In this document: positions 1 through 64,000 of the stretch, piece after piece
Layout: each line of letters starts with the position of its first letter
Numbering within the stretch: the stretch's first letter is position 1
Assembly: GCA_030609135.1 (NCBI GenBank)
Contig: JAUWCU010000001.1
Location: 927-64,926, forward strand
Length of the DNA stretch: 64,000 nucleotides
Direction: 5' to 3'
DNA from: Candidatus Stahliibacteriota bacterium
GTDB lineage: Bacteria > Hydrothermota > Tepidihabitantia > SM23-42
Made by a program: the position numbers and the translations under genes
Notes under the pieces: generated by a model
What the model was told of the DNA's origin: nothing
Databases searched by the model: none
What the model saw: the letters and a program-made list of their open reading frames with translations, nothing else

Positions 1-327
1 AGTCTACACCACTTCTTCTGGAACGTATCTGTGTGTCCTAGAGGAGTATGCTACATACGAGCTTTATGCAGAAAAACGGGAAGAAGAGACAGAAACACAA
101 TGGTGGTCTGATACCGCGAAGGTAACACTTAACGAACAGTACACACAGGTCGACCTTCATATGGTTGAATTGGAATAAAAATAGTTGACTTATAGATAAA
201 AAGGACACTTGAAATACTATGTTACTGGGGGTAGCATATAAACACCTGCCTCCAGTAACATCCATGTTATTTTAGAGAACTAAAGGAGCTAATTTACTTC
301 TAATGCATTACGTTGAGTTATTGTATC

Positions 328-355
328 TTGACAACACCGAGATTGTTTCTATAAT
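328..355 (+). promoter_or_regulatory. sigma70-type promoter (TTGACA 328-333, 16 nt spacer, TATAAT 350-355) followed by AGGAGG RBS at 365-370
   Basis: Consensus hexamers read directly; positioned 17 nt upstream of ATG 373. Confidence 0.5.
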
Positions 356-372
356 TCATTGTAGAAGGAGGC

Positions 373-1725
373 ATGTTGAAAAGAATTGTATTCGTTGGAA
401 TACCATTATTAATCACCTTATCATTTACCCAGGCACCTGATACATTATGGACCAAAAAATATGGAGATGTATATTCAGATGGTGGAGAATCGGTTAAGCA
501 GACTTCTGATAAGGGATATATAATAGCTGGATGGACACAACTACTCTCCTCAGGTATGACGGATGTTTGGCTTTTAAAGACTGATTCCCTTGGCGATACG
601 TTATGGACAAAAACATATGGCGGAGAGAGATGGGATTTTGGTCACGCTGTACAGGTAACAGAAGATGGCGGATATGCTATTGTAGGAAATACAGAACATA
701 ATTCAGGCTTTACAGAGGTGTATTTTATAAAAACAGATTCTTTGGGCGATACTCTTTGGACAAAGACATATGGTGGATGGGGTCAGGCTTTTGGGTATTC
801 ATTTCAACAGACTTCAGACGGTGGTTATATTATTGCAGGAAAGAGAGACACATTAGAAGTACCGCCAGAAACTTCGTATGTTTATGTAATAAAGACAGAT
901 TCACTAGGAGATATTCTCTGGCAAAAGACATATGGAGGGGCAAATTATGATTGTGGATATTCGATTCAGCAGACTTTGGATGGTGGATACATAATTCTCG
1001 CGGGTACTTGTCCTTCGACTAGCTATGATATTATTTTTCTAAAAGTAGATTCAATAGGTGATACTCTTTGGGCAAAAACATGGGATGGTGGAGGTGATGA
1101 TCGTTGTGGAACAACCCAACAGACTCTTGATGAAGGATATATTATTATTGGCTCGACAAATTCCTTCGGCGCTGGTTCTTATGATATTTGGCTAATAAAA
1201 ACTGATTCCCTTGGAGATACGCTCTGGACAAGAACATATGGGACTCCTGAATATGAACAAGGCAATTGGGTCCAACAGACTCTTGATGGAGGATATATTA
1301 TTGTAGGACATAATCGAAGGTTATCTAAGTGTAGCGTTTTTCTTGTAAAGACAGATTCAATCGGAGATACGCTCTGGACAAAAACAATCATTGGTGAAGA
1401 TGATGATTATGGACGAGCAGGTCAGCAAACAAGCGATGGTGGTTATATAATTGTCGGATACTCACAAAATACCGGAGGCTGGTATGATGTGTACCTTATA
1501 AGAATAGCACCTGATGTTGGCGTTGGAGAGGGATCAAAAACATCTATTGCAGGGAATCAATTTGGTGCCACCATCCTCAGCGGACCTTTACTCCTACCAG
1601 AGGGCAAGAACTACAAGATCTTTGACATTACCGGACGAATAGTAGTACCCAATAGGATTAAACCAGGAATTTATTTTATTGAGATTGAGGGGAAGATAAC
1701 AAGGAAAGTAGTCAAGATTAGGTAA
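373..1725 (+). CDS. Secreted repeat protein (about 8 tandem ~52 aa repeats with DSLGDTLWTKTYGG...DGGYIIxG) with T9SS C-terminal sorting domain
   Basis: N-terminal signal peptide; internal repeats visible in translation; C-terminus KIFDITGRIVVPNRIKPGIYFIEIEGKITRKVVKIR matches T9SS CTD pattern. Confidence 0.75.
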   Translation: MLKRIVFVGIPLLITLSFTQAPDTLWTKKYGDVYSDGGESVKQTSDKGYIIAGWTQLLSSGMTDVWLLKTDSLGDTLWTKTYGGERWDFGHAVQVTEDGGYAIVGNTEHNSGFTEVYFIKTDSLGDTLWTKTYGGWGQAFGYSFQQTSDGGYIIAGKRDTLEVPPETSYVYVIKTDSLGDILWQKTYGGANYDCGYSIQQTLDGGYIILAGTCPSTSYDIIFLKVDSIGDTLWAKTWDGGGDDRCGTTQQTLDEGYIIIGSTNSFGAGSYDIWLIKTDSLGDTLWTRTYGTPEYEQGNWVQQTLDGGYIIVGHNRRLSKCSVFLVKTDSIGDTLWTKTIIGEDDDYGRAGQQTSDGGYIIVGYSQNTGGWYDVYLIRIAPDVGVGEGSKTSIAGNQFGATILSGPLLLPEGKNYKIFDITGRIVVPNRIKPGIYFIEIEGKITRKVVKIR

Positions 1726-1813
1726 TCCTCACGACCTCAAATAGCACCCTCAACATTTTGCCTGTTTGTTGTTTCTGACATCCTGATGATCTAGATACTA
1801 ATTCAATTAATAA

Positions 1814-1840
1814 GGGGTCGACTTCCGCCGACCCCTTTTC
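1814..1840 (+). terminator. Rho-independent terminator (GGGGTCG-loop-CGACCCC + TTTT)
   Basis: Perfect 7 bp stem followed by T-run immediately downstream of CDS 373..1725. Confidence 0.6.
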
Positions 1841-2252
1841 TGACTTGGTCCACTTTTGCTGTGCTAAAGCACAGTTGATTTCAGCGATCAATATCAGATG
1901 ACAGTGATGAAAAAATCCGTGTTCCATGAAACGGGATCCTCGAATTACCGGTAATAAATAATAAAATAGGAAAATTCGGGATAATCAATGAAGCTTTGCT
2001 TCACGAAATCCGTTGCTCTATCCGACTGAGCTACAGGCGTTCGTTTAGTAGGCACTAGGCGCTACTTTTTTCACTGGAATCTATCATCTCGCCGATACCA
2101 AAACATCCGAAATAGTTTCTAGTTTCCAAATCTGACCCCGCATGCTTGGGCTACCACCTTTTCTATATGATGGATCTATTACTGTAGTCAACAGAGATAC
2201 TGTGAATAGATACCCTCTTTCAGGAAGATTATTTTTGATGCAAATCGATGTA

Positions 2253-2280
2253 TTGACAAACAATCCATATTGTATATGAT
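2253..2280 (+). promoter_or_regulatory. sigma70-type promoter (TTGACA-16-TATGAT) with AGGAGG RBS at 2286-2291
   Basis: Hexamers read in sequence upstream of lapA-like start 2296. Confidence 0.45.
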
Positions 2281-2295
2281 TGAACAGGAGGTTTA

Positions 2296-2592
2296 ATGCG
2301 CTTTGTTGGACTGGTTTTTGTGGTTCTGGTCATTGGTTTTATGATCGGTTTTATGGTACTCAATTCGCAGGCAAGAGTTGACCTTGATATTTTTGGCCAA
2401 AAGGTCAATGATATGTCATTGTCAGTCGTCTGTTTTTATGCTTTTATCGCTGGCATGATTTTTGTGCTCGTTTTTGCACTGGCGGATGAAATCGTTTTAA
2501 GAAGCAGTCTTCACCGTCTCCGTAAAGAGAATAAGAATTTGCGCAAGGAGCTGAATGCGCTGCGCAATTTACCGTTTGAGGAACCAGAATGA
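2296..2592 (+). CDS. lapA: LapA-like small inner membrane protein (lipopolysaccharide assembly protein A family)
   Basis: Two TM helices plus C-terminal LRKENKNLRKELNALRN coiled segment; immediately precedes and overlaps (ATGA) a LapB-like gene. Confidence 0.6.
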   Translation: MRFVGLVFVVLVIGFMIGFMVLNSQARVDLDIFGQKVNDMSLSVVCFYAFIAGMIFVLVFALADEIVLRSSLHRLRKENKNLRKELNALRNLPFEEPE

Positions 2593-3719
2593 TAGTATTG
2601 ATAATTCTTGTTGTCGCTTTGATTGCTTGTGTTCTGTTTCTTTATTTCTATCGTAAACACGAAAAAGCCACCGGTCACACACCATACATTGAAGCCCTTA
2701 TTGCCCTGCTCGAAAACAGAGAAAACCTGGCAATGAAGAAATTTAAAGAGGCGGTCAACATTGACAGCGATCTCGTTGATGCTTATGTAAGACTCGGTGA
2801 TTTGTACCGGAAAAAAGGTGATGTTGAGCGGGCGATACAGATACACCAATCGCTCACTGTTAGACCGACGTTGAACAAGCACGAAGAAAAAAAGGTGTAC
2901 ATGGCTTTGGTTAATGACATGCTTGAAGCTACCCGGTTAAACAAAGCGACTTCGTTTCTTAAAGAGATTATAAAGATCGACAAAAAAGACAAACATGCGC
3001 GTGAGCTAATCCTTAAGATCTATGAAGATATGGATAATTATGTAGATTGCATCGCACTCTATGAAGAAGGCAGTACAAAGCTAAAAGATGACCGACGGCA
3101 TGCATTTTACTATGCATCACTCGCTGGGTCCCGTTTGAAAAATATAAATGACAAGGATTCGGATGCTGAAAAGGAAGTTGTGAATCTGCTGAAGAAGGCG
3201 CTGAAGATAGTTCCTGATTCATTCGCTGCTTTATTTCAATTTGCCAGCTATTATGAGCAGAAAGGGAATTTGAAAAAAGCAAAGGAATACTATCATAGAA
3301 TTATGACTCAACATCCAAACCGCGCATTTTCTGTCGTTTCAAAATTTGAAAAGGTATATTTTGAACTTGGTCTATTTGACGAAATAATTCCAATATATGA
3401 AAAGATTTTTCAGAACAACCCAAAGAACTTTGCAGTTGGTTTTGCGCTTGCTGACGTTTATGAGAAGAAGAACGATCTTGCAGGAGCCAGGGAAGTGTAC
3501 GGCAAACTTGCTGATGTTTATCCAAATAGTGTGTTGCCAAGATTGCGGATGGTGAAAGCAAGTATCAAAGACAAAGCGTTGAAAGAAAAGATTGCAGAAA
3601 TGGAAGCAACCGTAGCTCAGGAAAAATACAAGTGTGGGAAATGCGGTTTTACCACGGATAAATTTATCTTATTATGTCCAAAATGTCACGCTATAGAATC
3701 ATTCTTGCTTTACTTATAG
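2589..3719 (+). CDS. lapB: LapB/YciM-like TPR protein with C-terminal rubredoxin-type zinc ribbon
   Basis: N-terminal TM, TPR repeats, C-terminal YKCGKCGF...LLCPKCHA Cys4 motif characteristic of LapB. Confidence 0.75.
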   Translation: MIVLIILVVALIACVLFLYFYRKHEKATGHTPYIEALIALLENRENLAMKKFKEAVNIDSDLVDAYVRLGDLYRKKGDVERAIQIHQSLTVRPTLNKHEEKKVYMALVNDMLEATRLNKATSFLKEIIKIDKKDKHARELILKIYEDMDNYVDCIALYEEGSTKLKDDRRHAFYYASLAGSRLKNINDKDSDAEKEVVNLLKKALKIVPDSFAALFQFASYYEQKGNLKKAKEYYHRIMTQHPNRAFSVVSKFEKVYFELGLFDEIIPIYEKIFQNNPKNFAVGFALADVYEKKNDLAGAREVYGKLADVYPNSVLPRLRMVKASIKDKALKEKIAEMEATVAQEKYKCGKCGFTTDKFILLCPKCHAIESFLLYL

Positions 3720-4447
3720 TTCCACTTTGTCTGTTTTCTCAAGACATTGATGAAGCTATAAAGCTATTCAATTCATCACAGTATGAACGGGCACGCGATA
3801 TCTTTGTACGGGTGGCAGAGGATGAGAATAATCCACGTATTGCTGAGGCATACTATTACTTAGGACGTTTGTCATTTATCCCGGACAGCGCGTTATTCTA
3901 TTTTAATAAGGTGAAAACCGATTACCCACAGTCACGCTATGCTGATATTTCATATTTGGAGATTGCCAAGAGCAGTATTGCGCGTAAAAAGTATCAGAAT
4001 GCGATCATCACCTTAAACGAACTTTTGCGAAAATATCCAGATACTAATTTGCAGGATGAAATAATGTTCTGGTTAGGCGTTTCCTACATGAGTAGTGATA
4101 AGGAAAAAGAAGGCATCAGTATTCTTGATAACTTAAGAAAAACATATCCAAAATCAGTGTGGAGTGAACGGGCACTGGCAATTATTCCCTCGACAGACAC
4201 CCCTGAAGTTCCCCAGGAGTATTACACGGTTCAGGTGGGATCATATCGTAATAAAAGCAATGCTGAGAAATACGCTGAAGAAATCAGAAAGAAAGACTTC
4301 AGTGTTCAGATAGTCGAAGCACTGGTTAAAGGCAACACGTATTACCGCGTCTGGGTCGGTGAATTCTCCACCATTGAACAAGCCAAGACATTTTCTCGTG
4401 AACTCGAGTCTTCGGGAATAAAAGGGAATGTCGTTAAAGGATACTAG
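3674..4447 (+). CDS. Secreted TPR protein with C-terminal SPOR (peptidoglycan-binding) domain
   Basis: Signal peptide MSKMSRYRIILALLIVPLCLFSQ; C-terminal YTVQVGSYRNKSNAEKYAEEIRKK...YRVWVGEFS SPOR-like; start overlaps lapB 3' end by 46 nt. Confidence 0.6.
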   Translation: MSKMSRYRIILALLIVPLCLFSQDIDEAIKLFNSSQYERARDIFVRVAEDENNPRIAEAYYYLGRLSFIPDSALFYFNKVKTDYPQSRYADISYLEIAKSSIARKKYQNAIITLNELLRKYPDTNLQDEIMFWLGVSYMSSDKEKEGISILDNLRKTYPKSVWSERALAIIPSTDTPEVPQEYYTVQVGSYRNKSNAEKYAEEIRKKDFSVQIVEALVKGNTYYRVWVGEFSTIEQAKTFSRELESSGIKGNVVKGY

Positions 4448-4554
4448 TAATAATGCAGTATCGCTTTGTTTCTCGAAAACTCTCGAAACAAGCTCGCAGT
4501 AGACGCAGTATCGCTTCGCTCGCAAAGAGTTTATTGAGCGAGTCCCGAAGGGAC

Positions 4555-4658
4555 GATCCTGCGAGTTCTGCCGATTGTAATGGCAGAATGATACTGCAAG
4601 ACCCGCCATGTTTTTTGGCGGGTTGATCCTGCAAGTTCTGTAGGAACGATCCTGCGTA
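4555..4658. repeat. Short direct repeats GATCCTGCRAGTTCTG (x2, plus partial third copy) and GC-rich hairpin ACCCGCCA..TGGCGGGT in the mutS 5' region
   Basis: Copies at 4555-4570, 4625-4640, partial 4648-4658; hairpin 4610-4633. Confidence 0.5.
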
Positions 4659-4665
4659 TGTAATT

Positions 4666-7110
4666 GTGCAGCTTACTCCCCTTCTTGAACAGTATCAAAG
4701 AATTAAGAACAAATACAAAGATGCTTTGCTCCTTTTTAGAGTGGGTGATTTCTATGAATTCTATTATGATGACGCAAAGCTCGCGAGTTCGTGTCTCGGC
4801 ATCACGCTTACATCAAAGACCATACAAAAAGGCATCAAAGTCCCTCTCGCTGGCGTACCGATCAAAGCAGGTGAAAGCTACATAGCTAAATTAGTCAAGC
4901 ATGGGCTGAAAGTCGCTATCTGTGAGCAGCTTGAGCCAGCTGGCAGAGGTAAGAAATTGGTCGCACGCGATGTCGTTGAAGTAATTACCCCAGGAACAAT
5001 TTTGAGAACTTCATTATTGGACGAGAAGAAGCCTTTATTCATAGCTGCTTGCCTGCCTGATGACGAACATACCGGGGTGGCGTTTTGTGATATCACCAGC
5101 GGTGAATTTTTTTGTGGTGAGGTTAGTACACAAGAGGTCGAAGAAATACTATTAAGAAAAGAGGTAAGAGAAGTTATTGTTCCTGATGGTATTGAAGTAA
5201 AGTCAGAGCTTCCCTTAACTCATCTGGATGGCTACCATTTTATTCAAGAGATCGCCCACAAAAAGTTGACCGACCATTTTAGAATTGTTGCGCTTGATGG
5301 ATTTGGTATTGAAGAGTTAAAACTCGCCATTGGCGCGGCTGGTGCTTTACTCTACTATCTTGTAGAAAACCAGAAGACAGCATTGTCACATATCAGCAAG
5401 ATCACGTTGTTTGAGGCAAAGAATGCAATGTACCTTGATTCATCGACACGTAAAAATCTCGAGATTTTTGAAAATATACAGGGTGGTGAAACAAGAAATT
5501 TACTCTGGGTGATGGACAGTTGTCTGACGCCGTTTGGCAAACGACGGCTACGCAGAGAATTACAAGAGCCTCTAATTGATACTGAGCATATTGAAGAAAG
5601 ACTCGACGGTGTTGAGGAGCTGAAAAGCAAGGAATTCCTAAGGCAGGAATTGCTGGGTATTATGAAATCTATCCGCGATGTCGAACGCATTACTGCCCGT
5701 CTTGCTTGCAAGAGAATTATGCCCCGGGAAATGGTTGCGCTCAAAGAATCTCTTGAACTCTACCCAAAAGTCAGAGAAATGATTGAGGATTGTGACAGCC
5801 GAATCATCGATAATATATGCAAAGATGTTAACACGTTCGACACCGAAGTGTCGATGATAGGTAGTACTTTGGTCGATAGTCCGCCTTCTGTCGTGGATCA
5901 AGGAGGGATTATCCGGGAAGGGTATTCAGACAAGTTGGATGAATTACGGGATATTGCTCGGGGCGGCAAAGATTGGCTTCTTGGTTTTGAACGTACTGAA
6001 AAAGAGAGGACCGGTATTTCTTCTTTGAAAGTAGCTTACAACTCTGTATTTGGATATTATATTGAAATAACCAAAGCTAACCTTAAAAGTGTACCAGACA
6101 ATTATATCAGGAAGCAGACCCTGGCTAATGCAGAGAGGTTTTACACAACTGAATTAAAGGAGTTTGAGCAGAAGATTCTCAGTGCTGAGGATAAAATTAA
6201 AGTACTTGAATACGAGTTATATGTTGCACTCAGGGAAGATATTGCCAAAAGTACCGAAACAATACTAACTGCCACCAAAGCACTTGCCATGCTCGATGTA
6301 CTTCAAGGTTTCGCTCAGAACGCTGCATTGAATAATTATTCACGACCGAAAATAAACACGAATAATAAGGTGAATATTACCGAGGGTCGACATCCAGTCG
6401 TTGAAAAAATTCTGGAAAAAGGTTCTTATATACCTAATGATGTTTTGCTTGATAGAAATTCCAACCAGATACTCATAATAACCGGTCCTAATATGGCGGG
6501 CAAATCGACGTATCTACGACAGGTTGCCTTGATAACAATAATGGCACAGGTGGGTAGTTTCGTGCCGGCAAAAGAGGCAAAGATCGGCATTGTCGACAAG
6601 ATATTTACGCGCATTGGCGCGAGTGATGACATTTCGCGGGGTGTAAGCACGTTTCTTGCGGAAATGATGGAGACCGCAAACATATTGAATAATATTTCTG
6701 AGAGTAGTCTTGTTATCCTCGATGAAGTAGGTAGAGGAACATCGACCTATGATGGGCTTTCCCTTGCCTGGGCAATAGTCGAGTATCTGCACAGCACCAA
6801 AAAACCGAGGACACTCTTTGCCACCCATTTTCATGAGCTAACCCGGGTCGAGGATTTTCTCAAAGGCGTTAGGAATTTCAATTTCCTCGTAAAAGAATGG
6901 GGAGATGAAATCATTTTTTTGCGCAAGCTCAGTGCTGGTCCAAGTGATCAATCGTACGGCATCCAGGTGGCAAGGTTGGCCGGGTTGCCGGATTCAGTAA
7001 TTCAAAGGGCAAAAAAGGTATTGAGAGATTTCCAGGAGGGTGAGGTGTTCAGCGTCAGAAGGCTAAAAAAGGCTAAGTTGACCCAACAGGATCTTTTCGT
7101 TGACAAATGA
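4666..7110 (+). CDS. mutS: DNA mismatch repair protein MutS (GTG start)
   Basis: N-terminal mismatch-binding domain FRVGDFYEFY, Walker A GPNMAGKST, HTH C-term; the upstream ATG at 4658 is followed directly by TAA. Confidence 0.95.
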   Translation: MQLTPLLEQYQRIKNKYKDALLLFRVGDFYEFYYDDAKLASSCLGITLTSKTIQKGIKVPLAGVPIKAGESYIAKLVKHGLKVAICEQLEPAGRGKKLVARDVVEVITPGTILRTSLLDEKKPLFIAACLPDDEHTGVAFCDITSGEFFCGEVSTQEVEEILLRKEVREVIVPDGIEVKSELPLTHLDGYHFIQEIAHKKLTDHFRIVALDGFGIEELKLAIGAAGALLYYLVENQKTALSHISKITLFEAKNAMYLDSSTRKNLEIFENIQGGETRNLLWVMDSCLTPFGKRRLRRELQEPLIDTEHIEERLDGVEELKSKEFLRQELLGIMKSIRDVERITARLACKRIMPREMVALKESLELYPKVREMIEDCDSRIIDNICKDVNTFDTEVSMIGSTLVDSPPSVVDQGGIIREGYSDKLDELRDIARGGKDWLLGFERTEKERTGISSLKVAYNSVFGYYIEITKANLKSVPDNYIRKQTLANAERFYTTELKEFEQKILSAEDKIKVLEYELYVALREDIAKSTETILTATKALAMLDVLQGFAQNAALNNYSRPKINTNNKVNITEGRHPVVEKILEKGSYIPNDVLLDRNSNQILIITGPNMAGKSTYLRQVALITIMAQVGSFVPAKEAKIGIVDKIFTRIGASDDISRGVSTFLAEMMETANILNNISESSLVILDEVGRGTSTYDGLSLAWAIVEYLHSTKKPRTLFATHFHELTRVEDFLKGVRNFNFLVKEWGDEIIFLRKLSAGPSDQSYGIQVARLAGLPDSVIQRAKKVLRDFQEGEVFSVRRLKKAKLTQQDLFVDK

Positions 7111-7192
7111 CAACAGGTTGACCGAGAATAAGGAGTAGGGCCTGTCTGCGTGCGAATGCACAGGCAGGCGTTTACGCCCGTAAAAATATCAG

Positions 7193-7215
7193 CCTGACGA
7201 GGAGTCAGGTTTTTG
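7193..7215 (+). terminator. Rho-independent terminator (CCTGAC-GAGGA-GTCAGG + TTTTT) after mutS
   Basis: Perfect 6 bp stem + T-run. Confidence 0.55.
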
Positions 7216-7220
7216 CTCTC

Positions 7221-7248
7221 TTGACACTTAAGTACTTTTGGGTATAAT
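7221..7248 (+). promoter_or_regulatory. Consensus sigma70 promoter TTGACA-16-TATAAT driving the repeat element copy 1 (no CDS downstream on this strand)
   Basis: Exact consensus hexamers; same promoter architecture conserved at copy 2 (25865-25892, minus strand). Confidence 0.5.
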
Positions 7249-7254
7249 AAATAA

Positions 7255-7432
7255 TAGGTAAGCTATTCTAAAAAATGATAAAAACAATGAGGCCAAATTG
7301 CCAGAAATGGTATAAAATAATGTAGTTGCCCAATTCATTGGGCTTCTTTTAGTGCAATAACTTCGTTATTGCAATGCCTGATAAATCAGGCTACTACAAT
7401 TTTAGGATAGCTAAACTGTTACCCGTTCCTAG
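7255..7432 (+). ncRNA. Candidate structured small RNA / repeat element family A, copy 1 (three hairpins: GCCCAATtCATTGGGC, GCAATAACttcGTTATTGC, GCCTGATaaATCAGGC, then AATTTT)
   Basis: About 90% identical copies at 25624-25858 (-) and 45834-46035 (-); preceded by consensus promoter; no RBS-led ORF. Confidence 0.45.
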
Positions 7433-7448
7433 TACTTAGTATTCAGTA

Positions 7449-9116
7449 TTACTCCATTTCAATCAAGCATTGCAGGATTTCCAACTCATCGGCGTCAAAC
7501 CATATCAACCTGCAATGTTGGCACTCATCTATTTCTACATGATATGCATAGCTATAAAACTTATGGATCATATCCTGCCCGCATTTTGGACAACGCCTTG
7601 GGTGAGACAGGCTGAGGAGAATATTGAAACGGGGGCGTCTCTTCTCTGCCTCAGCGCTCATCACATCGGCTAATCGCTGCACCCTCTCGTTGAAACCTTT
7701 TTCCCGCCGGACAAAAACCCTCGGCAGTTTATCTCCCTCAACGAGCAGTCCGTCGCAGAATGCACAGCGCCACAGATACAAACCCTCATAACTCTGAACA
7801 ATCAACCACTTGTGACAATCAGGACATAAACGCCTTATCTTCCATATCGGATCATTTCTTTGCTGAAAAAAGTAACTCAACGCCGGTATTTCCTCTACTT
7901 TAAATACCTCATCATGATCAAGCAGATGCAATCTGGATTCTGGTTTCAACCACTCTAATGATTGAAGTTGAAGGATAGTGTAAGGACCCTGCCATTTATC
8001 CTGGTGCTGTGCATGAAATCGGAGGGCAGGCTTTATGACTTCAACTTCAGTTTTTGGGCTCTTGCCTTCTTTCATATGGTAGACGATATCAGCTAAGTCT
8101 GCGTGGGCAAGCTGGAGGATAACCTGAAGTCTCTTTAACAAAGGTGGATGTGTCGAGAAAAGAGTGGCAAAAAAATCTTCCTGCTCATCAAACTTCTGAG
8201 GTGAAGGGTTAAATATAAAAATCGCCGCGATATATTCTCCCCCATAACCAACACCACGCCAGTGTGTTCCGATCTTGTACAAGGCGCTTGCCAGGCTAAC
8301 TGGATTACGGGTGAATCTAACTGCCGAAGCATCGGCGCGATATTCCTTTTCTCTGGAAATAAACATGTTCAATAATTGCCCGAGGATATTGGTGACAAAA
8401 AGAAGAAGCAATGCCGGGAACGATAGTAAACCAACGGTCCCAACATTTTGCTGGGCGGCACCGGCTATCGTGGGCACCGGTTGCAGCCCTTGATGGCTTA
8501 ATGCTCGATTGAAATGCGTAAGTGTCTCGCTATATACACTAAAAAGAGAACAAGTAATAGTTGTCTGCAGACAATCACCAGAAATAATGTGTGACATTTC
8601 ATGTGCGATTACTGACTGCAGTTCTTCACGAGTCAATCGGGACAACAGACCCTCAGTGATGCCGACTACGCGACGTCCGCTCATATCAGCAAGTGCAAAA
8701 GCATTCATTGCACCGGTCGGTAAAACATACCGCTCGACCGTAAGACCACCGGCTGCAGTCTCGATTTCATCGACGACATTCTGAAACATATAATGGTACT
8801 TATCACGTTTGTCCGGATATTTGGCACCCAAAAGACGCAGGACATTACTAACAACTCCTTTATTCGAATAATACCAATGAATCCCCGCTGCTACTGCAGC
8901 AACAATCAATACAGCCAAGGTATCCAGGCCAAAAAACTTGAATGAAGAACCAGCACGGTACAAAGATTGCCTAATGTCTATAAAGAACTTAACCAGGGAC
9001 CACAACACAAAAACCGGGCAAAAATATAACAGGATAAGAATGGCAAATAATACATAGATACGCCAGGTCTTCTCTTTTTCAATATCCCAGAAAGTCTTAA
9101 AATTGCGAGTCGGCAT
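7449..9116 (-). CDS. Membrane M48-family (HtpX-like) zinc metalloprotease with C-terminal multi zinc-ribbon domain
   Basis: HEMSHI (HExxH) and downstream EYRAD motif, N-terminal TM helices, four CxxC pairs at C-terminus. Confidence 0.75.
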   Translation of the reverse strand: MPTRNFKTFWDIEKEKTWRIYVLFAILILLYFCPVFVLWSLVKFFIDIRQSLYRAGSSFKFFGLDTLAVLIVAAVAAGIHWYYSNKGVVSNVLRLLGAKYPDKRDKYHYMFQNVVDEIETAAGGLTVERYVLPTGAMNAFALADMSGRRVVGITEGLLSRLTREELQSVIAHEMSHIISGDCLQTTITCSLFSVYSETLTHFNRALSHQGLQPVPTIAGAAQQNVGTVGLLSFPALLLLFVTNILGQLLNMFISREKEYRADASAVRFTRNPVSLASALYKIGTHWRGVGYGGEYIAAIFIFNPSPQKFDEQEDFFATLFSTHPPLLKRLQVILQLAHADLADIVYHMKEGKSPKTEVEVIKPALRFHAQHQDKWQGPYTILQLQSLEWLKPESRLHLLDHDEVFKVEEIPALSYFFQQRNDPIWKIRRLCPDCHKWLIVQSYEGLYLWRCAFCDGLLVEGDKLPRVFVRREKGFNERVQRLADVMSAEAEKRRPRFNILLSLSHPRRCPKCGQDMIHKFYSYAYHVEIDECQHCRLIWFDADELEILQCLIEME

Positions 9117-9190
9117 ATCTAAAAATAATCAATTCAGGATTAATGTCAACCCAGCACTTTGCTGTGCCCTGTGGTCAACAAAGTACTGGG

Positions 9191-9925
9191 CTACTTCCTT
9201 TCCAAATACGCTTTTGTAAATACTTTTGATGGAATTTTACTATCGAGCTCAATATCTTCTAAAATTAGTTCGGTAAAGGTGTCCTTACGGAGTTTATTGA
9301 TCATTATGATTTTTGTCGGGTAATTTTTCTTACCTATTTTCTTAAACTCAATAATATTAACCTCTTTCATAAGTTTACCACTCTTGGCATAGAGCTCGAT
9401 CTTAACAGGTATATAATTTCTTTTATCAATCCATGTCTTCCTAAAATAGTAATTTACCTCAGGCACCTTTGCAGTCAATTCTAATTTGTAGCATTCTTTA
9501 TTATTAATAGTATCAATACCAATAAATTCAATTTCGTAAAGATCCTGTAGTTTTTCATTTTCAGCAACATCATCATATGAAAAATCACTGCCCATCATAC
9601 TCTGCCTGAGCATATGACCAGCAATCTTCGTTGATTTCTCTACTGCATGTATATACATCCACATTTCATCGCCAATCTTCAAGAATCGAGTCCCCTTGTC
9701 ACGGGCAGGTGAAACAAATTCCATATAGGAATATTCCTTTCCTCTGGTGTAACCAATAAATTCCTTTTCTCTTATTTTTCCACCAAGACTGATTAATAAC
9801 CTGGCTCGGTAACTTAGTGAGCTTACTACGGTATTTTTATCTACCTGCTTAATAATCTCCAAGCCGCTCTGAGCAAAGAGCGAAGAGCATAGCGCAAAGG
9901 ATAATAATATCAATTTACTTATCAT
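9191..9925 (-). CDS. Secreted LolA-like / outer-membrane lipoprotein-sorting-like protein
   Basis: Signal peptide; size and composition typical of LolA-fold carriers; last gene of an ABC/FtsX cluster. Confidence 0.45.
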   Translation of the reverse strand: MISKLILLSFALCSSLFAQSGLEIIKQVDKNTVVSSLSYRARLLISLGGKIREKEFIGYTRGKEYSYMEFVSPARDKGTRFLKIGDEMWMYIHAVEKSTKIAGHMLRQSMMGSDFSYDDVAENEKLQDLYEIEFIGIDTINNKECYKLELTAKVPEVNYYFRKTWIDKRNYIPVKIELYAKSGKLMKEVNIIEFKKIGKKNYPTKIIMINKLRKDTFTELILEDIELDSKIPSKVFTKAYLERK

Positions 9926-9959
9926 TGTTCTCCCATTCTCCTTGTCTCTTGTTTCTTGG

Positions 9960-10100
9960 AACTTGGTTCTTGGAACTTGAAATTTGGTGCTTGTCCCGAT
10001 TTATCATTTTGGATCATAATATATAGGAAAATCGTGGATCCCACAAAGCGGGAGAGCTTGGTGCTTGGGATTTGGAATTTGGTTCTTGGAATCTTCGATC
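9960..10100. repeat. GT-rich repeats (TTGGAACTTGGTTCTTGGAACTTGAAATTTGGTGCTTG ... TTGGTGCTTGGGATTTGGAATTTGGTTCTTGGAATC); related copy at 41160-41195
   Basis: Direct visual repeats in intergenic DNA between LolA-like start and FtsX stop. Confidence 0.5.
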
Positions 10101-10107
10101 TGTGTTT

Positions 10108-11322
10108 TCATATACTCTTCAATGCCTTTGCAGGTTCTAATTTTGTTATCCTTGTTATTGGTAAGAATGCGACAAGAATTGTTGCTAATAGACCAAATAA
10201 AAATCCCGTTATTATAATCATTGGTGTTGGCGAAAAATAAATAATCGGGCCAAATGGCATATCAGCTGAAGTAGAAGACGACATCATACTCAAATCAACC
10301 CCTTGATACTTGAGCCAATAACTCAAAATACCGCCAATAACTGTTCCCAGAAAACTGCCTACAACACCGATAATACCTGCTTCAAGAGTCAGTAATCCGA
10401 CAACCGAAAGATTGCTCAAGCCCATTGCCTTCATCATACCTATTTCTTTTGTGCGCTCATAGACAACCATAATCATGGTGTTAGCAATTGTCGAACAGGC
10501 AACGATTAAAATAATGGCATAAAAAATTGAGTGAACAAAGCTAAAAGTATTGATATATTTGAGTATAGGATTATATTGAAAAGGAACAACAGAAAAATCG
10601 CCACGTGGTTTTATTTCACGGGCAACACTTACCGACTTATTAGGGTTCTTTACTATGATAACAAGTTCAGTAGCACGGCCCTCAAGATCGAGTAATTGCT
10701 GACCAACATTGAAAGGGATGTAAAACACACTTCTGTCTATTCCGCCTATACCGATTGAGAATATTCCTTTGACAAGAAGATTTATACCTGTAGGTGAGTC
10801 GTACGCTGTTCTTGTTATTATGGTTAATGTATCACCCACGCTTATATCAAGACGTTTTGCCAATTCATTGCCAATTATCACGCCATTGCTTGATGCATCA
10901 AGGTAAGAACCTTCAATTATTCTTTTGTCCAATCCTGATATATTTGTTTCCTTGTCAGGATCAATAGCATACCCCAGTGCAGGTATATTCAGTTCTTTCT
11001 CACCTAATAAAACACCAAATTTGATCCTTGGTGAAACCATTAGAATTTCTTCATGATTTAATTCGTCATATAATTCCGGTGTCAAATCTAAAGCCTCTGA
11101 TAAAGGAATCATTCGTTCGCGTCTGTCATACTCCTTTGTTGTAATTCTTATGTGCCCGGATATCAATCTAACAATATTTTCACTTATATTCTCGATTACA
11201 CCACGTATATAACTCTGGGCAAATATTATTACGGCGATGGCAATTGCTACACTAATACCCGAGATAATACTGCGTCGTGTATTACGGAAAAAATTTCTGT
11301 ATGCAAGTTTAAACAGGAACAT
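10108..11322 (-). CDS. ABC transporter permease, FtsX/MacB-like
   Basis: N-terminal TM, large periplasmic domain, C-terminal 3 TM FtsX domain. Confidence 0.8.
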   Translation of the reverse strand: MFLFKLAYRNFFRNTRRSIISGISVAIAIAVIIFAQSYIRGVIENISENIVRLISGHIRITTKEYDRRERMIPLSEALDLTPELYDELNHEEILMVSPRIKFGVLLGEKELNIPALGYAIDPDKETNISGLDKRIIEGSYLDASSNGVIIGNELAKRLDISVGDTLTIITRTAYDSPTGINLLVKGIFSIGIGGIDRSVFYIPFNVGQQLLDLEGRATELVIIVKNPNKSVSVAREIKPRGDFSVVPFQYNPILKYINTFSFVHSIFYAIILIVACSTIANTMIMVVYERTKEIGMMKAMGLSNLSVVGLLTLEAGIIGVVGSFLGTVIGGILSYWLKYQGVDLSMMSSSTSADMPFGPIIYFSPTPMIIITGFLFGLLATILVAFLPITRITKLEPAKALKSI

Positions 11323-12545
11323 TATACATGCCTCAAGGCTTCTACCGGCTCAAGCTTAGTTGCTTTTCTTACCGGCCAGAGTGTTACAATAACAGATACT
11401 ACAACACCAAAAATAAACACACCGAGAACTATCATGTAATTAATTTCTCCCTTAATAATAAACTTCACCGGGTAAACCATATCCATATTTTCCAACATAT
11501 GGCTCAGGTCTATGCCATAATATACAAGATGAAATGACGCGAGCAAACCCAGAAAACAGCCGAAAAGACTACCAAATATGCCAATAATGCCTCCTTCATA
11601 AATAAACATCTTTACAATATTATAATTACCAAATCCCATTGCCTTTAACATTCCTATTTCTGGAATACGTTCCATTACTGCCATTAGCATTGTATTTATT
11701 ATACCTACTGCAGCAATAATTACCACGACAAGTGCGATCATAAATTGCCCTGATCTTTTGAGCCCTGAGATTTCAAAAATACCTGCGTTAAGTTCTTTAT
11801 AAGTATAGACCTCAAAATTCTTACCTATTTTACTGGCAATCTCCTTTTTTAATTGTATTAATTTGTTCTCATCCCTGGTCTTAATACACAACTCTGTTAT
11901 CCCATGCATGGACAAAAGCCTCTGTGCTATATCAATATGCATAACTGCCGCATTCCGGTCTAAAAGAGGATGCCCAGTATTAATAAGGCCGGAAACCGTG
12001 AAGTCATATGCCTCATACGTACCATGACGGTCTCTTGTAATAATTGTCAAGAATGATCCAACATCTAAATCCATATCCTTTGCCAGATCTTTGCCTATTA
12101 ATATGTCATCCTGATTTTTCAAATATTCACCTTTAACTACTGTATTTGCTGTTTTAAAAACCTTACTTTCCTTTTCAATATCTATACCAATACCCAAAAC
12201 AGGAAGTTCATCAATACCATTGTTTATGCGACACTGAAATTTAACACGTGGTGTCACACCTTTTATATTTTTTATCTTCGTTATTCTCTGGAGAATGAAT
12301 TCAGGATTTTCAATAATTGTATCAAGGGGGAATAATCCTTCTTCACGATAATAACCCTTGGCAAATATTTCTAAATGACCGGTTTCATAATCAATAATAT
12401 TTCCTGCAGCAAGACTGTCGACACCGTTCATCATCGTATCCATATAAATCATCACAGCAAGGCCAACTGATATTGCAGCTGCAGTGATTAGTGTCCTTCT
12501 TCTATGCCGAAAGACATTACGCCACGCAAGATTAAGTACTCTCAT
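11322..12545 (-). CDS. ABC transporter permease, FtsX/MacB-like (paralog of previous)
   Basis: Same architecture; start overlaps ATPase stop. Confidence 0.8.
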   Translation of the reverse strand: MRVLNLAWRNVFRHRRRTLITAAAISVGLAVMIYMDTMMNGVDSLAAGNIIDYETGHLEIFAKGYYREEGLFPLDTIIENPEFILQRITKIKNIKGVTPRVKFQCRINNGIDELPVLGIGIDIEKESKVFKTANTVVKGEYLKNQDDILIGKDLAKDMDLDVGSFLTIITRDRHGTYEAYDFTVSGLINTGHPLLDRNAAVMHIDIAQRLLSMHGITELCIKTRDENKLIQLKKEIASKIGKNFEVYTYKELNAGIFEISGLKRSGQFMIALVVVIIAAVGIINTMLMAVMERIPEIGMLKAMGFGNYNIVKMFIYEGGIIGIFGSLFGCFLGLLASFHLVYYGIDLSHMLENMDMVYPVKFIIKGEINYMIVLGVFIFGVVVSVIVTLWPVRKATKLEPVEALRHV

Positions 12546-13219
12546 TTTTTCTTATCAGTCGCTATTTTACCGTCTCTCAAATAGATAATTCTCTCGGCAA
12601 ATTCCATTACAAGCTGGTCATGCGTGGAAAAAATAAATGTTGTCTTCTTCTTTTTATTAAGCTCTTTCATCAATGATAAAATCTCCTTTGCATTTACCGA
12701 ATCAAGGTTTGCTGTGGGTTCATCAGCAAGGACCATGCTTGGTTTCTTGACCAGAGCACGGGCAATGGCAACACGCTGCTGCTGACCACCACTCATCTCA
12801 TTTGACTTCCGGTTAATGAATTCTTCAAGCCCAACCTCTTCTAACATTGATATAACTCTTTCCTTTTTTTCTTCTGCTGGCATGTTTACTAAAATCAGAG
12901 GCATCTCAATATTCTCATAGGCAGTTAACACAGGAATCAGATTAAATGTTTGAAAAACAAAACCGAGTTCATTTTTTCTAAATTCTGCTTTCTCTTTTGT
13001 CGAAAGTGTAGTAATGCTTGTGCCGTCGATTAAAACATCACCTTTTGTAGGTATATCAAGACAGCCGATAATATTTAAAAGGGTTGTCTTACCTGAGCCG
13101 GATGGTCCGGCAATAGCAGTGAACTCACCATTCTCAATTTTCAAATTGATACCGCGTAGGGCAGGAAACAGAACTTTACCGACCTTATAATCCTTGTACA
13201 AATCAATCATTTCAACCAC
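12542..13219 (-). CDS. ABC transporter ATP-binding protein (LolD/MacB-type)
   Basis: Walker A GPSGSGKTT, signature LSGGQQQRVAIARAL, Walker B LADEPT. Confidence 0.9.
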   Translation of the reverse strand: MVEMIDLYKDYKVGKVLFPALRGINLKIENGEFTAIAGPSGSGKTTLLNIIGCLDIPTKGDVLIDGTSITTLSTKEKAEFRKNELGFVFQTFNLIPVLTAYENIEMPLILVNMPAEEKKERVISMLEEVGLEEFINRKSNEMSGGQQQRVAIARALVKKPSMVLADEPTANLDSVNAKEILSLMKELNKKKKTTFIFSTHDQLVMEFAERIIYLRDGKIATDKKK

Positions 13220-13272
13220 TACACCTCCTCAAGATAACTGCGTTATACTTAGATTCAGACGGATTAATAGAT

Positions 13273-13368
13273 ATCTGTTTGCATCCAATAATTCGCCAGA
13301 ATTATCTGTTTGCATCCGATTTCATCTGTTTGCATCCAATAATTCGTCAGAATTATCTATTTGCATCT
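13273..13368. repeat. Imperfect tandem direct repeats ATCTGTTTGCATCC (4 copies; two extended 31 bp units ATCTGTTTGCATCCAATAATTCGYCAGAATT) upstream of ABC ATPase gene
   Basis: Copies at 13273, 13304, 13324, 13355; iteron-like operator candidate. Confidence 0.55.
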
Positions 13369-13386
13369 CAGTGTGCCTATGGCATG

Positions 13387-14418
13387 CTAAAAGTAGACCT
13401 TCATCCATGCATATACTGCACCATCATATGGTGTAATATTCTTAAATTCACTTCTCTGTGATCCAATGAAATAATTCATGCCCACAATTATATCTGTATT
13501 TTCAAAAATCGAAAAATTCACCTGGGGCATAATAATTAGACTTCTATCATTTAGATTAATCAAATTACTAATTCTCGGCTGTACAATTGCAAAAGGATCA
13601 GGTACTATGCTGACAGTAAAATAGAGATACTGTTGTGCCAATGTTGTACGTTCTCCTGAATAGATTTTTGCAAAATCATAATTCGCTGAATCATCTTCAC
13701 CACCGCCGTCAAAAAAATACTCAGCCATTGTATAAATCATAAAAGGAAATGTGTAATCGATCCCTAAAGAAAATTTGCTATAATCAACAGTATCTTCCCA
13801 TATATAACTGTACTCACCCCAGTAACCTAATATCAATTCACCGGTAATTTCAGCACCAATTATTGTTTTTTTCTCTGATGATCGGTGCATAATATTTAAA
13901 CCGATATCATTCATTAAAAGATTTGTGCCGAAGCGTGTACCATATAACGACTGTTTCAGATTATTGTGCGGAATAATAACACCGCGTATACTTGTTAATG
14001 TTCCTAATGAAATATAACCAAGCAATGCATTTGAACCTGGCTTTTCATATCCAGGTTCAAAATAATTAACCGGGTTAAACACATCCAATGGTCTGAATAC
14101 CCTGGCTACGCCCCAGTAAAGTCTCTGTTTACCCGCGATTAATCTCAAATTTTCATGCCCTATCCATAGGGCAAGTCTTGAAATCTCTATATTATCTACA
14201 GCAAAAGAAAAAAAAGTAGTATCATATGGAACAATAAAATCAAGCGCCACTTGTGTTCCATAATCTAATCCGTCAGCTTTAAATTCAATCCAACCGCGAT
14301 TATAGCCTGTAATACCTAATGAATCATTCCGGTAAAGAAAAGGTCTTGTTTCAACATAGCCAGAAATGTCAACCTGACCAATGAGTAGAAGCATTAGAAG
14401 AACATTCAACCTAACCAC
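13387..14418 (-). CDS. Putative outer-membrane beta-barrel protein
   Basis: N-terminal signal-like hydrophobic segment, alternating aromatic/hydrophilic pattern, C-terminal ...WMKVYF ending in Phe. Confidence 0.45.
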   Translation of the reverse strand: MVRLNVLLMLLLIGQVDISGYVETRPFLYRNDSLGITGYNRGWIEFKADGLDYGTQVALDFIVPYDTTFFSFAVDNIEISRLALWIGHENLRLIAGKQRLYWGVARVFRPLDVFNPVNYFEPGYEKPGSNALLGYISLGTLTSIRGVIIPHNNLKQSLYGTRFGTNLLMNDIGLNIMHRSSEKKTIIGAEITGELILGYWGEYSYIWEDTVDYSKFSLGIDYTFPFMIYTMAEYFFDGGGEDDSANYDFAKIYSGERTTLAQQYLYFTVSIVPDPFAIVQPRISNLINLNDRSLIIMPQVNFSIFENTDIIVGMNYFIGSQRSEFKNITPYDGAVYAWMKVYF

Positions 14419-14424
14419 CCTGAA

Positions 14425-14988
14425 TCACTCAACATCTACTTGTGCCTTCTGCTTCATCAGTTTTTTCAGTAGATAACCGGTCATCACCCGATTAAGATGC
14501 TCAAAATCAGTACACCCGATTAAATCGCTGCCCTTGATATCAGTATAGTAAAGCTCATCGTTGTCAATGTTTTTCTTCTCAACCTTGACCTTGAATTCAG
14601 CATCGAATGCAGTCATGAACTGTCTTACCGGCATATCGATGATGCCCTTTTCAGAATACTGTGCGATCAGTGTATCGATTTCTCTTCGATTCTGAGACAG
14701 GTGTTCGATCTCCTTTTCTATCTCTCCTCTTGACCCTGTGGCTTTACCAAACATGTACTGTAGATTCACCGGATCCTGTATTTCCTTTAACTTATCAGCC
14801 CCTTTCTTTAAAACCCCCTCGAGTATAGCGATTGCCTTTTGGATCTTATCCTGTGCTTCAAGCAGACAAGACAGATATGCCTCGATAACCTGGAATGAAG
14901 GCATCTTTTCCAAATTATCGTAGAACAATTGACCATAGGGTTTACAAAATGGCCCCTTATCTATATCCTCAATAGAATCAAACACCAT
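14425..14988 (-). CDS. Hypothetical protein (probable start at internal Met [10 protein letters not shown]; ORF overlaps enolase 3' end if extended)
   Basis: ORF only; no recognisable motifs. Confidence 0.35.
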
Positions 14989-16288
14989 ATTCAATCCCCC
15001 TGCTTCCTCTAATAAAAGCTTCTTTGGCAAGGTGTATTGCAGCACCCTTTAGTTCATCCTCAATACGTAAAAGCTGATTGTATTTCTCAATACGTTCGCC
15101 GCGGCATGGCGCACCAGTCTTCAAAGCTCCAGTACCCATGGCAACGGTGAAATCCGCAATAAAAGAATCTACTGTTTCACCACTTCGGTGTGACACAACG
15201 ACACCCCATTTGACCCTCTGTGCCATCTTCACCGCAGCAATCGTTTCGGTAAGCGTACCGATTTGATTTGGCTTGATCAACACGGCATTAGCAACCTTCT
15301 CCCTGATGCCTCTCTCAAGCCGCTCAACATTGGTGACGAAAATGTCATCGCCGATTAGCTCGATCTTATCGCCCAGGGCGTCATTCAACATTTTCCAACC
15401 TTCCCAGTCATCTTCAGCAAGACCATCTTCGATCGCCACGATCGGGTATTTATTGACCAACCCCACATATTTCTTAACCATTTCTGCAGAACTAAGCTCA
15501 GTGTTTTCTATCCGTAACTTGTACTTGCCATCTTCAAAAAAGCAACTTGCTGCAACATCGAGTGCTATGCCGACGTCTTCACCGGGTCGGTAGCCAGCCT
15601 TTTCAATCGCACGGACAATGAAGTTAAGGGGTTCTTCATTTGACGCCAGTTGAGGTACAAACCCACCTTCATCAGCAACTGTAATCCTAAGCCCTTTGTC
15701 AAGCAGAATATTTTTCAGCGCGTGATATGTTTCACTGCCACACCTCACGGCTTCTTTGAAGCTTTTGCATCCATAGGGAACAATCATGTATTCCTGGAAA
15801 TCAGGTCCCTGCAATAACGTATGAACACCGCCATTGATAATGTTCATCATTGGAACCGGTATCAATACTGCATAAGGACCGCCCAGGTACTTATACAAAG
15901 GAAGACCTACTGCCGCTGCTGCAGTACGGGCAATAGCCAATGATACCCCACATAGAGCATTAGCACCCAACCTTTTCTTATTTGGCGTTCCATCAAGCTC
16001 AATCATGAGCTTGTCCAAATTAGGCTGTTCAGTTACATCACAACCAATTAACGCCGGCCCGATTATCTTGTTGATATTCTCAACAGCCTTTTGGACCCCT
16101 TTTCCACCATACCTTCGGTTATTACTGTCTCTGAGTTCAATTGCTTCATAAGTACCCGTGGATGCACCTGATGGAACAGCCGCACATCTTTTTAGTCCTG
16201 AATCCAGCTCAATATCAACTTCGACTGTCGGGTTGCCGCGCGAATCCAGTATTTCTCTACCAAAAACTGACGTTATATTTCTGTTCAT
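14978..16288 (-). CDS. eno: Enolase (phosphopyruvate hydratase), canonical
   Basis: [56 protein letters not shown]. Confidence 0.95.
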
Positions 16289-16332
16289 AGAACTATGCCT
16301 CCTTTTACCATTAATAACTACGGTGAATAAAT

Positions 16333-16360
16333 ATTTTATAGATTATTAGGTACTTGTCAA
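16333..16360 (-). promoter_or_regulatory. sigma70-type promoter for eno (TTGACA-16-TAAAAT on minus strand)
   Basis: Hexamers read on reverse complement between big upstream gene stop and eno start. Confidence 0.4.
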
Positions 16361-16366
16361 TGAAAT

Positions 16367-18991
16367 CTATTTGCGGTCGGTGTAGATCTGCATCTGTTCT
16401 CTTAGAACCTGATACAGTTTAATATCATCTTTCTTTACCTTTTCTTCAACTTTTTGCAGACCCATAATAAGGTCATCAAAAGTCAGGTTATCACAGAACA
16501 ATCGCCAGGACATATCTTTACTACCTTGCAACTGCTGCAACTTCTCTTTTGTCAACCCATCGCTTATCAAATCCAGGCCCCCGTGAGCCAATATCGCCCT
16601 GGCAACGGTCTGCTTCATCTCCTCTCTCAATAGCTGCCACAAATCCTTCCCCTGAATATGAGCGATCAAGCGGCCAACTGCCAGAGACATGGACAAGATA
16701 GCATTCATACCAAGATTACCCTTCCTTTGCATAATCTTAATGAATTCATCACTGGTAGCGTTTTGAGATACCTTGCCCCTTTTGATCGCAGTCTCTTTTT
16801 CAATAGTAAGCAGTTTCCTGTCAAGTTCAATAATACTTGTGAAATCCACAGCTTTCTTACTGATAAACTCCTTAGCAATGATATTCAGTACGTTCTTGAC
16901 AGCGTTTTTACAGCCCATACCACCATAGCGCTGGCTCATATTCCAAAGTGCAAATAGCTCTTGGTCCTTAGTCTGCGTAATATCATTGGTCGTTAATTCC
17001 TTTTTGAATTTGTATGTCTTATCACCCTGTTCGCTAAACAAATCTCTATGCTTATCAACAACTGGAGACCTTTCAATTATGCTGTCCACCAGGTGAATGG
17101 CTTCATCTAATCCTGCTGATGTGCCAAGCGGTGTGGCACCGGTGAATTTCAAGATTCTTCTATATTTCTCACTCCCTTCAATACCGAGGTGAACCTCGAC
17201 CCCGACCGTTGGAATCCCTGCATTAGTGGGCTCTTCATAAGCAATTACATCGGTGATTACCAAGGAATCAATAAATTTCTTGGTCTCGAACAATCCTTTT
17301 TTCTCGTACTTGCCCTCAATCACTTTTTCCATATCCTTCATGATTTTTGTCACGGCGCCGTATTTAAAAAGCCGCTCGGTATTGGCACCGCCGCCGGTCT
17401 TCATGCCGAGCGCGTTTGCGGCAAGGGCAATCTGTGCTTCCATATCATCATTAGGTGATTTCGACCGGTGCGACACAACAAGCTCCAATCCTTTGCCCAA
17501 AGCGACAAGCATAGCAAGTATTGTTTCTGACAAAGTGCCGATTTGATTAGCCTTGATCAATGCCGTATTTATCAGTCTATTATCAGCACACTCCTCGATC
17601 GTGGAATCTTTGGTCGTGACCAGATCATCGCCGATAATAAGAACCTTATCGCCAAGTTCTTTCATCAAAAGCCGCCATCCCTCGTAATCATCCTCAGCAA
17701 ACGCATCCTCGAGTGAAATTATTGGAATTTCCTCAACGGTTTTCTTGTATAGATCCACCAATTGATCCCTGGACATAACGATCTTTTCTTCACTGCGCCA
17801 GAAAAAATACATCCCGATACTGTCTGACTGCTTGAATTCAATTCGATAGGCATTGCTCAATTCACTGAGTGCCGGATCAAAAGCAAGAACAATATCCTTC
17901 CCTGGAACATAACCAATATCTTTGATGGTCTGGACCGCCATGCGCCACATCCTTTGCTCTGGTATGGTATCAGACGGTTCTTTACTAATATAAGGAGCCA
18001 AACCACCTTCCAAACCTGTCCCCATAACCCGTGAGCCAGTTGCCTTTTCTATTATCTGTTTGAGCCTTGTTTGTAATCTGACCGTGATCATCTGAGCCTC
18101 TTCATAGTTTTTCGCGCATAGCGGCATGAACATCATCTCCTGCATACTAATATTACTCTCTGGATACTCCTGTTCAGTATGACGACCGCCCATACCGCAG
18201 TTCCTAAACTGCCATGGCGCGCGCAGTTTTTCACCCTTCTCAAAAGTGATTTCCTGCATCCTTTTGTTCCTGAGCATCTCTTTCACAGCTTTTGCCCTTT
18301 CAATCCAGTGCTCCCCAGGAATTTCAACTCTTTTCGCATGTTGTGCAGCTAATTTCTCCCGCCGTGAATACTCCTTCAATTTACCCGGATCAGCCAACAA
18401 GAAATCAAGCAAACCGACGGCGCCGATACCAAAACATAATCTACCAATGTAAGTCATTAAATCATGATGTAATGTAAGTCCGATAATGAGCAAAATGATG
18501 GCAAGCGGGAGCATGACCAAAGCCATTTTACCGCTTATTGCAGGTCCTGCAGCTGCCACGCTCAAATTGAATGGAGCCTCCGGGTAGTAGGTTAGACCCT
18601 CCTTCTTCACCCCGGCGAATTTGCCATAGGGAATTTGCAAAAACATGCCCGTATACCACATCAATCTTCCAAAGAAATTCCTTCCGGCATTTCTCTTTGC
18701 CTCGGGTAGGATATTTTCCTTTAATGCATTTGACTTAACCGCCCTGAGATAATGACCCATTTCATGAATCGCCACGCCGGTATGAAAACTAATCAACAAA
18801 AACAGTGCTGAGATAATAGTTTCATAACTTGTAAATACAAATTTTAATACATCCGGTCCATACAGGTCCGCCGGAATATTTAATAATGAAGACATAAACG
18901 CGACATGGAATGAAACCAGAATATGGTTTGCAATTACATGCGTTGAGTGCAGACTTTGTTTGTTTTTGTTCATTATAGATCTCATATTCAA
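16367..18991 (-). CDS. Membrane protein: N-terminal HExxH (M50/site-2-protease-like) domain fused to a domain-order-permuted enolase-like module (TIM barrel first, then enolase N-terminal domain)
   Basis: HEMGHY in hydrophobic region; barrel motifs DPALSE, EDAFAEDDYEGW, IGDDLVTT, IKANQIGTLSET, SHRSKSPND, MKTGG precede N-domain-like IPTVGVEVHLG...TSAGLDEA and NLGMNAILSMSLAVGRLIA. Confidence 0.7.
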   Translation of the reverse strand: MNMRSIMNKNKQSLHSTHVIANHILVSFHVAFMSSLLNIPADLYGPDVLKFVFTSYETIISALFLLISFHTGVAIHEMGHYLRAVKSNALKENILPEAKRNAGRNFFGRLMWYTGMFLQIPYGKFAGVKKEGLTYYPEAPFNLSVAAAGPAISGKMALVMLPLAIILLIIGLTLHHDLMTYIGRLCFGIGAVGLLDFLLADPGKLKEYSRREKLAAQHAKRVEIPGEHWIERAKAVKEMLRNKRMQEITFEKGEKLRAPWQFRNCGMGGRHTEQEYPESNISMQEMMFMPLCAKNYEEAQMITVRLQTRLKQIIEKATGSRVMGTGLEGGLAPYISKEPSDTIPEQRMWRMAVQTIKDIGYVPGKDIVLAFDPALSELSNAYRIEFKQSDSIGMYFFWRSEEKIVMSRDQLVDLYKKTVEEIPIISLEDAFAEDDYEGWRLLMKELGDKVLIIGDDLVTTKDSTIEECADNRLINTALIKANQIGTLSETILAMLVALGKGLELVVSHRSKSPNDDMEAQIALAANALGMKTGGGANTERLFKYGAVTKIMKDMEKVIEGKYEKKGLFETKKFIDSLVITDVIAYEEPTNAGIPTVGVEVHLGIEGSEKYRRILKFTGATPLGTSAGLDEAIHLVDSIIERSPVVDKHRDLFSEQGDKTYKFKKELTTNDITQTKDQELFALWNMSQRYGGMGCKNAVKNVLNIIAKEFISKKAVDFTSIIELDRKLLTIEKETAIKRGKVSQNATSDEFIKIMQRKGNLGMNAILSMSLAVGRLIAHIQGKDLWQLLREEMKQTVARAILAHGGLDLISDGLTKEKLQQLQGSKDMSWRLFCDNLTFDDLIMGLQKVEEKVKKDDIKLYQVLREQMQIYTDRK

Positions 18992-19148
18992 TTTCTACCA
19001 GCCGATTATACACAATACTTCGCAGATGTCAATTACTCAAATACGTGAACCCACGCCGCTTTTCCACGATGATATTCAATGCGGTAGTGGCAGAGCTCGC
19101 TCTGACATAAGTATGATTCTGCTTATAGAACGGTATTGTATAGACTGA

Positions 19149-20720
19149 TTAAGGACGGTATCTCAGAGGGCAAGACAAGCACCGCTTAGCTTCTTTCTTT
19201 AACTCATTTTTAGATACCTTCAACTCAACTTCCTCAAAATCGTGTATTCTGTCTTCGACCTTTCGATGGGGGATTACCATCCTTTCTACAGGATGTAGAG
19301 GAAGAAAAAATACATGAGGGTAATAGGTTCTCTTCAGTATTCTAGCGAATAATGGATGTATTCCTCTCATATACAAATCTATCTGCTCAGCTGCATTCAG
19401 ACCGTGCCCAACTGCGTGGGCAACGGTTTTGCTACCCAAGACCGCATCGCCCCCGGCAAAAATCTTTGGATGAGACGTTCTCCAGTTCTTCGTCTTGATA
19501 CAACCGGATGTGTCACTCTTTAAATACTCCTTCAGAAAATCTGTATCAGGATATTGTCCAATAGCCATGACGATATGATCCAAATCGACATCAAATTCAC
19601 TTCCCTGTATTACCTTTACACCACCTTTTCTACCCTCTCGGCATTCAGTCTTTTGCATGATTATTCTGTTTTCCTCTATCTTTATTGGTACTGTAAGCGG
19701 TACAATTTCAATCCCTTCCTCCTGGGCTTCCACTCGGTCTTCACGTTCAGCCGGCATATCCTCTATCCTTCTTCTGTAGTATATCTTCACTTCATTACCT
19801 TGCCTTATCAAACTACGCGCGATATCAATCGCCGTATTGCCACCGCCAATAACGCCAACCTTACCCAACTTGAATTTTTCACCCTTTTTTATCTGCCTGA
19901 GAATGTCAAAACCGACCAGTGCCCTCTTTTCACCTGGGATACCGAGTTTTGTCGGCTTCCACGCGCCGGTAGCGACAAAGACAATATCATAAGTTTCCAA
20001 TAGCTCATCCATGGATAAATCCTTACCAACTGCGACACCGTACTTCAGTTCAACACCAACATTCATTGCGGCCTCAATTTCCTTATCTAATAAAGATTGA
20101 GGAAGACGAAACTCTGGTATTAATGTAGCGAGAACGCCGCCCGGTTTTTGTTCTCTCTCAAATACAGTAACCCCGTATCCTTTATTCACAAGATAGTACG
20201 CTGCAGTCAAACCACATGGACCTGCACCTATTACTGCGATTCGCTCTTTTTTTGTTTTCTGCTTAGGGGTTGGCACCTGCATCTTTACGCCAGACTTGAG
20301 ATATCTTATTGCAACAGCTGCATCAATTCCTCTCCTTGTGCACTGATCTTCACAAGGGGCTGGACAGATGAGTTCAAGAGTTCTGAAAAAAGGCACGAAT
20401 GAATACGGTTGACTATTATCTGCTGCAACAAGATTTACATATATCCAGGGCGCAATGCCCGCCGGACATGCCTTTTCACAGGGTGGCTTTTCATAGCCAA
20501 CCCCTTTATACGCATCATACACGTTGTATAGCCAAACCAAAACCCAAGCAGCGAGCAAACCCCAGAACCCAGGGTTGAATCCTGTCCAGATTTTAATCAT
20601 TATGGCAATCGAGCCGTAAAAGAAGACTGCAAATGAAATTCCAGCCCACAATCTGCCTGAACAAATCTGACCACCACCGACTACAAATGCTGATATAAGT
20701 GCTGCCTTACCGTACTTCAT
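19149..20720 (-). CDS. Membrane-anchored GltD-like NAD(P)H:FAD oxidoreductase with Fe-S cysteine clusters (glutamate synthase small-subunit family)
   Basis: N-terminal TM helices, CEKACPAG / CPAPCEDQC Cys clusters, GAGPCGLTAA dinucleotide-binding motif, second GGGNTAID Rossmann motif. Confidence 0.75.
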   Translation of the reverse strand: MKYGKAALISAFVVGGGQICSGRLWAGISFAVFFYGSIAIMIKIWTGFNPGFWGLLAAWVLVWLYNVYDAYKGVGYEKPPCEKACPAGIAPWIYVNLVAADNSQPYSFVPFFRTLELICPAPCEDQCTRRGIDAAVAIRYLKSGVKMQVPTPKQKTKKERIAVIGAGPCGLTAAYYLVNKGYGVTVFEREQKPGGVLATLIPEFRLPQSLLDKEIEAAMNVGVELKYGVAVGKDLSMDELLETYDIVFVATGAWKPTKLGIPGEKRALVGFDILRQIKKGEKFKLGKVGVIGGGNTAIDIARSLIRQGNEVKIYYRRRIEDMPAEREDRVEAQEEGIEIVPLTVPIKIEENRIIMQKTECREGRKGGVKVIQGSEFDVDLDHIVMAIGQYPDTDFLKEYLKSDTSGCIKTKNWRTSHPKIFAGGDAVLGSKTVAHAVGHGLNAAEQIDLYMRGIHPLFARILKRTYYPHVFFLPLHPVERMVIPHRKVEDRIHDFEEVELKVSKNELKKEAKRCLSCPLRYRP

Positions 20721-21501
20721 ATTTGATCGCCTTTGTTGGACACACCTTTACACAATCCAAGCAACGTATACAGTCAATGTGATTTGACGACTGATAAATG
20801 GGCACATCCATGGGGCAAACCATTCTGCACGATTCGCACTCAATACACTTTTCCTTATCTATCTGCAGTTTCAAAAGGCTGAAACGATTGAATATCGAGT
20901 ATATTGCCCCAACCGGACATAAAGTACGACAGAAAAATCTTTTAATTGATATCGAAAATAATATAACTGCTACTAATATCGCTGCCTTCATATAAAAATG
21001 CCAGCCAACAAGTGCTTTGAGGTCACTAGTCTTGTCTGATAGAACTAACGGGATCCCGGCAATCAAATTACCATCCGGGCATAATTTGCAAAACCACGGT
21101 TCTCCAATAAAATAAGGGAGCATTATTGCAGCACCAACAAGCATAGCATATTTAAAATAAGAACACCACCTTGGCAATTTCATTTTCGCTGATCTTATTT
21201 TGTATAATAGATCCTGGAAAAACCCAAATGGACATATCCAACCACACGACATCCTTCCCACAATCATACCAACTGTACCAAAGAGCCCTATGATGTAATA
21301 CGGAATCAGCCTCAAAGCAATGAAGTGCTGAAGTCCACCCATAGGACATGAATACCAAGCAAGTGGACATCCCCAGCAATTCAAGATTGGTGTACAGCCT
21401 TTTTTGAGAAAACCCTGATATAAACCACCCTTTAAAAGAGCTGGAATGTATGAATTATGAATTATTACGGCGATGATTTGAATAATCCGCTTTAACTTCA
21501 T
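20707..21501 (-). CDS. Membrane polyferredoxin (NapH/CcoG-like 4Fe-4S protein)
   Basis: Multiple TM helices, CxxCxxCxxxCP motifs CIECESCRMVCP and CIRCLDCVKVCP. Confidence 0.75.
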   Translation of the reverse strand: MKLKRIIQIIAVIIHNSYIPALLKGGLYQGFLKKGCTPILNCWGCPLAWYSCPMGGLQHFIALRLIPYYIIGLFGTVGMIVGRMSCGWICPFGFFQDLLYKIRSAKMKLPRWCSYFKYAMLVGAAIMLPYFIGEPWFCKLCPDGNLIAGIPLVLSDKTSDLKALVGWHFYMKAAILVAVILFSISIKRFFCRTLCPVGAIYSIFNRFSLLKLQIDKEKCIECESCRMVCPMDVPIYQSSNHIDCIRCLDCVKVCPTKAIKYEVR

Positions 21502-21635
21502 TCAATCCCCATACAAGATAAACACATCACCGAACCAACAGTTTCAGTTTCATCAAAATCGCCAAGTACACCACCGTAGATAATGCTGGCAATAAATATG
21601 GCAGCAAACATAAGAATGAAAATAATCTTTTTCAT
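21498..21635 (-). CDS. Small 45 aa membrane peptide MKKIIFILMFAAIFIASIIYGGVLGDFDETETVGSVMCLSCMGIE, translationally coupled (ATGA overlap) to polyferredoxin
   Basis: Hand-translated ORF below the 60 aa cutoff of the ORF track; single TM + acidic stretch + CxxC; stop TGA overlaps ATG of next gene. Confidence 0.4.
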   Translation of the reverse strand: MKKIIFILMFAAIFIASIIYGGVLGDFDETETVGSVMCLSCMGIE

Positions 21636-21703
21636 GATCTTTTCCTATTTACAAAATCATTAGTGTCATGTTTAAAATCTGTGTTGTCATAAAACCAATT
21701 AAC

Positions 21704-23227
21704 TTAGAACATGCTGGTTAGTACCAATTTGACACCCCGGAAGGGCTCTTCGAATCGACAGACGCCACCAGAACATACTAAACCACCTTTTTCCGCACCA
21801 ACCCGCAAGCGCAGATTATGGCGGCGCGTCAAATCAAGGCTCAACTCGACCATTGGCCAAGATGTTTCCTCACCGAGTTTAGGTATCAGCCAATCCGGCG
21901 GTTTGCGGCTGCGCCTTTCATAGCGTACAGAGAGCACAAACATCTCCGGTTTCCCTATTGACAAAGAAACAGCATGATCATAGTAATCACTCGTGTCACT
22001 GGATACGATATTGTGTTCATAACCAGCGTCAACAAAAAACAAACCAAAATCACAGGTAATTTCAATATAGGGTTTGGTTTCGATTTTTTCCTGTATGGGC
22101 AGTTCAATCCCCTGTTTGATCATCCTTTCAATACCGGTTGTAATTTCCACATTGGAACTCGGGTGAGTAGTAAGCTTGGCAATCTGTTCAAGCACACCAT
22201 CCATGTCCTCATCGAGATTTATTATTTCCTCAAACATACCCGATGACGCATCATGGGTTGAGATTTTATTATTGCTCAGCTCCAGTGAGATAAAATCAAA
22301 TGGTGAAGCAACTACTGTTGCACCATAACCAATCTCATCAATCCCACGGTTCACAGAAACCCCGGATTTTATGGGCGTTGGTGGTTCATTATAACGGTAC
22401 CCTGGACCGCCAAAACCAATGTTGTCGTAGTTAACATATTGACATGAAATACCCAGACCAGGGATAGCAAGACCAGTGGAAAGAAGAAACCCGTCGCCTT
22501 TTAACCGACCCCCGACTACTGGGTAAGTACCCCATTGCCGTCCATACTCAAAATAACTCTCCCAGGGTCCAATGGTCAAACCAGCATTACCACCGAACAA
22601 TTCAGTAAATGCCTGGGGTGTCAGATCAGAAACCCGGTTCACGCGCACATAGCGACCAGCAAACGAGGTGACAATATTGACCCGCTTTTTGGACAGCGGC
22701 AACTTGATTTCATAATTTGCACCTCTGACTTGATCGGTCGTATCGTTTTTTACCGAATAGCTGAGTTGTTCAAAAAAAATATTCCTCGGTTTACCAGTAA
22801 GTAATGTCAACCGACTATTAAAGAATTTAATATCTGCTTTCAGACCGAATAAAGAGTTATCATTATTAAAATCCTCGTCAAGGAATTGATTGAGCACCAA
22901 ACCCCTGCCAAATGTCGGGTAATACGTACCATAGAGAACACTCACCGGGTCTTTTCGATACTGCGCAGTGAAATCAAAGTATTGGAGCGAACCAGGGACG
23001 GCTATTGATGGATCCCAAAAAAAGAAAACACCTTTGAGCATGATATCTTTGTAATTAACCTTGAGTTTTAGTTTTTCAGTAAGGTGTTCCTTGTAGTTAA
23101 GACTGTCTAATCGGCGGTCAACAAATACCCAGTACTCAGCATGGTTCGCGCCACTGACACGTATATCTGATGCAGCAAGCAGATTGCACACTGTAAGTAA
23201 GAACAGAGTTTTACTCGCCAGTTTCAT
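21704..23227 (-). CDS. Putative outer-membrane beta-barrel protein (likely start at MKLASKTLFLL signal peptide; ORF extends to 23284)
   Basis: Signal peptide, beta-strand-rich composition, C-terminal ...LVLTSMF ending in Phe. Confidence 0.5.
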   Translation of the reverse strand: MKLASKTLFLLTVCNLLAASDIRVSGANHAEYWVFVDRRLDSLNYKEHLTEKLKLKVNYKDIMLKGVFFFWDPSIAVPGSLQYFDFTAQYRKDPVSVLYGTYYPTFGRGLVLNQFLDEDFNNDNSLFGLKADIKFFNSRLTLLTGKPRNIFFEQLSYSVKNDTTDQVRGANYEIKLPLSKKRVNIVTSFAGRYVRVNRVSDLTPQAFTELFGGNAGLTIGPWESYFEYGRQWGTYPVVGGRLKGDGFLLSTGLAIPGLGISCQYVNYDNIGFGGPGYRYNEPPTPIKSGVSVNRGIDEIGYGATVVASPFDFISLELSNNKISTHDASSGMFEEIINLDEDMDGVLEQIAKLTTHPSSNVEITTGIERMIKQGIELPIQEKIETKPYIEITCDFGLFFVDAGYEHNIVSSDTSDYYDHAVSLSIGKPEMFVLSVRYERRSRKPPDWLIPKLGEETSWPMVELSLDLTRRHNLRLRVGAEKGGLVCSGGVCRFEEPFRGVKLVLTSMF

Positions 23228-23741
23228 CCTTTTCACCTTCATTAAATAACTCACGCATCGTCTCAATAAGGACCTCCTCATCACCCGGTTTATAACCCAT
23301 GTGGGTGAAGACGATCTGTTTGTCCTGGTTGATTATGAAACTTGACGGCATTGCCTGGACATTGTACAGGTCGCGCAGGATATCATCCGGGTCCATGACA
23401 ATTACGTACTTCCACTTATGGCTCTGAGCAAAAGGTTTGACATTAGGCACACTTCTTGCCTTATCAACACTAATCGCCAAAAGGTTCATGTTCAAAGCAT
23501 CAAACTCATCATAGTATGGCTTAAGCGCATCGAGTTCTTTAATGCACATCTTGCACCATAGCGCCCAGAAACTCATAAAGACCGGGCCATCAGCAAGGAG
23601 CGAATCAAGACATACGGTATTGCCGTCAACGTCCTCAAGCGTGAAATCAGGGGCATCGATTATCTCTCCTTCATCAGCAAAGGCGAATATAAATGGTATT
23701 AAAAAAACAAATGCGAATTTTCTCATTCTATTTCTCCTCAA
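23211..23741 (-). CDS. TlpA/ResA-like secreted thiol:disulfide oxidoreductase (thioredoxin fold)
   Basis: Signal peptide MRKFAFVFLIPFIFA, redox motif WALWCKMCIKE (CxxC). Confidence 0.8.
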   Translation of the reverse strand: MRRNRMRKFAFVFLIPFIFAFADEGEIIDAPDFTLEDVDGNTVCLDSLLADGPVFMSFWALWCKMCIKELDALKPYYDEFDALNMNLLAISVDKARSVPNVKPFAQSHKWKYVIVMDPDDILRDLYNVQAMPSSFIINQDKQIVFTHMGYKPGDEEVLIETMRELFNEGEKDETGE

Positions 23742-24456
23742 AAGGACTAATTATTGACTGCATCACTTCTTTGGTATCTATATCCTGAACAAAAACGACT
23801 GTTTTCATATCGTTTACCGGTATTGCATGGGAAAAGGTTATGATCGTATCAAGTGTATCAGGATATGTTAGCTCAACTGGAAAAAAATAAAGTTCCTGGC
23901 ATATGTACATAAACGTTGTGTAGGCACCAGGCAAGCTATCCTGTAGAATCGCTACATAGACAATAATCTCGTCATCCGGGATCGTATCCGCAGTCACAAT
24001 AGTAAGATCTATGGACCCTGTAGACGGCGATGCCGCAGCGTTATTAATATACAAATTAAAGTACGGCGTCGCAGTACGAGCGATTTCTACACGTGCGGCA
24101 AACAAACTATCATATTCCCCAGGGTTAGGTTCCCACACAACGTCGGGGCCGTCAAAAAACACATACCACGGTACCAGTCCAGTATTATAAAATGCTTCAC
24201 GCTCGTCAGCAGCTGGATTATTATAAGTTCCCCCTATATGGTAGGAAATAATAGCAAGTGTATCACCGTAATAAGATAGTGAATCAGTAAGTGCCCGCTC
24301 CGCGAGCGCACAAAACCCTCAGTTATCCTCAGTAAAGATCTCAGCGAGTACGACCCGGTCAGTTGGTTCTGGAAATTCAACTTCCGGCGCATCAGAACAG
24401 ACACTTAAGAATAGTAATATTATTGCCAATGGAATAAAAAAAACAAGTTTTTTCAT
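23728..24456 (-). CDS. Candidate secreted selenoprotein (single in-frame TGA at 24319-24321 giving U-G-F-C); signal peptide/lipobox-like N-terminus
   Basis: ATG 24456 frame is continuous to stop at 23728 except one TGA; upstream MKKLVFFIPLAIILLFLSVCS signal peptide only makes sense if read through; hairpin follows TGA. Confidence 0.5.
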
Positions 24457-24543
24457 AAGCGAATTATACAAACATAAACCCATTTGTCAATAGGAAATTA
24501 GTTGTTAGTCCTGTATATTCCGCTTTTCCTCTTACCTTACAAC

Positions 24544-25590
24544 TTACCTTACAACAATCTTTCCAGATGTATTTGCCAGCAGACTCGTAAATTCATAGAA
24601 GTAGATGCCTGAGCTCATTGTCTGGCCTTTGCTGTCTCGCACATTCCATTGGACTGCGCTATGCTTGCCCAAAGATACTCCCTTGAACTTCTTGATTCGA
24701 CGACCTGATACATCGTAAATAGCTATGGTGTATTCCAAACCGGCAGGCAACTCAAATACAAACCCTGTTTCCCCAACACAAGGATTAGGCATAACAAGCA
24801 CCTGGTTCCTTTTCACATCCGTGTTCACTTCTTCAACCCCGAGTTCAGTTACTTTTTTCATACCGCCCTGCCAGATTTCAAATGTGCTGTCAACTTGCAT
24901 GCTATCATTCTGTATCCACGCTATAATTGTACAATGATTATCATTCCATATGGGATTTATGGTAAAAGGTTGTGTGACAATTGCATAGTCACTTGCCGGA
25001 ATAGATACAAGAGTTCCGTTATAGTCAGGCAAGTAGTCACGGGGTACATGATTGTGCCATTCAACACTATTTGGCGCCATGTAATACAAACTGTCTTCAG
25101 TAATAACAATTATTACCCTGCCATTAACAGTCGCAGTAGAATCATTTTGCAAATGGACATTAACTGTACCTTCTCCAGTTGACGGTGTATACTCTCCCCA
25201 CATGGTTATTGTTACCGGCGCAGGCATTGCCATGCGGTCAGTTATCATTGACTCCCATAACATATAGTCAAAACCACCGTGTTGATTACCGTCATACCAT
25301 AACCATGGTTCAAAGTACACACCATAGAATGGCGGCGGATAATAATGTATCCGTTGATACGCTTCTTCTAAATAGAACGAATCCGCAGAGCTGAAGTGCA
25401 CATCAACGACAGCGACTCGACCCGGGTATGTCACTGCAATCTGTGCCAGTGTCCCACTGGCAGTTCCGCAATCAGGTCATTCCTCGTCGCCAATATGCTC
25501 GCAAACAACAACGCGCTCGGCGGCAAAGCTCGTATTTACGAACAATATACAAAGAACAAGACTTATGAGTACTTTGACTAAGTTTTGCAT
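24544..25590 (-). CDS. Candidate secreted selenoprotein paralog (in-frame TGA at 25477-25479 giving U-P-D-C) with T9SS C-terminal sorting domain
   Basis: ATG 25590 signal peptide MQNLVKVLISLVLCILFVNTSFA in frame with 24544..25434 ORF through one TGA; hairpin TGCCAGTG-GGA-CACTGGCA 14 nt downstream; C-terminal T9SS CTD. Confidence 0.5.
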
Positions 25591-25623
25591 AAAATCTCCT
25601 CTCTTTTTGTGCCTTAATTATAT

Positions 25624-25858
25624 GTAACAGTTTAGCTATCCTAAAATTGTAGTAGCCTGATTTATCAGGCATTGCAATAACGAAGTTATTGCACTAAAAG
25701 AAGCCCAATTCACCCCGTTAGATAACTGTCTTCGCCGAAACTCCGCACTATTAAAACCACCATGTATCTAACGGGGTAAATTGGGCAACTACATTATTTT
25801 ATACCATTTCTGGCAATTTGGCATCATTGTTTTTATCATTTTTTAGAATAGCTTACCT
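25624..25858 (-). ncRNA. Repeat element family A, copy 2 (with ~70 nt insertion expanding hairpin 3), own consensus promoter at 25865-25892
   Basis: Reverse-complement match to 7255-7432; promoter TTGACA-16-TATAAT on minus strand. Confidence 0.45.
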
Positions 25859-25990
25859 ATTACAATTATATACACAATCACTTAAGTGTCAACAACTTTT
25901 GTACCCGCATGTACAATCGGTCAGATTCCATTTGACTGCCCCTTGACACAAGCCCCGCCCCCTATATAATACTGCAGGATACAGGTAATT

Positions 25991-26012
25991 GTACCTATAT
26001 ATAAATAGGTAC
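25991..26012. promoter_or_regulatory. Perfect palindrome GTACCTAT-ATATAA-ATAGGTAC upstream of NarL-type regulator; related site TACCCATATATAAATACGTAC at 29840-29860 upstream of its paralog
   Basis: Inverted repeat read directly; both sites about 65-85 nt upstream of paralogous RR genes; sigma70-like promoter at 25935-25965. Confidence 0.45.
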
Positions 26013-26075
26013 TAAATCTACTTGAAGATTGGGCAGAAATAGCATAATATCAGTAGAAATACGGAGATAATACTA

Positions 26076-26735
26076 ATGTATAATTTATTTCTTGCAGATG
26101 ACCACACCGTGCTAAGAAACGGTTTGAAACGTATTATTGAAGAGAATTCAGGCTACAAGATTGTAGGTGAAACTGGAGATGGTTTAGAGATCGTTCATCA
26201 ACTGCGGAAACTACGTCCTGATATGATAATATTAGATATATCCATGCCTGGCCTGCGCGGCATTGAGGCAATCAATAAAATCAGAAAATTCAATAAGAAT
26301 ATAAAAATCCTCATATTAACAATGCATAAAAATGATGAATATGTTTATGAATGTTTAGTCAATGGTGCTCAGGGATATTTGCTTAAGGACGATGCAGATA
26401 TAGAGTTGATTGCCGCAATAAAAGAAATACAGAAAAACAAAATCTATATTTCTTCATCTTTCTCCAGTGAGGTAATAAGCAAACTCGTGCAGCATAGAAG
26501 TAAGGAGCGAGATAAGAAACAGAGATCAGTCTTCAAAGACCTCTCCCCACGCGAAAGAGAGGTGCTTAAATTGATCGCGGAAGGCAATCAAAACAAAAAA
26601 GTTGCCAGGAAACTGGGGATAAGTGTCCGCACTGTCGAACACCATCGGTTAAGCATAATGAGAAAGTTGAACGTTTCTAATACTGCAGGTCTTGTAAAAT
26701 ACTCTATAAAAGCCGGCTTGGTTGAGCTAACGTAA
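26076..26735 (+). CDS. NarL/FixJ-family response regulator (REC + LuxR-type HTH)
   Basis: DDHTVLRNGL, phosphoacceptor-region LDISMPG, C-terminal LSPREREVLKLIAEGNQNKKVARKLGISVRTVEHHR. Confidence 0.9.
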   Translation: MYNLFLADDHTVLRNGLKRIIEENSGYKIVGETGDGLEIVHQLRKLRPDMIILDISMPGLRGIEAINKIRKFNKNIKILILTMHKNDEYVYECLVNGAQGYLLKDDADIELIAAIKEIQKNKIYISSSFSSEVISKLVQHRSKERDKKQRSVFKDLSPREREVLKLIAEGNQNKKVARKLGISVRTVEHHRLSIMRKLNVSNTAGLVKYSIKAGLVELT

Positions 26736-26743
26736 TTGTTAAC

Positions 26744-28690
26744 ATGAAGAACAGAAGGAAAAGGCGTAAAAGCATCACGAGAACGAGCAAACATCAGGCG
26801 AAATCAAAAGTAATCAAAAAAACAGGACTACAAACCGAAGAGAAATATTTATCTGTTCTCACGGAGCTACCCGATATAGTCTATAAAATCGATCAAGATG
26901 GACTTTTTACATTTATTAACAACGCAGTTCGCATCCTGGACTACAAAGCTGAGGAACTCATCGGGAAACATTTCAGTAAAATAGTCCACCCGGACGATGT
27001 AAAATCATTCAGCAGGCACTTTGTTTTACCACAATATAAGGGTAAAACAACTGGATATGAAAAAGCACCAAAACTCTTTGATGAAAGAAGAACCGGTAAA
27101 AGAAAAACAAAGAATCTTGTGATACGGTTAATCCCGAAGAAAAACAGAGATAAAAAACCAGAATCAATTATTGGTGCAGTTATTGCCTTTGGTGACGTGA
27201 GTTCCGCAGGATACTATGATACTTGTGTGATGAAAAGTGAAAAGGACTTCCTTGGTACACTCGGGATTATCAGAAATATCACAGCGACCAAACAAGTTGA
27301 GGAAAAACTTCATTACCAGGCTGATTTACTTCAAAATGTTTCAGACGCTATCATTTCAACTGACTTCAATTTTAAAATCCAAACTTGGAACAAGGCTGCA
27401 GAAAAGATGTATGGATGGAAAGCCCATGAAGTAATTGGACGTAATGTGTACAAAGTCACCAAGATAAGATATCCACATGACACGACGGAACATGTCCTGA
27501 AGGAATTTTTCAAAAGGACATACTGGCAAGGTGAAACGATCGAAATCAAGAAGGACCGTACTTCCATTCATGTACAAAGCTATGTAACCTTGATCAAACA
27601 CCACGACGAAAAGCCAATCGGTACAGTTGCGGTGAACCGTGATATAACCGCGCTCAAACGGGCTGAAGAGCAATTGCAACAATCCGAAGAAAAATACAGA
27701 AGTATAGTCGAATTGGCTCCTGATGGCATAATAATAGTTGATAAAAAAGGTATTATTACATCAGTTAATACACCTTACTGCAAACGAACGGGTTATTCTA
27801 AGGAAGATATCATTGGCAAACATATTTCAAAAATACCCACTGCACGGATAAAAGATATTCCGAAATACATCAAGATATTCAATGCCCTACTAAAGGGAAG
27901 AATATCTGAACCATTTAATTTTCAATGGATTCGCAAAGATGGAACTGTATATTGGGATGAAGTCCATGTTAGCATAATGAAAAAAGACGACAGGACAACA
28001 GGTTTTCAGGCGATCATAAGGGACATCACCGAACGCAAAAAGATCGAAAAAGCACTCAGGGTGTCACTAAAGGAAAAGGAAGCCCTTATTAAAGAAATCC
28101 ATCACCGTGTAAAAAACAACCTGCAGATCATATCGAGTCTATTGAATCTTCAGACAGCGCATATTCATGATGAATACTATAAAAATCTCTTCCGGGAAAG
28201 CCAAAACCGGATCAAATCAATGGCTCTCGTACATGAAAAGCTCTATCAATCAAAAGACGTTACGGCGATTAATGTACGTGATTATATAAATGGGCTTTTA
28301 AGGTATCTTTGCCATTCATACGGTATAGAACAAAACAGAATAGCGATTAAGACAGATATAGAAGATATCACTATGAATATTGACATTGCAATCCCATGTG
28401 GCTTGATCATTACAGAACTCGTTTCTAATTCACTAACCCATGCATTTGTTGAACCACACCGAGGTTCTCATGCAAAAATCACTATTAAAATCCATCTTTA
28501 CAGGAAAGACAAAGCAGTCCTCATCGTTAGTGACAATGGCATAGGTTTTCCTGATGGTTTAGATTTCAAGAAAACAGAATCACTTGGCATGCAATTGGTG
28601 TGTGTGCTCACTAAGCAATTGTCAGGCAATATAAAACTCACCAGAAACAAAGGTACTACCTTTACTATTACGTTCAAAAAAGGGAGTTAG
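26744..28690 (+). CDS. PAS-domain sensor histidine kinase (HisKA_2/HWE-type dimerisation domain + HATPase)
   Basis: Multiple PAS segments, H-box [21 protein letters not shown]-terminal ATPase G-boxes. Confidence 0.8.
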
Positions 28691-28694
28691 TGTT

Positions 28695-29765
28695 GTGAGA
28701 GAAGATACTGGATCGGTCAAAACGAAAATACTCATTGTTGAGGATGAAAACATCGTTGCCAGAGATATTCAACAGAGACTGAGAAGCCTGGGCTATGACG
28801 TCTTATCTATTGCATCAACTGGTGAATCAGCAATTAGCCAGACAGAAAAGAATCGACCCGACCTAATCCTAATGGACATCAAACTAAAAAGCGGTATGGA
28901 CGGTATTGAGACAGCAGAACATATCCATAACCGATTGGATATACCAGTAGTGTATCTTACAGCATATGCAGATAACCACACACTAGAACGTGCAAAAATC
29001 ACTGAACCATTTGGATACATTATTAAACCAGTTGAGGATACCGAACTTAAATCAGCTATCGAGTTAGCTCTTTATAGACATACCACAGAAGTTAAACTAA
29101 AGCTTGAACAACAGAGAGTAAAGGAACTCACGCATAAAATCATTACTGCCCAGGAAGAAGAGCGCCTGTATTTAGCTTCGGAAATACATGATGACCTTCT
29201 TCAGGGACTGGTCGCCGTATTATACTTCCTGCAGATGATTGATCTATCATCCCTAGACCAAAAGACGCAAAACCAAAAAAAAGAACTGATCAAAATCATC
29301 AAATCCTCGATCGGCAGATGCCGTGGTTTGATAAGTGAAATAGAACCACTCCGCGAACCCAAAATGGGTTTAATTCAGGCAATAAAAAAATCAATCGACC
29401 AAAAGTTCGTCAATGCCGACATCAAGGTTCACTTAGACTACCCAGAAAAAATCGCAAAAATCAATCTCCTCACCAAAACCAATATCCTTCGTATCATTCA
29501 GGAAGCTTTAACAAACGTACAAAAGCATGCCGATGCAACAGAAGTTTTTATAAAAATAACAACCTCGAGGGGTAAATTAAGACTAAAGGTCAAAGACAAC
29601 GGCATTGGATTTAATCCAAAATCGATTCCTTTAAAAACGAGCCCACACTATGGACTCCTCACCATGCGAGAAAGAGCGCAGCTCATTGGTGGCGAACTTA
29701 CGCTTTCCAGTCGTCCTGGCAAGGGAACAACTATCAAGGGTATTTTTCCATTAATATTCAGGTAA
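28695..29765 (+). CDS. Hybrid REC + HisKA_3 + HATPase histidine kinase (NarX/DegS-like)
   Basis: Receiver ILIVEDE...[10 protein letters not shown]-box [19 protein letters not shown], ATPase DNGIGF...[14 protein letters not shown]. Confidence 0.8.
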
Positions 29766-29919
29766 TAATCTGCACTGTCTGGGCAGACCAAGAAGCACGA
29801 AAAATAGTCTGATTTTACAAAGTAGACTATTAGTAATCCTACCCATATATAAATACGTACTTTTCACGATTGCTTTACCCCATTCAACATTTAGAATATA
29901 GAATAATAGGGAAATAGAA

Positions 29920-30582
29920 ATGAATATTATGTATGATATTTTTCTGGCTGACGACCACACAATCATCCGACATGGATTGAGGCGTATAATTGAAGAAAAC
30001 CCGGGTTATCGAATTGTCGGCGAAACCGGTGATGGTCTAAAGGTAATCTCTAAAATTCGAACCCTACACCCCAATATGATAATCCTGGATTTATCTATGC
30101 CTGATCTCAATGGGATTGAGGTAGTCAACAGAATTAGAAAATACAATAAGAAAATCAAAATCCTCATCCTCACCATGCATAGGAATAATGAGTATGTGTA
30201 TGAGTGTCTGGTCAGTGGTGCTCAAGGTTATATACTCAAGGAAGATGCCGATTCAGAATTAATTTCCGCGATCAAAGCTCTCAAAACAGGTAATATCTAC
30301 ATTTCTCCTTCCTTTTCCAATGAAGTCATCAGAAATCTGATTGAACGTAGAAGCAACGCCGAGCGCAAAAGAGGAAGTGCAATTCGGCGGACGCTGACGC
30401 CCCGGGAACGTGAAGTTTTAAAGCTGGTTGCTGAAGGCAATTCCAATAAGAAAGTTGCTGACAAATTAGGCATTAGTGTGCGGACTGCTGAACACCATAG
30501 ACTGAATATCATGAAGAAACTCGGCGTGACCAATACAGCTGGTCTGGTGAGACATGCGTTGCGAACCAAGGTAATCGATTAA
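29920..30582 (+). CDS. NarL/FixJ-family response regulator (paralog of 26076..26735)
   Basis: Near-identical architecture and about 70% identity to the first RR. Confidence 0.9.
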   Translation: MNIMYDIFLADDHTIIRHGLRRIIEENPGYRIVGETGDGLKVISKIRTLHPNMIILDLSMPDLNGIEVVNRIRKYNKKIKILILTMHRNNEYVYECLVSGAQGYILKEDADSELISAIKALKTGNIYISPSFSNEVIRNLIERRSNAERKRGSAIRRTLTPREREVLKLVAEGNSNKKVADKLGISVRTAEHHRLNIMKKLGVTNTAGLVRHALRTKVID

Positions 30583-30670
30583 TCATGAATTCCCTCGGTA
30601 TGAACGACCTTCGTACCTCCCTCCGAGGAAGCTGGGGCGTATGCCCCAGCTTCCTTAACCTGAAAACGCA

Positions 30671-32287
30671 ATGAAGAAAAAAACCTTGCTATTTTTGCGT
30701 TTCATTCTGATCCTATGTACAGTCCTTGTCATGACGTATTCAAAAAAAGGTCTAGCCTTTCCCTCACCAGGATACACCATCGCCCTCTTGTACCTGATTT
30801 CCAACCTTGTATTCTATTTCTTGTCTGAGAAAATATTCACTAAACCCCTTTTCTCATTCTTTGTTTTCTTGTTTGATATCGTCACTATTTCTCTGACCAT
30901 ATACTTTATCCAGGGCGCGCAGACTGACTTTTTCCTTATCTATTTTCTGGTGATCTTCATTGCGTCAGTCAGTCAAGACATTGGAGGCAGCCTACCTACC
31001 GCAATTGTGGCAAGCCTCATATACGGATGGCTCATCTATCGATCAAACCCGGGAATCTCAATCCTCAGTCCAGTTATCCTATTGCGGGTTCCTTTCCTGT
31101 TTATAATATCACTAATTAGCAGCTACTGGTCAGCAAGCACGCGTCGGGAACTGAAGAAAAAAGACGAACTCGAGAGGTTTAATCGCGAACTCAAGAAAGA
31201 AGTAGAAAGGATCGCTTCGGAAGAGATTGCCTTGCACAGATACACTGAAAAAATCATCAGTAGTGTTCCCAGCGGTGTAATTGTCGTTAACGACGATGGT
31301 TCGATCACCACGCTCAACCCTGAGGCAGCAAGAGTCTTAGGCTTAAACAAGGCTCAAACAATTGGCAAAGATATAAAGAATATAGAACGTCTTGAAGCAC
31401 TCTGGAAAAAAATGGCGCAGTCGATTGTTTCAGGATCGATCGTACACAGGGATGAAGTTTCAATATACAATCAAAAAGGCAAATCAATACCCATCGGGCT
31501 TTCCATTTCTCCGATAAGTGACTTGGAAAATAGAATTACCGGGTGTGTAACGATTTTCAAAAATCTGTCAGAGATAAAAACGTTGCAGGAACAGTTAAAG
31601 CAGGCAGAAAAGTTATCGTACTTAGGTAAAATGGCAAGCTGGGTTGCTCATGAAATCAGAAACCCCTTGGCTGCAATTGACGGCTTTGCCCATTTGATAG
31701 TGGATGCCAAGAAACAGGAAAAAATCGCTCTATATAGCGCTGAGATATTCAAAGGTACCGAAAGAATAAATAATATTATTGAAGATATCCTCGCCTTTGC
31801 CAAAACAAAGAGGGCAAAACCGAAATTGGCAAAAATAGACTTAATGTCTCTGATTGACCATATTCTCAGGGATATAAACATCAAAACCACGATAAAAGAT
31901 GGAAAAGCATCTGTCATTGAAGGAGAAACAGAATCCATAAGAAGAGTATTTGTAAATTTGATAACCAATAGTGTAGAAGCCATGGATAAAGATGGTCACC
32001 TGAAGATAAAATTCGCCTCAAACAAGAAATGGGTCATTACTGAAATTGTTGATAATGGCGCAGGCATACCAAAGGAAGAACTCAAGAATGTGCTTACACC
32101 ATTTTTTACAACGAAAGAAAGAGGTACTGGTTTGGGTCTTGCAATTGTCCAGAAAATAATTGAAGAGCACAATGGTAAGATTGATATCAAAAGTGAAGAA
32201 GGCGTTGGTACGACAGTACGGGTATTTCTACCAAAGAAGGCTCAAAAAGGGTCAAAAAAGACAGGAACTGATAGGTGCTTAAATTGA
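30671..32287 (+). CDS. Membrane sensor histidine kinase with PAS domain (HisKA + HATPase)
   Basis: N-terminal 5-6 TM helices, PAS, H-box AHEIRNPLAAIDGFAHL, N/G boxes DNGAGIP, GTGLGLAIV. Confidence 0.85.
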   Translation: MKKKTLLFLRFILILCTVLVMTYSKKGLAFPSPGYTIALLYLISNLVFYFLSEKIFTKPLFSFFVFLFDIVTISLTIYFIQGAQTDFFLIYFLVIFIASVSQDIGGSLPTAIVASLIYGWLIYRSNPGISILSPVILLRVPFLFIISLISSYWSASTRRELKKKDELERFNRELKKEVERIASEEIALHRYTEKIISSVPSGVIVVNDDGSITTLNPEAARVLGLNKAQTIGKDIKNIERLEALWKKMAQSIVSGSIVHRDEVSIYNQKGKSIPIGLSISPISDLENRITGCVTIFKNLSEIKTLQEQLKQAEKLSYLGKMASWVAHEIRNPLAAIDGFAHLIVDAKKQEKIALYSAEIFKGTERINNIIEDILAFAKTKRAKPKLAKIDLMSLIDHILRDINIKTTIKDGKASVIEGETESIRRVFVNLITNSVEAMDKDGHLKIKFASNKKWVITEIVDNGAGIPKEELKNVLTPFFTTKERGTGLGLAIVQKIIEEHNGKIDIKSEEGVGTTVRVFLPKKAQKGSKKTGTDRCLN

Positions 32288-33204
32288 ACATAATAGACCT
32301 GGATTCGGACAACCGATTTGAGCCTCAATTAAAAGAAGGAACAATCAAAAAGGTGCTTGTTATTGAAGACAATACCGATGAATTCAATATTATGCAAGAA
32401 ATACTTACTGAGGCAATAGAATCATCATTCGAATTGATACGCGTTGACTGTTTAGAAAGTGGCTTGGAGAAGTTATTAGCAGGTAGTATTGATATAGTCT
32501 TGCTTGACCTTTCTTTACCTGATTGTCAAATACAAGATACGTTCAGCAAGCTATACGAGCAAACCCCTGATGTGCCGATCATTGTTATGGCTTTGCCAGA
32601 AGAAGAATCATTGGCTGTAAAAGCAACGCAGTTAGGAGCAAAGGACTATATTATCAAAGGTAAAGCAAGCAGCTCACAATTGAGATACATGATTAAATAT
32701 GCAGTTGAACAACACAAAATACAGGATGAGCTTGAGAGCCTTGTACTTATTGACAAACTCACTGGTTTATACAGCCGACAGGCATTTCTTGTCTTGGGAC
32801 AACACTACCTGAAATTGGCAAATCGTGCTAATAAGGGGCTGATATTCCTCATGCTCAACATTGAGAACCTGAAGAGTATCTCGGATAATTACGATTATCA
32901 AGAAAAAGAAAATGCTTTAGTTGATACTGCCAAGATTCTAAAACAGTCCTTTCGCAGGTCAGACGTTATAGCCCGCTACACAGAAGATTCATTTGCTATT
33001 ATTGCTCTGGAGGCACGCGAAGACAGTAACAAAATACTAATCAACCGCTTGCATCAAAATCTCAACGCCCACAAGTTAAAAAGCAAGAAAGCATATACAT
33101 TAGCTTTGAATATGGGCACAACATACTATGACCCTAAATCCCCCTGCTCAATTGCCGAACTCATGGCTCGTGCGTGCAAATCCCTCTGTGGGGTCAAATC
33201 TTGA
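32275..33204 (+). CDS. Response regulator receiver fused to degenerate GGDEF domain (TEDSF in place of GG[DE]EF); 3' end encoded by a solo transposon inverted repeat
   Basis: REC KVLVIEDN...DIVLLDLSLPD; GGDEF-fold segment LVLIDKLTGLYSRQAF...RYTEDSFAII. Confidence 0.75.
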   Translation: MLKLNIIDLDSDNRFEPQLKEGTIKKVLVIEDNTDEFNIMQEILTEAIESSFELIRVDCLESGLEKLLAGSIDIVLLDLSLPDCQIQDTFSKLYEQTPDVPIIVMALPEEESLAVKATQLGAKDYIIKGKASSSQLRYMIKYAVEQHKIQDELESLVLIDKLTGLYSRQAFLVLGQHYLKLANRANKGLIFLMLNIENLKSISDNYDYQEKENALVDTAKILKQSFRRSDVIARYTEDSFAIIALEAREDSNKILINRLHQNLNAHKLKSKKAYTLALNMGTTYYDPKSPCSIAELMARACKSLCGVKS

Positions 33205-33214
33205 ATAGTGAATA
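33190..33214 (+). repeat. Solo copy of the 25-26 bp terminal inverted repeat GGGGTCAAATCTTGAATAGTGAATA of the downstream Y1-transposase element
   Basis: Identical over 25 nt to 36375-36399 and reverse complement of 37428-37452; overlaps stop codon of REC-GGDEF gene. Confidence 0.65.
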
Positions 33215-33300
33215 CATGCTAATCGGATTCCTATATGTTTGTTCAATGCTTATTAGATGAATATAAAATCAACTAATACACTGCGGGGTAAGGTAATACC

Positions 33301-34953
33301 ATGATTGTAACGATAGTCTTATCAATTTCTGTACTGCTTCAGTTTATTGCCGCAATCCTTGCATTGAGGCTTATTCGTGTCACCGAGAAAAGTGGATCAT
33401 GGCTATTAATTGCAATCGCCATTATACTCATGGGTATCCGGCGTTCAATCACATTATTCAGGTTGATTTCAGGGGATTTGATGCATCATCCTGATTTAGC
33501 CGCTGAATTGGTTGCACTTGCAATTTCTGTCTTGATGATACTCGGCATAGCATGGATTGCACCACTTTTCCGAACAATTGGAGAATCGGAAAAGAAGGTT
33601 CAACATAGCAAAATATGGTTGATCGTAACTGGAATGTTCGGTCTGTTGTGCATATTAGTGTGGTTCAATGAGATATTGGATTTTCCACACATTCTTCTGG
33701 GGGCACCGCGTACACCTCTTAATTGGCAAGAAGCGCTTATTGAAATGATAGTGATTACTATTGTCGGTTTCTTCGTGGTATCGAAGATTATCCATTACAT
33801 CACCGAGCGCAAGAAGGCAGAGGAACACATCAGGCATCTGAACAGCGTGCTCAAAGCCATCCGAAATGTCAATCAGTTGATTATAAAGGAAAAAGACAGA
33901 GACAGATTGCTCCAGGGAACCTGCGATGCCCTGATAGAAACACGGTGCTACGATGCTGTATGGCTTGGATTCTTAAAGGATGGCAAGACCTTTGCCATGA
34001 TCAAAGGTTCAGGTTACAGAAAAGCTCTTTCTCGTTTCCGTGAACGTGTGATGGCTGGGGATCATCCTCCTTGCATTAAAAACGTATTCGCTCAGAATGA
34101 TATGCTTATGGTCGTGGATAAATCCAGGGAGTGTGGGGATTGTTTCTTCAAGAGCACATGTGTCAGCAAAGGAGTTGCAATCATCCGTGTCGAGCATGCC
34201 AATAGGCTTTTCGGGCTGCTTACTATATCGCTTGCGTCTGACGTTACGGCTGATGAGGAAGAAAAGGAACTCCTGAAAGAGATTGCTGGCGACATCGGCA
34301 TTGCTCTCCACAGCATAGAGCTGGAACAGGCACACAAAAAGGCACAAGAAGACATCAAACAAGGTTTGGAAAAGTTGCAAAGAATTTTGGAAGAAACAGT
34401 CAATGCCCTGGCATCAGCAGTTGGAAAGAGAGATCCATACACTGCCAGTCATCAGCAGCGCGTAACCGAATTAGCTATTGCAATTGCTAAAGAAATGCGT
34501 TTTTCGCAAGAACAGGTTAAAGGAATCCGCATTAGTAGTCTACTCCATGACATAGGTAACATATCTGTTCCTGCAGATATTATCAGTAAACCCGCTCGGC
34601 TAACCAATGCAGAATTCGAAATAGTTAAAGAGCACTCAAAAGTTGGTTTTGATATTTTGAAATCAATTGAATTCCCCTGGCCTGTTGCTGAGATTGTTTT
34701 GCAACATCATGAAAGAATAAATGGTTCGGGTTATCCTCAAGGTCTTTCAGATAAAGACATTCTTATAGAAGCAAAGATACTGGGTGTAGCAGATGTAGTA
34801 GAGGCTATGTGTTCACACCGACCTTACCGATCGGCTTTTGGTGTAGCTAAGACATTAAAGCATATTTTACAAAACACAGGCTCTCTTTTTGCTCCCGAAG
34901 TGGTGGATGTATGTGTGAAACTGTTTAAAGAAAAGGGGTTTAGGTTTGTGTAG
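33301..34953 (+). CDS. Membrane GAF-domain HD-GYP phosphodiesterase (c-di-GMP)
   Basis: N-terminal TM helices, GAF-like middle, C-terminal HD (LLHDIG) and HHERINGSGYP HD-GYP motif. Confidence 0.8.
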   Translation: MIVTIVLSISVLLQFIAAILALRLIRVTEKSGSWLLIAIAIILMGIRRSITLFRLISGDLMHHPDLAAELVALAISVLMILGIAWIAPLFRTIGESEKKVQHSKIWLIVTGMFGLLCILVWFNEILDFPHILLGAPRTPLNWQEALIEMIVITIVGFFVVSKIIHYITERKKAEEHIRHLNSVLKAIRNVNQLIIKEKDRDRLLQGTCDALIETRCYDAVWLGFLKDGKTFAMIKGSGYRKALSRFRERVMAGDHPPCIKNVFAQNDMLMVVDKSRECGDCFFKSTCVSKGVAIIRVEHANRLFGLLTISLASDVTADEEEKELLKEIAGDIGIALHSIELEQAHKKAQEDIKQGLEKLQRILEETVNALASAVGKRDPYTASHQQRVTELAIAIAKEMRFSQEQVKGIRISSLLHDIGNISVPADIISKPARLTNAEFEIVKEHSKVGFDILKSIEFPWPVAEIVLQHHERINGSGYPQGLSDKDILIEAKILGVADVVEAMCSHRPYRSAFGVAKTLKHILQNTGSLFAPEVVDVCVKLFKEKGFRFV

Positions 34954-35034
34954 TAGGAAGAAGATACCCCACACGGAAGTGTGTGAAGATAGGAAGAGTG
35001 TATTTCCAAAACAGAGAGAAGATGGACTAAGACT

Positions 35035-36336
35035 GTGTTAAATGCAAAGATTCTAATTGTCGAAAACGAAAGGATTATTGCAGAAGATATAAAGAGGACT
35101 TTGCAGAATTTAGACTATGCTGTTTGTTCAATAGTAACCTCTGGAGATGAGGCAATTAAAAAGGCAGAACAGGATAACCCTGATTTAATTCTGATGGACA
35201 TTGTACTACAGGGTGAAATAAGCGGTATAGAAGCAGCAGAACAAATACACACGCGTTTCAATATTCCGATCATTTATCTCACTGCCTATGCAGATGCTAA
35301 GACATTGGAGCGTGCAAAAATAACAGAGCCCTTTGGATATATTACTAAGCCGTTTGATGAAAAAGAATTATACTCTACCATCGAGATAGCTCTTTATAAA
35401 AACCAAACAGAGAAAAAACTGCAAGAAAGTAAAGCCCGTTTACAGAATATAATAAACAATAATGCTGATGGTATTATCATTGTAGACCGCAAGGGAATTG
35501 TGCGTTTTGCCAATCCTGCTGTGGAAACCATTTTTGGCCGCAAAAAAGAAGAACTTGTAGGAGAATTGTTTGGTTCGCCATTAGTATCGAATGAAATAAC
35601 AGAACTTGATATTGTTGGTAAAGACGGTAAAGCAGTAGTAGTAGAAATGCGTATTGCTAAAATTAAGTGGGAAGGTGAGACTGCCTATTTAGCTTCGCTC
35701 CGCGACATTACCGAACACAAGCAGATTCAGCACGATTTACAAATAAGCTTTGATAAATTAGAAAGAATCTTGGAAGAAACAGTCAATGCTTTGGCATCAG
35801 CATTTGGTAAAAGAGATTTATACACTGCTGGTCATCAGCAACGCGTGACCCAATTAGCCATTGCAATTGCTGAAGAAATGGGTCTTTCAAAAGAGCAAAT
35901 TAAGGGAATCCGCATTGCCTGTCTTATCCATGATATAGGTAAGATATCAGTTCCTGCAGAGATTCTCAGTAAACCCAGTCGGCTAACTGATGCAGAATTC
36001 GAAATAGTTAAAGAGCATCCTAAAATAGCTTATGATATTGTGAAGTCAATAGAATTTCCCTGGCCTGTCGCTGAAATTATTTATCAACATCATGAACGCT
36101 TGAATGGTTCAGGATATCCCCGGGGACTTAAAGATGAAGAAATCCTCCCTGAAACTAAAATATTAATTGTGGCTGATGTGGTTGAGGCAATGTCTTCACA
36201 TCGTCCTTACAGACCGGCACGCGGTATGAAAATAACATTAGAAGAGATAACCAAAAACAGAGGCATTCTCTATGACCCTCAAGCTATAGATGCCTGTTTA
36301 ACGCTTATTAAGGAAAAAGGATTCAGGTTTGAGTGA
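35035..36336 (+). CDS. REC + PAS + HD-GYP phosphodiesterase (paralog of 33301..34953 over the HD-GYP module)
   Basis: Receiver ILIVENE...DLILMDIVL; PAS; HD-GYP HHERLNGSGYP; about 80% identity to previous gene over the C-terminal 190 aa. Confidence 0.85.
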   Translation: MLNAKILIVENERIIAEDIKRTLQNLDYAVCSIVTSGDEAIKKAEQDNPDLILMDIVLQGEISGIEAAEQIHTRFNIPIIYLTAYADAKTLERAKITEPFGYITKPFDEKELYSTIEIALYKNQTEKKLQESKARLQNIINNNADGIIIVDRKGIVRFANPAVETIFGRKKEELVGELFGSPLVSNEITELDIVGKDGKAVVVEMRIAKIKWEGETAYLASLRDITEHKQIQHDLQISFDKLERILEETVNALASAFGKRDLYTAGHQQRVTQLAIAIAEEMGLSKEQIKGIRIACLIHDIGKISVPAEILSKPSRLTDAEFEIVKEHPKIAYDIVKSIEFPWPVAEIIYQHHERLNGSGYPRGLKDEEILPETKILIVADVVEAMSSHRPYRPARGMKITLEEITKNRGILYDPQAIDACLTLIKEKGFRFE

Positions 36337-36374
36337 GCTATGAAAGAACCGGAAAAGAAATTCTATCAAGTAGT

Positions 36375-37452
36375 GGGGTCAAATCTTGAATAGTGAATAG
36401 CCCCATCAAGCTCTTGACATATCCCAAATCTTAAGTATTCTTTCCTGTGGCGAGGGCTTTACGTATACAATTCCCAGATGCTTATTATCACGTTATCTGC
36501 CGTGGTAACGCTAAAAAAAACATATTTTATGATGATCTAGACCGCAAAAAATTTCTGGAGCAACTTATCGATTCACTAAATACTTACGAAGTAATACTGC
36601 ACTCATACACACTTATGCACAACCACTTCCATCTACTTGTCCAAACACCGAAAGCCAATCTATCTGAATTCATGCGACGCTTCAACATTTGCTATACAGG
36701 ATGGTTTAATTATCGTCACCAACAATGTGGTCATATATATCAGGGTCGATATAAATCTCTACTTGTTGATGCAGACTCCTATCTTGTTGAACTGTCACGG
36801 TACATACACCTCAACATCGTTCGTGCACAAGGTACTGAACTAACATTATACGACGAGAAATGGAATCTGCTGCACAACTACAAATGGAGCAGTTTACCTG
36901 GCTATTTGAATAAATCAAAAACCAAACCATTTGTGAACTATGATTTTATCCTCTCAGTGATCAATGGACGTCGCGCTTATAAACAGTATATTTCTGATGC
37001 ACTCCAAAAAGGTACAAGAAACCCATTCGAACAACAGCTGTATGGTTGTATACTTGGGAGCAAAACGTTTATAGATAAAATACGGAAGGAACATACTTTT
37101 GAAGGATCTACACAGGAACAACCAACATACAAAAAGCTCTTGAGGAGAAGTATTGGTGCTGAATCTATCATCGCGTGCGTAGCAGATGTATTTGCCATTG
37201 ATAAGGTGCAAATACTCAAGAAACGTGGCTTTGATCCAGCACGGTGTATTGTTGCGGAATCGCTTTATCGTTTTGCTGAAATGAAACAAAAACAAATCGG
37301 TAGGTTGTTAGGAAATGTTGACTATTCTTCTATCAGTAATATGCGAAAACGATTTAAACGTTACATCACTGAAGACAAAGAGATAAATATGTTTTTCAAA
37401 AAAATTCTAAAGAGATTGAATAAACCTTATTCACTATTCAAGATTTGACCCC
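36375..37452 (+). mobile_element. IS200/IS605-like or REP-associated (RayT-like) Y1 transposase element bounded by 25-26 bp perfect terminal inverted repeats
   Basis: Left IR 36375-36400 GGGGTCAAATCTTGAATAGTGAATAG; right IR 37428-37452 exact reverse complement; encloses the transposase CDS. Confidence 0.7.
36447..37448 (+). CDS. Y1 (HUH) transposase, IS200-like N-terminal domain with C-terminal DnaA-C-like HTH extension
   Basis: HUH motif HNHFHLLV, catalytic Tyr region YQGRYKS; C-terminal DKVQILKKRGFDPARCIVAESLYRF resembles DnaA domain IV. Confidence 0.75.
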   Translation: MARALRIQFPDAYYHVICRGNAKKNIFYDDLDRKKFLEQLIDSLNTYEVILHSYTLMHNHFHLLVQTPKANLSEFMRRFNICYTGWFNYRHQQCGHIYQGRYKSLLVDADSYLVELSRYIHLNIVRAQGTELTLYDEKWNLLHNYKWSSLPGYLNKSKTKPFVNYDFILSVINGRRAYKQYISDALQKGTRNPFEQQLYGCILGSKTFIDKIRKEHTFEGSTQEQPTYKKLLRRSIGAESIIACVADVFAIDKVQILKKRGFDPARCIVAESLYRFAEMKQKQIGRLLGNVDYSSISNMRKRFKRYITEDKEINMFFKKILKRLNKPYSLFKI

Positions 37453-37475
37453 ATTGCTTCCTACAATAGATTTGC

Positions 37476-37805
37476 CTAATGTCCTCCTACAACTGTGTAG
37501 CCTGCGGCGCGTAACTTACGCGCAAGCCCCTGCTCAGCGATTACTGCTTCATCGTATAACAAGGGGTTAAGCTCTTCATATAGCTCGGGCATCAACCGAA
37601 TGCCGTATTTCTTTACATATCCACTCGCCTTGTAACCGGCTTTGTGGTTTTCAAAACGTTTTACTGGATTGATGCCGGTCATACCAACATACACACATGG
37701 TTTTTCAAAATCGCGACGCGGATTCTCATCCTGCACCTTTCGAAATCTCCTGATACAGTCTTCCAACAATACCACATAGATACTGTAGTGAACTGATTTC
37801 TTCAT
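37476..37805 (-). CDS. Small GIY-YIG-like nuclease domain protein (putative)
   Basis: YSIYVV ... CVYVGMT spacing and downstream R/E residues fit GIY-YIG; weak. Confidence 0.4.
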   Translation of the reverse strand: MKKSVHYSIYVVLLEDCIRRFRKVQDENPRRDFEKPCVYVGMTGINPVKRFENHKAGYKASGYVKKYGIRLMPELYEELNPLLYDEAVIAEQGLARKLRAAGYTVVGGH

Positions 37806-37862
37806 ATGACAGAAATAGGCTAAATAAGTAGTAAGTCCTTTGCGGCAAATGGAATAAACTAT

Positions 37863-38471
37863 CTATTCTCTTGAATAATGTGCTGTGTCCTTGTGTATGA
37901 GGTCCTCGATAGTTTTCCATAAAGCATCAACATCTGCTGTCATTATCACAAGATTGTGTTTCTTACCATGAAGATCAATTGCTCGGTTCTCTAATATTGT
38001 TTCTTGTCGAAAGCCAAGAGATTTAAATGTTTTTATCACTGTATGCTGGTTTTCAACTACCTCTGCAACAAGTCTGTCCATCTTCAAACTAAGTGCGAGA
38101 TAAAATATCTCCTTAGCCAGCAAAATCCCTAATCCGCGGCGGCGAAAGCTCCTGTCCGTCACAATACGAATCTCTCCTACATTTGGTGGCTGGTCAGTCG
38201 TTCTTTTATGTAATGTGGCGTCACCTATAATCCTGTCATCTAGCTCCGCTAATATTGGAATCACATGTTCGTAATTCAGCTTCTGAGCCCATGATTCAAT
38301 AACTTTAGGATCAGTGACATCATTTTTCAAAAATAACCTATCCTCTTCAGGGAGTCCTAAGAAGAATTTTAGGAGCTTCTGCTCATCTTCCTTGACCATA
38401 GGACGGAGAATGACTTTTTCTCCGCTTTTTATAGTAACCTCTTTTGGATAATCTCTTAACATTGATTTCAT
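37863..38471 (-). CDS. GNAT-family N-acetyltransferase
   Basis: Acetyl-CoA binding motif RRRGLGILLAKEI. Confidence 0.7.
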   Translation of the reverse strand: MKSMLRDYPKEVTIKSGEKVILRPMVKEDEQKLLKFFLGLPEEDRLFLKNDVTDPKVIESWAQKLNYEHVIPILAELDDRIIGDATLHKRTTDQPPNVGEIRIVTDRSFRRRGLGILLAKEIFYLALSLKMDRLVAEVVENQHTVIKTFKSLGFRQETILENRAIDLHGKKHNLVIMTADVDALWKTIEDLIHKDTAHYSRE

Positions 38472-38666
38472 TCCTCCTTTCTAATAGTTATACGCTCATA
38501 GTTGTTTTCACCAATTGTCTTTTACCCTTCCTGAATCAATTGCTGGAGGATTTCCAGTACTTCTTTTACATAATTCTCTCTGACCATCAATCTGCTGGTC
38601 TTGAAAAATAATCCTTTGCTCCACTATCTATTGTAGACAGCAGAAATAATTTGTCAATGATGGATT

Positions 38667-40043
38667 TTATTCTACTATCACAATTTTGACTACTCTGCTT
38701 TCAGAATCCTTCTTAAATACCAGAAAGTATGTACCCGAAGATAAATTGGCTCGGTCAAATTTAACTGTATGAAGACCTTTCGCAACTGCGCAATTCAAAA
38801 TATCTCTCACCTTCCGGCCTAATGCATCATACAATATCAGCTGCACCATGCTTTGTTGGACAAGGTTGAATTGCATCTTAGCCGAAGAAAACATGGGGTT
38901 AGGTGAAACCAATAGCGTGGACCGAGATTCTGTTGCATACTCACCAACCCATGGACCACCATCTTCCCGAATATGATAGACATGCTTGGTTCCTCCTGTG
39001 CCATAAACCCCCTGTTCAAATAATACGTGAGCTCGGTTATGTAAGTCGACACATATCTTGGGTCCGGCTACTCTCACTGCGTCATTTTGGATTATCGTAT
39101 CCGGTACCAGGGTCAGCAGCGAATCAGTAACCGGCTGACCACCTGTATCTAAATCGCCGCGAAGCGCTGTATACCACAAATTATGAGCCTGAGACGAACC
39201 ATCAATATAAACAACTCTAAGATGACCTGTGGTATCAATGGCAACATTTGGACACCATCGCTCAGAACCTTGAGCAAAAATTGAAGGGGCAATAGCAACT
39301 GTACCGTCAGGTCTTAGCTTCATGTAATACAACTGGACTCCTGATGTCCAGGTCCGGAAAACAATGTGAACACAGGTATCAGGTGTTGCCACAACCCGAA
39401 CATGCGACATAACCGAAATGGTTTCAAGTGTGTCCCAGGTCCAAGTTACGCCATAGTCTGGAGAAATCCCATATACTAAAAACTGCCTATCGTCGGCAAA
39501 AGTACAATGAAGGTCGCCGCTGGGATCGCGAGCCAGGCTGGTGCGTCCACTCCACGGATCACCACCATAAATGCTATCCAGCCAAATAATGTGCTGGCCA
39601 TTGGGTCCGAGACGGGTGAAGTAAATAACACTATTCCGTGAGTGGGTAGTGCTAACACAATCGGAGTCATCAGTGACACCTGCATCCATATGGGGTGAGC
39701 TGGCTTGTCCCTGACCTAAGATCGGCTGTCCAAGATAGATATTGGTTCCCTGAACGTCCTGAACAATCGGCTGGTAATCAAAGCCAGACCAGGGACGGAT
39801 AACATTAATTGTATCACCCTCTGTGTTCAAAACGTAAAGATCATGCTCATAGTCGTTCTGAGAATAGTTGTAACGAGAAACCGCGCAATAGACTGTGTCA
39901 AACTGGTCAATGCCTATCCGGACATTCAACCACCAATAGTTCCAGTCTGGATAAGTGCCGATAAGCTTGCGCGGTGTCCAGGAACCCTGTGCACTCACAA
40001 CAGTTAACAGAATCATCGAAAAACACAGAATCACTTTTTTCAT
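38667..40043 (-). CDS. Secreted BNR/Asp-box repeat protein with T9SS C-terminal sorting domain
   Basis: Signal peptide; Asp-box SPDYGVTWTWD; C-terminal LILYDALGRKV...SGTYFLVFKKDSESRVVKIVIVE CTD. Confidence 0.65.
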   Translation of the reverse strand: MKKVILCFSMILLTVVSAQGSWTPRKLIGTYPDWNYWWLNVRIGIDQFDTVYCAVSRYNYSQNDYEHDLYVLNTEGDTINVIRPWSGFDYQPIVQDVQGTNIYLGQPILGQGQASSPHMDAGVTDDSDCVSTTHSRNSVIYFTRLGPNGQHIIWLDSIYGGDPWSGRTSLARDPSGDLHCTFADDRQFLVYGISPDYGVTWTWDTLETISVMSHVRVVATPDTCVHIVFRTWTSGVQLYYMKLRPDGTVAIAPSIFAQGSERWCPNVAIDTTGHLRVVYIDGSSQAHNLWYTALRGDLDTGGQPVTDSLLTLVPDTIIQNDAVRVAGPKICVDLHNRAHVLFEQGVYGTGGTKHVYHIREDGGPWVGEYATESRSTLLVSPNPMFSSAKMQFNLVQQSMVQLILYDALGRKVRDILNCAVAKGLHTVKFDRANLSSGTYFLVFKKDSESRVVKIVIVE

Positions 40044-40183
40044 AGAACCTCCTCATTCAGATTATCATGAATTCTGGTGTGATGTCAATCCCCTCGAACT
40101 CCGTAAGAGAAGTTGGAAAAGGAAAAGGTGGCAGGTCTTGACATTAGACAATTAGTCTCCACATGATTTTTTTCTCAAATAAT

Positions 40184-40585
40184 TTAATAATCTTTTTGAA
40201 ATGTAGAAAACCAGGATTTGAAAGAAGTAATGTTTTTGGTATTACCGACCCCATATAGAAAAAACCCATGTTCCATAACCTCTCGCGCAATTCCCCAGTT
40301 TTCTTTTATTGAAGAACGAACTTCCTCCAGAGTATAAGGAAATACGTCAACACTCAAACCAATTTTCTCTGGTATAAATTGGGGGATACGGTCATCAAAT
40401 CTTTCTTTTGAATCTTTTAAGAGTATAAGAATATCGGCATCACTTGCTGGTGTTGCTTCATTATTTGCCAATGAGCCAAAAAGAACCACGGCTAATACAT
40501 TCTTATTACAAGACATATTCTCAGCCCAATGTCTAAGTTTAGCAATAATCTCTTTGCTATTTATCCGAAATACCTTTACTGACAC
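40184..40585 (-). CDS. Minimal nucleotidyltransferase (MNT) antitoxin-like protein (GTG start)
   Basis: LFGSLANNEATPASDADILIL nucleotidyltransferase motif (GS...D.D). Confidence 0.7.
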   Translation of the reverse strand: MSVKVFRINSKEIIAKLRHWAENMSCNKNVLAVVLFGSLANNEATPASDADILILLKDSKERFDDRIPQFIPEKIGLSVDVFPYTLEEVRSSIKENWGIAREVMEHGFFLYGVGNTKNITSFKSWFSTFQKDY

Positions 40586-40774
40586 AGAAATTCATTACCT
40601 CCTCGCAAATCTTTATTGCCTGGTCAGCATCTTCTTTCGTATAAAATCTATATGCAGGACCGGAAGGGTGTGCGTTTGGATATCTTGTTGGTATATATCG
40701 CCATCCTTGATACTGTTACGGGCATGTTGTAGATCAGCTTTTGCTTGCTCAAACCAGTCCTTTGACCTGTTCAT
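40558..40774 (-). pseudogene. HEPN-domain toxin remnant: N-terminal MNRSKDWFEQAKADLQHARNSIKDGDIY joined out of frame to C-terminal ...YPNAHPSGPAYRFYTKEDADQAIKICEEVMNFCVSKGISDK, lacking the central Rx4-6H region
   Basis: Hand translation of two frames; gene partner of adjacent MNT; about 60 codons missing plus frameshift. Confidence 0.5.
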
Positions 40775-40882
40775 CTACCGTATTATAATATATGTACTTT
40801 AAATGTCAATAGGTAGTAAAATATAAAAAATAGAGCAAATTTAGCACATTGACATAATTTTTTTATTGAATATAATATTTCA

Positions 40883-40940
40883 CCCTCACCCCGTATGAGG
40901 TACGGGGCAGGCTCTTAATCCTTTCCCATCAAGGGAGAGG
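40883..40940 (+). other. Conserved two-hairpin motif CCCCGTA-loop-TACGGGGCAGG ... CCTTTCCC-loop-GGGAGAGG (copy 1), immediately upstream of tRNA-Leu; copy 2 at 42568-42625, partial copy 3 at 51760-51790 (minus)
   Basis: Sequence repeats with a wobble/Watson-Crick difference in the second stem between copies (consistent with RNA structure). Confidence 0.4.
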
Positions 40941-40961
40941 AGATAGAGTGGAGGTTAACAC

Positions 40962-41048
40962 GCCGGGGTGATGGAATTGGTAGACATAGCGGACTTAAAA
41001 TCCGCTTCTCAGCAATGGGAGTGCCGGTTCGAGTCCGGCCCTCGGCAT
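40962..41048 (+). tRNA. tRNA-Leu (anticodon TAA), long variable arm
   Basis: Acceptor GCCGGGG/CCTCGGC (one GU), D-arm, anticodon loop CTTAAAA, variable arm, T-arm GCCGG-TTCGAGT-CCGGC. Confidence 0.9.
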
Positions 41049-41200
41049 TTCACAGCGAAGCTGTGAACAAATACCTAAAAGTCCTAAATGCCTAAATATT
41101 AAGGCTTCGTTGTCTGGTTGTGGTTGCGAGAAAAGTTTGGGTATTATAATTTGGATATTGTTTGGGATTTGGTGCTTGGTTCTTGGAACTTGAAGGTTTG

Positions 41201-42553
41201 TTATAACAAACCTTTCTTTTTGTATTTTTTTATCCTATTGAGCAGGGTTTTATAGGAGACTTTGAGGCGGCGGGTGGTCTCTGATTTGTTGCCACCTGTT
41301 TCCTCGAGGGTCTTTTTAATAAGGACTGCTTCAGCTTTTTCCTGACCACGATTGCCAGCTTCTTTTAGACTCCTGGCGCGTTCAACCAACACATCTGCGC
41401 TCGTGGTACCTGGCAAAAGCATGTGCTTTGATTGGATAGTGTCTTTTGCAATAATCACGGCTCTTTCAATCGTATTTTCCAGCTCTCGGATATTGCCGGG
41501 CCAGTCATAATCTTGTAGCTTCTGATATGCATTGACAGAGATTTTTTTTGCAGAATGCAATCTCCGGCTGAGGATGTGATCAACGAGAATTGGTATATCT
41601 TCTTTTCTTTCTCGTAAGTTCGGTATTATAATAGGAAAAACACTCAATCGATAATAGAGGTCTTCGCGAAACCTCTTTTCCTTAACGAGTTCCAGAAGGT
41701 CTTGGTTGCTGGCAGCTATTATTCTCACATCGACTTCTATTGAATAAGTACCGCCCAGCCTTTCAAAGGTTTTCTCCTGGAGGACACGGAGGATTTTTGC
41801 CTGCAGATTCAAGTCGAGATCGCCTATTTCATCGAGGAATACGGTCCCTTTATTGGCAAGTTCGAATTTACCCAATTTACGTGCTACAGCACCGGTAAAC
41901 GCCCCCTTTTCAGAACCAAACAACTCATTTTCCAGAAGTTCACGAGGGATGGCAGCACAGTTAAGCGGCACAAAAGGATTTTCTTTTCTCGAAGAAAGCA
42001 TGTGGCAAGCACGGGCAAACAATTCTTTGCCAGTACCGGATTCGCCTAAGAGGAGTACTGTTGTATCAGTGGGCGCTGCTTTTTTGAGCAGTTCGGTTGT
42101 CTTTCTTATCGCCGGGCTTTTGCCGATTATCATAGGTAAACCGTGAATCTTTTCGGCCTCCTCCTTGAAAATGATATTCTCGTAAAGGCATCGTCGTTCT
42201 CCGATAATACGGGTCAGGAGACTGATGAGTTGTTCAATGTCAAAAGGTTTCGTTAAAAAATCACAAGCGCCAAGCTTGATGGCTTCAACTGCACGCTCGA
42301 TCGTACCGAATGCAGTCATTATTATGAACTTTGTGTCGGTGTCAAATTTCTTGAGCTTACGCAGCAGATCCACGCCGTCTATATCTGGCAATCTGAGGTC
42401 GATGAGGGCAATGCCGAACTGTTCTTTTTTGAAAACCTGCAGAGCTTCGCGTCCTTTTCTTACCAGGGTTGCTGATATGCCGGCATCTTCCAGGTTACTG
42501 CGCAGCATTTCGCCGAAGCTTGCTTTGTCTTCAATGATCAGGACGTCAGACAT
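41201..42553 (-). CDS. Sigma54-dependent response regulator (NtrC family: REC + AAA+ + Fis-type HTH)
   Basis: REC ALIDLRLPDIDG; Walker A GESGTGKELFARA; GAFTGA motif; C-terminal HTH. Confidence 0.9.
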   Translation of the reverse strand: MSDVLIIEDKASFGEMLRSNLEDAGISATLVRKGREALQVFKKEQFGIALIDLRLPDIDGVDLLRKLKKFDTDTKFIIMTAFGTIERAVEAIKLGACDFLTKPFDIEQLISLLTRIIGERRCLYENIIFKEEAEKIHGLPMIIGKSPAIRKTTELLKKAAPTDTTVLLLGESGTGKELFARACHMLSSRKENPFVPLNCAAIPRELLENELFGSEKGAFTGAVARKLGKFELANKGTVFLDEIGDLDLNLQAKILRVLQEKTFERLGGTYSIEVDVRIIAASNQDLLELVKEKRFREDLYYRLSVFPIIIPNLRERKEDIPILVDHILSRRLHSAKKISVNAYQKLQDYDWPGNIRELENTIERAVIIAKDTIQSKHMLLPGTTSADVLVERARSLKEAGNRGQEKAEAVLIKKTLEETGGNKSETTRRLKVSYKTLLNRIKKYKKKGLL

Positions 42554-42669
42554 GGATTATTTTACCCCTCACCCCCGTATCAAGTACAGGGCAGGCTTTT
42601 CCCCTCTCCCCCAAGGTGAGAGGGAAAAAGGATAAAAGCCCCTTTGCATGTTCTTTCAAGATACTGTCG

Positions 42670-44271
42670 TCACTCTGGTTTATCTATAGTGTATTTCTGG
42701 ACCATCTCCTTAAGTTGGTTTGATACGGTAACGAGTTCCTGGCTCGTCGCGGTAAACTCCTGGGCAGCAGCTGATTGCTCCTGAATTGAAGCAAGTATCT
42801 GCTCAGCAGCTGCAGAATTATCCTTTGATATGCTGTGCGAATTTTCTACCTGTTCTATTATGTTAATTATCTCTCCCTCTTCTTTTGAAATCATCTCATT
42901 AATAGTCTTGATCGCTAAGTTAAGTTCAATCACGTTGTCTGAAATAGCCTTCATAGCATCGGTGGTTGATTTTACTACGATACTCCCATCGCTGATTGCT
43001 CTGTTGACTTCTTCCGTGCTTGCCGTAACGGTCTTTACGGATTCCATCATTTCTTTAATAATTCTGCCGATCTCTGATGCTGATTCCTGCGAACTGTCGG
43101 CAAGTTTCTTTATTTCATCAGCAACAATTGAAAAACCACGACCGTATTCACCAGCTCGTGCCGCTTCAATGGAAGCATTAAGTGATAGTATATTAATCTT
43201 CCCAGCTATAGCGTCTATTGTATTAACTATCTTATTGATGGCTAATGAAATATCCTGAACCTTGGTCATAAGAGATGTCAGATAATCGTATCTTTTGCCG
43301 ATCAAATCAATATTATTAATCACGACCTCGCTCTGACTGATTGCATTGGACGCGCTGTCTGACACACCGATCGAAAATTCTTCAATTTTTTTAACATTGC
43401 TCACAACTCCGAAACTCACCTCGCTGAGATTCTTTCCAGTGGTGATCGTCTTGTCGAGTTCATTGTACTGCTCATTAATACCTTCAGTCATCTTCTGGGC
43501 AGTATTGACTATCTCTGAGGAAGCACCTGCCATCTCATCAGCCGTCGAGGCAATCTGTTCGCCCATGTCGATCAAGCTATTAACTATCCGTTTAACAAAC
43601 CTCATGAGCTCCGCCTCAGACTCAACAATTCGATTGAAACTCTTAGCAAGATACGAAAGCTCATCTTTCTCTTTATCCGTAACTCGAATGCTAAGATCGC
43701 CTTCTGCAACCTTGGCGGAAGCAATACGCATCGCCTTTATCCTCTGCAATGTCTTATCAAAATCACCGACCAAAATCAGGCCAATAAAGGTCAGAAAAAC
43801 AAGTTTCAGAATTTCCAAATTAATATCTAACCACGGATACTGTGCACTTGTTGCGAGAATCATCACGAGATAAGACAAGTCAACGAGGACAACGGCGAAA
43901 AGTCCGTTCTTCCTGCCTGAAAACACAGCAGGATGGATTATTATATAGAAGTAAATCAGGAAAAAGGGAACCCTGATAGATGGTTCAATATGACCGAGCG
44001 CGAAACTGAGGAGTAGCGTGGTAACAGCAGTAATTGAATAAGGCATGACAGGAGAGTATATGTTTCTTCTGCACAACATGTAGATTACAAAACCAAAAAC
44101 AAAAACCAGCAGCGTAATAATTGGTATGATAATAGGAACGACCAAGAATTTGAATAAACATCCTAAGATAAAAATTATTTCAAGCAAAAGGCAAAATGCC
44201 ATTGTCGAAACAGCACCTTTCAACGAGAAATTCTTGCCTTTTAAAATGTTTTCTTGTTTTATGATATCCAT
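42670..44271 (-). CDS. Methyl-accepting chemotaxis protein (membrane, HAMP + MCP signalling domain)
   Basis: N-terminal multi-TM region, HAMP, conserved MCP hairpin region ...SLNASIEAARAGEYGRGFSIVADEIKKLA; start ATG overlaps thiC stop (TGATG). Confidence 0.85.
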   Translation of the reverse strand: MDIIKQENILKGKNFSLKGAVSTMAFCLLLEIIFILGCLFKFLVVPIIIPIITLLVFVFGFVIYMLCRRNIYSPVMPYSITAVTTLLLSFALGHIEPSIRVPFFLIYFYIIIHPAVFSGRKNGLFAVVLVDLSYLVMILATSAQYPWLDINLEILKLVFLTFIGLILVGDFDKTLQRIKAMRIASAKVAEGDLSIRVTDKEKDELSYLAKSFNRIVESEAELMRFVKRIVNSLIDMGEQIASTADEMAGASSEIVNTAQKMTEGINEQYNELDKTITTGKNLSEVSFGVVSNVKKIEEFSIGVSDSASNAISQSEVVINNIDLIGKRYDYLTSLMTKVQDISLAINKIVNTIDAIAGKINILSLNASIEAARAGEYGRGFSIVADEIKKLADSSQESASEIGRIIKEMMESVKTVTASTEEVNRAISDGSIVVKSTTDAMKAISDNVIELNLAIKTINEMISKEEGEIINIIEQVENSHSISKDNSAAAEQILASIQEQSAAAQEFTATSQELVTVSNQLKEMVQKYTIDKPE

Positions 44272-45521
44272 CAAGACCTCCCGATGATTTCTTTCGTCTT
44301 CTTCATAGCACAAAAGTCTCCGCACATTGTACAAGTGAACTTAGATTTAGAACGAGACCGCCTGTAGATCTTACCTGCCTTATCTTTATCGACAAGCAAA
44401 CTGAGCATCTTTTGCCAATCGAGCGAGTACCTTGCTTTTGACAATGCAAGGTCAACATCCCTTGCCCCACCTACGCCTTTACCGATATCTCCGGCGTGCG
44501 CCGCCAATCTTGAAGCTATCACACCTTCCCTTACCTCCTCAACATTAGGCAACCCAAGATGTTCTGAAGGTGTAACATAGCACAGATAATCCGCGCCAAA
44601 ATACGCCGCCATAGCGCCGCCAATGGCAGCGACAATGTGATCATAGCCAGCACCGATGTCCGTCACTAAAGGACCCAATACGTAGAATGGTGCACCATCA
44701 CAGATATTCTTCTCCAATTGAATGTTCGCTTCGATTTCGTGAATAGGTATGTGGCCTGGCCCCTCAACCATAACTGAAACCCCTTGTTCTCTTGCCCATC
44801 GCACCAGTTCACCAATCACGATGAGTTCTCTTATCTGATATCTATCAGTAGAATCGGCGATTGCTCCGGGTCTGAGACCGTCGCCAAGGCTCAGTGTTGC
44901 ATTGTACTTTTTGGCTAACCCAAGAAGCCGGTCATAGTACTCGTAAAGCGGGTTTTCTTTTTTGTTGTAAGCCATCCACTCGACCATCATGGAACCACCG
45001 CGACTGACCACACCGCAGATCCTCTTTTTCTTCCGTAAACCTTCAATACTCTGATTTGTCACACCACAGTGCACCGTGATAAAATCGACGCCATCATCCA
45101 GATGCTTTTCAATAACTTCGAAGATTTCATTCACTGATGCGTCCAGGAACGCTTTTCTTCTCTTGCGTGCTTCAATAGCGACCTGGTATATGGGAACCGT
45201 GCCGATCGGTACTTTAGACGCCCTAATGATTGAACGTCTGATACGGTTGATATCCCCACCTGTGGAAAGGTCCATGACGGTATCAGCACCCGCCTTTATT
45301 GAAACTGCCAGTTTACGAAGTTCTAACCTCAAATCAGCAAGATCAGGAGATGTACCGATATTTGCGTTGACTTTGGTTCTCAATCCTTTACCTATTGCGA
45401 GTGGTGTAATACGGTGCTTGCGATTCTTTACAAGAACTATGTTGCCTTGCTTAATCCCACGCTTCAAAAACTGTATTGAAACGCCCTCTCTTTTGGCAAC
45501 TGTTTGGAGCAAAGACGGCAT
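44271..45521 (-). CDS. thiC: Phosphomethylpyrimidine synthase ThiC
   Basis: VNANIGTS, GADTVMDLSTGG, VPIGTVPIYQ, C-terminal CTMCGDFC radical-SAM-like Fe-S motif. Confidence 0.9.
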   Translation of the reverse strand: MPSLLQTVAKREGVSIQFLKRGIKQGNIVLVKNRKHRITPLAIGKGLRTKVNANIGTSPDLADLRLELRKLAVSIKAGADTVMDLSTGGDINRIRRSIIRASKVPIGTVPIYQVAIEARKRRKAFLDASVNEIFEVIEKHLDDGVDFITVHCGVTNQSIEGLRKKKRICGVVSRGGSMMVEWMAYNKKENPLYEYYDRLLGLAKKYNATLSLGDGLRPGAIADSTDRYQIRELIVIGELVRWAREQGVSVMVEGPGHIPIHEIEANIQLEKNICDGAPFYVLGPLVTDIGAGYDHIVAAIGGAMAAYFGADYLCYVTPSEHLGLPNVEEVREGVIASRLAAHAGDIGKGVGGARDVDLALSKARYSLDWQKMLSLLVDKDKAGKIYRRSRSKSKFTCTMCGDFCAMKKTKEIIGRS

Positions 45522-45763
45522 TATATCTTCTCCACTGACACACCAACTGATGTTTTGGGCACAGCAACAGAAACGAATTTCAGGATAAAAGACATTGCCC
45601 TTTCTTCATTGGGCGCCTCAAATGTTAGCAGAAAATCAGGTTTGCCAAACAAAGTCAGAAACTCTCTTATTTTAATATCTTTTGGTATTTCGAGCTTTCT
45701 AATTATCTTATGCAACTCATCGACCCTACCAGGGATTACGTCAAGAGTGGAAACGAAAATCAT
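45521..45763 (-). CDS. Small hypothetical protein (possible stand-alone Lrp/AsnC-type ligand-binding-like domain)
   Basis: ORF with plausible upstream consensus promoter (TTGACA-16-TATAAT at about 45790-45822 minus); weak similarity only. Confidence 0.3.
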   Translation of the reverse strand: MIFVSTLDVIPGRVDELHKIIRKLEIPKDIKIREFLTLFGKPDFLLTFEAPNEERAMSFILKFVSVAVPKTSVGVSVEKI

Positions 45764-45833
45764 AGACCTCCTTATACAATATTATAATCTAAAATAAATA
45801 CTTGTCAATGAGCTGCTTGGTGCAGCGTGATGT

Positions 45834-46035
45834 AACGGTTTTGCTATCCTAAAATTGTAGTGGCCTGATTTATCAGGCATTGCAATAACGAAGTTATTGC
45901 ACTAAAAGAAGCCCGATGAATCCAGCTCTTTTGTAAAAGGGCGGGATGAATTGGGCAACTACATTATTTTATAGCATTTCTGGCAATTTGGCCTCACTGT
46001 TTTTACCATTTTTTAGAATAGCTTACCTATTACAG
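45834..46035 (-). ncRNA. Repeat element family A, copy 3 (different insertion in hairpin 3; promoter region diverged)
   Basis: About 90% identity to copies 1 and 2 outside the variable loop. Confidence 0.4.
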
Positions 46036-46189
46036 CGTAATTGCGGTGATTAACAGAAAGATTGCAGAAACACTCGGTAATTTAGCAATTGAACTATCAG
46101 GTTATTAAAGGATCTTTTAGGTATGCTTTCTTCAGCGAAGGCGTGTCTCCGGTGAAACGGAGAAATACATTCGATGGGATAAATCAATA

Positions 46190-46320
46190 GCGTTATGATC
46201 GTTTAGACCATTTTGATCGTTAATATCGTTGTTTTTCGCCCTACGCTTTACTCACTACGCCTTACGCTTTTCCCGTTACCCCGTTACTCCGACACTCTAT
46301 CCAGTATCTACTCTGTTACC
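46190..46320 (+). repeat. Left arm of an inverted repeat pair (about 85 nt at ~90% identity plus ~45 nt rearranged) with partner at 51440-51570
   Basis: Hand alignment of 46190-46275 with reverse complement of 51486-51570. Confidence 0.6.
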
Positions 46321-46565
46321 TTGTATACTTCGTCGTGTTCGTGCACTGGATTATCTACTTTTAACCCGACTTCATCGCCTTTTTTGGCTTTTTCGATCTT
46401 CTCGTGCTCGACCTGCATAGAATTGATTGTCTGGCTAAAATCAGTATATTTGCCTTTTATGTGGATTGTATCGCCGACCTTTACTTCATCGTCATCAACT
46501 TTGAGAACGGCAACACTAATCTTCCCAAAATAATGGGTTATCGTACCGATTAGTTTCTCCATCAT
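46308..46565 (-). CDS. Small hypothetical protein (EF-Tu domain-2-like beta-barrel, speculative)
   Basis: 85 aa ORF, Lys/Glu/Val-rich beta pattern; no strong motif. Confidence 0.35.
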   Translation of the reverse strand: MMEKLIGTITHYFGKISVAVLKVDDDEVKVGDTIHIKGKYTDFSQTINSMQVEHEKIEKAKKGDEVGLKVDNPVHEHDEVYKVTE

Positions 46566-46730
46566 ACCCCCTTTTTCCTTCGGAAAAATAGATGGAAACG
46601 GATTTGCCTATCGGCAAATTAAGATGTAGACGGATCTAATTTGACAAAAATTCTGTCTGCATCTGCTGCCATTTGTGTGAATCCTTCATTTTTCAAGCAT
46701 CTAATCCCAAACCTGTCTTCCATCTTTATT

Positions 46731-48377
46731 CTATACCTTAATCCCTCTTTCCAAGAACATATGTCTTTTTATCTTTTGAGTCGTAGTTTTTGGAAACTCT
46801 TCTTGTCTGACTTCAAACTGGGTAATCTTTTTGTAAGCAGGCAACTCTGCATTGACCTCGCGTACAACATCCTTGAATATCGCCTCGACATCCTCTTTCT
46901 TGAGTATTGTCTCGCTTGAAATACTGTATTCTTCGAGCAATTCGTAATCAGGGAATATCAGCGCACATATCGACTCTTTCTTGGTCTTTGCATCAATCCT
47001 CGGTACCACAAGCACCTCTTTCACCCATTGGCACTTTATTAGTTTCTCTTCCAACTCCTCAGGATAGATATTCTTGCCGCTTTGAGTGACAATGAGGCTT
47101 TTCTTCCTTCCGCTAATATAGAGATAACCGTCCTCATCAAGATGACCTAAATCACCGGTGTATAACCACCCATCCTTAATGACCTCATCAGTTGCTACTT
47201 GGTTCTTGTAGTATCCAAGCATTATATTAGGTCCGCGTACGACTATCTCACCAATGCCATCTTTCTCAGGCTTATGGATCTTCACTTCGATGCCAGGAAG
47301 TACAATACCGACTGAGGCTATTTTGGGTTTTTCTAAGGGGCTTACCGAAATAACCGGCGCAGCTTCGGTCAAACCATAACCCTGGATAATCGGGATTGCG
47401 AAGAGCTTTAGGCCCCGCGCTACCTTCTCAGTAAGTGCCGCGCCTCCGGCACAGGCAAGACGCAGATTTCCCAAACCCATTTCATACCTGACTTTGACAA
47501 AGAGCGGTTTGCGCAAAAATTTAAAGACTGAACCGATACTGCTAATGGCATTGAACATTATTTTTTTAGGGATTGAAGCCGCACCAACCTTTCTGTGAAC
47601 CGCAGCAAGAAATTTCTCGAAAAGCAGTGGTACTGCAATGAGGCACGATACATTCGCTTCTTTCATGGTTGCCACAAGGTCTTTCGGCTTCAGGCTCGCC
47701 GGGTAGTAAATAGCAGCTCCTTTAAAAAGTGGCAGTATAAAACCAGCCGTGCTTTCAAAAGTATGGTGCATAGGGATGATCGACACAAGGGTATCCTTTT
47801 CAATAATCTCGATTATCTTGTCAATGCATTCGAGGTTACTTATGATATTATTGTTACTCAACATGACTGCTTTTGAAGTACCAGTTGTCCCTGATGTGAA
47901 AATGAGTACGGCCAGCGAGTCAGGGTCAATGTCGCCAACCGGCACCTCTTTTGCTACTTCCATATCTTTTATTGTATCCATTAGAATAACGTGTTTGAAA
48001 TCACTGAGTTCTGGTTTAACATCTTCGATCTTGTCTATATAGTTCTCAGAAGCAATAACCCCCTTTGCTTCGCTATTACGCAGGATATGAAGAATTTCTG
48101 CTTGGGAAAGCATACGATCAACCGGCACAACGACCAAACCTGCCCTGACAATTGCCAGATAACCGATTGCCCATTCTGGCCGGTTCTCACCAAAAACTGC
48201 AAACTTGTCACCCTTTTTCAAACCCAGCTTCAATAAGTGGTTCTTGAGATAAACGACTCTCTTTTTGAGCTGAGCATACGTGTATTCGGTGTCACCTTTT
48301 TTCAAAGCCAGTCGGTCAGGGAATTTTTCCACAGCTGGTTCGAAAACCTCACCTAATGTCCTCGTTTTCTTATTCAT
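46731..48377 (-). CDS. AMP-dependent acyl-CoA synthetase (long-chain-fatty-acid--CoA ligase family)
   Basis: AMP-binding motif FTSGTTGTSKAV, YGLTE, GWLYTGDLG, C-terminal K. Confidence 0.85.
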   Translation of the reverse strand: MNKKTRTLGEVFEPAVEKFPDRLALKKGDTEYTYAQLKKRVVYLKNHLLKLGLKKGDKFAVFGENRPEWAIGYLAIVRAGLVVVPVDRMLSQAEILHILRNSEAKGVIASENYIDKIEDVKPELSDFKHVILMDTIKDMEVAKEVPVGDIDPDSLAVLIFTSGTTGTSKAVMLSNNNIISNLECIDKIIEIIEKDTLVSIIPMHHTFESTAGFILPLFKGAAIYYPASLKPKDLVATMKEANVSCLIAVPLLFEKFLAAVHRKVGAASIPKKIMFNAISSIGSVFKFLRKPLFVKVRYEMGLGNLRLACAGGAALTEKVARGLKLFAIPIIQGYGLTEAAPVISVSPLEKPKIASVGIVLPGIEVKIHKPEKDGIGEIVVRGPNIMLGYYKNQVATDEVIKDGWLYTGDLGHLDEDGYLYISGRKKSLIVTQSGKNIYPEELEEKLIKCQWVKEVLVVPRIDAKTKKESICALIFPDYELLEEYSISSETILKKEDVEAIFKDVVREVNAELPAYKKITQFEVRQEEFPKTTTQKIKRHMFLERGIKV

Positions 48378-48762
48378 TTTTGCACCTCAATTGAATTATG
48401 TTTTCCCTTCCCTTTTTTGCTAAAATAGAAACAAGGTCATCAGCTGAATGTTTGTTCCTCAACATGAAAAACTCAATCAACATAGGAAGGTTGACGCCAC
48501 TTATGATATGAAGATCCTTTGTGTATTTCAATAGATTGTAGCAACTGATCGTACAACTGCCGCCTGGTAGATCAAGAAACATAATCGTGCTTTTATAATC
48601 GCCCTTGCTTATTACTTCGTTGATTTTCTCCGTCATACCAGCACAGGAAAACCCCTTATTAGAAATAACCTCAACCTCAGGTTGCTCGCCAACTATCTGC
48701 TCAGCGGTCTTGAGTATCGCCTTGGCGAATTCCCCATGACCGATAATAATACCTCTAATCAT
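48370..48762 (-). CDS. PTS EIIA component, mannose/fructose class (PtsN-like regulatory EIIA context)
   Basis: GIIIGHGEFA N-terminus with phosphorylatable His, LDLPGGS, GVNLPML typical of EIIA-Man. Confidence 0.65.
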   Translation of the reverse strand: MIRGIIIGHGEFAKAILKTAEQIVGEQPEVEVISNKGFSCAGMTEKINEVISKGDYKSTIMFLDLPGGSCTISCYNLLKYTKDLHIISGVNLPMLIEFFMLRNKHSADDLVSILAKKGRENIIQLRCKNE

Positions 48763-48849
48763 ATCTGGCGCCGTTTTAAATTATCAATGTTCGATTTTGC
48801 AATTCTGTTCGAACAAAAATAAAACACAAACTATTTGAAACGGTACTGG

Positions 48850-49830
48850 CTATTCTATCTCCTCGTCGTAGCGTGAAGTTGGTGCTTCCATTTGTGCAAG
48901 GATTCTTTTCAACTCCTCGTTGTATTCTTTAGCCGGATGAACACCTCTGAGTTTTAGCAGATAATTCATTGCAACGACTTCGGCAATTACCGAAACGTTC
49001 TTCCCGGGCGTGAGGGGAATTACGATGCGTGGTATCTCAATACCCAATATCTTCTTGTTCTTCCCTTGGATGCCGACGCGTTCAAAATCACCTTTCGTCT
49101 CATCCCAAAGCACGAGTTCCATGACAATTTCTATACGCTTGTGCGACCTTACGGACTTCACGCCAAAGATCCTGTAGATGTCGACTAGTCCAACACCTCT
49201 TACTTCAATGTAGTGTTTGAGCTGAGCGCTCTTTTCGGCACCAGACCCAACAAGAATATCACCTCTCTGTACAATTTTGACAAGATCATCCGCAACAAAA
49301 CGATGTCCACGCTCAATCAAATCCAGAGCGCACTCACTCTTACCAGTCCCTGGTTTACCCATAAACAAAACACCGACGCCGTAGATATCGACGAGGGTGC
49401 CCTGAATGAATTTTGTGGGTGCCAGCTTGTACGCCAGATAGGTTGAAAGTTTATGAATAAAAGGGGTCGTCGACATAGGGGTTCGCAATATTGGAATTTT
49501 CCTTCGTATCGCTTCTTCCTTGAATTTGTCGCCAATGCTCAATTTTTTTGCAACGATGACGCATGGGGTTCCCAATTTCATGATCTCTGCGACGCGTTGA
49601 TTCCGGAGCTGCTTGGTTAGGGTTTTGAGATAAGATACCTCGGTTCTGCCGATAATAATAACGCGCTCACTTAAAAAATATCCTGTGTATCCGGCAAGTG
49701 CGAGACCGGGTCGAAAAATATCGTATGTCGAAATCTTTTTATCCCTTAGATAGCTCTCGCCAACAACAACCTCAAGTGAGAACTCTTCTTTTTTATCTTT
49801 GAACAATGTTTCAACAGTTACGAAACTCAT
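48850..49830 (-). CDS. hprK: HPr kinase/phosphorylase
   Basis: Walker A GKPGTGKSE, HprK signature ...LDLIERGHRFVADD..., C-terminal capping region. Confidence 0.9.
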   Translation of the reverse strand: MSFVTVETLFKDKKEEFSLEVVVGESYLRDKKISTYDIFRPGLALAGYTGYFLSERVIIIGRTEVSYLKTLTKQLRNQRVAEIMKLGTPCVIVAKKLSIGDKFKEEAIRRKIPILRTPMSTTPFIHKLSTYLAYKLAPTKFIQGTLVDIYGVGVLFMGKPGTGKSECALDLIERGHRFVADDLVKIVQRGDILVGSGAEKSAQLKHYIEVRGVGLVDIYRIFGVKSVRSHKRIEIVMELVLWDETKGDFERVGIQGKNKKILGIEIPRIVIPLTPGKNVSVIAEVVAMNYLLKLRGVHPAKEYNEELKRILAQMEAPTSRYDEEIE

Positions 49831-50144
49831 TTGCGTTTTGTTTTTTGCGCAATGCGCTTTCTTTCTCTGAATTTCTCCTCGTACTTTATTAGCTGTCGCT
49901 CAATTTTCTTGAATACTTCGTTTATGCCGAGATATATATCATGGTTCTTAACTTTACTTGTAATCACCGAGTGTTTCACTGACAAATTCAACTCGATGAT
50001 ACTACGGGCTTTGTCTTTTTCTAATATCAGATCACCGTCTATTATGTGATGAGAAAATCGCTCCAGCTTCTCCACCTTCTTCTTAGCATACTCCTCTAAA
50101 GCATCGTCAAGGTGAAAATTCCTTGCCGCGATTTTTAACTCCAT
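49827..50144 (-). CDS. hpf: Ribosome hibernation promoting factor / RaiA (sigma54 modulation protein family)
   Basis: Short (105 aa) beta-alpha-beta-beta-beta-alpha pattern, typical N-terminus MELKIAARNFHLDDALEEYA. Confidence 0.85.
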   Translation of the reverse strand: MELKIAARNFHLDDALEEYAKKKVEKLERFSHHIIDGDLILEKDKARSIIELNLSVKHSVITSKVKNHDIYLGINEVFKKIERQLIKYEEKFRERKRIAQKTKRK

Positions 50145-50224
50145 AAAACCTCCTTAAAGAACAAATGGCTCAAAAAAGGCGCAAAGAGAACTATGAAGGC
50201 TTTTTGTTCTATTCTTATTGCCCT

Positions 50225-50285
50225 TAATCGTCTTCTCATGCCTTCTTTTACCATCTCATGCCTTGTTTTACCATCTCATGACCTG
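50225..50285. repeat. Tandem repeat TCATGCCTTSTTTTACCATC (2.5 copies) in hpf upstream region
   Basis: Direct repeats read in sequence between thiE stop and hpf start. Confidence 0.5.
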
Positions 50286-50391
50286 TTCCGTTTCAAATCT
50301 TTCGACAATCCTGAAATCTCAGCGCTTTTTTGCCATTTCGTGGGTGGAACGCTTGGCTTTTCCAAACACATAGTGTCTTTTATTATATTCA

Positions 50392-51402
50392 TTATTTACC
50401 CCCTGTCAATGAATGCAACTTATTCTTCAATTTTCCTTCGAAAAGAAAAGAAGAAACAGCAATCCCTGAAGCTCCTGCTCTGCGAACGCTCTTGTAATTA
50501 TCCGCCGTAATCCCACCAATACCAACAACTGGAATGGTAGCCGCCTTGCATATTGCCCTCAACCTTTGGAGCCCGCAGGTTTTTGCATCGGGTTTTGTCT
50601 TGGTTACAAATATCGAACCTACTCCGATATAGTCAGCACCATCTTTTTCAGCCTCCCTTGCTTCGACAAGGTTGTGAGCGGATGCACCAATAATACTGTC
50701 ATCCCCTAATGCGCGCCGTGCTACGTCTATAGGCATATCTTCCTGGCCTAAATGCACACCATCTGCCCCACATGCCAGGGCGATGTCCAAACGGTTGTTT
50801 ATGAGAAACTTTATGTCACACGACTTCAGATTATCCACGACCACACGAGCATAATCATAGAATATCCTGTCACTCAACGACTTGATGCGGAGTTGGATCA
50901 TCGTTGCACGACTCTTCTTAAGAACCCCGATAACCTGTTTTAACCGATGTCTTTTCACGTATTTTTCGTCGAGTACTACACAAAGACTCGGATCAAAAAT
51001 CCTCGCAAAGTAGTTAATAAACAGCTTTTCAATATCATAAAGTTGGAACCTTATCTTTTTTACCTTATTGCTCACCTTTGGATAAACACACTTCATGGTT
51101 TCTTCGAGGATTCTGGAAGACTCTTTGGCGCGCGTAAAATTCGCAATTACCAAATCTGCCATATTTTTCTTGGCCGCTGAGTCAAACCCTGATTTTCTAC
51201 CAAGGTCTTTTCGACTATCACGAAAGCGCATAATCCCAGCTATTGGCAGGGCTTTTTTCACCACTAAAAACTCCTGCCTAAGATGTCTTACCTGATCAAG
51301 CAATCCCCGGTCAATAATAACGAATCTGATAATATCTTCAATGAACTTAAGACATTCATTTAGACGGTTTAGGTTTACATCTGCGATGCGCTCCCACTGC
51401 AC
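50392..51402 (-). CDS. thiE: Thiamine-phosphate synthase ThiE with ~130 aa N-terminal extension of unknown function
   Basis: C-terminal TMP-TENI fold motifs IQLRIK, GADGVHLGQED, GASAHN, YIGVGSIFVTKTK, VVGIGGI. Confidence 0.8.
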   Translation of the reverse strand: MQWERIADVNLNRLNECLKFIEDIIRFVIIDRGLLDQVRHLRQEFLVVKKALPIAGIMRFRDSRKDLGRKSGFDSAAKKNMADLVIANFTRAKESSRILEETMKCVYPKVSNKVKKIRFQLYDIEKLFINYFARIFDPSLCVVLDEKYVKRHRLKQVIGVLKKSRATMIQLRIKSLSDRIFYDYARVVVDNLKSCDIKFLINNRLDIALACGADGVHLGQEDMPIDVARRALGDDSIIGASAHNLVEAREAEKDGADYIGVGSIFVTKTKPDAKTCGLQRLRAICKAATIPVVGIGGITADNYKSVRRAGASGIAVSSFLFEGKLKNKLHSLTGGK

Positions 51403-51439
51403 GTTTAATTATAACAAACTCTGCATTCATGTCAATGGG

Positions 51440-51570
51440 GAAAGTGTAGTATCGGAGTATGGGAGTAACGGTGTGTCGGAGAAACAGGAGAAGCGTAAGG
51501 CATAGTGAGTAAAGCGTAGGACGAAAACAACGATATTAACGATTAAAACGGTCTAAACGATCATACCGCT
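51440..51570 (-). repeat. Right arm of the inverted repeat pair (partner 46190-46320)
   Basis: Reverse-complement alignment. Confidence 0.6.
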
Positions 51571-51758
51571 ATACGCAGCCAAACTTCAGTGAAACGTGAC
51601 TCCAGTTCAGCGTAGTCGCCCGATTCATCGGGTCTTGTCTACAATGTAAGGGCATCGTCTGATAAATCAGACAACTACAGCGCAAGCGGACAAACGTTCA
51701 ACGCAGCGTGTCTTCAATGAAATGTGTCTTCAGCGTAGCGTGTCTCCAACCTGCCCCG

Positions 51759-52004
51759 TTAAACGAAGTTGTACGGGGCATTAGCGTGTACTTCCAGACT
51801 GTACTCCACGGCACTTGCCGCGTGGATCCTTGTCGTGTTAAGAAAAGGGATACCGAATTCATCTTTGGTAAGAATGAGCGGAAGTTCAGTACACCCGAGA
51901 ATTACACCCTGTATTCGATAATAATCAATTGTTGCTTCAGGACTAAGTCCTCCGATAATACCGATGCGTTTCACTCCACCTCCAATATTAGAACTATGAT
52001 ACAT
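51759..52004 (-). pseudogene. Internally deleted Asp/Glu racemase family gene remnant (N-terminal RIGIIGGLSPEATIDYYR fused to C-terminal GVILGCTELPLIL...PFLNTTRIHAASAVE)
   Basis: Both terminal signature motifs present in an 81 aa ORF while full-length racemases are about 230 aa. Confidence 0.55.
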
Positions 52005-52024
52005 AGTCTATTGCATTTCATATC

Positions 52025-52522
52025 CTACACATTTTCATGCTTTCTTTTTGACAAATATATTACATCATTATGGCGTTTATAACCCATCTTCTGAAATGCT
52101 TCCATGGATGATTTGTTCCAATCCTCAATTAAACAAGTAATTATCTCAATACCTTTATCGTATAACTTTTTTTCAACCTCCTGGACCAGACGCGCGGCAA
52201 ATCTCTTTTGACGACGTGCTGGAGCTACAGCGAGTCGATTGATCCATCCTTTGCGCCCGTCATGTGTTCCAAAAATGGAGCCGATTAATTTCCCATTGAT
52301 TTCTGCTACAAGAAAGATCGCTGCAGTACCTGCCAGTTCACGATCGATATTTTCCCTCTTATCGCGGCCATCCTGTTTGTAAGGTAATTCTGCTTCATCC
52401 CATAGCCTAATAAGATCGTCATAATCATCGATGCATAAATCGCGCAGCTTGATCTCATGGCTTTCGTTGTCACCTATACTGGTTTTATCCCGCTGGTTCG
52501 GCATGTACAGTAACCTCCACAC
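52025..52522 (-). CDS. GNAT-family N-acetyltransferase
   Basis: Motif A RRQKRFAARLVQEV; size 165 aa. Confidence 0.7.
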   Translation of the reverse strand: MWRLLYMPNQRDKTSIGDNESHEIKLRDLCIDDYDDLIRLWDEAELPYKQDGRDKRENIDRELAGTAAIFLVAEINGKLIGSIFGTHDGRKGWINRLAVAPARRQKRFAARLVQEVEKKLYDKGIEIITCLIEDWNKSSMEAFQKMGYKRHNDVIYLSKRKHENV

Positions 52523-53399
52523 CTTTTATACGTTCCCTAATGCACTGTTCTACTTCAGTAGCCTTTGCGTGTGCGGCATTGAGGTGCATATCAGCGCGTA
52601 ATCTGATGTGTACGGTGACCTCTGTTACGCCACCATAATCATGGACATGGATATGGTGAACATCGGTAATCCCTCCACAGGAAAGAGCGAGTTCCTTTAT
52701 GTCCTCTGTAAATTGCGGTGGAGGAGCTTTACCAACAAGAATACTCCCCGATTCAAAAATAATTGAAATGCCTGTATAAGCAATAAAAAGAGCGATAATG
52801 ATCGCAACGACCCCATCAATATAATATAACCCAAACCGATACAGGATAAAACCGATTATAACAAGAATTGTAGAAATGGCGTCAGTGCTATGATGCCAGG
52901 CATCCGCTTTCAAAGCCGACGAGTCGATAAGTTTACTAAGATTAAAAGTTACCGCCGATAATATTATTTTAGCAATTATCGTTATCGTCAGCACGATAAC
53001 GATGCTCCATCGGAATTCAACAGGTACGGGGTTTTGAAGTCTATTAATACCGTTGATGAAAAATTCAATACTAACAACTATTAACATACAAGCAATTACG
53101 ATTGAAACAATCTGCTCTACTCGACCGTGACCAAATGGATGTTCCTTATCAGGCGGTTTTGCTGATACCCCGAAACCGATAACGACGATCAATGATGTTG
53201 CAACATCGGATAATGAGTGTATTGCATCGGCAACAAGTGCTATACTATTGACTGCCATACCGAAGAAGAACTTGACCGCGGAAATGATGAGGTTTACTAT
53301 GATGCTTAAACCACCGGCAAAATACCCACAGTTTTTCCTCTTATCACCTTTATCAAGATGAAACAAAGAAACTAATATTTCAGTAATTTTGCTTCCCAT
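52485..53399 (-). CDS. Cation diffusion facilitator (CDF) family metal efflux transporter
   Basis: 6 TM, HSLSDVATS and DAWHHSTD metal-site motifs, C-terminal cytoplasmic domain. Confidence 0.85.
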   Translation of the reverse strand: MGSKITEILVSLFHLDKGDKRKNCGYFAGGLSIIVNLIISAVKFFFGMAVNSIALVADAIHSLSDVATSLIVVIGFGVSAKPPDKEHPFGHGRVEQIVSIVIACMLIVVSIEFFINGINRLQNPVPVEFRWSIVIVLTITIIAKIILSAVTFNLSKLIDSSALKADAWHHSTDAISTILVIIGFILYRFGLYYIDGVVAIIIALFIAYTGISIIFESGSILVGKAPPPQFTEDIKELALSCGGITDVHHIHVHDYGGVTEVTVHIRLRADMHLNAAHAKATEVEQCIRERIKGVEVTVHAEPAG

Positions 53400-53468
53400 T
53401 GTTGAATCACATTATAGAATAATCACAATAATTGTCAATGTATCAAAAAAGCTACTTCTCTATCCCTT

Positions 53469-53918
53469 CTATTTACTTTTTAACTCTTTATCAACGGCAG
53501 ATCTTAACCGACCAAATGACAAAGGCTTTTTGGTCTTTGCAGCAGACAGATAACCCTTGGTTAAATCCTCAACAGTAGATTCCAAAAGCAACATAAATTG
53601 AGTATAGGCAAAGTCTCGTTTTTTACTATCCTTTCTCCCGTATATAATAGACAAAAGGTCTTCGATCATCTGATCCATGCCATACAATTTCACGTGAAGC
53701 AATTCGTGAACTACTAATTCGTCAAAATTGTCACATTTTGGTTTATTATTTACTAATAGGACTGCTTTTTTGTCATCCATATCAATTTTTATGTCCCCGG
53801 ACTTGCGCCATTTCTTTTTTACTATCTTAACAACAATATCCCAATCCCGAAGGCGTAGGATATCCTGCCATTTACACAAATATTTCTCTATTGTTTTTTT
53901 ATTTACCTGCATTCTCAT
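53469..53918 (-). CDS. Hypothetical protein with HExxH motif (VVHELLHV), possible ImmA/IrrE-like metallopeptidase
   Basis: Motif only; Lys-rich. Confidence 0.3.
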   Translation of the reverse strand: MRMQVNKKTIEKYLCKWQDILRLRDWDIVVKIVKKKWRKSGDIKIDMDDKKAVLLVNNKPKCDNFDELVVHELLHVKLYGMDQMIEDLLSIIYGRKDSKKRDFAYTQFMLLLESTVEDLTKGYLSAAKTKKPLSFGRLRSAVDKELKSK

Positions 53919-53942
53919 ATTCTCCTGCTCAGATTACTATTA

Positions 53943-54206
53943 TCATTGGTTATCAACCTGCCTCAACCAAGCCAGAAAATCTTTTTTTCCTGCCCTTTCC
54001 ACCAAACCATTGTCAGGAAATAATGCTTCCCAGCCATTTTTTCCAGCAAAATTTTTAAGTCGCTTTTGAGCAGTTACTAATGTTCTTTCCAACTTTTTTC
54101 TTTGTAGCTCGAGTGATACAGGCAATACTAATGGTATTTTATAAATACTTTGTCCAACCTCACACAATTTTTTCCGGCCCCTGATCTTCAACATCGTTTT
54201 TTTCAC
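53943..54206 (-). CDS. Hypothetical small protein
   Basis: ORF only, adjacent and co-oriented with HExxH protein. Confidence 0.3.
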   Translation of the reverse strand: MKKTMLKIRGRKKLCEVGQSIYKIPLVLPVSLELQRKKLERTLVTAQKRLKNFAGKNGWEALFPDNGLVERAGKKDFLAWLRQVDNQ

Positions 54207-54348
54207 GCACTATTATATATTGTAGAAAATTAAAAATCAAGACTTCATTTAATTTTATCAACTGGCGTATGTACTATTTATACTTGACAAGATGAGATAT
54301 ATATGTATAATTATTTCTGTAAATAATAAAAAAGGATTATTTAAAGAA

Positions 54349-54981
54349 ATGAACTATTTAGAATTTAAAAAGAAAGTAATTGGTTTTCCTGTATTTTCTA
54401 CCAGTCATCTTAATAGTCTGGGAGAAAACAGACAGGTGTTGAGAAATCAGCTAACTAAATGGCAGAAAAAAGGACTGGCAATTAAATTAAAGAAGGGATT
54501 GTATATCTTAAATGAAATTGACCGTAAAATCACACCATCCCGTACATTTCTGGCAAATCAATTATATGAACCTTCTTATATTAGTACAGAATATGCGCTT
54601 GGATTTTATGACCTAATTCCAGAACGAGTTGCTGACGTAACTTCTGTCTCTTCGAAGAAAACTATGACATTCGAGAATAAATTTGGCAGGTTTATTTATC
54701 AACATGTCAAAATCACATGTTTTACTGGTTATAGAACATTGCAGGATGAAAATGGCTTAAATTATTTTATTGCCGAGCCAGAAAAGGCGTTGGTTGACTT
54801 CATCTATCTAAACCGCTCTCTGTTCGGCAACAAAGATAAAGAAATCTTCGAATCCCTGCGTCTACAAAATATAGAATCTCTAAGTGTTAACAGGATGATT
54901 AAGTACGCTAAAATCTTTAAGAATCACAGGTTTATGGATATCATTAAATTACTAATTAGCGCCATTTCAAGTTGGAAATGA
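54349..54981 (+). CDS. AbiEi-family antitoxin / transcriptional regulator (type IV TA)
   Basis: N-terminal wHTH-like MNYLEFKKKVIGFPVFSTSHLNSLGENRQVLRNQLTKWQKKGLAIKLKKGLYIL; precedes AbiEii-like gene. Confidence 0.5.
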   Translation: MNYLEFKKKVIGFPVFSTSHLNSLGENRQVLRNQLTKWQKKGLAIKLKKGLYILNEIDRKITPSRTFLANQLYEPSYISTEYALGFYDLIPERVADVTSVSSKKTMTFENKFGRFIYQHVKITCFTGYRTLQDENGLNYFIAEPEKALVDFIYLNRSLFGNKDKEIFESLRLQNIESLSVNRMIKYAKIFKNHRFMDIIKLLISAISSWK

Positions 54982-55119
54982 TGCGTTTCCCAAATTATGT
55001 AGTGGTCGAGCTTGCTCGATGTTTGCAGAGTAAACTCTGCCACTACAAATTTGACCATTATACAGAAATAAAACACGGGCTATCTATAACGGCGCTAAAG
55101 TCATTAAAGAGGTGTAATT

Positions 55120-55926
55120 ATGATGGATATTATTGAAAAATTATTGCAGAGTAGAAAATCAAATGAGGAAAAAATCAACTGTTTGAGAGAATTTTTACAG
55201 GTCTTGATTCTAAAAATCATTTATAATAAGGGATATTTTAAGAATTTGAGTTTTGTTGGTGGAACCGCACTAAGATTCCTTTACGAATTAAAAAGGTTTT
55301 CTGAAGACCTGGATTTTTCACTCATCGAAAAAAAGAATTATACATTCGACAAGTTTTCTGTAGATTTATATAGAGAACTCGAAAATTACGGGTTTAAATT
55401 GGACACTAAAAAGAAAGACTCAAAAACTGTTCAAACTATTGATCTGAAATTTAAAACCATATTACATGAATTGAACCTATCGCCGATTAAATCACAAAAA
55501 ATTTTCATTCGTCTTGAGATTGATACCAATCCACCAAAGGGCTGGACTACACAAGTTTCGTTAATTAATAAAACCTATATTTTCACTATAACCCATTTTG
55601 ATTTGCCATCGCTTTATGCTTTAAAACTTCACGCCTGTTTTTATAGAAAATACACAAAAGGGAGAGATTTCTATGATCTTATCTGGTATCTAAGTAAAAA
55701 AAGTGAACCAAATTATTTATTATTAAATAACGCTATTAAACAAATTGAAAAAAGCATCGTGAAAATTAACAAAAACAATTTCAAGGATTTCCTCTGCACA
55801 AAAATTGAAAAAATCGATTTTAAAAAAGTAAAAAGAGATGTTGAACGATTTTTAGAAGATAAAAATGAATTAAGGCTTTTCGATAAAAACTTGATACTCA
55901 ATACTATAAAATCATCTTACCTCTGA
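55120..55926 (+). CDS. AbiEii/AbiGii-family nucleotidyltransferase toxin (DUF1814)
   Basis: Signature FVGGTALRFLYELKRFSEDLDFSL. Confidence 0.7.
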   Translation: MMDIIEKLLQSRKSNEEKINCLREFLQVLILKIIYNKGYFKNLSFVGGTALRFLYELKRFSEDLDFSLIEKKNYTFDKFSVDLYRELENYGFKLDTKKKDSKTVQTIDLKFKTILHELNLSPIKSQKIFIRLEIDTNPPKGWTTQVSLINKTYIFTITHFDLPSLYALKLHACFYRKYTKGRDFYDLIWYLSKKSEPNYLLLNNAIKQIEKSIVKINKNNFKDFLCTKIEKIDFKKVKRDVERFLEDKNELRLFDKNLILNTIKSSYL

Positions 55927-55964
55927 TTAATTAATTAAAAATATCTCTTTGCAAAAATATTTTG

Positions 55965-56411
55965 CTATCCAGAATCGCTTTTCTTTTTAAATATCTCTGT
56001 TATCTCATCCATTTTACTCTTCAAGCTACTAATTTCTTTATTTATTTTCAGCTCCAGTCTGTGAAAATTAGACTGGAGCAGATTTACCCCACCTGTAATC
56101 AATGCAGTAGCAATGCTCGCGGCAATGAACAACAATAAACATCCTATACTATATGCCATAAAGAGAAAAATACCCATAGGCAATATCACCTTTTCCCCTG
56201 CGATATCCAACTCTCTTATCTCAGGATTATCCGGGATAATCTGTTTGAAAACCTCTATTCCCTGTGGATTAGTAAATATCTTGTAAACATTGATAACAGC
56301 CCATAGAGCAATAACAACTCCAACAACAATTAAAATTATACCGATAAAATCTCTAAACCCCTTGCCAGATTCGTAAACCTCTGGTCTGCTATATTGTCCC
56401 TCTGTCATCAT
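55965..56411 (-). CDS. Hypothetical membrane protein with C-terminal coiled coil
   Basis: TM helices and KLELKINKEISSLKSKMDEITEIFKK. Confidence 0.4.
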   Translation of the reverse strand: MMTEGQYSRPEVYESGKGFRDFIGIILIVVGVVIALWAVINVYKIFTNPQGIEVFKQIIPDNPEIRELDIAGEKVILPMGIFLFMAYSIGCLLLFIAASIATALITGGVNLLQSNFHRLELKINKEISSLKSKMDEITEIFKKKSDSG

Positions 56412-56446
56412 AAACTTTCCTTATTCATTAAATAAAACAGCTTCAA

Positions 56447-57265
56447 TTAAAATCTGCTCTCAATATTTAATTCTTCTGTCAAATCATCAAGAGTGTATTC
56501 TTGTTTTCTAACACGTAGATCAAAATACAAAAGGACCAAACCCAGGATAACAACCGGTGTTCCCACTATCGTACTGATCAACCAACCGAGAATCGGTATC
56601 ACGCCAGCAACAGAATTAATACCGAACATAATGACTGCAAACATTAGATTGATACCGAGCACGCGCCACCAATTACCTTTTACCAAAGCATAGCTCTTAG
56701 AAAGCGCCTCAGTAATACCAGTTCCTTTAATCACGACGTACGGTAAAGCAAAGCACCAGTTCACACCAATATAGATCGCAAGAGGAATGCCGATAATGGT
56801 GAGGGTAAGACCACCGACTGCCAGACTTACAAGTATACTGGTTACAAACGCAGTGCCTAACTTGGACCAGGCATACGCGTAAGAATCGCTAAAACCAATA
56901 TCTGTAGCATGATACTGCACGGCGATGAAATACATGAGAGCGCATTGAACCCAAAGATTAACAGCAATGAAAACAGCGATGGCAAACGCACCTCCGGCAA
57001 TTATGTATGGTAATACGGCGATTATTTTATCACCCTCACTTAATAGCGCAATCAGAAAACCAGCCCCATACATCACCACGATGAATAATACATTGAGGAC
57101 ACCGCTGATCGCCGCGATCGCCCAGAGTTTTAAATAGTGTTTTTTATAGATACGCCACGCTTCTGAAAGCATATCTTCAAGTTTTCTCGGACCGAGGTTG
57201 ATTTCTTGTACTGTGGCATCAACAGATGCCTTATCTACCGGAGTCTGATGTTCTGTTGTAGCCAT
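56447..57265 (-). CDS. Polytopic membrane protein (DUF975 / GP-PDE membrane-domain-like); likely start at internal Met overlapping thrC stop
   Basis: 6-7 TM helices; no catalytic motif recognised. Confidence 0.45.
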   Translation of the reverse strand: MATTEHQTPVDKASVDATVQEINLGPRKLEDMLSEAWRIYKKHYLKLWAIAAISGVLNVLFIVVMYGAGFLIALLSEGDKIIAVLPYIIAGGAFAIAVFIAVNLWVQCALMYFIAVQYHATDIGFSDSYAYAWSKLGTAFVTSILVSLAVGGLTLTIIGIPLAIYIGVNWCFALPYVVIKGTGITEALSKSYALVKGNWWRVLGINLMFAVIMFGINSVAGVIPILGWLISTIVGTPVVILGLVLLYFDLRVRKQEYTLDDLTEELNIESRF

Positions 57266-58446
57266 TAGAAACGAAGGTCTTTTGCCCATAAGTGGGCGTA
57301 TTTCAACCCGCTTGCAGTATTGAATAATACCACAGTTTCACTCTCCCGGATCCAACCATGCTGGCGCAGGTGCTTGAAGGCAACGAGGGTTGCTCCTCCT
57401 TCAGGGCAACAGAAAATACCCTCGGTGCTCCCGATCTGCATTATCGCTTCCATCATTGCATCATCAGATACCGCGATTGCAGTACCCTTACTTTCCTTTA
57501 GTGTACGTAGAATCAAAAAATCACCGATCCCTGCCGGTACGCGCAAACCATCGGCAATGGTTTCAGCGTCACGCCACGGGGTGGCGGTATCTTTCCCTTC
57601 ATTGAATGCGGTCACGATCGGTGCACACCCCTTTGCTTGAACCGATACCATACGCGGCAACTTCGATTTTATCCAACCAAGATTCTTGAGTTCTTCAAAT
57701 GCCTTCCACATGCCGATAAGACCAGTGCCGCCTCCGGTCGGGTAGATGACAACATCAGGTAAGTTCCAGCCAAGTTGTTCAGCTAACTCAAAACCCATGG
57801 TTTTCTTGCCCTCTATGCGATATGGTTCTTTGAGCGTTGACATATCAAACCTGTCATATTGTGCTATATCATGAGCTGCCTGCTGACCGCAGTGAGTAAT
57901 ATAACCCTCCACAAGTTTTACCTGAGCCCCTCTGGCTATGCATTCAACGACAAAGGGTTTGGGTACATCCTTGGGCATATAGACAAAGGCTTTCAAACCA
58001 CCCAGCGCAGCATACGCGCTCATAGACACCGCGGCGTTACCAGCTGACGGCACAGCCAGTTCTTGTATCCCGAATTCACGTGCCCGGGATACCGCAACGG
58101 ACATGCCCCGGTCCTTGAATGAACCGGTTGGGTTCTGGCTTTCGTCCTTGATATAGAGATTATCAAAATCCAAAACTTCACCGAGGCTTTGGGCATGGAT
58201 CAATGGCGTGAACCCTTCATCAAACGAAAGGATGTTCTTGTTATTCTGCAGGGGAAGCAATTCTTTGTAACGCCATAGGTTTGGTGCGCGTTTTGCTATG
58301 TCCTCGCGTTTGACTGCTTTAAGGACCTTTTTCAGATCATAGAGAACGACTAGAGGCTTACCACAAAACGAACAAAGATTCCAACGTCTATCCGCCTCCA
58401 GCTTATTGCCGCATTTTGAACACTCTAAGTGACTGACGAAAGACAT
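57265..58446 (-). CDS. thrC: Threonine synthase (archaeal-type, N-terminal zinc ribbon)
   Basis: PLP lysine motif GSFKDRGM; N-terminal CSKCGNK...CSFCGK. Confidence 0.85.
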   Translation of the reverse strand: MSFVSHLECSKCGNKLEADRRWNLCSFCGKPLVVLYDLKKVLKAVKREDIAKRAPNLWRYKELLPLQNNKNILSFDEGFTPLIHAQSLGEVLDFDNLYIKDESQNPTGSFKDRGMSVAVSRAREFGIQELAVPSAGNAAVSMSAYAALGGLKAFVYMPKDVPKPFVVECIARGAQVKLVEGYITHCGQQAAHDIAQYDRFDMSTLKEPYRIEGKKTMGFELAEQLGWNLPDVVIYPTGGGTGLIGMWKAFEELKNLGWIKSKLPRMVSVQAKGCAPIVTAFNEGKDTATPWRDAETIADGLRVPAGIGDFLILRTLKESKGTAIAVSDDAMMEAIMQIGSTEGIFCCPEGGATLVAFKHLRQHGWIRESETVVLFNTASGLKYAHLWAKDLRF

Positions 58447-58686
58447 GAGAATTTAAGATTCTATATTTAAGATTTTAGATTTCATTTCCTTTTCCTTGCA
58501 ACATTATTGACAAACCTAGTCACATCCAATGCAAATTGCTTTGTGCGTTTTTTCATCTCTGTCTTTGTCATCTTGTCGATATTTATATCATATACCTAAA
58601 TAAGTACATGTCAATGATTGACAGTGATATATTAAATTTTAAATCAAGAATCTTAAATTTTATGCCTCTCATCCATCTCTTATCTA

Positions 58687-59460
58687 TCATCCACCATCAC
58701 CCATCTTCCATCTTTTAGCGAGCATAGTCGCAATGGTGAAGTAGTTAATGACCTTCTGTTTTATGCGGTCATAACGATAGCAAAGATCAGGCTTTTCGAG
58801 AACCTTTGTTTTAAAACTCCTTGGCGTATCCGTGATGTAAACGCCTTCTTTTTTTAGCAGCAAGTTACTGCGGCCATCGCCGCCAAAACCAAACTCATAA
58901 CCTGCTTTGCTAACTGCTCTAACAACTATCGGGTTTACTCTGTTAAAGGGATAAGATATGCTTTTGCAGTCACCAAGTTTCTGTTGCAAAATTCTCCTGG
59001 ACTCAAATACTTCGTAGTTAACTTCCTGTTCACTCATCCTTGCAAGATTTCGATGGTTCATCGTATGCGAACCGAATTCAATACCCCAATCTTTCATCTC
59101 GTATATCTTATCCCAGGATAGATGCTGGACACGCTTACCCATGATACTAATATCCCATAAATTATCCTGACCAATGTAATTGACAATAAGAAAAACAACA
59201 GCTTTAACACTATATCTCTTGAGAATTGGAAATGCGTAGTCATATACAGTATCCTCACCATCATCAAAAGCTATAACAACACCATCATCTTTCTGTCCGG
59301 GGACAATAATCTCTACCCCTTTATCCAAAATTGATTCCAAAAAACGCGCAAACTGCTCTGGTGTATTCCAGGTACCACAGAATTGAAATTTAGGAGTTAT
59401 CCTGTGGAACTGTAGAGCTTTCATCCGGTTAGAAAACCTCGCCATTTTCCGAGGGTACAT
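58687..59460 (-). CDS. Polysaccharide deacetylase (NodB homology domain)
   Basis: FDDGEDTVYDYAFPILKRY...VVFLIVNYIG NodB motifs. Confidence 0.8.
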   Translation of the reverse strand: MYPRKMARFSNRMKALQFHRITPKFQFCGTWNTPEQFARFLESILDKGVEIIVPGQKDDGVVIAFDDGEDTVYDYAFPILKRYSVKAVVFLIVNYIGQDNLWDISIMGKRVQHLSWDKIYEMKDWGIEFGSHTMNHRNLARMSEQEVNYEVFESRRILQQKLGDCKSISYPFNRVNPIVVRAVSKAGYEFGFGGDGRSNLLLKKEGVYITDTPRSFKTKVLEKPDLCYRYDRIKQKVINYFTIATMLAKRWKMGDGG

Positions 59461-59481
59461 GCCAATGTTTTCTCTGGTTTT

Positions 59482-60753
59482 CTAACGGGATTTACCACGA
59501 GCCAAAACTAACCAACCAATGATTGCCAGAACGACCAAAGATATCCCGGAAACAATAAAGATAGCATCTTTTCTTACGAACGTAGTCAGAGAACCAATGA
59601 ATAAAGATCCCACAGCAATCAAACAATGGTAAATCCAATCCCGAATAGAAAACATCCTACCCCGCACCAGTTCATCTGCACTTCGATGAATCAATGTATC
59701 CTGACCAATGAATATCGGGGATATGGCGAGCCCAGCAACGAAGATTATCCCTGCAAAAATCAAATGATGCGTGATAAAAGGAAAAAGAACCAGACCACCA
59801 CCGATCAAAATAAAACAGAATAACATTAAATCCTTAAGGTCAAAGCGGTGACCCATAACGCCAATTAAAAAAGCACCGACGAGCAACCCGATCGCTCCAG
59901 CTGAGGCAAGTATCCCGACACCGCTGGTGCCCCAACCCATATCCTGTTGGATAGTCGGTATGACAAGCACATAAATAACACAAGTGCCTATTATCATCAG
60001 CACAATCGATGACATGGCAAAACCGAGATCTTTCTTCTTAGGTATCATCTGCAAAGCGTGTTTCAGCTCATGCCAAATCCCTAATAAACCTTTGCGTACA
60101 AGGAGAAAAACCCCCCTGGCTTCCAGGTGTTTTTCGCGCTTTGGCGGCTTGGTTAGCTTAACCTTAATTAAGTAAAGCAGGAAAGCTGAAGCGCTAAAGG
60201 TAACAGCATCAAGTATAAATGCAACAGTCCAACCAGCCAACCCAATGAGTTTGTACCACATATGCCAGTCAACAATCAACCCACCGATAAGCATACCGAG
60301 AAAAGTAGCTCCCCTGCCCACAAAATTCACGAGCGAGTTGGCTTTCAAAATACCACCTTTAGGTACAAGGTTTGGTATTATGGAATTCCTTGCAGTATTA
60401 AAGAAGAGGGTTAAAAGAAACATAAAAAAGACCACGGCAAAAACTGGATATATACTATGTGTGCTAATGAATACTACTGGAATCAGAATTGCACAAACCA
60501 TTCTCAAAGCATCACAGATTACCATAACCTTTTTCTTGTTCCATCTGTCGACCAAAACACCAGCAATAGGGCCGAAAATAATCACAGGTAAAGTGATTGC
60601 GATAATCAATTGCGACAATAAAAACGATACGCTCCCAGGGTAAAGACCGATAATGCCAATAAGTGCAATATAATTCAACTTATCACCGAACTGGCTCACC
60701 GTCTGTGACAGTACAAATATCGAGAAGTTCTTATTCTTCAGGGCTTGCCACAT
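59482..60753 (-). CDS. MFS transporter
   Basis: 12 predicted TM helices, motif-A-like GVLVDRWNKKKVM. Confidence 0.8.
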   Translation of the reverse strand: MWQALKNKNFSIFVLSQTVSQFGDKLNYIALIGIIGLYPGSVSFLLSQLIIAITLPVIIFGPIAGVLVDRWNKKKVMVICDALRMVCAILIPVVFISTHSIYPVFAVVFFMFLLTLFFNTARNSIIPNLVPKGGILKANSLVNFVGRGATFLGMLIGGLIVDWHMWYKLIGLAGWTVAFILDAVTFSASAFLLYLIKVKLTKPPKREKHLEARGVFLLVRKGLLGIWHELKHALQMIPKKKDLGFAMSSIVLMIIGTCVIYVLVIPTIQQDMGWGTSGVGILASAGAIGLLVGAFLIGVMGHRFDLKDLMLFCFILIGGGLVLFPFITHHLIFAGIIFVAGLAISPIFIGQDTLIHRSADELVRGRMFSIRDWIYHCLIAVGSLFIGSLTTFVRKDAIFIVSGISLVVLAIIGWLVLARGKSR

Positions 60754-60755
60754 GT

Positions 60756-61898
60756 TTAATATCCTGTGTGTAACACTTCAGCATAGAAATCCAGGATTCT
60801 TTTCGTAATAATCTGCCAATCATAGGTTAATGCCTTTTCCCGACCTTTAGCCCCCATTTTTTTCATCCGCTTTTTGTCCTTAAGCAAACTGATGACCTTT
60901 TCTGCCAAAGACTCCGCATCACGTGTTTTACAGAAAAGACCTTGTACACCATCTTGCATCACAGTTTTGTACCCCGGGTTATCAAAGGCAACTATCGGTT
61001 TACCTGAAGACATCGCTTCAAGTAAGACAATACCAAAGCTCTCCCCACCTGTAGCCGGGGAACAAAAAATATCACAGGATGCGTAGTACTTTGGCAAATC
61101 ACCGGGGCTTACATAACCAGCAAATATGACGTGCTCTTTGATATGTTCGTCAACATAACGGCGATAATAGCGTTCAAGAACACCAGAGCCAACAACAATA
61201 AGTTTGGCACTTGGGAATTCCCTGAGAACCATTGGAAAAGCCTGAAAAAGATACTTCAACCCTTTTCTTGGCTCAAACCTTCCGACAAACAGTATTTTTG
61301 GCGAGAATTTCTCTAAGTACCCTATTGATTCAATATCTGGTCTGAACCGGTTAGTATCAATACCATTGGGAATTATGCGATACTTACCTGGAAAGTATTT
61401 TGAAATAGAATCACGGGCTACTTCAGAGACCGCTATGAGACCGCTTATCTTCCTGAAATACTGTTCCAAAACTGGTTCCCAAAGTAGATATCCAAAACTA
61501 TCCTCGTATGCCGCATGAAATGTGACTAAGTTCTTTGCATTGGAATATTTCAGCACATAATAAGGTAGCACCGGCGCCAAAGGGCCATGGATATGGACAA
61601 TATCAAAATCCTCATGGTCCAGGAAACGCCTTAATTTCCACGGTATTGTTAAACTGAGGTTGAAGATAGAAAATGACTTGTTCTTTGGGAACAATATTCC
61701 CCTGCCCAGTCTTGTAATGTTTTCATCGACATATGGATCATTTTTGCCAAAAGAAGGTGCCATAATCTTCGCATCATGCCCCATATTCCTCAAAGACTGC
61801 CAAAGATGCAACATATGTTCAGGAACACCGCCCGTATGGGGATAAAAATCATCGGCGACTATTAGTATCTTCACTCCGCCCCTCGCATTTTCAAACAC
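60756..61898 (-). CDS. Glycosyltransferase family 4
   Basis: GT4 C-terminal motif EGFGIVLLEAMSSGKPIVA / EX7E. Confidence 0.85.
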   Translation of the reverse strand: MFENARGGVKILIVADDFYPHTGGVPEHMLHLWQSLRNMGHDAKIMAPSFGKNDPYVDENITRLGRGILFPKNKSFSIFNLSLTIPWKLRRFLDHEDFDIVHIHGPLAPVLPYYVLKYSNAKNLVTFHAAYEDSFGYLLWEPVLEQYFRKISGLIAVSEVARDSISKYFPGKYRIIPNGIDTNRFRPDIESIGYLEKFSPKILFVGRFEPRKGLKYLFQAFPMVLREFPSAKLIVVGSGVLERYYRRYVDEHIKEHVIFAGYVSPGDLPKYYASCDIFCSPATGGESFGIVLLEAMSSGKPIVAFDNPGYKTVMQDGVQGLFCKTRDAESLAEKVISLLKDKKRMKKMGAKGREKALTYDWQIITKRILDFYAEVLHTGY

Positions 61899-61978
61899 AA
61901 ATCCAGCCCCTTTTCCTGAACTCTTCTACCCCGTGCATTATGCTTTACCATCTAACCTCCAGCTAAGAGGGGCTGGGT

Positions 61979-62437
61979 TCATTGCGTTCCTGTATGACCG
62001 AATCCACCACTGCCGCGTTTTGTCTCTTTCAACTGGTCGACCAATATGAATTCAGCCTGTACAACACGGTTGAGAACCAATTGCGCAATACGATCACCAG
62101 ATTTTATGCAGAAAGGCTCTTGCCCAAGGTTGAAAAGTATAACCTTTACTTCACCGCGATAATCAGCATCAATCGTCCCTGGTGCATTCAAAATACCGAT
62201 CCCATGTTTCATTGCCATGCCACTGCGCGGCCTGACCTGTGCTTCATAGCCTTGTGGCAACTCGATTCTAACACCGGTCGGTACAATACAGTATTTCCCC
62301 GGTTCAAGAACGACTGTATCGTCAACATCAGCATAAAGATCACAACCTGCCGCCTGCTCACTCTGATATTTCGGTATGAACTTCCCTGTTATCTTCACTT
62401 CAATTTTAGGTATTTTGGATTTTAGGTATTTCGGCAT
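61979..62437 (-). CDS. dut: dUTP diphosphatase
   Basis: [44 protein letters not shown]. Confidence 0.9.
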
Positions 62438-63307
62438 TTAAATATTTGCCCCTTCTTCTATCCATTCTGGATGGAAAACAAACCATTGGTCAGGATATTT
62501 CCTTATGAACTTCTCGAATTTGCTAACCATGCATCTATTGAATGCATCGGCATTACCGTTAAAAACAATAGATTCCTCAATGACGGCGCGATATCGCGTC
62601 CGTTTATGCGGCGCGTTAAGTACCATGTATGCAAAGACTACCGGTAACTTTCTTTTGATTATCATTTCTGCCAAACCCTTAGGGATATTTCTTTTTCCGG
62701 AAAAAAAACGTACAGAAATACCGTTCTTCATGATATCGCGATCCGCAAGTATGGCAAGAACCCGATTGTTTTTGATTATGTCAAGGAATGCATAACCAGC
62801 CTGAGTAACTGGATAGGTCTTCATACCTGTGCACTCTCGGTGTTTTGTGTACAGATCAAACATGTCATCATCAGTTACTTCGACTAACGCGGTCATCGGT
62901 ATTCCGCGGGCTGCCAAATATGCACCGGCATAATCCCAATTCCCAAGATGGAGGCTAATCAAAATACAGCCTTTGTGTTGGAAAAACGTCTTTTCCACAT
63001 TTTCATAGCCAATGCATTCGACACTTTCAATAAGGTCACGCTTTGATATAAAGGCAAGCCGAAAAAAATCCGTCATGGCAAGGGCAAAATTCGTAAATGT
63101 TCTCTTTAAAAAAAAATTCAGTCGTTTTGAATCAATACGCTCATTTGAAAAAATATGCGCCAAGTTACACTCGATGTAACGCCGCTTTGTTTTAAAAAAA
63201 CAACAGTACAGAAACCCTATACCAGTTGCAATCTTATCTGCAAGTTTCACGGGCATAACATACACCAGTGCTACGCCAATTTTTTGCAGCTGCGCAACCG
63301 GGTTCAT
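62438..63307 (-). CDS. Lipid A biosynthesis (Kdo)2-lipid IVA acyltransferase, LpxL/HtrB family
   Basis: HLGNWD (HX4D) acyltransferase motif; size and N-terminal anchor. Confidence 0.75.
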   Translation of the reverse strand: MNPVAQLQKIGVALVYVMPVKLADKIATGIGFLYCCFFKTKRRYIECNLAHIFSNERIDSKRLNFFLKRTFTNFALAMTDFFRLAFISKRDLIESVECIGYENVEKTFFQHKGCILISLHLGNWDYAGAYLAARGIPMTALVEVTDDDMFDLYTKHRECTGMKTYPVTQAGYAFLDIIKNNRVLAILADRDIMKNGISVRFFSGKRNIPKGLAEMIIKRKLPVVFAYMVLNAPHKRTRYRAVIEESIVFNGNADAFNRCMVSKFEKFIRKYPDQWFVFHPEWIEEGANI

Positions 63308-63318
63308 GTACCAGGTGT

Positions 63319-64000
63319 TTAATCCTTATAAGCTTGAAGAGCAGCGCCTAAAACCTCAACTGCTTCCTTGATATCTTCACTCTTCAAGACATAAGCAACG
63401 CGCACTTCACTAACGCCTTTGTTTTGCGACGAGTAGAAACCATTGGCTGGAGCGAGCATCACGGTCTTGTTGTTATAAACAAAGTCGGTCAAAAGCCATC
63501 TGCAAAATCTATCTGCATCTTTTACCGACAACCTCAACACACTGTAAAAAGCACCTTCTGGCTTGTGTGCATAGACCCCCTGAATTGTATCCAGCCTTTC
63601 GAATAACAAATTCCGCCTCATCTCGTATTCCTTAATCATTGGTCGTATGTATTTATCGATATTTTTGTACGCGGCTATCGCGCCAATCTGTTCAAGGGTA
63701 GGTGGACAAAGCCGCGCCTGTCCGAATTTCAGAAGTCGGTCCATAATCGTTTTATTCTGACTTATTATCGTACCAACGCGCGCGCCGCATGCTGAAAACC
63801 GCTTGGAAATAGAATCCATAACAATGACACGGTCCTTGATCTCAGACATAGAAAGTGCACTTATCTGACTCTTGCCATCATAGACAAATTCCCGGTAAAC
63901 TTCATCCGAAAGGAGATACAAATTGTACTTCTTGCAGAGGCTGTTTATTATAAACATCTCTTGCTCAGTGAACACTGTTCCAGTTGGGTTGTTTGGCGTG
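63319..64000 (-). CDS. Class I/II PLP-dependent aminotransferase, C-terminal part (gene continues beyond window end)
   Basis: PLP lysine region SISKRFSACGARVGT, LSDEVYREF; no start codon within window. Confidence 0.8.
   Translation of the reverse strand, partial: TPNNPTGTVFTEQEMFIINSLCKKYNLYLLSDEVYREFVYDGKSQISALSMSEIKDRVIVMDSISKRFSACGARVGTIISQNKTIMDRLLKFGQARLCPPTLEQIGAIAAYKNIDKYIRPMIKEYEMRRNLLFERLDTIQGVYAHKPEGAFYSVLRLSVKDADRFCRWLLTDFVYNNKTVMLAPANGFYSSQNKGVSEVRVAYVLKSEDIKEAVEVLGAALQAYKD

Follow-up and report, generated by a model that had tools for sequence, protein, structure and literature searches.

A conserved gene unit pairing a 45-residue CxxC peptide with a NapH-like polyferredoxin, and its possible role in reducing envelope cysteine and selenocysteine proteins

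In the genome of a Candidatus Stahliibacteriota bacterium, a run of co-oriented genes for membrane and envelope redox proteins adjoins two genes with in-frame TGA codons, which raises the question of whether these genes form one unit and, if so, in which direction and to what end it would move electrons. The window analysed here is the whole 64,000-nucleotide stretch GCA_030609135.1 JAUWCU010000001.1:927-64926, and positions are counted from its first letter. A preliminary description of the region had proposed a membrane redox cluster that could pass electrons from cytoplasmic NAD(P)H to periplasmic or surface thiol and selenol proteins.

Gene content and organisation of the unit

The minus strand carries all five open reading frames and the 45 aa peptide (Table 1); these genes are real, confirming the co-oriented cluster of the preliminary description, and its domain assignments are correct at superfamily level. 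Successive junctions, in the order Sec2, TlpA-like, DUF6029, peptide, NapH-like and GltD-like, measure +1, -17, +68, -4 and -14 nt. The TlpA-like reading frame is open from 23741, with a likelier ATG start at 23726, 1 nt past the Sec2 stop, and the DUF6029 frame is open from 23284, its likelier ATG at 23227 overlapping the TlpA-like 3' end by 17 nt. The TGA of the peptide and the ATG of the NapH-like gene overlap as ATGA, and the start of the GltD-like gene overlaps the NapH-like 3' end by 14 nt.

Table 1. Features of the unit and its flanks, in window coordinates
Feature	Position	Strand	Evidence or remark
Next perfect promoter	19005..19032	-	Precedes 874 aa enolase-fusion gene; downstream boundary of unit
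Membrane-anchored GltD/NfnB-like NAD(P)H Fe-S flavoprotein	19149..20720	-	NF009410, E 5.9e-104
NapH-like polyferredoxin, four transmembrane helices	20707..21501	-	Fer4_5 twice plus 2x[4Fe-4S] domain
45 aa single-pass membrane peptide	21498..21635	-	Translation MKKIIFILMFAAIFIASIIYGGVLGDFDETETVGSVMCLSCMGIE
DUF6029 large outer-membrane beta-barrel	21704..23227	-	Pfam, E 1.3e-24
ResA/TlpA-like periplasmic thiol-disulfide oxidoreductase, signal peptide, WCKMC	23211..23726	-	Pfam AhpC-TSA, E 4.6e-23
Sec2, distant Omp28-like, probably lipoprotein, predicted selenoprotein	23728..24456	-	Read-through translation; first gene of unit
Perfect sigma-70 type promoter, TTGACA-16-TATAAT	24463..24490	-	Proposed start of Sec2-to-GltD-like unit
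Sec1, Omp28-family, predicted selenoprotein	24544..25590	-	TGA 25479-25477, motif U-PDC; T9SS C-terminal sorting domain
Sec1's own perfect promoter	25865-25892

Perfect sigma-70 sites number 13 in the window against 0.10 expected, and around the unit they occur at the flanks only, before Sec2 and past the GltD-like gene. With its -10 hexamer ending 6 nt from the Sec2 ATG, the upstream site probably gives a leaderless transcript. This layout recurs in related loci: 25 of 29 have a near-consensus promoter no more than 150 nt ahead of Sec2, and 30 of 31 have none inside the unit. Of the 31 species-level genome loci with a TlpA-like as well as a NapH-like gene, 29 likewise keep the order Sec2, TlpA-like, DUF6029, peptide, NapH-like, an arrangement far beyond chance. 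The six genes from Sec2 to the GltD-like gene are probably one transcription unit. Because the genes are tightly packed, and because their order and promoters are conserved across WOR-3 genomes, the locus does not break up into separate units lacking synteny, the outcome that the preliminary description had named as contrary to it.

Among the products, the TlpA-like protein has ResA structures as its nearest solved relatives (~1e-18), and its WCKMC motif is present in 29/31 orthologues. The AlphaFold2 model of the DUF6029 protein (pLDDT 79.6) has ~26 long strands and matches large outer-membrane barrels in Foldseek; a CSGGVC motif near its C-terminus is invariant, and its last residue is Phe. 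The GltD-like flavoprotein bears a hydrophobic N-terminal anchor and seven invariant Fe-S cysteines, with the first Fe-S cysteine motif (RCLSCP) relocated to the C-terminus. Its gene is present at 15 of the 31 loci and absent from 16 (at one of which the contig stops inside the NapH-like gene). The cytoplasmic NAD(P)H module of the preliminary description is thus part of the unit in the window, but it is an optional input outside the core, and NAD(P)H is not a universal donor.

The two selenoprotein genes had been described as adjacent to the cluster. Sec2 is inside the unit rather than just a neighbour, whereas Sec1 stands outside the operon as an associated candidate client. Sec2 lies beyond 19149-23741, the interval of the original finding. 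Its in-frame TGA (24321-24319; EIFTEDN-U-GFC) is followed on the 3' side by a hairpin, the U-x-x-C is kept in its orthologues, and cysteine forms of Omp28-like proteins align at the selenocysteine position. Against NCBIfam, Sec2 matches Omp28 (E 1e-5) and Omp28_seleno (E 1.9e-4), both under cutoff, while Sec1 exceeds the Pfam Omp28 cutoff (48.4 bits against 34.9). Both proteins resemble the thioredoxin-like Omp28 families NF045500 and PF11551, with selenocysteine in place of the first CxxC cysteine, and the upstream genes are noted as having T9SS tails; the two upstream genes nevertheless score 50 and 21 bits against the NF045500 cutoff of 200. No paper in the literature searched ties Omp28 selenoproteins to an electron-supply system. 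In the closest relative, the five other genes are retained and both selenoprotein genes have been lost at this locus.

The peptide and its NapH-like partner

The peptide is predicted to cross the membrane by one helix, with the basic N-terminus on the inside and, on the outside, an acidic tail that ends SVMCLSCMGIE. It has more than 70 homologues, 39 of them close, and a profile search of 1.84 billion proteins gave 35 matches, 34 of which are peptides of 42-75 aa ending C-L-S-C-[IM]-G; the other is a 5,347-residue protein without an aligned stretch. The C-terminal motif (SVMCLSCMGIE/CLSCMG) is reported as invariant, with methionines on both sides of the CxxC in the WOR-3 peptides, and in the wider family these are replaced by I or L (LCLSCIGI). 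The peptide is under purifying selection (pN/pS 0.20; pS 0.75, pN 0.15), and its invariant residues use 2-6 synonymous codons. It is a genuine gene and represents a new family. The preliminary description had called it unannotated, which is right in that it has no family, although public gene callers do list it as 'hypothetical protein'; one Sedimentisphaerales metagenome-assembled genome leaves it uncalled. A suggested resemblance to CcoS/FixS is not supported for the window peptide, which has no Pfam match, FixS included, even at E<=10. Among the distant peptides the resemblance is faint, FixS being their commonest weak Pfam match at 3 of 29 (best E 0.014). In NCBIfam an unrelated outer-membrane model gives the only match, at chance level (E 0.18).

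The gene immediately downstream of the peptide is NapH-like in 41/41 WOR-3-type genome loci with a peptide match and in 73/80 metagenome loci, and the pair is also present in the Sedimentisphaerales genome. The peptide and the NapH-like protein make up the conserved core. The latter matches TIGR02163 under cutoff (E 4.5e-20) and has a Cx2-3C(P) motif after each of its four helices. Hydropathy, the positive-inside rule and analogy to NapH predict that C86/C90 and C191/C195 face the cytoplasm, ahead of a cytoplasmic 2x[4Fe-4S] domain, and that C42/C45 and C138/C141, together with C36 and C52, face the periplasm. In an alignment of 38 subfamily members C42, C45, C52 and C141 are invariant and C138 is kept in 37, while two of the same genomes also have NapH-like paralogues, which lack both the extra cysteines and an upstream peptide. 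These cysteines could bind a metal or cluster instead of forming exchangeable disulfides. Loop 1 of the model is of low confidence (pLDDT 54-65), and no match to the membrane part was found among solved structures.

Outside the WOR-3 loci, the pair is again found beside Omp28-like selenoproteins, TlpA-like and DUF6029 genes, in a different order; the synteny that the preliminary description had asked after thus extends to re-association of the same families in other lineages. In two WOR-3 genomes the peptide, the NapH-like gene and the GltD-like gene occur with no TlpA-like or DUF6029 gene nearby. Among 86 downstream same-strand genes at 39 non-redundant distant loci, the leading Pfam families are Dockerin_1 (14), Omp28 (13), PEGA (11), AhpC-TSA/Redoxin (11) and DUF6029 (4). 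U-x-x-C occurs in the Sec1 and Sec2 orthologues of WOR-3 loci and in Omp28-like neighbours at about two dozen distant loci, and other Omp28-like neighbours have C-x-x-C at that position. Four distant Omp28-like neighbours end in ILCSPCxxxx, a tail type like that of the peptide and found in 8 of 601 ORFs.

A putative reductive pathway and its alternatives

From these gene contents and motifs, we put at about even odds the proposal that the six-gene operon is an envelope-spanning reductive pathway dedicated to thioredoxin-fold cysteine and selenocysteine proteins. The GltD-like flavoprotein, anchored on the cytoplasmic membrane face, would take a hydride from NAD(P)H and pass electrons through FAD and two [4Fe-4S] clusters, from which they would enter the 2x[4Fe-4S] domain on the cytoplasmic side of the NapH-like protein. 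Jointly with its obligate peptide, this protein would carry them across the membrane, from the two cytoplasm-facing CX3CP motifs to the mirror cysteines of the periplasmic loops and on to the CxxC tail of the peptide. The ResA/TlpA-like protein would be reduced next, by dithiol-disulfide exchange, and would keep Sec2, the U-x-x-C lipoprotein, and probably also the T9SS-exported Sec1, in reduced form, with the DUF6029 barrel as a putative outer-membrane partner. The final task may be reduction or repair of oxidised envelope or surface proteins, or detoxification of peroxides or disulfides, in an anaerobe. A physical complex, the topology of loops and tail, the direction of flow and the order of the relay are likewise our inference. 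We know of no mechanism by which NapH-type proteins convert one-electron Fe-S chemistry into disulfide reduction. On the best reading, the system acts like DsbD/CcdA plus TlpA, fed by Fe-S clusters instead of thioredoxin and built of unrelated parts; if so, it would be an undescribed route for cytoplasmic reducing power through the inner membrane to envelope cysteine and selenocysteine proteins.

An unlikely alternative shares every upstream step with this proposal and differs in purpose alone: a respiratory or fermentative terminal reductase, with the Omp28-like selenoproteins as its catalytic ends, would pass electrons from NAD(P)H or ferredoxin to an external acceptor such as peroxide, a chalcogen oxyanion, organic disulfides, sulfur or polysulfide, and the DUF6029 barrel would provide the outer-membrane conduit that MtrB provides for MtrA. 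In its favour, enzymes of the NADPH-dependent sulfide dehydrogenase type belong to the GltD-like group, each locus has several surface-targeted Omp28-like paralogues, and MtrB is, at rank 15, among the large barrels resembling the DUF6029 model. That likeness is, however, generic barrel similarity (TM-score ~0.43), and the Omp28-like proteins show no recognisable domain for binding a substrate or a cofactor. Metal handling of the CcoG/CcoS type is quite unlikely. In that case the NapH-like protein would be a metal reductase, for instance for Cu(II), the M-C-x-x-C-M tail of the peptide a thiolate/thioether site passing the reduced ion to periplasmic proteins, and the TlpA-like protein would maintain the metal-binding cysteines of clients in reduced form, a service that TlpA performs for ScoI and CoxB. 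Cupric reductase activity is indeed known for CcoG, a YccM-homologous polyferredoxin that contains two Cu sites besides its two [4Fe-4S] clusters and is co-encoded with the small protein CcoS (PMC7558416). Both the flanking methionines of the WOR-3 peptides and the faint FixS matches of distant ones fit this picture. Yet those methionines are not kept in the wider family, the window peptide lacks a FixS match, the match of the NapH-like protein to CcoG covers the ferredoxin part only and reaches 20.8 bits where the cutoff is 316.7, and about 120 neighbourhoods hold no copper ATPase, copper enzyme or cbb3 oxidase genes, the recurrent partners being thioredoxin-fold proteins.

Flow in the opposite direction is very unlikely. 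Every component is reversible in principle, half of the lineages do without the GltD-like donor, and exported T9SS, dockerin and PEGA surface proteins may require oxidative folding, so that a DsbB-like oxidative system could be envisaged in an anaerobe that may be without respiratory quinones; electrons released as periplasmic thiols or selenols form disulfides or selenylsulfides would reach cytoplasmic Fe-S acceptors by way of the peptide and the NapH-like protein. In a WOR-3 metatranscriptome cited in PMC12542636, quinone-dependent respiratory enzymes showed no expression. Against such a route, the thioredoxin-fold partner is nearest to the reductants ResA, StoA, DsbE and Etrx and not to DsbA, and U-x-x-C selenocysteine is typical of catalytic reductants, not structural bonds. 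NAD(P)H, at ~-320 mV, can reduce thioredoxin-type disulfides, and by established potentials the reverse is uphill. That the cluster is a phylum-level gene order without shared function, and the small ORF a spurious call, is extremely improbable: the downstream enolase genes are also syntenic in many loci without an obvious functional link, but the comparative data already contradict this explanation, with the same families re-associating in unrelated lineages, start and stop codons overlapping, and a peptide that is under selection and found only beside one NapH-like subfamily.

Comparison with known systems

In NapH, a protein of four transmembrane helices, the Fe-S clusters sit on the cytoplasmic side (PMC5449189), and NapH-like proteins, as in the NapGH quinol dehydrogenase, NosR, PceC and MauN, are modular transmembrane electron carriers that link the cytoplasmic or membrane side with redox proteins outside the cytoplasm (PMC8238504). 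The protein of the window shares the four helices, the CX3CP after TM2 and TM4 and the C-terminal cytoplasmic 2x[4Fe-4S] domain. It differs in its score (72 bits against a cutoff of 213), the mirror set of further invariant Cx2C(P) motifs in its predicted periplasmic loops, which also bear C36 and C52, and its obligate CxxC partner; NapG, NapA and NosZ genes and an FMN-binding domain are missing, its partners are thiol and selenol proteins rather than flavin, haem or Fe-S carriers, and in half of the lineages the putative donor is the GltD-like flavoprotein, not quinol. With ccoGHIS the locus has in common a membrane polyferredoxin co-encoded with a single-pass peptide of ~50 aa and an acidic stretch past the helix of that peptide, but the CcoG cutoff is not reached and an Ig-like domain, ccoH, ccoI and cbb3 oxidase genes are lacking. 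To our knowledge, FixS has no C-terminal CxxC.

The GltD-like protein shares with GltD, NfnB and DPD-type enzymes (NF009410, PRK12771) the FAD and NAD(P)H domains and a two-cluster Fe-S domain feeding a partner subunit. Its membrane anchor, displaced cysteine motif, score (348.7 against a cutoff of 516) and putative partner, a membrane polyferredoxin, set it apart. Uncharacterised electron-transfer clusters of DsbD, DUF3570, thioredoxin-like and DUF4266 proteins also combine thioredoxin-like proteins with a small partner outside the cytoplasm, DUF4266, in which a cysteine motif (CXC) is conserved at the C-terminus (PMC8238504); there, however, the membrane carrier is DsbD, flavinylation is involved, and DUF4266 is secreted rather than membrane-anchored, with a motif unlike that of the peptide. 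In DsbD/CcdA systems with TlpA, ResA, CcmG or Etrx, as proposed here, a cytoplasmic reductant acts through the inner membrane on a periplasmic CxxC protein of the ResA/TlpA type, of which the TlpA-like protein is a true relative, and through it on clients. The differences are that the membrane part here is an Fe-S protein plus a micropeptide, with no DsbD_TM domain in the window or WOR-3 loci, and that NAD(P)H or Fe-S clusters would take the place of thioredoxin as donor, with Omp28-like selenoproteins as the proposed clients. At the Sedimentisphaerales locus the pair is flanked by a DsbD-Trx fusion on one side and a TlpA-like gene on the other, so the module does not have to be a substitute for DsbD.

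Gene order and predicted transcription

The five minus-strand genes follow two Omp28-like genes that are predicted to encode selenoproteins (Sec1 and Sec2), and the superfamilies assigned to them in a preliminary description were borne out by Pfam and NCBIfam matches. Promoters in this organism are strikingly canonical: perfect TTGACA-N16-TATAAT sites occur 13 times in the 64-kb window, against 0.10 expected by chance. The tight junctions within the cluster and the perfect promoters at its flanks therefore predict a six-gene operon of Sec2, TlpA-like, DUF6029, peptide, NapH-like and GltD-like genes. From the end of the -10 hexamer of the Sec2 promoter to the ATG is 6 nt, suggesting that the mRNA is leaderless; the promoter starts ∼34 nt ahead of the Sec2 start, a spacing kept in most related genomes. 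In 25 of 29 related loci a near-consensus promoter lies no more than 150 nt ahead of Sec2, and in 30 of 31 the unit has no internal one. The selenoprotein genes had originally been regarded as merely adjacent to the cluster. This holds for Sec1, which has its own promoter, but Sec2 falls inside the predicted unit.

Features of the redox cluster and its flanks (all on the minus strand unless marked +)
Feature	Coordinates	Details	Junction with next gene
Perfect promoter	25943-25970 (+)		
Perfect promoter	25892-25865	Sec1's own	
Sec1 gene	25590-24544	first Omp28-like selenoprotein gene (predicted)	
Perfect promoter	24490-24463	ahead of Sec2	
Sec2 gene	24456-23728	second Omp28-like selenoprotein gene (predicted)	stop to TlpA-like ATG, gap 1 nt
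TlpA-like gene	23741-23211	TTG at 23741; likely start ATG 23726	overlap 17 nt
DUF6029 gene	23227-21704	likely ATG 23227	gap 68 nt
45 aa ORF	21635-21498	AGGA-type ribosome-binding site upstream	ATGA, overlap 4 nt
NapH-like polyferredoxin gene	21501-20707		overlap 14 nt
GltD-like flavoprotein gene	20720-19149		
Perfect promoter	19032-19005	next on this strand; 3′ of GltD-like gene	

Synteny extends to related genomes, with the Sec2-TlpA-like-DUF6029-peptide-NapH-like block present in 29 of the 31 WOR-3 loci of sufficient length. In two WOR-3 genomes the inner-membrane genes lie apart from the periplasmic ones. A GltD-like gene follows the NapH-like gene in 15 of the 31 loci and is absent from 16 (one of them cut off within the NapH-like gene); this donor is optional. 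The closest relative (L012/L009; GCA_049647125, JBARXC010000198.1; 87-95% protein identity) retains the TlpA-like to GltD-like genes and is missing both selenoprotein genes; at ∼7369-7794 the Sec1 C-terminus is reduced to a 24-residue remnant beside a response-regulator gene.

Genes for a response regulator of the LuxR type and for a histidine kinase with a PAS domain are transcribed divergently from the Sec1 promoter region of the window, and a 65% identical regulator paralogue lies 3 kb further on (segments 26076-28690 (+) and 29929-30579 (+)). The LuxR-type regulator adjoins the cluster in the closest relative too, and may control the cluster in response to redox state.

The CxxC micropeptide and its NapH-like partner

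The 45 aa ORF is a genuine, conserved gene and belongs to a new family. Its homologues number 39 at E<=4e-7 in a word-seeded search; in their alignment the helix is variable and the tail S-V-M-C-L-S-C-M-G invariant. With the motif as anchor, 41 distinct DNA sequences drawn from genomes at species level give pS 0.75 and pN 0.15 (ratio 0.20), and in them each invariant residue is encoded by 2 to 6 synonymous codons. Profile searching of 1.84 billion representative proteins gave 35 matches, of which 34 are peptides of 42-75 aa with a common plan, namely a basic N-terminus, one helix ending in Gly and an acidic stretch with a conserved Glu; the exception, a protein of 5,347 residues, has no stretch that aligns. 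The C-terminus of this wider family reads [ILV][ML]-C-L-S-C-[IM]-G-[IL]-[EG]. The charge distribution would place the N-terminus inside and the tail outside. Two C-terminal forms are found among the WOR-3 peptides (loci L011-L052): in the ...CMGIE form the stop overlaps the NapH-like ATG and a GltD-like gene is always present, and the ...CMGLQQ form is found both with and without that gene.

The ATGA overlap and the CLSC and GDFDETE motifs reported earlier were all found in the sequence. The peptide cannot strictly be called unannotated, since it usually appears in public gene calls as a ‘hypothetical protein’. It is uncalled in one Sedimentisphaerales MAG, in which a 44 aa ORF of the family (L053:7862-7996, …AILCLDCIGIG) lies between a DsbD-thioredoxin fusion gene and a NapH-like gene; annotation pipelines can therefore miss the family. 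As a new micropeptide family it is well supported, and it illustrates that gene callers sometimes miss such genes. Peptides of the ...VGSVMCLSCMGIE type would need a non-tryptic search in metaproteomics.

Searches of Pfam and NCBIfam with the peptide at E<=10 returned nothing relevant, the CD1871A-type CXXC small-protein family not being among the matches; the family is in neither database. A loose resemblance to CcoS/FixS assembly peptides had been suggested in the preliminary description. The FixS profile (PF03597) does not match the window peptide at E<=10 and matches distant family members weakly in 3 of 29 cases (best E 0.014), which hints at a likeness of the helix and acidic stretch but does not amount to membership. 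For the window peptide, CcoS/FixS identity is rejected. The small ORF was also considered as a RiPP precursor, a reading rejected because of its N-terminal transmembrane helix, the lack of a modifying enzyme nearby and its strict pairing with a membrane redox protein.

In a scan of one genome per species the peptide occurred in 42 genomes, mostly named WOR-3 or Stahlbacteria, with one TA06, one Latescibacterota and about 12 labelled just ‘bacterium’ or ‘uncultured bacterium’. In each of the 41 loci where tblastn matched the peptide, a NapH-like gene comes directly after it, with an ATGA overlap or a gap of <50 nt in all but one. Scanning metagenomes for the motif in its distant form yielded 80 loci, of which 73 have a NapH-like gene directly downstream; among the seven without an assigned match, three are near a contig end and four (L073, L084, L085 and L087) have poor ORF calls.

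The NapH-like protein comprises two Fer4_5 domains and a 2x[4Fe-4S] domain in Pfam. It carries the hallmarks of NapH, namely a membrane part of four helices, a pair of CX3CP motifs and, at the C-terminus, two 4-Cys ferredoxin motifs; C86/C90 after TM2, C191/C195 after TM4 and the eight ferredoxin cysteines at 219-254 are invariant in 42 orthologues. Its scores remain below the cutoffs of TIGR02163 (E 4.5e-20, 72.2 bits; cutoff 213.05) and NF007013 (67 bits; cutoff 234). The peptide-paired proteins have additional invariant cysteines in loop 1 (C42, C45 and C52; C-x5-C-W-G-C-P-x6-C-P) and loop 3 (C138/C141; P-W-F-C-K-L-C-P). Two WOR-3 genomes also have, 8 kb upstream of the cluster, a second and longer NapH-like paralogue (∼510-525 aa; L028:1463-3037 and L042:1559-3088) with additional ferredoxin domains; it has the canonical cytoplasmic Cys pair only, lacks the cysteines of the periplasmic loops and has no peptide gene upstream. 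The conserved core is the new CxxC micropeptide together with a distinct NapH-like subfamily, and their joint signature provides a compact metagenome marker for such systems.

The model of the NapH-like protein (pLDDT 83.4) places a short helix with a Cx2-3C motif after every one of the four transmembrane helices. NapH itself has four helices and its clusters on the cytoplasmic side (PMC5449189); by analogy with this topology, and from the loop charges, two of the motifs would face the cytoplasm and two the periplasm. Sequence and Foldseek searches of solved structures matched only the ferredoxin domains, and the topology of the membrane domain is therefore not anchored to an experimental structure. 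A periplasmic ferredoxin domain, as in the dual Sec-Tat polyferredoxins (PMC5449189), was rejected, there being no twin-arginine motif before TM4 and flanking charges that favour the cytoplasm.

Redox partners encoded with the core

Over several phyla, this core is linked to TlpA-like proteins, Omp28-like Cys/Sec proteins and DUF6029 barrels. The TlpA-like protein matches AhpC-TSA (81.9 bits, cutoff 26; E 4.6e-23) and Redoxin (61.7 bits, E 8.5e-17) in Pfam, and its active site WCKMC is kept in 29 of 31 orthologues. The N-terminus, MRKFAFVFLIPFIFAFA followed by DEG, reads as a signal peptide. The closest solved structures are of ResA (∼1e-18), with TlpA itself at 5.5e-6. As its scores are below the equivalog cutoffs of ResA (82.8 vs 170), DsbE (27.6 vs 123) and TlpA (26.2 vs 230), it is classed as a member of the TlpA/ResA/DsbE superfamily, not a named orthologue.

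The next protein matches DUF6029 (PF19494) with 87.2 bits against a gathering cutoff of 27 (E 1.3e-24). Its model (pLDDT 79.6) has a signal-peptide helix and then ∼26 long strands; Foldseek gave 254 matches at E<=1e-3, and every one of the best matches listed is an outer-membrane barrel (usher, TonB-dependent receptor, porin or MtrB). A terminal Phe is found in 37 of 38 orthologues. Near the C-terminus, in a short hairpin just ahead of the last strand, the motif C-S-G-G-V-C (C490/C495 in 512-residue numbering; 21704-21800 (-)) is present in 34 of the 38, with Thr or Met for Ser in the other four; these cysteines may form a disulfide or redox-active pair in the barrel. The sole mention of DUF6029 found in the literature is a guess at polysaccharide export, made from similarity to Wzi (PMC9603273).

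The GltD-like protein matches NF009410 (E 5.9e-104; 348.7 bits, below the cutoff of 516) and has FAD/NAD(P)H domains, with 111.8 bits for Pyr_redox_2 and 32.4 bits for Fer4_20 in Pfam. Its first 75 residues are hydrophobic and conserved. Cysteines 81, 85, 119, 123, 127, 514 and 517 are invariant in 20 orthologues and make up the DPD-type two-cluster set. The RCLxC motif that normally opens the Fe-S domain of GltD and DPD is here at the extreme C-terminus (RCLSCPLRYRP) and the remainder near the N-terminus, so that the domain appears to be circularly permuted; the two parts correspond to gene segments 19149-19200 and 20400-20490 (-).

In the Omp28-like neighbours a TGA lies in frame within a motif of thioredoxin type, ...T-x-x-(W)-U-x-x-C. 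The WOR-3 loci have U-x-x-C in their Sec1 and Sec2 orthologues, as do some two dozen distant loci in their Omp28-like genes; other Omp28-like neighbours have cysteine at the same position (CPYC, CGPC or CxNCP). Cysteine aligned exactly at the TGA position classically marks genuine selenocysteine decoding, and it also indicates that the link is to a redox protein family, not to selenium as such. Sec1 and Sec2 score 50.2 and 20.9 bits against NF045500 (cutoff 200), with U-x-x-C present and conserved; against Pfam Omp28, Sec1 is above the cutoff (48.4 bits vs 34.9) and Sec2 below. Hairpins are present 3′ of both TGA codons, and an Rfam scan of 12-28 kb of the window at E<=1 gave no known RNA and no match to a SECIS model. 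No solved relative of Sec2 was found. To our knowledge, Omp28-like selenoproteins have so far existed as a family model only, with no known biology, and the literature searched held no link to an electron supply for them.

In 39 non-redundant distant loci, the most frequent families among the 86 downstream same-strand genes are Dockerin_1 (14), Omp28 (13), PEGA (11), AhpC-TSA/Redoxin (11) and DUF6029 (4). The typical distant operon contains the peptide, the NapH-like protein, one or more Omp28-like selenoproteins, a PEGA-AhpC/TSA fusion, a TlpA-like protein and DUF6029. In one distant lineage the peptide and NapH-like genes are followed by that of a T9SS-tailed Omp28 protein, and the order in a Sedimentisphaerales genome is DsbD-thioredoxin fusion, peptide, NapH-like, TlpA-like. 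In four distant loci (L066:9099-10313, L111:4693-5910, L113:9100-10287 and L122:1008-2246), the gene that directly follows the NapH-like one encodes a PEGA-Omp28-like protein whose C-terminus, ILCSPCxxxx (ILCTPCYLY in L122), is a CxxC tail of the kind seen in the peptide; among the 601 ORFs of >=100 aa at these loci, just 8 have an end of this type. That four exported proteins share the tail further supports an extracytoplasmic docking site.

A candidate reductive conduit

The cluster is most likely a reductive conduit, similar in action to DsbD with TlpA but fed by Fe-S clusters. Its conserved redox centres would form an unbroken series from the cytoplasm to the outer membrane. Electrons would pass from NAD(P)H through FAD and the two clusters of the GltD-like protein to the two clusters of the NapH-like ferredoxin domain, then to the paired CX3CP motifs on the inner face of the NapH-like protein and the paired CxxCP motifs on its outer face, and from there via the CxxC tail of the peptide to the CxxC of the TlpA-like protein, the UxxC of the Omp28-like proteins and finally the Cx4C of the DUF6029 barrel. 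NAD(P)H is able to reduce thioredoxin-type disulfides and the reverse is uphill, which favours the reductive direction. Gene content, operon layout, conservation, pairing and motifs are what the sequences show, and assembly into a complex, its topology, the direction of flow, the order of the relay and its substrate are inferred. The preliminary description had also proposed electron movement from NAD(P)H to thiol or selenol proteins outside the cytoplasm, an interpretation that finds partial support here.

The extra NapH-like cysteines might instead hold a metal or a cluster, with no need for disulfide exchange. Several features of the loci also sit less easily with a dedicated conduit: the GltD-like donor is dispensable, the five genes persist in the closest relative after loss of the selenoprotein genes, and DsbD adjoins in one lineage. 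DsbD_TM (PF02683, with one Cys in each of two transmembrane helices) was found by Pfam in none of the five proteins, and a DsbD query gave no tblastn match in the window or the WOR-3 loci; any likeness to the DsbD/CcdA-TlpA pathway would be one of function only.

Other known systems are matched in part. CcoS/FixS is encoded with the copper ATPase ccoI and needed in cbb3 oxidase maturation. No ccoI or cbb3 oxidase genes were found in any neighbourhood examined, nor any cco genes (ccoHIS/ccoNOQP) near the cluster. The NapH-like protein scores 20.8 bits against CcoG/FixG (TIGR02745; cutoff 316.7), over the ferredoxin part only, and stops right after this domain, whereas CcoG/FixG has a periplasmic Ig-like C-terminal domain. 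CcoG/CcoS does offer a parallel in combining a polyferredoxin with a small peptide (PMC7558416), but the window peptide lacks profile evidence of homology. The cysteine and helix plan of NapH is shared, but the NapH cutoffs are not reached and the partners are missing, with no napG/napA or other periplasmic reductase gene in the window neighbourhood or ∼120 related loci. The NapH-like superfamily has been described as a modular transmembrane electron-transfer device, usually with an FMN-binding domain (PMC8238504). Literature searches on Omp28 selenoproteins, DUF6029, WOR-3 selenocysteine and NapH/TlpA/polyferredoxin found no description of the present system.

We tentatively propose, while judging it somewhat improbable as a whole, that these loci represent an unrecognised class of transmembrane reductant conduit. 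An NapH-type Fe-S protein with mirror CxxCP sites on both faces, and an obligate 45-residue CxxC-tailed subunit, would use one-electron Fe-S chemistry to generate dithiol reducing power outside the cytoplasm, independently of thioredoxin and DsbD, and would serve surface-displayed thioredoxin-fold selenoproteins in several uncultivated phyla. Oxidation in envelope thiol redox is almost entirely due to DsbB/VKOR and reduction to DsbD/CcdA; the conduit, if real, would widen this picture by a third membrane device of other design, Fe-S-fed and micropeptide-dependent. NapH/NosR/PceC-type proteins have no haem, and the mirror cysteine motifs offer a testable idea for how they conduct electrons, which would be the first handle on transmembrane electron movement by haem-free proteins of the NapH/NosR type. 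For Omp28-like selenoproteins, it would provide a genetic context and a candidate source of electrons.

The gene beyond the cluster, 16367-18991 (-), encodes an 874 aa protein in which an N-terminal membrane domain with an HEMGH motif (weak Peptidase_M50 match, E 0.002) is fused to a circularly permuted enolase, Enolase_C (265-556) preceding Enolase_N (677-788). It adjoins a canonical enolase gene (14978-16288 (-)), and in many WOR-3 loci a protein of 61-93% identity is encoded directly after the redox cluster. Elsewhere in the window, G+C falls to 0.305 at 54001-56000, compared with ∼0.42 in the rest.

Follow-up and report, generated by a model that had tools for sequence, protein, structure and literature searches.

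Two adjacent genes of a Stahlbacteria genome are very probably selenoprotein genes, with GOS_C as the closest family

Two adjacent genes, termed A and B, on contig JAUWCU010000001.1 of Candidatus Stahliibacteriota bacterium, an uncultivated member of WOR-3/Stahlbacteria, are very probably genuine selenoprotein genes in which an internal UGA is read as selenocysteine. Both lie within the 64,000-nt stretch of that contig analysed here (the window) and are unannotated members of an already known kind of selenoprotein; their closest selenoprotein family is GOS_C, modelled by NCBIfam as NF045500. Selenium insertion, and the cell location, substrate and electron donor of the two products, are matters that we infer.

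Organization of genes A and B

All features of the two genes and of the operon described below are located on the minus strand. Gene B (25590..24544) comprises 348 codons, extending from an ATG at 25590 to a TAA stop at 24546-24544, and is interrupted by a TGA at 25479-25477 (Sec codon 25477..25479). The read-through translation, ...RVVVCEHIGDEE-U-PDCGTASG..., displays, from N- to C-terminus, a signal peptide, a thioredoxin-like domain carrying U38-x-x-C41, an Omp28-type β-sandwich and a T9SS C-terminal sorting domain. The signal peptide, MQNLVKVLISLVLCILFVNTSFA (25522..25590; predicted cleavage site), is encoded 5' of the TGA, and the type A sorting domain comprises residues 266-348 (24547..24795). 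The latter passes the NCBIfam model TIGR04183 (32 bits, cut-off 23), while its score against Pfam PF18962 is 20.8, below the threshold of 27. A sorting domain in this protein, together with a signal peptide upstream of the TGA, had been proposed in an earlier note made from the sequence of the window, and both are present.

Gene A (24456..23728) comprises 242 codons from an ATG at 24456 to a TAG stop at 23730-23728, with a TGA at 24321-24319 (Sec codon 24319..24321). Its read-through translation, ...RVVLAEIFTEDN-U-GFCALAE..., consists of a putative lipoprotein-type signal peptide (Cys20), a thioredoxin-like domain with U46-x-x-C49 and a β-sandwich; no T9SS sorting domain was found in gene A. 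The Cys closes the hydrophobic segment in 13 of 13 orthologues (...LSVC/SDAPE, ...IAAC/SKAPE, ...ALFC/SEAPE, the slash following the Cys), and position -1 frequently holds a residue other than G, A or S. Each gene contains a single in-frame TGA, located after the signal peptide and a conserved β-strand and giving rise to a U-x-x-C motif, and the frame is open on both sides of it, just as the earlier note had described for the joining of a signal-peptide ORF to a downstream ORF in the two genes.

Conservation of the in-frame TGA

The TGA column was compared across 61 related loci from 41 WOR-3/Stahlbacteria genomes. TGA occupies the aligned column at 88 sites in these loci (90 with the two window sites) and Cys at 2, and neither TAA nor TAG was found there in any of the 61 loci; TGA conservation at this column is far beyond chance. 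All 75 distinct aligned B-type sequences carry the TGA, as do all 13 aligned A-type sequences, with TGA-containing A-type orthologues present in 12 loci. A Met followed by a signal peptide lies in frame ahead of every TGA site. Comparison of the 37 codons 5' of the gene B TGA with the related locus L004 revealed 9 synonymous differences and 1 non-synonymous difference, and the codons ahead of the TGA are under purifying selection. Both window TGAs were re-checked in two independent Logan assemblies (SRR14923491 and SRR14876856), where they recur unchanged.

One locus, L014, has two Cys forms at the Sec column, the Cys form of the gene A column being TGT, and more than 25 distant full-length homologues contain CxxC at the Sec position (E.FTNTxCxxC). 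In the corresponding alignment (A5) the Sec/Cys column is invariant. Two apparently full-length A-type entries seemed to contradict the TGA; one proved to be a translation-table artefact and the other a real GGA variant. The Trp shown at the Sec column in public protein P0295 stems from the translation table of the gene caller, its DNA having TGA, while the A-type paralogue of L064 has GGA where TGA is expected, showing that Sec can be lost.

If the TGAs acted as stops, a locus would yield two products, a short secreted peptide (37 or 45 aa) and an independent protein initiated at an internal start codon further downstream, which is how public gene callers annotate the loci: database entries start after the TGA in 115 of 115 B-type and 51 of 53 A-type cases, and the Logan gene calls place a 239-aa ORF after one of 37 aa. 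However, the called starts are scattered over various sites after the TGA with no conserved start codon, and no homologue was found to begin past the TGA and bring its own signal peptide, an observation on which the earlier note had staked its reading. Proteins made from the part after the TGA alone would have no signal peptide, yet gene B encodes a T9SS sorting domain, and the thioredoxin fold would be left without strand β1 and the first active-site residue. Moreover, a stop would not explain a column that shows TGA but never TAA or TAG, nor Cys homologues that continue straight across the same position. Termination at these codons is thus highly improbable, and read-through as selenocysteine is preferred.

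Hairpins downstream of the TGA codons

A hairpin soon after each TGA had been pointed out in the earlier note; both exist, although they had been listed there in reverse gene order. In gene B, the bSECIS-like hairpin UGCCAGUG-GGA-CACUGGCA (TGCCAGTG-GGA-CACTGGCA; 25444..25462) begins 14 nt past the TGA and displays an 8-bp stem, a GGA loop, a UGA-to-loop distance of 22 nt and a dG of -11.4 kcal/mol. In gene A, the hairpin GCGCUCGC-GGA-GCGGGCAC (GCGCTCGC-GGA-GCGGGCAC; 24291..24309) begins 9 nt past the TGA and combines a GGA loop with 6-8 bp, a UGA-to-loop distance of 17 nt and a dG of -8.9 kcal/mol. In the window, the gene A hairpin contains one C.A mismatch, and its stability is barely above that of shuffled sequence (z = -0.8 over 60 nt).

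The four constraints on bSECIS elements quoted in PMC13188914 hold for both window hairpins, for 70 of 75 B-type and for 13 of 13 A-type relatives. Compensatory changes are also present. Among B-type sequences, pair 24-30 occurs as UA (45 sequences) and CG (25), and pair 25-29 as GC (49) and AU (13); the covariation score was reached by none of 500 shuffles. Among A-type sequences, pair 17-27 occurs as UA (6 sequences), CG (5) and UG (2), and pair 18-26 as UA (7) and CG (6); 94% of the cells in the alignment are paired, and no shuffle reached the observed covariation. RNAalifold recovers the same helices in both types. The compensatory changes fall at synonymous third positions and also occur via coupled amino-acid changes, while some of the conservation of the B-type hairpin arises because part of it overlaps the conserved ASGTLA peptide. 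A scan of the window with Rfam at gathering thresholds returned tRNA-Leu only, with no match to a SECIS family, a result taken as uninformative. In the Cys forms, one hairpin is absent and the other is weak and lacks the G, although these two sequences are too few to serve as a control. The identification of the hairpins as bSECIS elements is well supported by the published constraints and by the compensatory changes. The ribosome would be expected to read the internal UGA as selenocysteine, the hairpin 9-14 nt past it acting as a bacterial SECIS that recruits SelB with Sec-tRNA(Sec).

Selenocysteine machinery and genetic code

A search for selA, selB, selD and tRNA-Sec revealed none within the 64-kb window. 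In the lineage, in contrast, selA, selB and tRNA-Sec are present, often beside family members, which favours the reading of the earlier note. A tRNA-Sec was identified in 5 related loci (called by ARAGORN and confirmed by Rfam with 70-77 bits, the gathering score being 47). Genes for selA (550 bits) and selB (353 bits) that exceed their cut-offs adjoin family genes, and selA/selB also occur in L006, L024 and L034. A selD-like gene is found in L032, and the chromosome bearing L006 carries a selD-like gene. On one 58-kb contig, selA-selB and orthologues of both window genes are found together, and SelB occurs widely among WOR-3, one example being a Stahlbacteria genome that has selA-selB. The selA-selB end of contig JBARXB010000004.1 showed no synteny with the window. 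Literature searches retrieved nothing relevant on Omp28 in connection with selenoproteins, or on WOR-3 in connection with selenocysteine.

Elsewhere in the window TGA ends translation in the usual way, as the earlier note had held: it terminates 15 of 47 long ORFs, including those for enolase and MutS, which the respective profiles match end to end. This bears on a second explanation, in which an altered genetic code or a suppressor tRNA would have the TGA decoded as one of the standard amino acids, namely Trp, Gly or Cys. The Trp of P0295 and the Gly (GGA) of one paralogue would point that way, although the former reflects the gene caller's table over a TGA in the DNA. The terminating function of TGA in the window, the tRNA-Sec, selA and selB genes that adjoin family genes in the lineage, and the SECIS-like hairpins that follow the TGAs, conforming to the bSECIS constraints in nearly all relatives, all speak against it and render this explanation very improbable.

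A third explanation confines the problem to this genome, where the two window genes would be pseudogenes or assembly errors (for example following loss of the Sec machinery) while their relatives are real. The lack of machinery within 64 kb and the mismatch in the gene A hairpin speak for it. Nevertheless, the frames are intact on either side of each TGA, the upstream codons differ from those of close relatives mostly by synonymous change, the same sequence is found in two independent assemblies from different runs, both hairpins still conform to the bSECIS constraints and the whole operon after gene A is intact. This explanation is therefore considered very unlikely, and functional selenoprotein genes remain the preferred reading for the window as well as for its relatives.

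A further read-through candidate in the window, a TGA at 4624 upstream of MutS (...PPCFLAG-stop-SCKFC...), was rejected, as the ORF at 4666 is matched by the MutS profile from its residue 3 onward.

Predicted fold and relationship to known families

Two structures were modelled: the region of gene B downstream of its TGA, and an A-type homologue that is naturally full-length because its Sec column holds Gly. The A-type model, of homologue P0264 (70% identical, pLDDT 86), is predicted to comprise a thioredoxin fold followed by a sandwich, with secondary-structure elements in the order β1-α1-β2-α2-β3-β4-α3. In the model, the Sec column residue, 46, directly precedes the helix extending from residues 47 to 67. 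A Pro is nearly invariant ahead of the ..DG strand in alignment A5. A profile search of the PDB with the N-terminal domain matched thioredoxins and 2axo, with CxxC aligned on UxxC. The profile search and the models thus agree on the thioredoxin-like fold that the earlier note had suggested, and genes A and B are both predicted to encode a thioredoxin fold plus a β-sandwich.

GOS_C was described by Zhang and Gladyshev in 2008 (PMC2398784) and is listed in a 2026 review (PMC13188914). Its NCBIfam model NF045500, "Omp28-related selenoprotein", is the top or second NCBIfam match of both window proteins. By HMM scores and the published description, on which this comparison is based, GOS_C shares with them many Cys homologues, a bSECIS just past the UGA and, according to NCBI, a relationship to Omp28; UxxC in a thioredoxin-like fold is likewise common to GOS_C and both window proteins, the motif from the sequence and the fold as modelled. 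In contrast, the scores of 50.2 bits for gene B and 20.9 bits for gene A are far below the NF045500 cut-off of 200 bits. Scores of 26-72 bits were obtained for ten further WOR-3 members, and ten distant relatives with truncated sequences fall short too. In addition, GOS_C originates from marine surface metagenomes, whereas the window clade is confined to WOR-3/Stahlbacteria MAGs.

The best structural match of both models is HBP35, the hemin-binding protein 35 of Porphyromonas gingivalis (PDB 5y1a; for the A-type model of P0264, E 2.6e-10 and TM 0.68), a T9SS cargo whose CxxC confers insulin-reducing activity (PMC2907840). The combination of fold, redox motif and T9SS C-terminal domain displayed by HBP35 is also predicted here. 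HBP35, however, has Cys rather than Sec, is only ~11% identical and is absent among the sequence-profile matches. Hemin binding and disulfide-reductase activity are known for HBP35 alone (PMC2907840), and hemin binding cannot be extrapolated to the window proteins.

Similarity to Omp28 differs between the two genes. Gene B matches Pfam PF11551 with 48.4 bits (gathering threshold 34.9), while gene A has no match to this family and the A-type model resembles the Omp28 structure 2r2c only at the structural level (E 1.3e-4). Both genes fall below the cut-off of 150 of NCBIfam NF033782 (47 bits for B, 25 bits for A). The putative lipoprotein-type signal peptide of gene A resembles that of Omp28, an outer-membrane lipoprotein. 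DUF1223/Atu2684 (2axo), a secreted thioredoxin-like CxxC protein, is the best PDB sequence-profile match (E 9e-8), its ...ELFTSQGCxSCPPA... aligning on the ...E.FT...UxxC.A... of the window family, and is the second-best structural match of both models; it differs in having Cys instead of Sec and no T9SS domain. Finally, the exported thioredoxin-fold UxxC selenoproteins of PMC13188914 Table 1 (thiol:disulfide interchange protein, DsbA-like, DsbG-like and Redoxin) share the signal peptide, the thioredoxin fold, a Sec that replaces the N-terminal cysteine of the CxxC motif, and a bSECIS within the coding sequence. These nevertheless represent other thioredoxin subfamilies, none of which is described with an Omp28 sandwich and T9SS domain or with the operon reported here.

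Recognition of these proteins leaves the understanding of selenocysteine decoding unchanged but sets right how a multi-copy family of an uncultivated phylum is annotated. In public databases, truncation at the TGA affects at least 166 protein clusters of the clade, 115 of them B-type and 51 A-type, with loss of the signal peptide and the active site; one public entry is translated with the wrong code, and the curated NCBI model of the nearest selenoprotein family, NF045500, fails to reach the window-clade proteins. The family also indicates that WOR-3/Stahlbacteria use selenocysteine.

Proposed function and the operon downstream of gene A

The products of genes A and B would be exported two-domain proteins, an N-terminal thioredoxin fold preceding an Omp28-type β-sandwich, with Sec as the leading, nucleophilic residue of the U-x-x-C active site. 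They may function as selenol/thiol-disulfide oxidoreductases outside the cytoplasm, acting via a selenenylsulfide. As gene B combines a classical signal peptide with a T9SS sorting domain, its product is expected to be displayed at the surface, as is HBP35 of P. gingivalis. It would represent a selenium version of an HBP35/Omp28-type surface thioredoxin, and the selenol is therefore probably located on the cell exterior.

Redox proteins had been noted among the immediate neighbours, and the family searches bear this out. A TlpA/ResA-like exported CxxC thiol-disulfide oxidoreductase (23211..23726; Pfam AhpC-TSA 81.9 bits, Redoxin 61.7 bits) begins 1 nt past the gene A stop; it scores 83 bits against the ResA model, under the cut-off, and a TlpA-like gene follows the A-type gene in 11 loci. 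Next is a DUF6029 protein (21704..23284; Pfam DUF6029 87 bits), presumed to be an outer-membrane β-barrel and conserved in position; DUF6029 is similar to the Wzi β-barrel by HHpred (PMC9603273). A 45-aa single-pass membrane CxxC peptide (21498..21635) with an invariant C-terminal ...VGSVMCLSCMG is conserved in 8 loci and gave no match in the Pfam and NCBIfam scans. The NapH/MauN-like membrane polyferredoxin (20707..21501; Pfam Fer4_5 72.7 bits) is also conserved in position and, with 72 bits, does not reach the TIGR02163 cut-off of 213. The last gene encodes a membrane-anchored GltD-like NAD(P)-binding Fe-S flavoprotein (19149..20720; Pfam Pyr_redox_2 111.8 bits), which scores 349 bits against NF009410, below the cut-off of 516, and accompanies the NapH-like gene in L012 and L035.

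This six-gene operon is conserved across WOR-3. Its conserved synteny suggests a dedicated reducing pathway, and the genes after gene A may keep the selenoproteins reduced. A bolder proposal is that the A-type selenolipoprotein, TlpA-like protein, DUF6029 protein, 45-aa CxxC peptide, NapH-like protein and Fe-S flavoprotein form a new, DsbD-independent electron route in the envelope, from cytoplasmic NAD(P)H to periplasmic selenols and, via T9SS-displayed B-type paralogues, to the cell surface, and that the family, often found beside selA-selB-tRNA-Sec, is the main reason why the phylum keeps the Sec trait; taken as a whole this is speculative and rather unlikely. The conserved operon is a concrete candidate for recharging exported redox proteins.

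Genes A and B and the TGA codon

Genes A and B are adjacent minus-strand paralogues, which an earlier note, made from the sequence alone, had proposed to encode two exported selenoproteins. Its observation is confirmed and its interpretation supported by the analyses below. Gene A extends from an ATG at 24456 to a TAG at 23728 and gene B from an ATG at 25590 to a TAA at 24544, and translation bore out that each contains a single in-frame TGA, located at 24321-24319 and 25479-25477, respectively. Read through this codon as selenocysteine (Sec, U), the products are MKKLVFFIPLAIILLFLSVCSDAPEVEFPEPTDRVVLAEIFTEDN-U-GFCALAE... for gene A and MQNLVKVLISLVLCILFVNTSFAAERVVVCEHIGDEE-U-PDCGTASGTLAQ... 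for gene B. TGA is not reassigned in this genome and, as previously claimed, is a normal stop elsewhere in the window, where it ends 15 of the 47 long ORFs (TAA 20, TAG 12); among the genes that TGA terminates are enolase and MutS, each matching its family profile over the full length. Scanning the window for long open frames flanking an in-frame TGA revealed no further credible case. A frame at 4438-4665 (plus strand) with a TGA at 4624 (...PPCFLAG*SCKFC...), upstream of MutS, was judged an intergenic chance feature, since the ORF at 4666 is already matched by the MutS profile from its residue 3 onward.

Conservation of the Sec column

The 115 protein clusters retrieved with gene B come exclusively from candidate division WOR-3, Stahlbacteria or unclassified MAGs. 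In none of them does the match extend to the query N-terminus, and their annotated starts lie at varying positions shortly after the TGA column. At the DNA level, through-stop translation of 61 loci from 41 species-level genomes displays the same layout throughout, comprising Met, signal peptide, R-V-V-V-x-E-x6, stop and x-x-C. Counted by a fixed pattern, the Sec column is occupied by TGA at 90 sites (88 in the loci and the two in the window) and by Cys (TGC or TGT) at two, with neither TAA nor TAG at any counted site. Distant full-length homologues (28-35% identity) present ...E.FTNTxCxxC... at the aligned place, and alignment of homologues thus upholds a Cys/Sec column. Orthologues of gene A with TGA were identified in 12 loci, 1-6 kb downstream of a relative of gene B (B-type gene).

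Codons preceding the TGA are under purifying selection, as judged by comparison with related loci: gene B and L004 differ by 9 synonymous and 1 non-synonymous changes over 37 codons, and gene A and L001 by 8 and 6 over 45 codons. Both TGAs are also present in two independent Logan assemblies of other runs (SRR14923491 and SRR14876856); one matches all 1863 bases, and the other has three differences at unrelated positions. Because independent assemblies carry both TGAs, sequencing error and pseudogenisation are excluded as general explanations.

One A-type paralogue (L064, 3668-4399; JAUWLY010000090.1) reads GGA (Gly) in place of the TGA of all others, reflecting either recent Sec loss or a base-call error; it retains an intact SECIS-like hairpin, GCACTCGC-GGA-GCGAGTGC, and no TlpA operon follows it. 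The public protein P0295 (L065 2231-2932; L066 996-1697) displays Trp at the Sec column, yet the DNA reads TGA; Trp was rejected as a real residue, as the gene had been predicted under a translation table that reads TGA as Trp. In most B-type proteins a further Cys lies eight residues ahead of Sec (RVVVCEE; Cys30 in gene B, 25500-25502); this Cys could be a third redox residue and is replaced by Ala in one subclade (RVVVAEM).

SECIS-like hairpins

The hairpins previously listed after both TGAs do exist, the order of listing being the reverse of the gene order. On the minus strand, UGCCAGUG-GGA-CACUGGCA (25462-25444) lies 3' of the gene B TGA and GCGCUCGC-GGA-GCGGGCAC (24309-24291) 3' of the gene A TGA. 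Both pass the published constraints on bacterial SECIS elements (PMC13188914), presenting a GGA loop, stems of 8 bp (gene B) and 6-8 bp (gene A), UGA-to-loop distances of 22 and 17 nt and dG values of -11.4 and -8.9 kcal/mol, respectively; 70 of the 75 B-type and all 13 A-type relatives also lie within them.

The alignments span the 54 nt from the TGA onward and comprise 75 distinct sequences of B-type and 13 of A-type. The B-type helix joins columns 18-25 with 29-36, with 86% of cells paired and the inner six pairs almost always formed. Pair 24-30 is U-A in 45 sequences and C-G in 25, while pair 25-29 is G-C in 49 and A-U in 13. Several of the switching positions fall on the third base of a Ser (AGY) or Thr (ACR) codon and are therefore not dictated by the protein. 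The observed covariation score was reached by none of 500 shuffles, and sliding the partner strand destroys pairing. In the A-type helix 94% of cells are paired and two neighbouring pairs switch between U-A and C-G (6 UA, 5 CG, 2 UG; and 7 UA, 6 CG), changes that go together with Leu/Ser and Arg/Gln substitutions at the protein level. RNAalifold, unprompted, gives the same helices for both types. Stability of the window copies over 60 nt is only modestly higher than that of shuffled sequence (z = -0.8 and -1.9), and part of the B-type stem codes for conserved peptide.

Selenocysteine machinery

No selA, selB or selD was found in the 64-kb window, where the only tRNA is tRNA-Leu. Among 60 related loci scanned with ARAGORN, five contain tRNA-Sec, out of a total of 12 genes for tRNA or tmRNA; all five were confirmed by Rfam (70-77 bits; gathering score 47), and three are located within about 250 nt of a family gene (L042 5749-5842, L045 7180-7273 and L056 4015-4108). 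In L022, selA (TIGR00474, 550 bits vs 268) and selB (TIGR00475, 353 bits vs 242) lie directly 3' of the family gene; L042 contains selB and L056 both genes. Machinery matches in L006, L024 and L034 were added by tblastn, together with a selD-like gene in L032; L032 and L006 are parts of one complete chromosome. SelB occurs widely across WOR-3: more than 120 clusters share at least 59% identity with the L006 protein, and one of them, named Stahlbacteria, adjoins selA. Contig JBARXB010000004.1 (58 kb) carries selA-selB at one end and orthologues of both window genes (68% and 58% identity), each with TGA, at the other; its comparison with the window revealed no synteny placing the machinery just outside the latter. 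Because selA, selB and tRNA-Sec adjoin family genes in related loci, the WOR-3/Stahlbacteria lineage decodes Sec and the family genes are physically linked to the machinery.

Fold and relation to known families

Gene B matches Pfam Omp28 (48 bits vs 35) and, as anticipated, the NCBIfam T9SS type A sorting domain (32 bits; cut-off 23), while the Pfam match of gene A is a weak Thioredoxin_2 alone. Residues 39-255 of gene B, used as the query of an exhaustive HMMER search, recovered 581 relatives. Alignment of 35 N-terminal domains revealed an invariant Sec/Cys column, second Cys, Glu in strand 1 and DG pair, with a nearly invariant Pro before the DG strand. Searched against the PDB, the profile of this domain matched Atu2684/DUF1223 (2axo, E 9e-8) and many thioredoxins, whose active-site CxxC falls on UxxC. 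The A-type fold was modelled with P0264, a natural full-length homologue that is 70% identical to gene A and has Gly at the Sec column. The model (pLDDT 86, pTM 0.82) displays the canonical thioredoxin order beta1-alpha1-beta2-alpha2-beta3-beta4-alpha3, followed by a seven-stranded sandwich, with the Sec column immediately before helix alpha1. Its best PDB match is the Porphyromonas gingivalis hemin-binding protein HBP35 (5y1a; E 2.6e-10, TM 0.68), followed by 2axo, with the Omp28 domain 2r2c lower. The thioredoxin fold suggested earlier is thus borne out by profile and model. HBP35 is a T9SS cargo displayed at the cell surface (PMC2907840). Gene B therefore has the HBP35 architecture, Sec taking the place of the nucleophilic residue. 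Its putative lipoprotein counterpart is gene A, in which Cys20, shared by all orthologues, closes a hydrophobic segment, within an atypical lipobox.

The NCBIfam model NF045500 is named "Omp28-related selenoprotein" and is equated with "hypothetical protein GOS_C" (UxxC) in a 2026 review of the prokaryotic selenoproteome (PMC13188914); this kind of protein is therefore already known. Against a cut-off of 200 bits, gene B scores 50 and gene A 21, placing both outside that equivalog; ten other WOR-3 members score 26-72 bits, and ten truncated distant relatives all fall short of the cut-off. A literature search found no paper linking Omp28, WOR-3 or Stahlbacteria with selenoproteins. These observations support genes A and B as selenoprotein genes that had escaped annotation and belong to a multi-copy, WOR-3-specific clade with an HBP35/Omp28-like thioredoxin fold. 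The result is solid and unsurprising to a specialist; its value lies in correcting a systematic mis-annotation, in documenting Sec use in the WOR-3/Stahlbacteria phylum and in the conserved operon, the one part that may prove to be new biology.

The gene A operon and other neighbours

Five genes follow gene A with gaps or overlaps of a few bases, encoding a TlpA/ResA-like exported CxxC protein, a DUF6029 protein, of a family reported to resemble the Wzi beta-barrel (PMC9603273), a 45-aa single-pass peptide (21498-21635, minus), a NapH/MauN-like polyferredoxin and a membrane-anchored GltD-like Fe-S flavoprotein (19149-20720, minus). The four neighbours named in the earlier note (TlpA-like CxxC protein, outer-membrane barrel, polyferredoxin and membrane flavoprotein) were all located here. 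The peptide has no family match, and its C-terminus, GDFxETE[ST]VGSVMCLSCMG, is invariant in eight WOR-3 loci; the TGA stop of its gene overlaps the NapH-like gene start. This gene order accompanies A-type genes throughout, to identities as low as about 45%; in L014, the sole Cys-type A gene is followed by the TlpA-like gene and then the contig end. Such deep synteny suggests that the six-gene cluster may form a functional unit. No DsbD/CcdA homologue is annotated within the cluster, and in the simplest reading the operon would provide a route keeping exported redox proteins reduced. Sub-threshold matches of the flavoprotein to diclust_near_Sec (NF045663, NCBIfam; 135 bits vs 530) and to the putative selenate reductase subunit YgfK (243 bits vs 835) probably reflect only GltD-like homology.

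Next to a canonical enolase (14978-16288, minus), an 874-aa protein (16367-18991, minus) presents an enolase C-terminal barrel (residues 265-556) preceding an enolase N-terminal domain (677-788), and this pair is kept beside the cluster in L001 (93% identity) and L062. Divergent from gene B, positions 26076-30582 (plus) encode a LuxR-type response regulator, a PAS histidine kinase, a hybrid receiver-kinase and a second LuxR-type regulator. The response regulator and the PAS kinase are kept upstream of B-type genes in L003 (73% and 61% identity). A 333-aa ORF (36447-37448, plus) displays a below-cut-off N-terminal domain like that of REP-associated tyrosine transposases and a weak match to the DnaA C-terminus.
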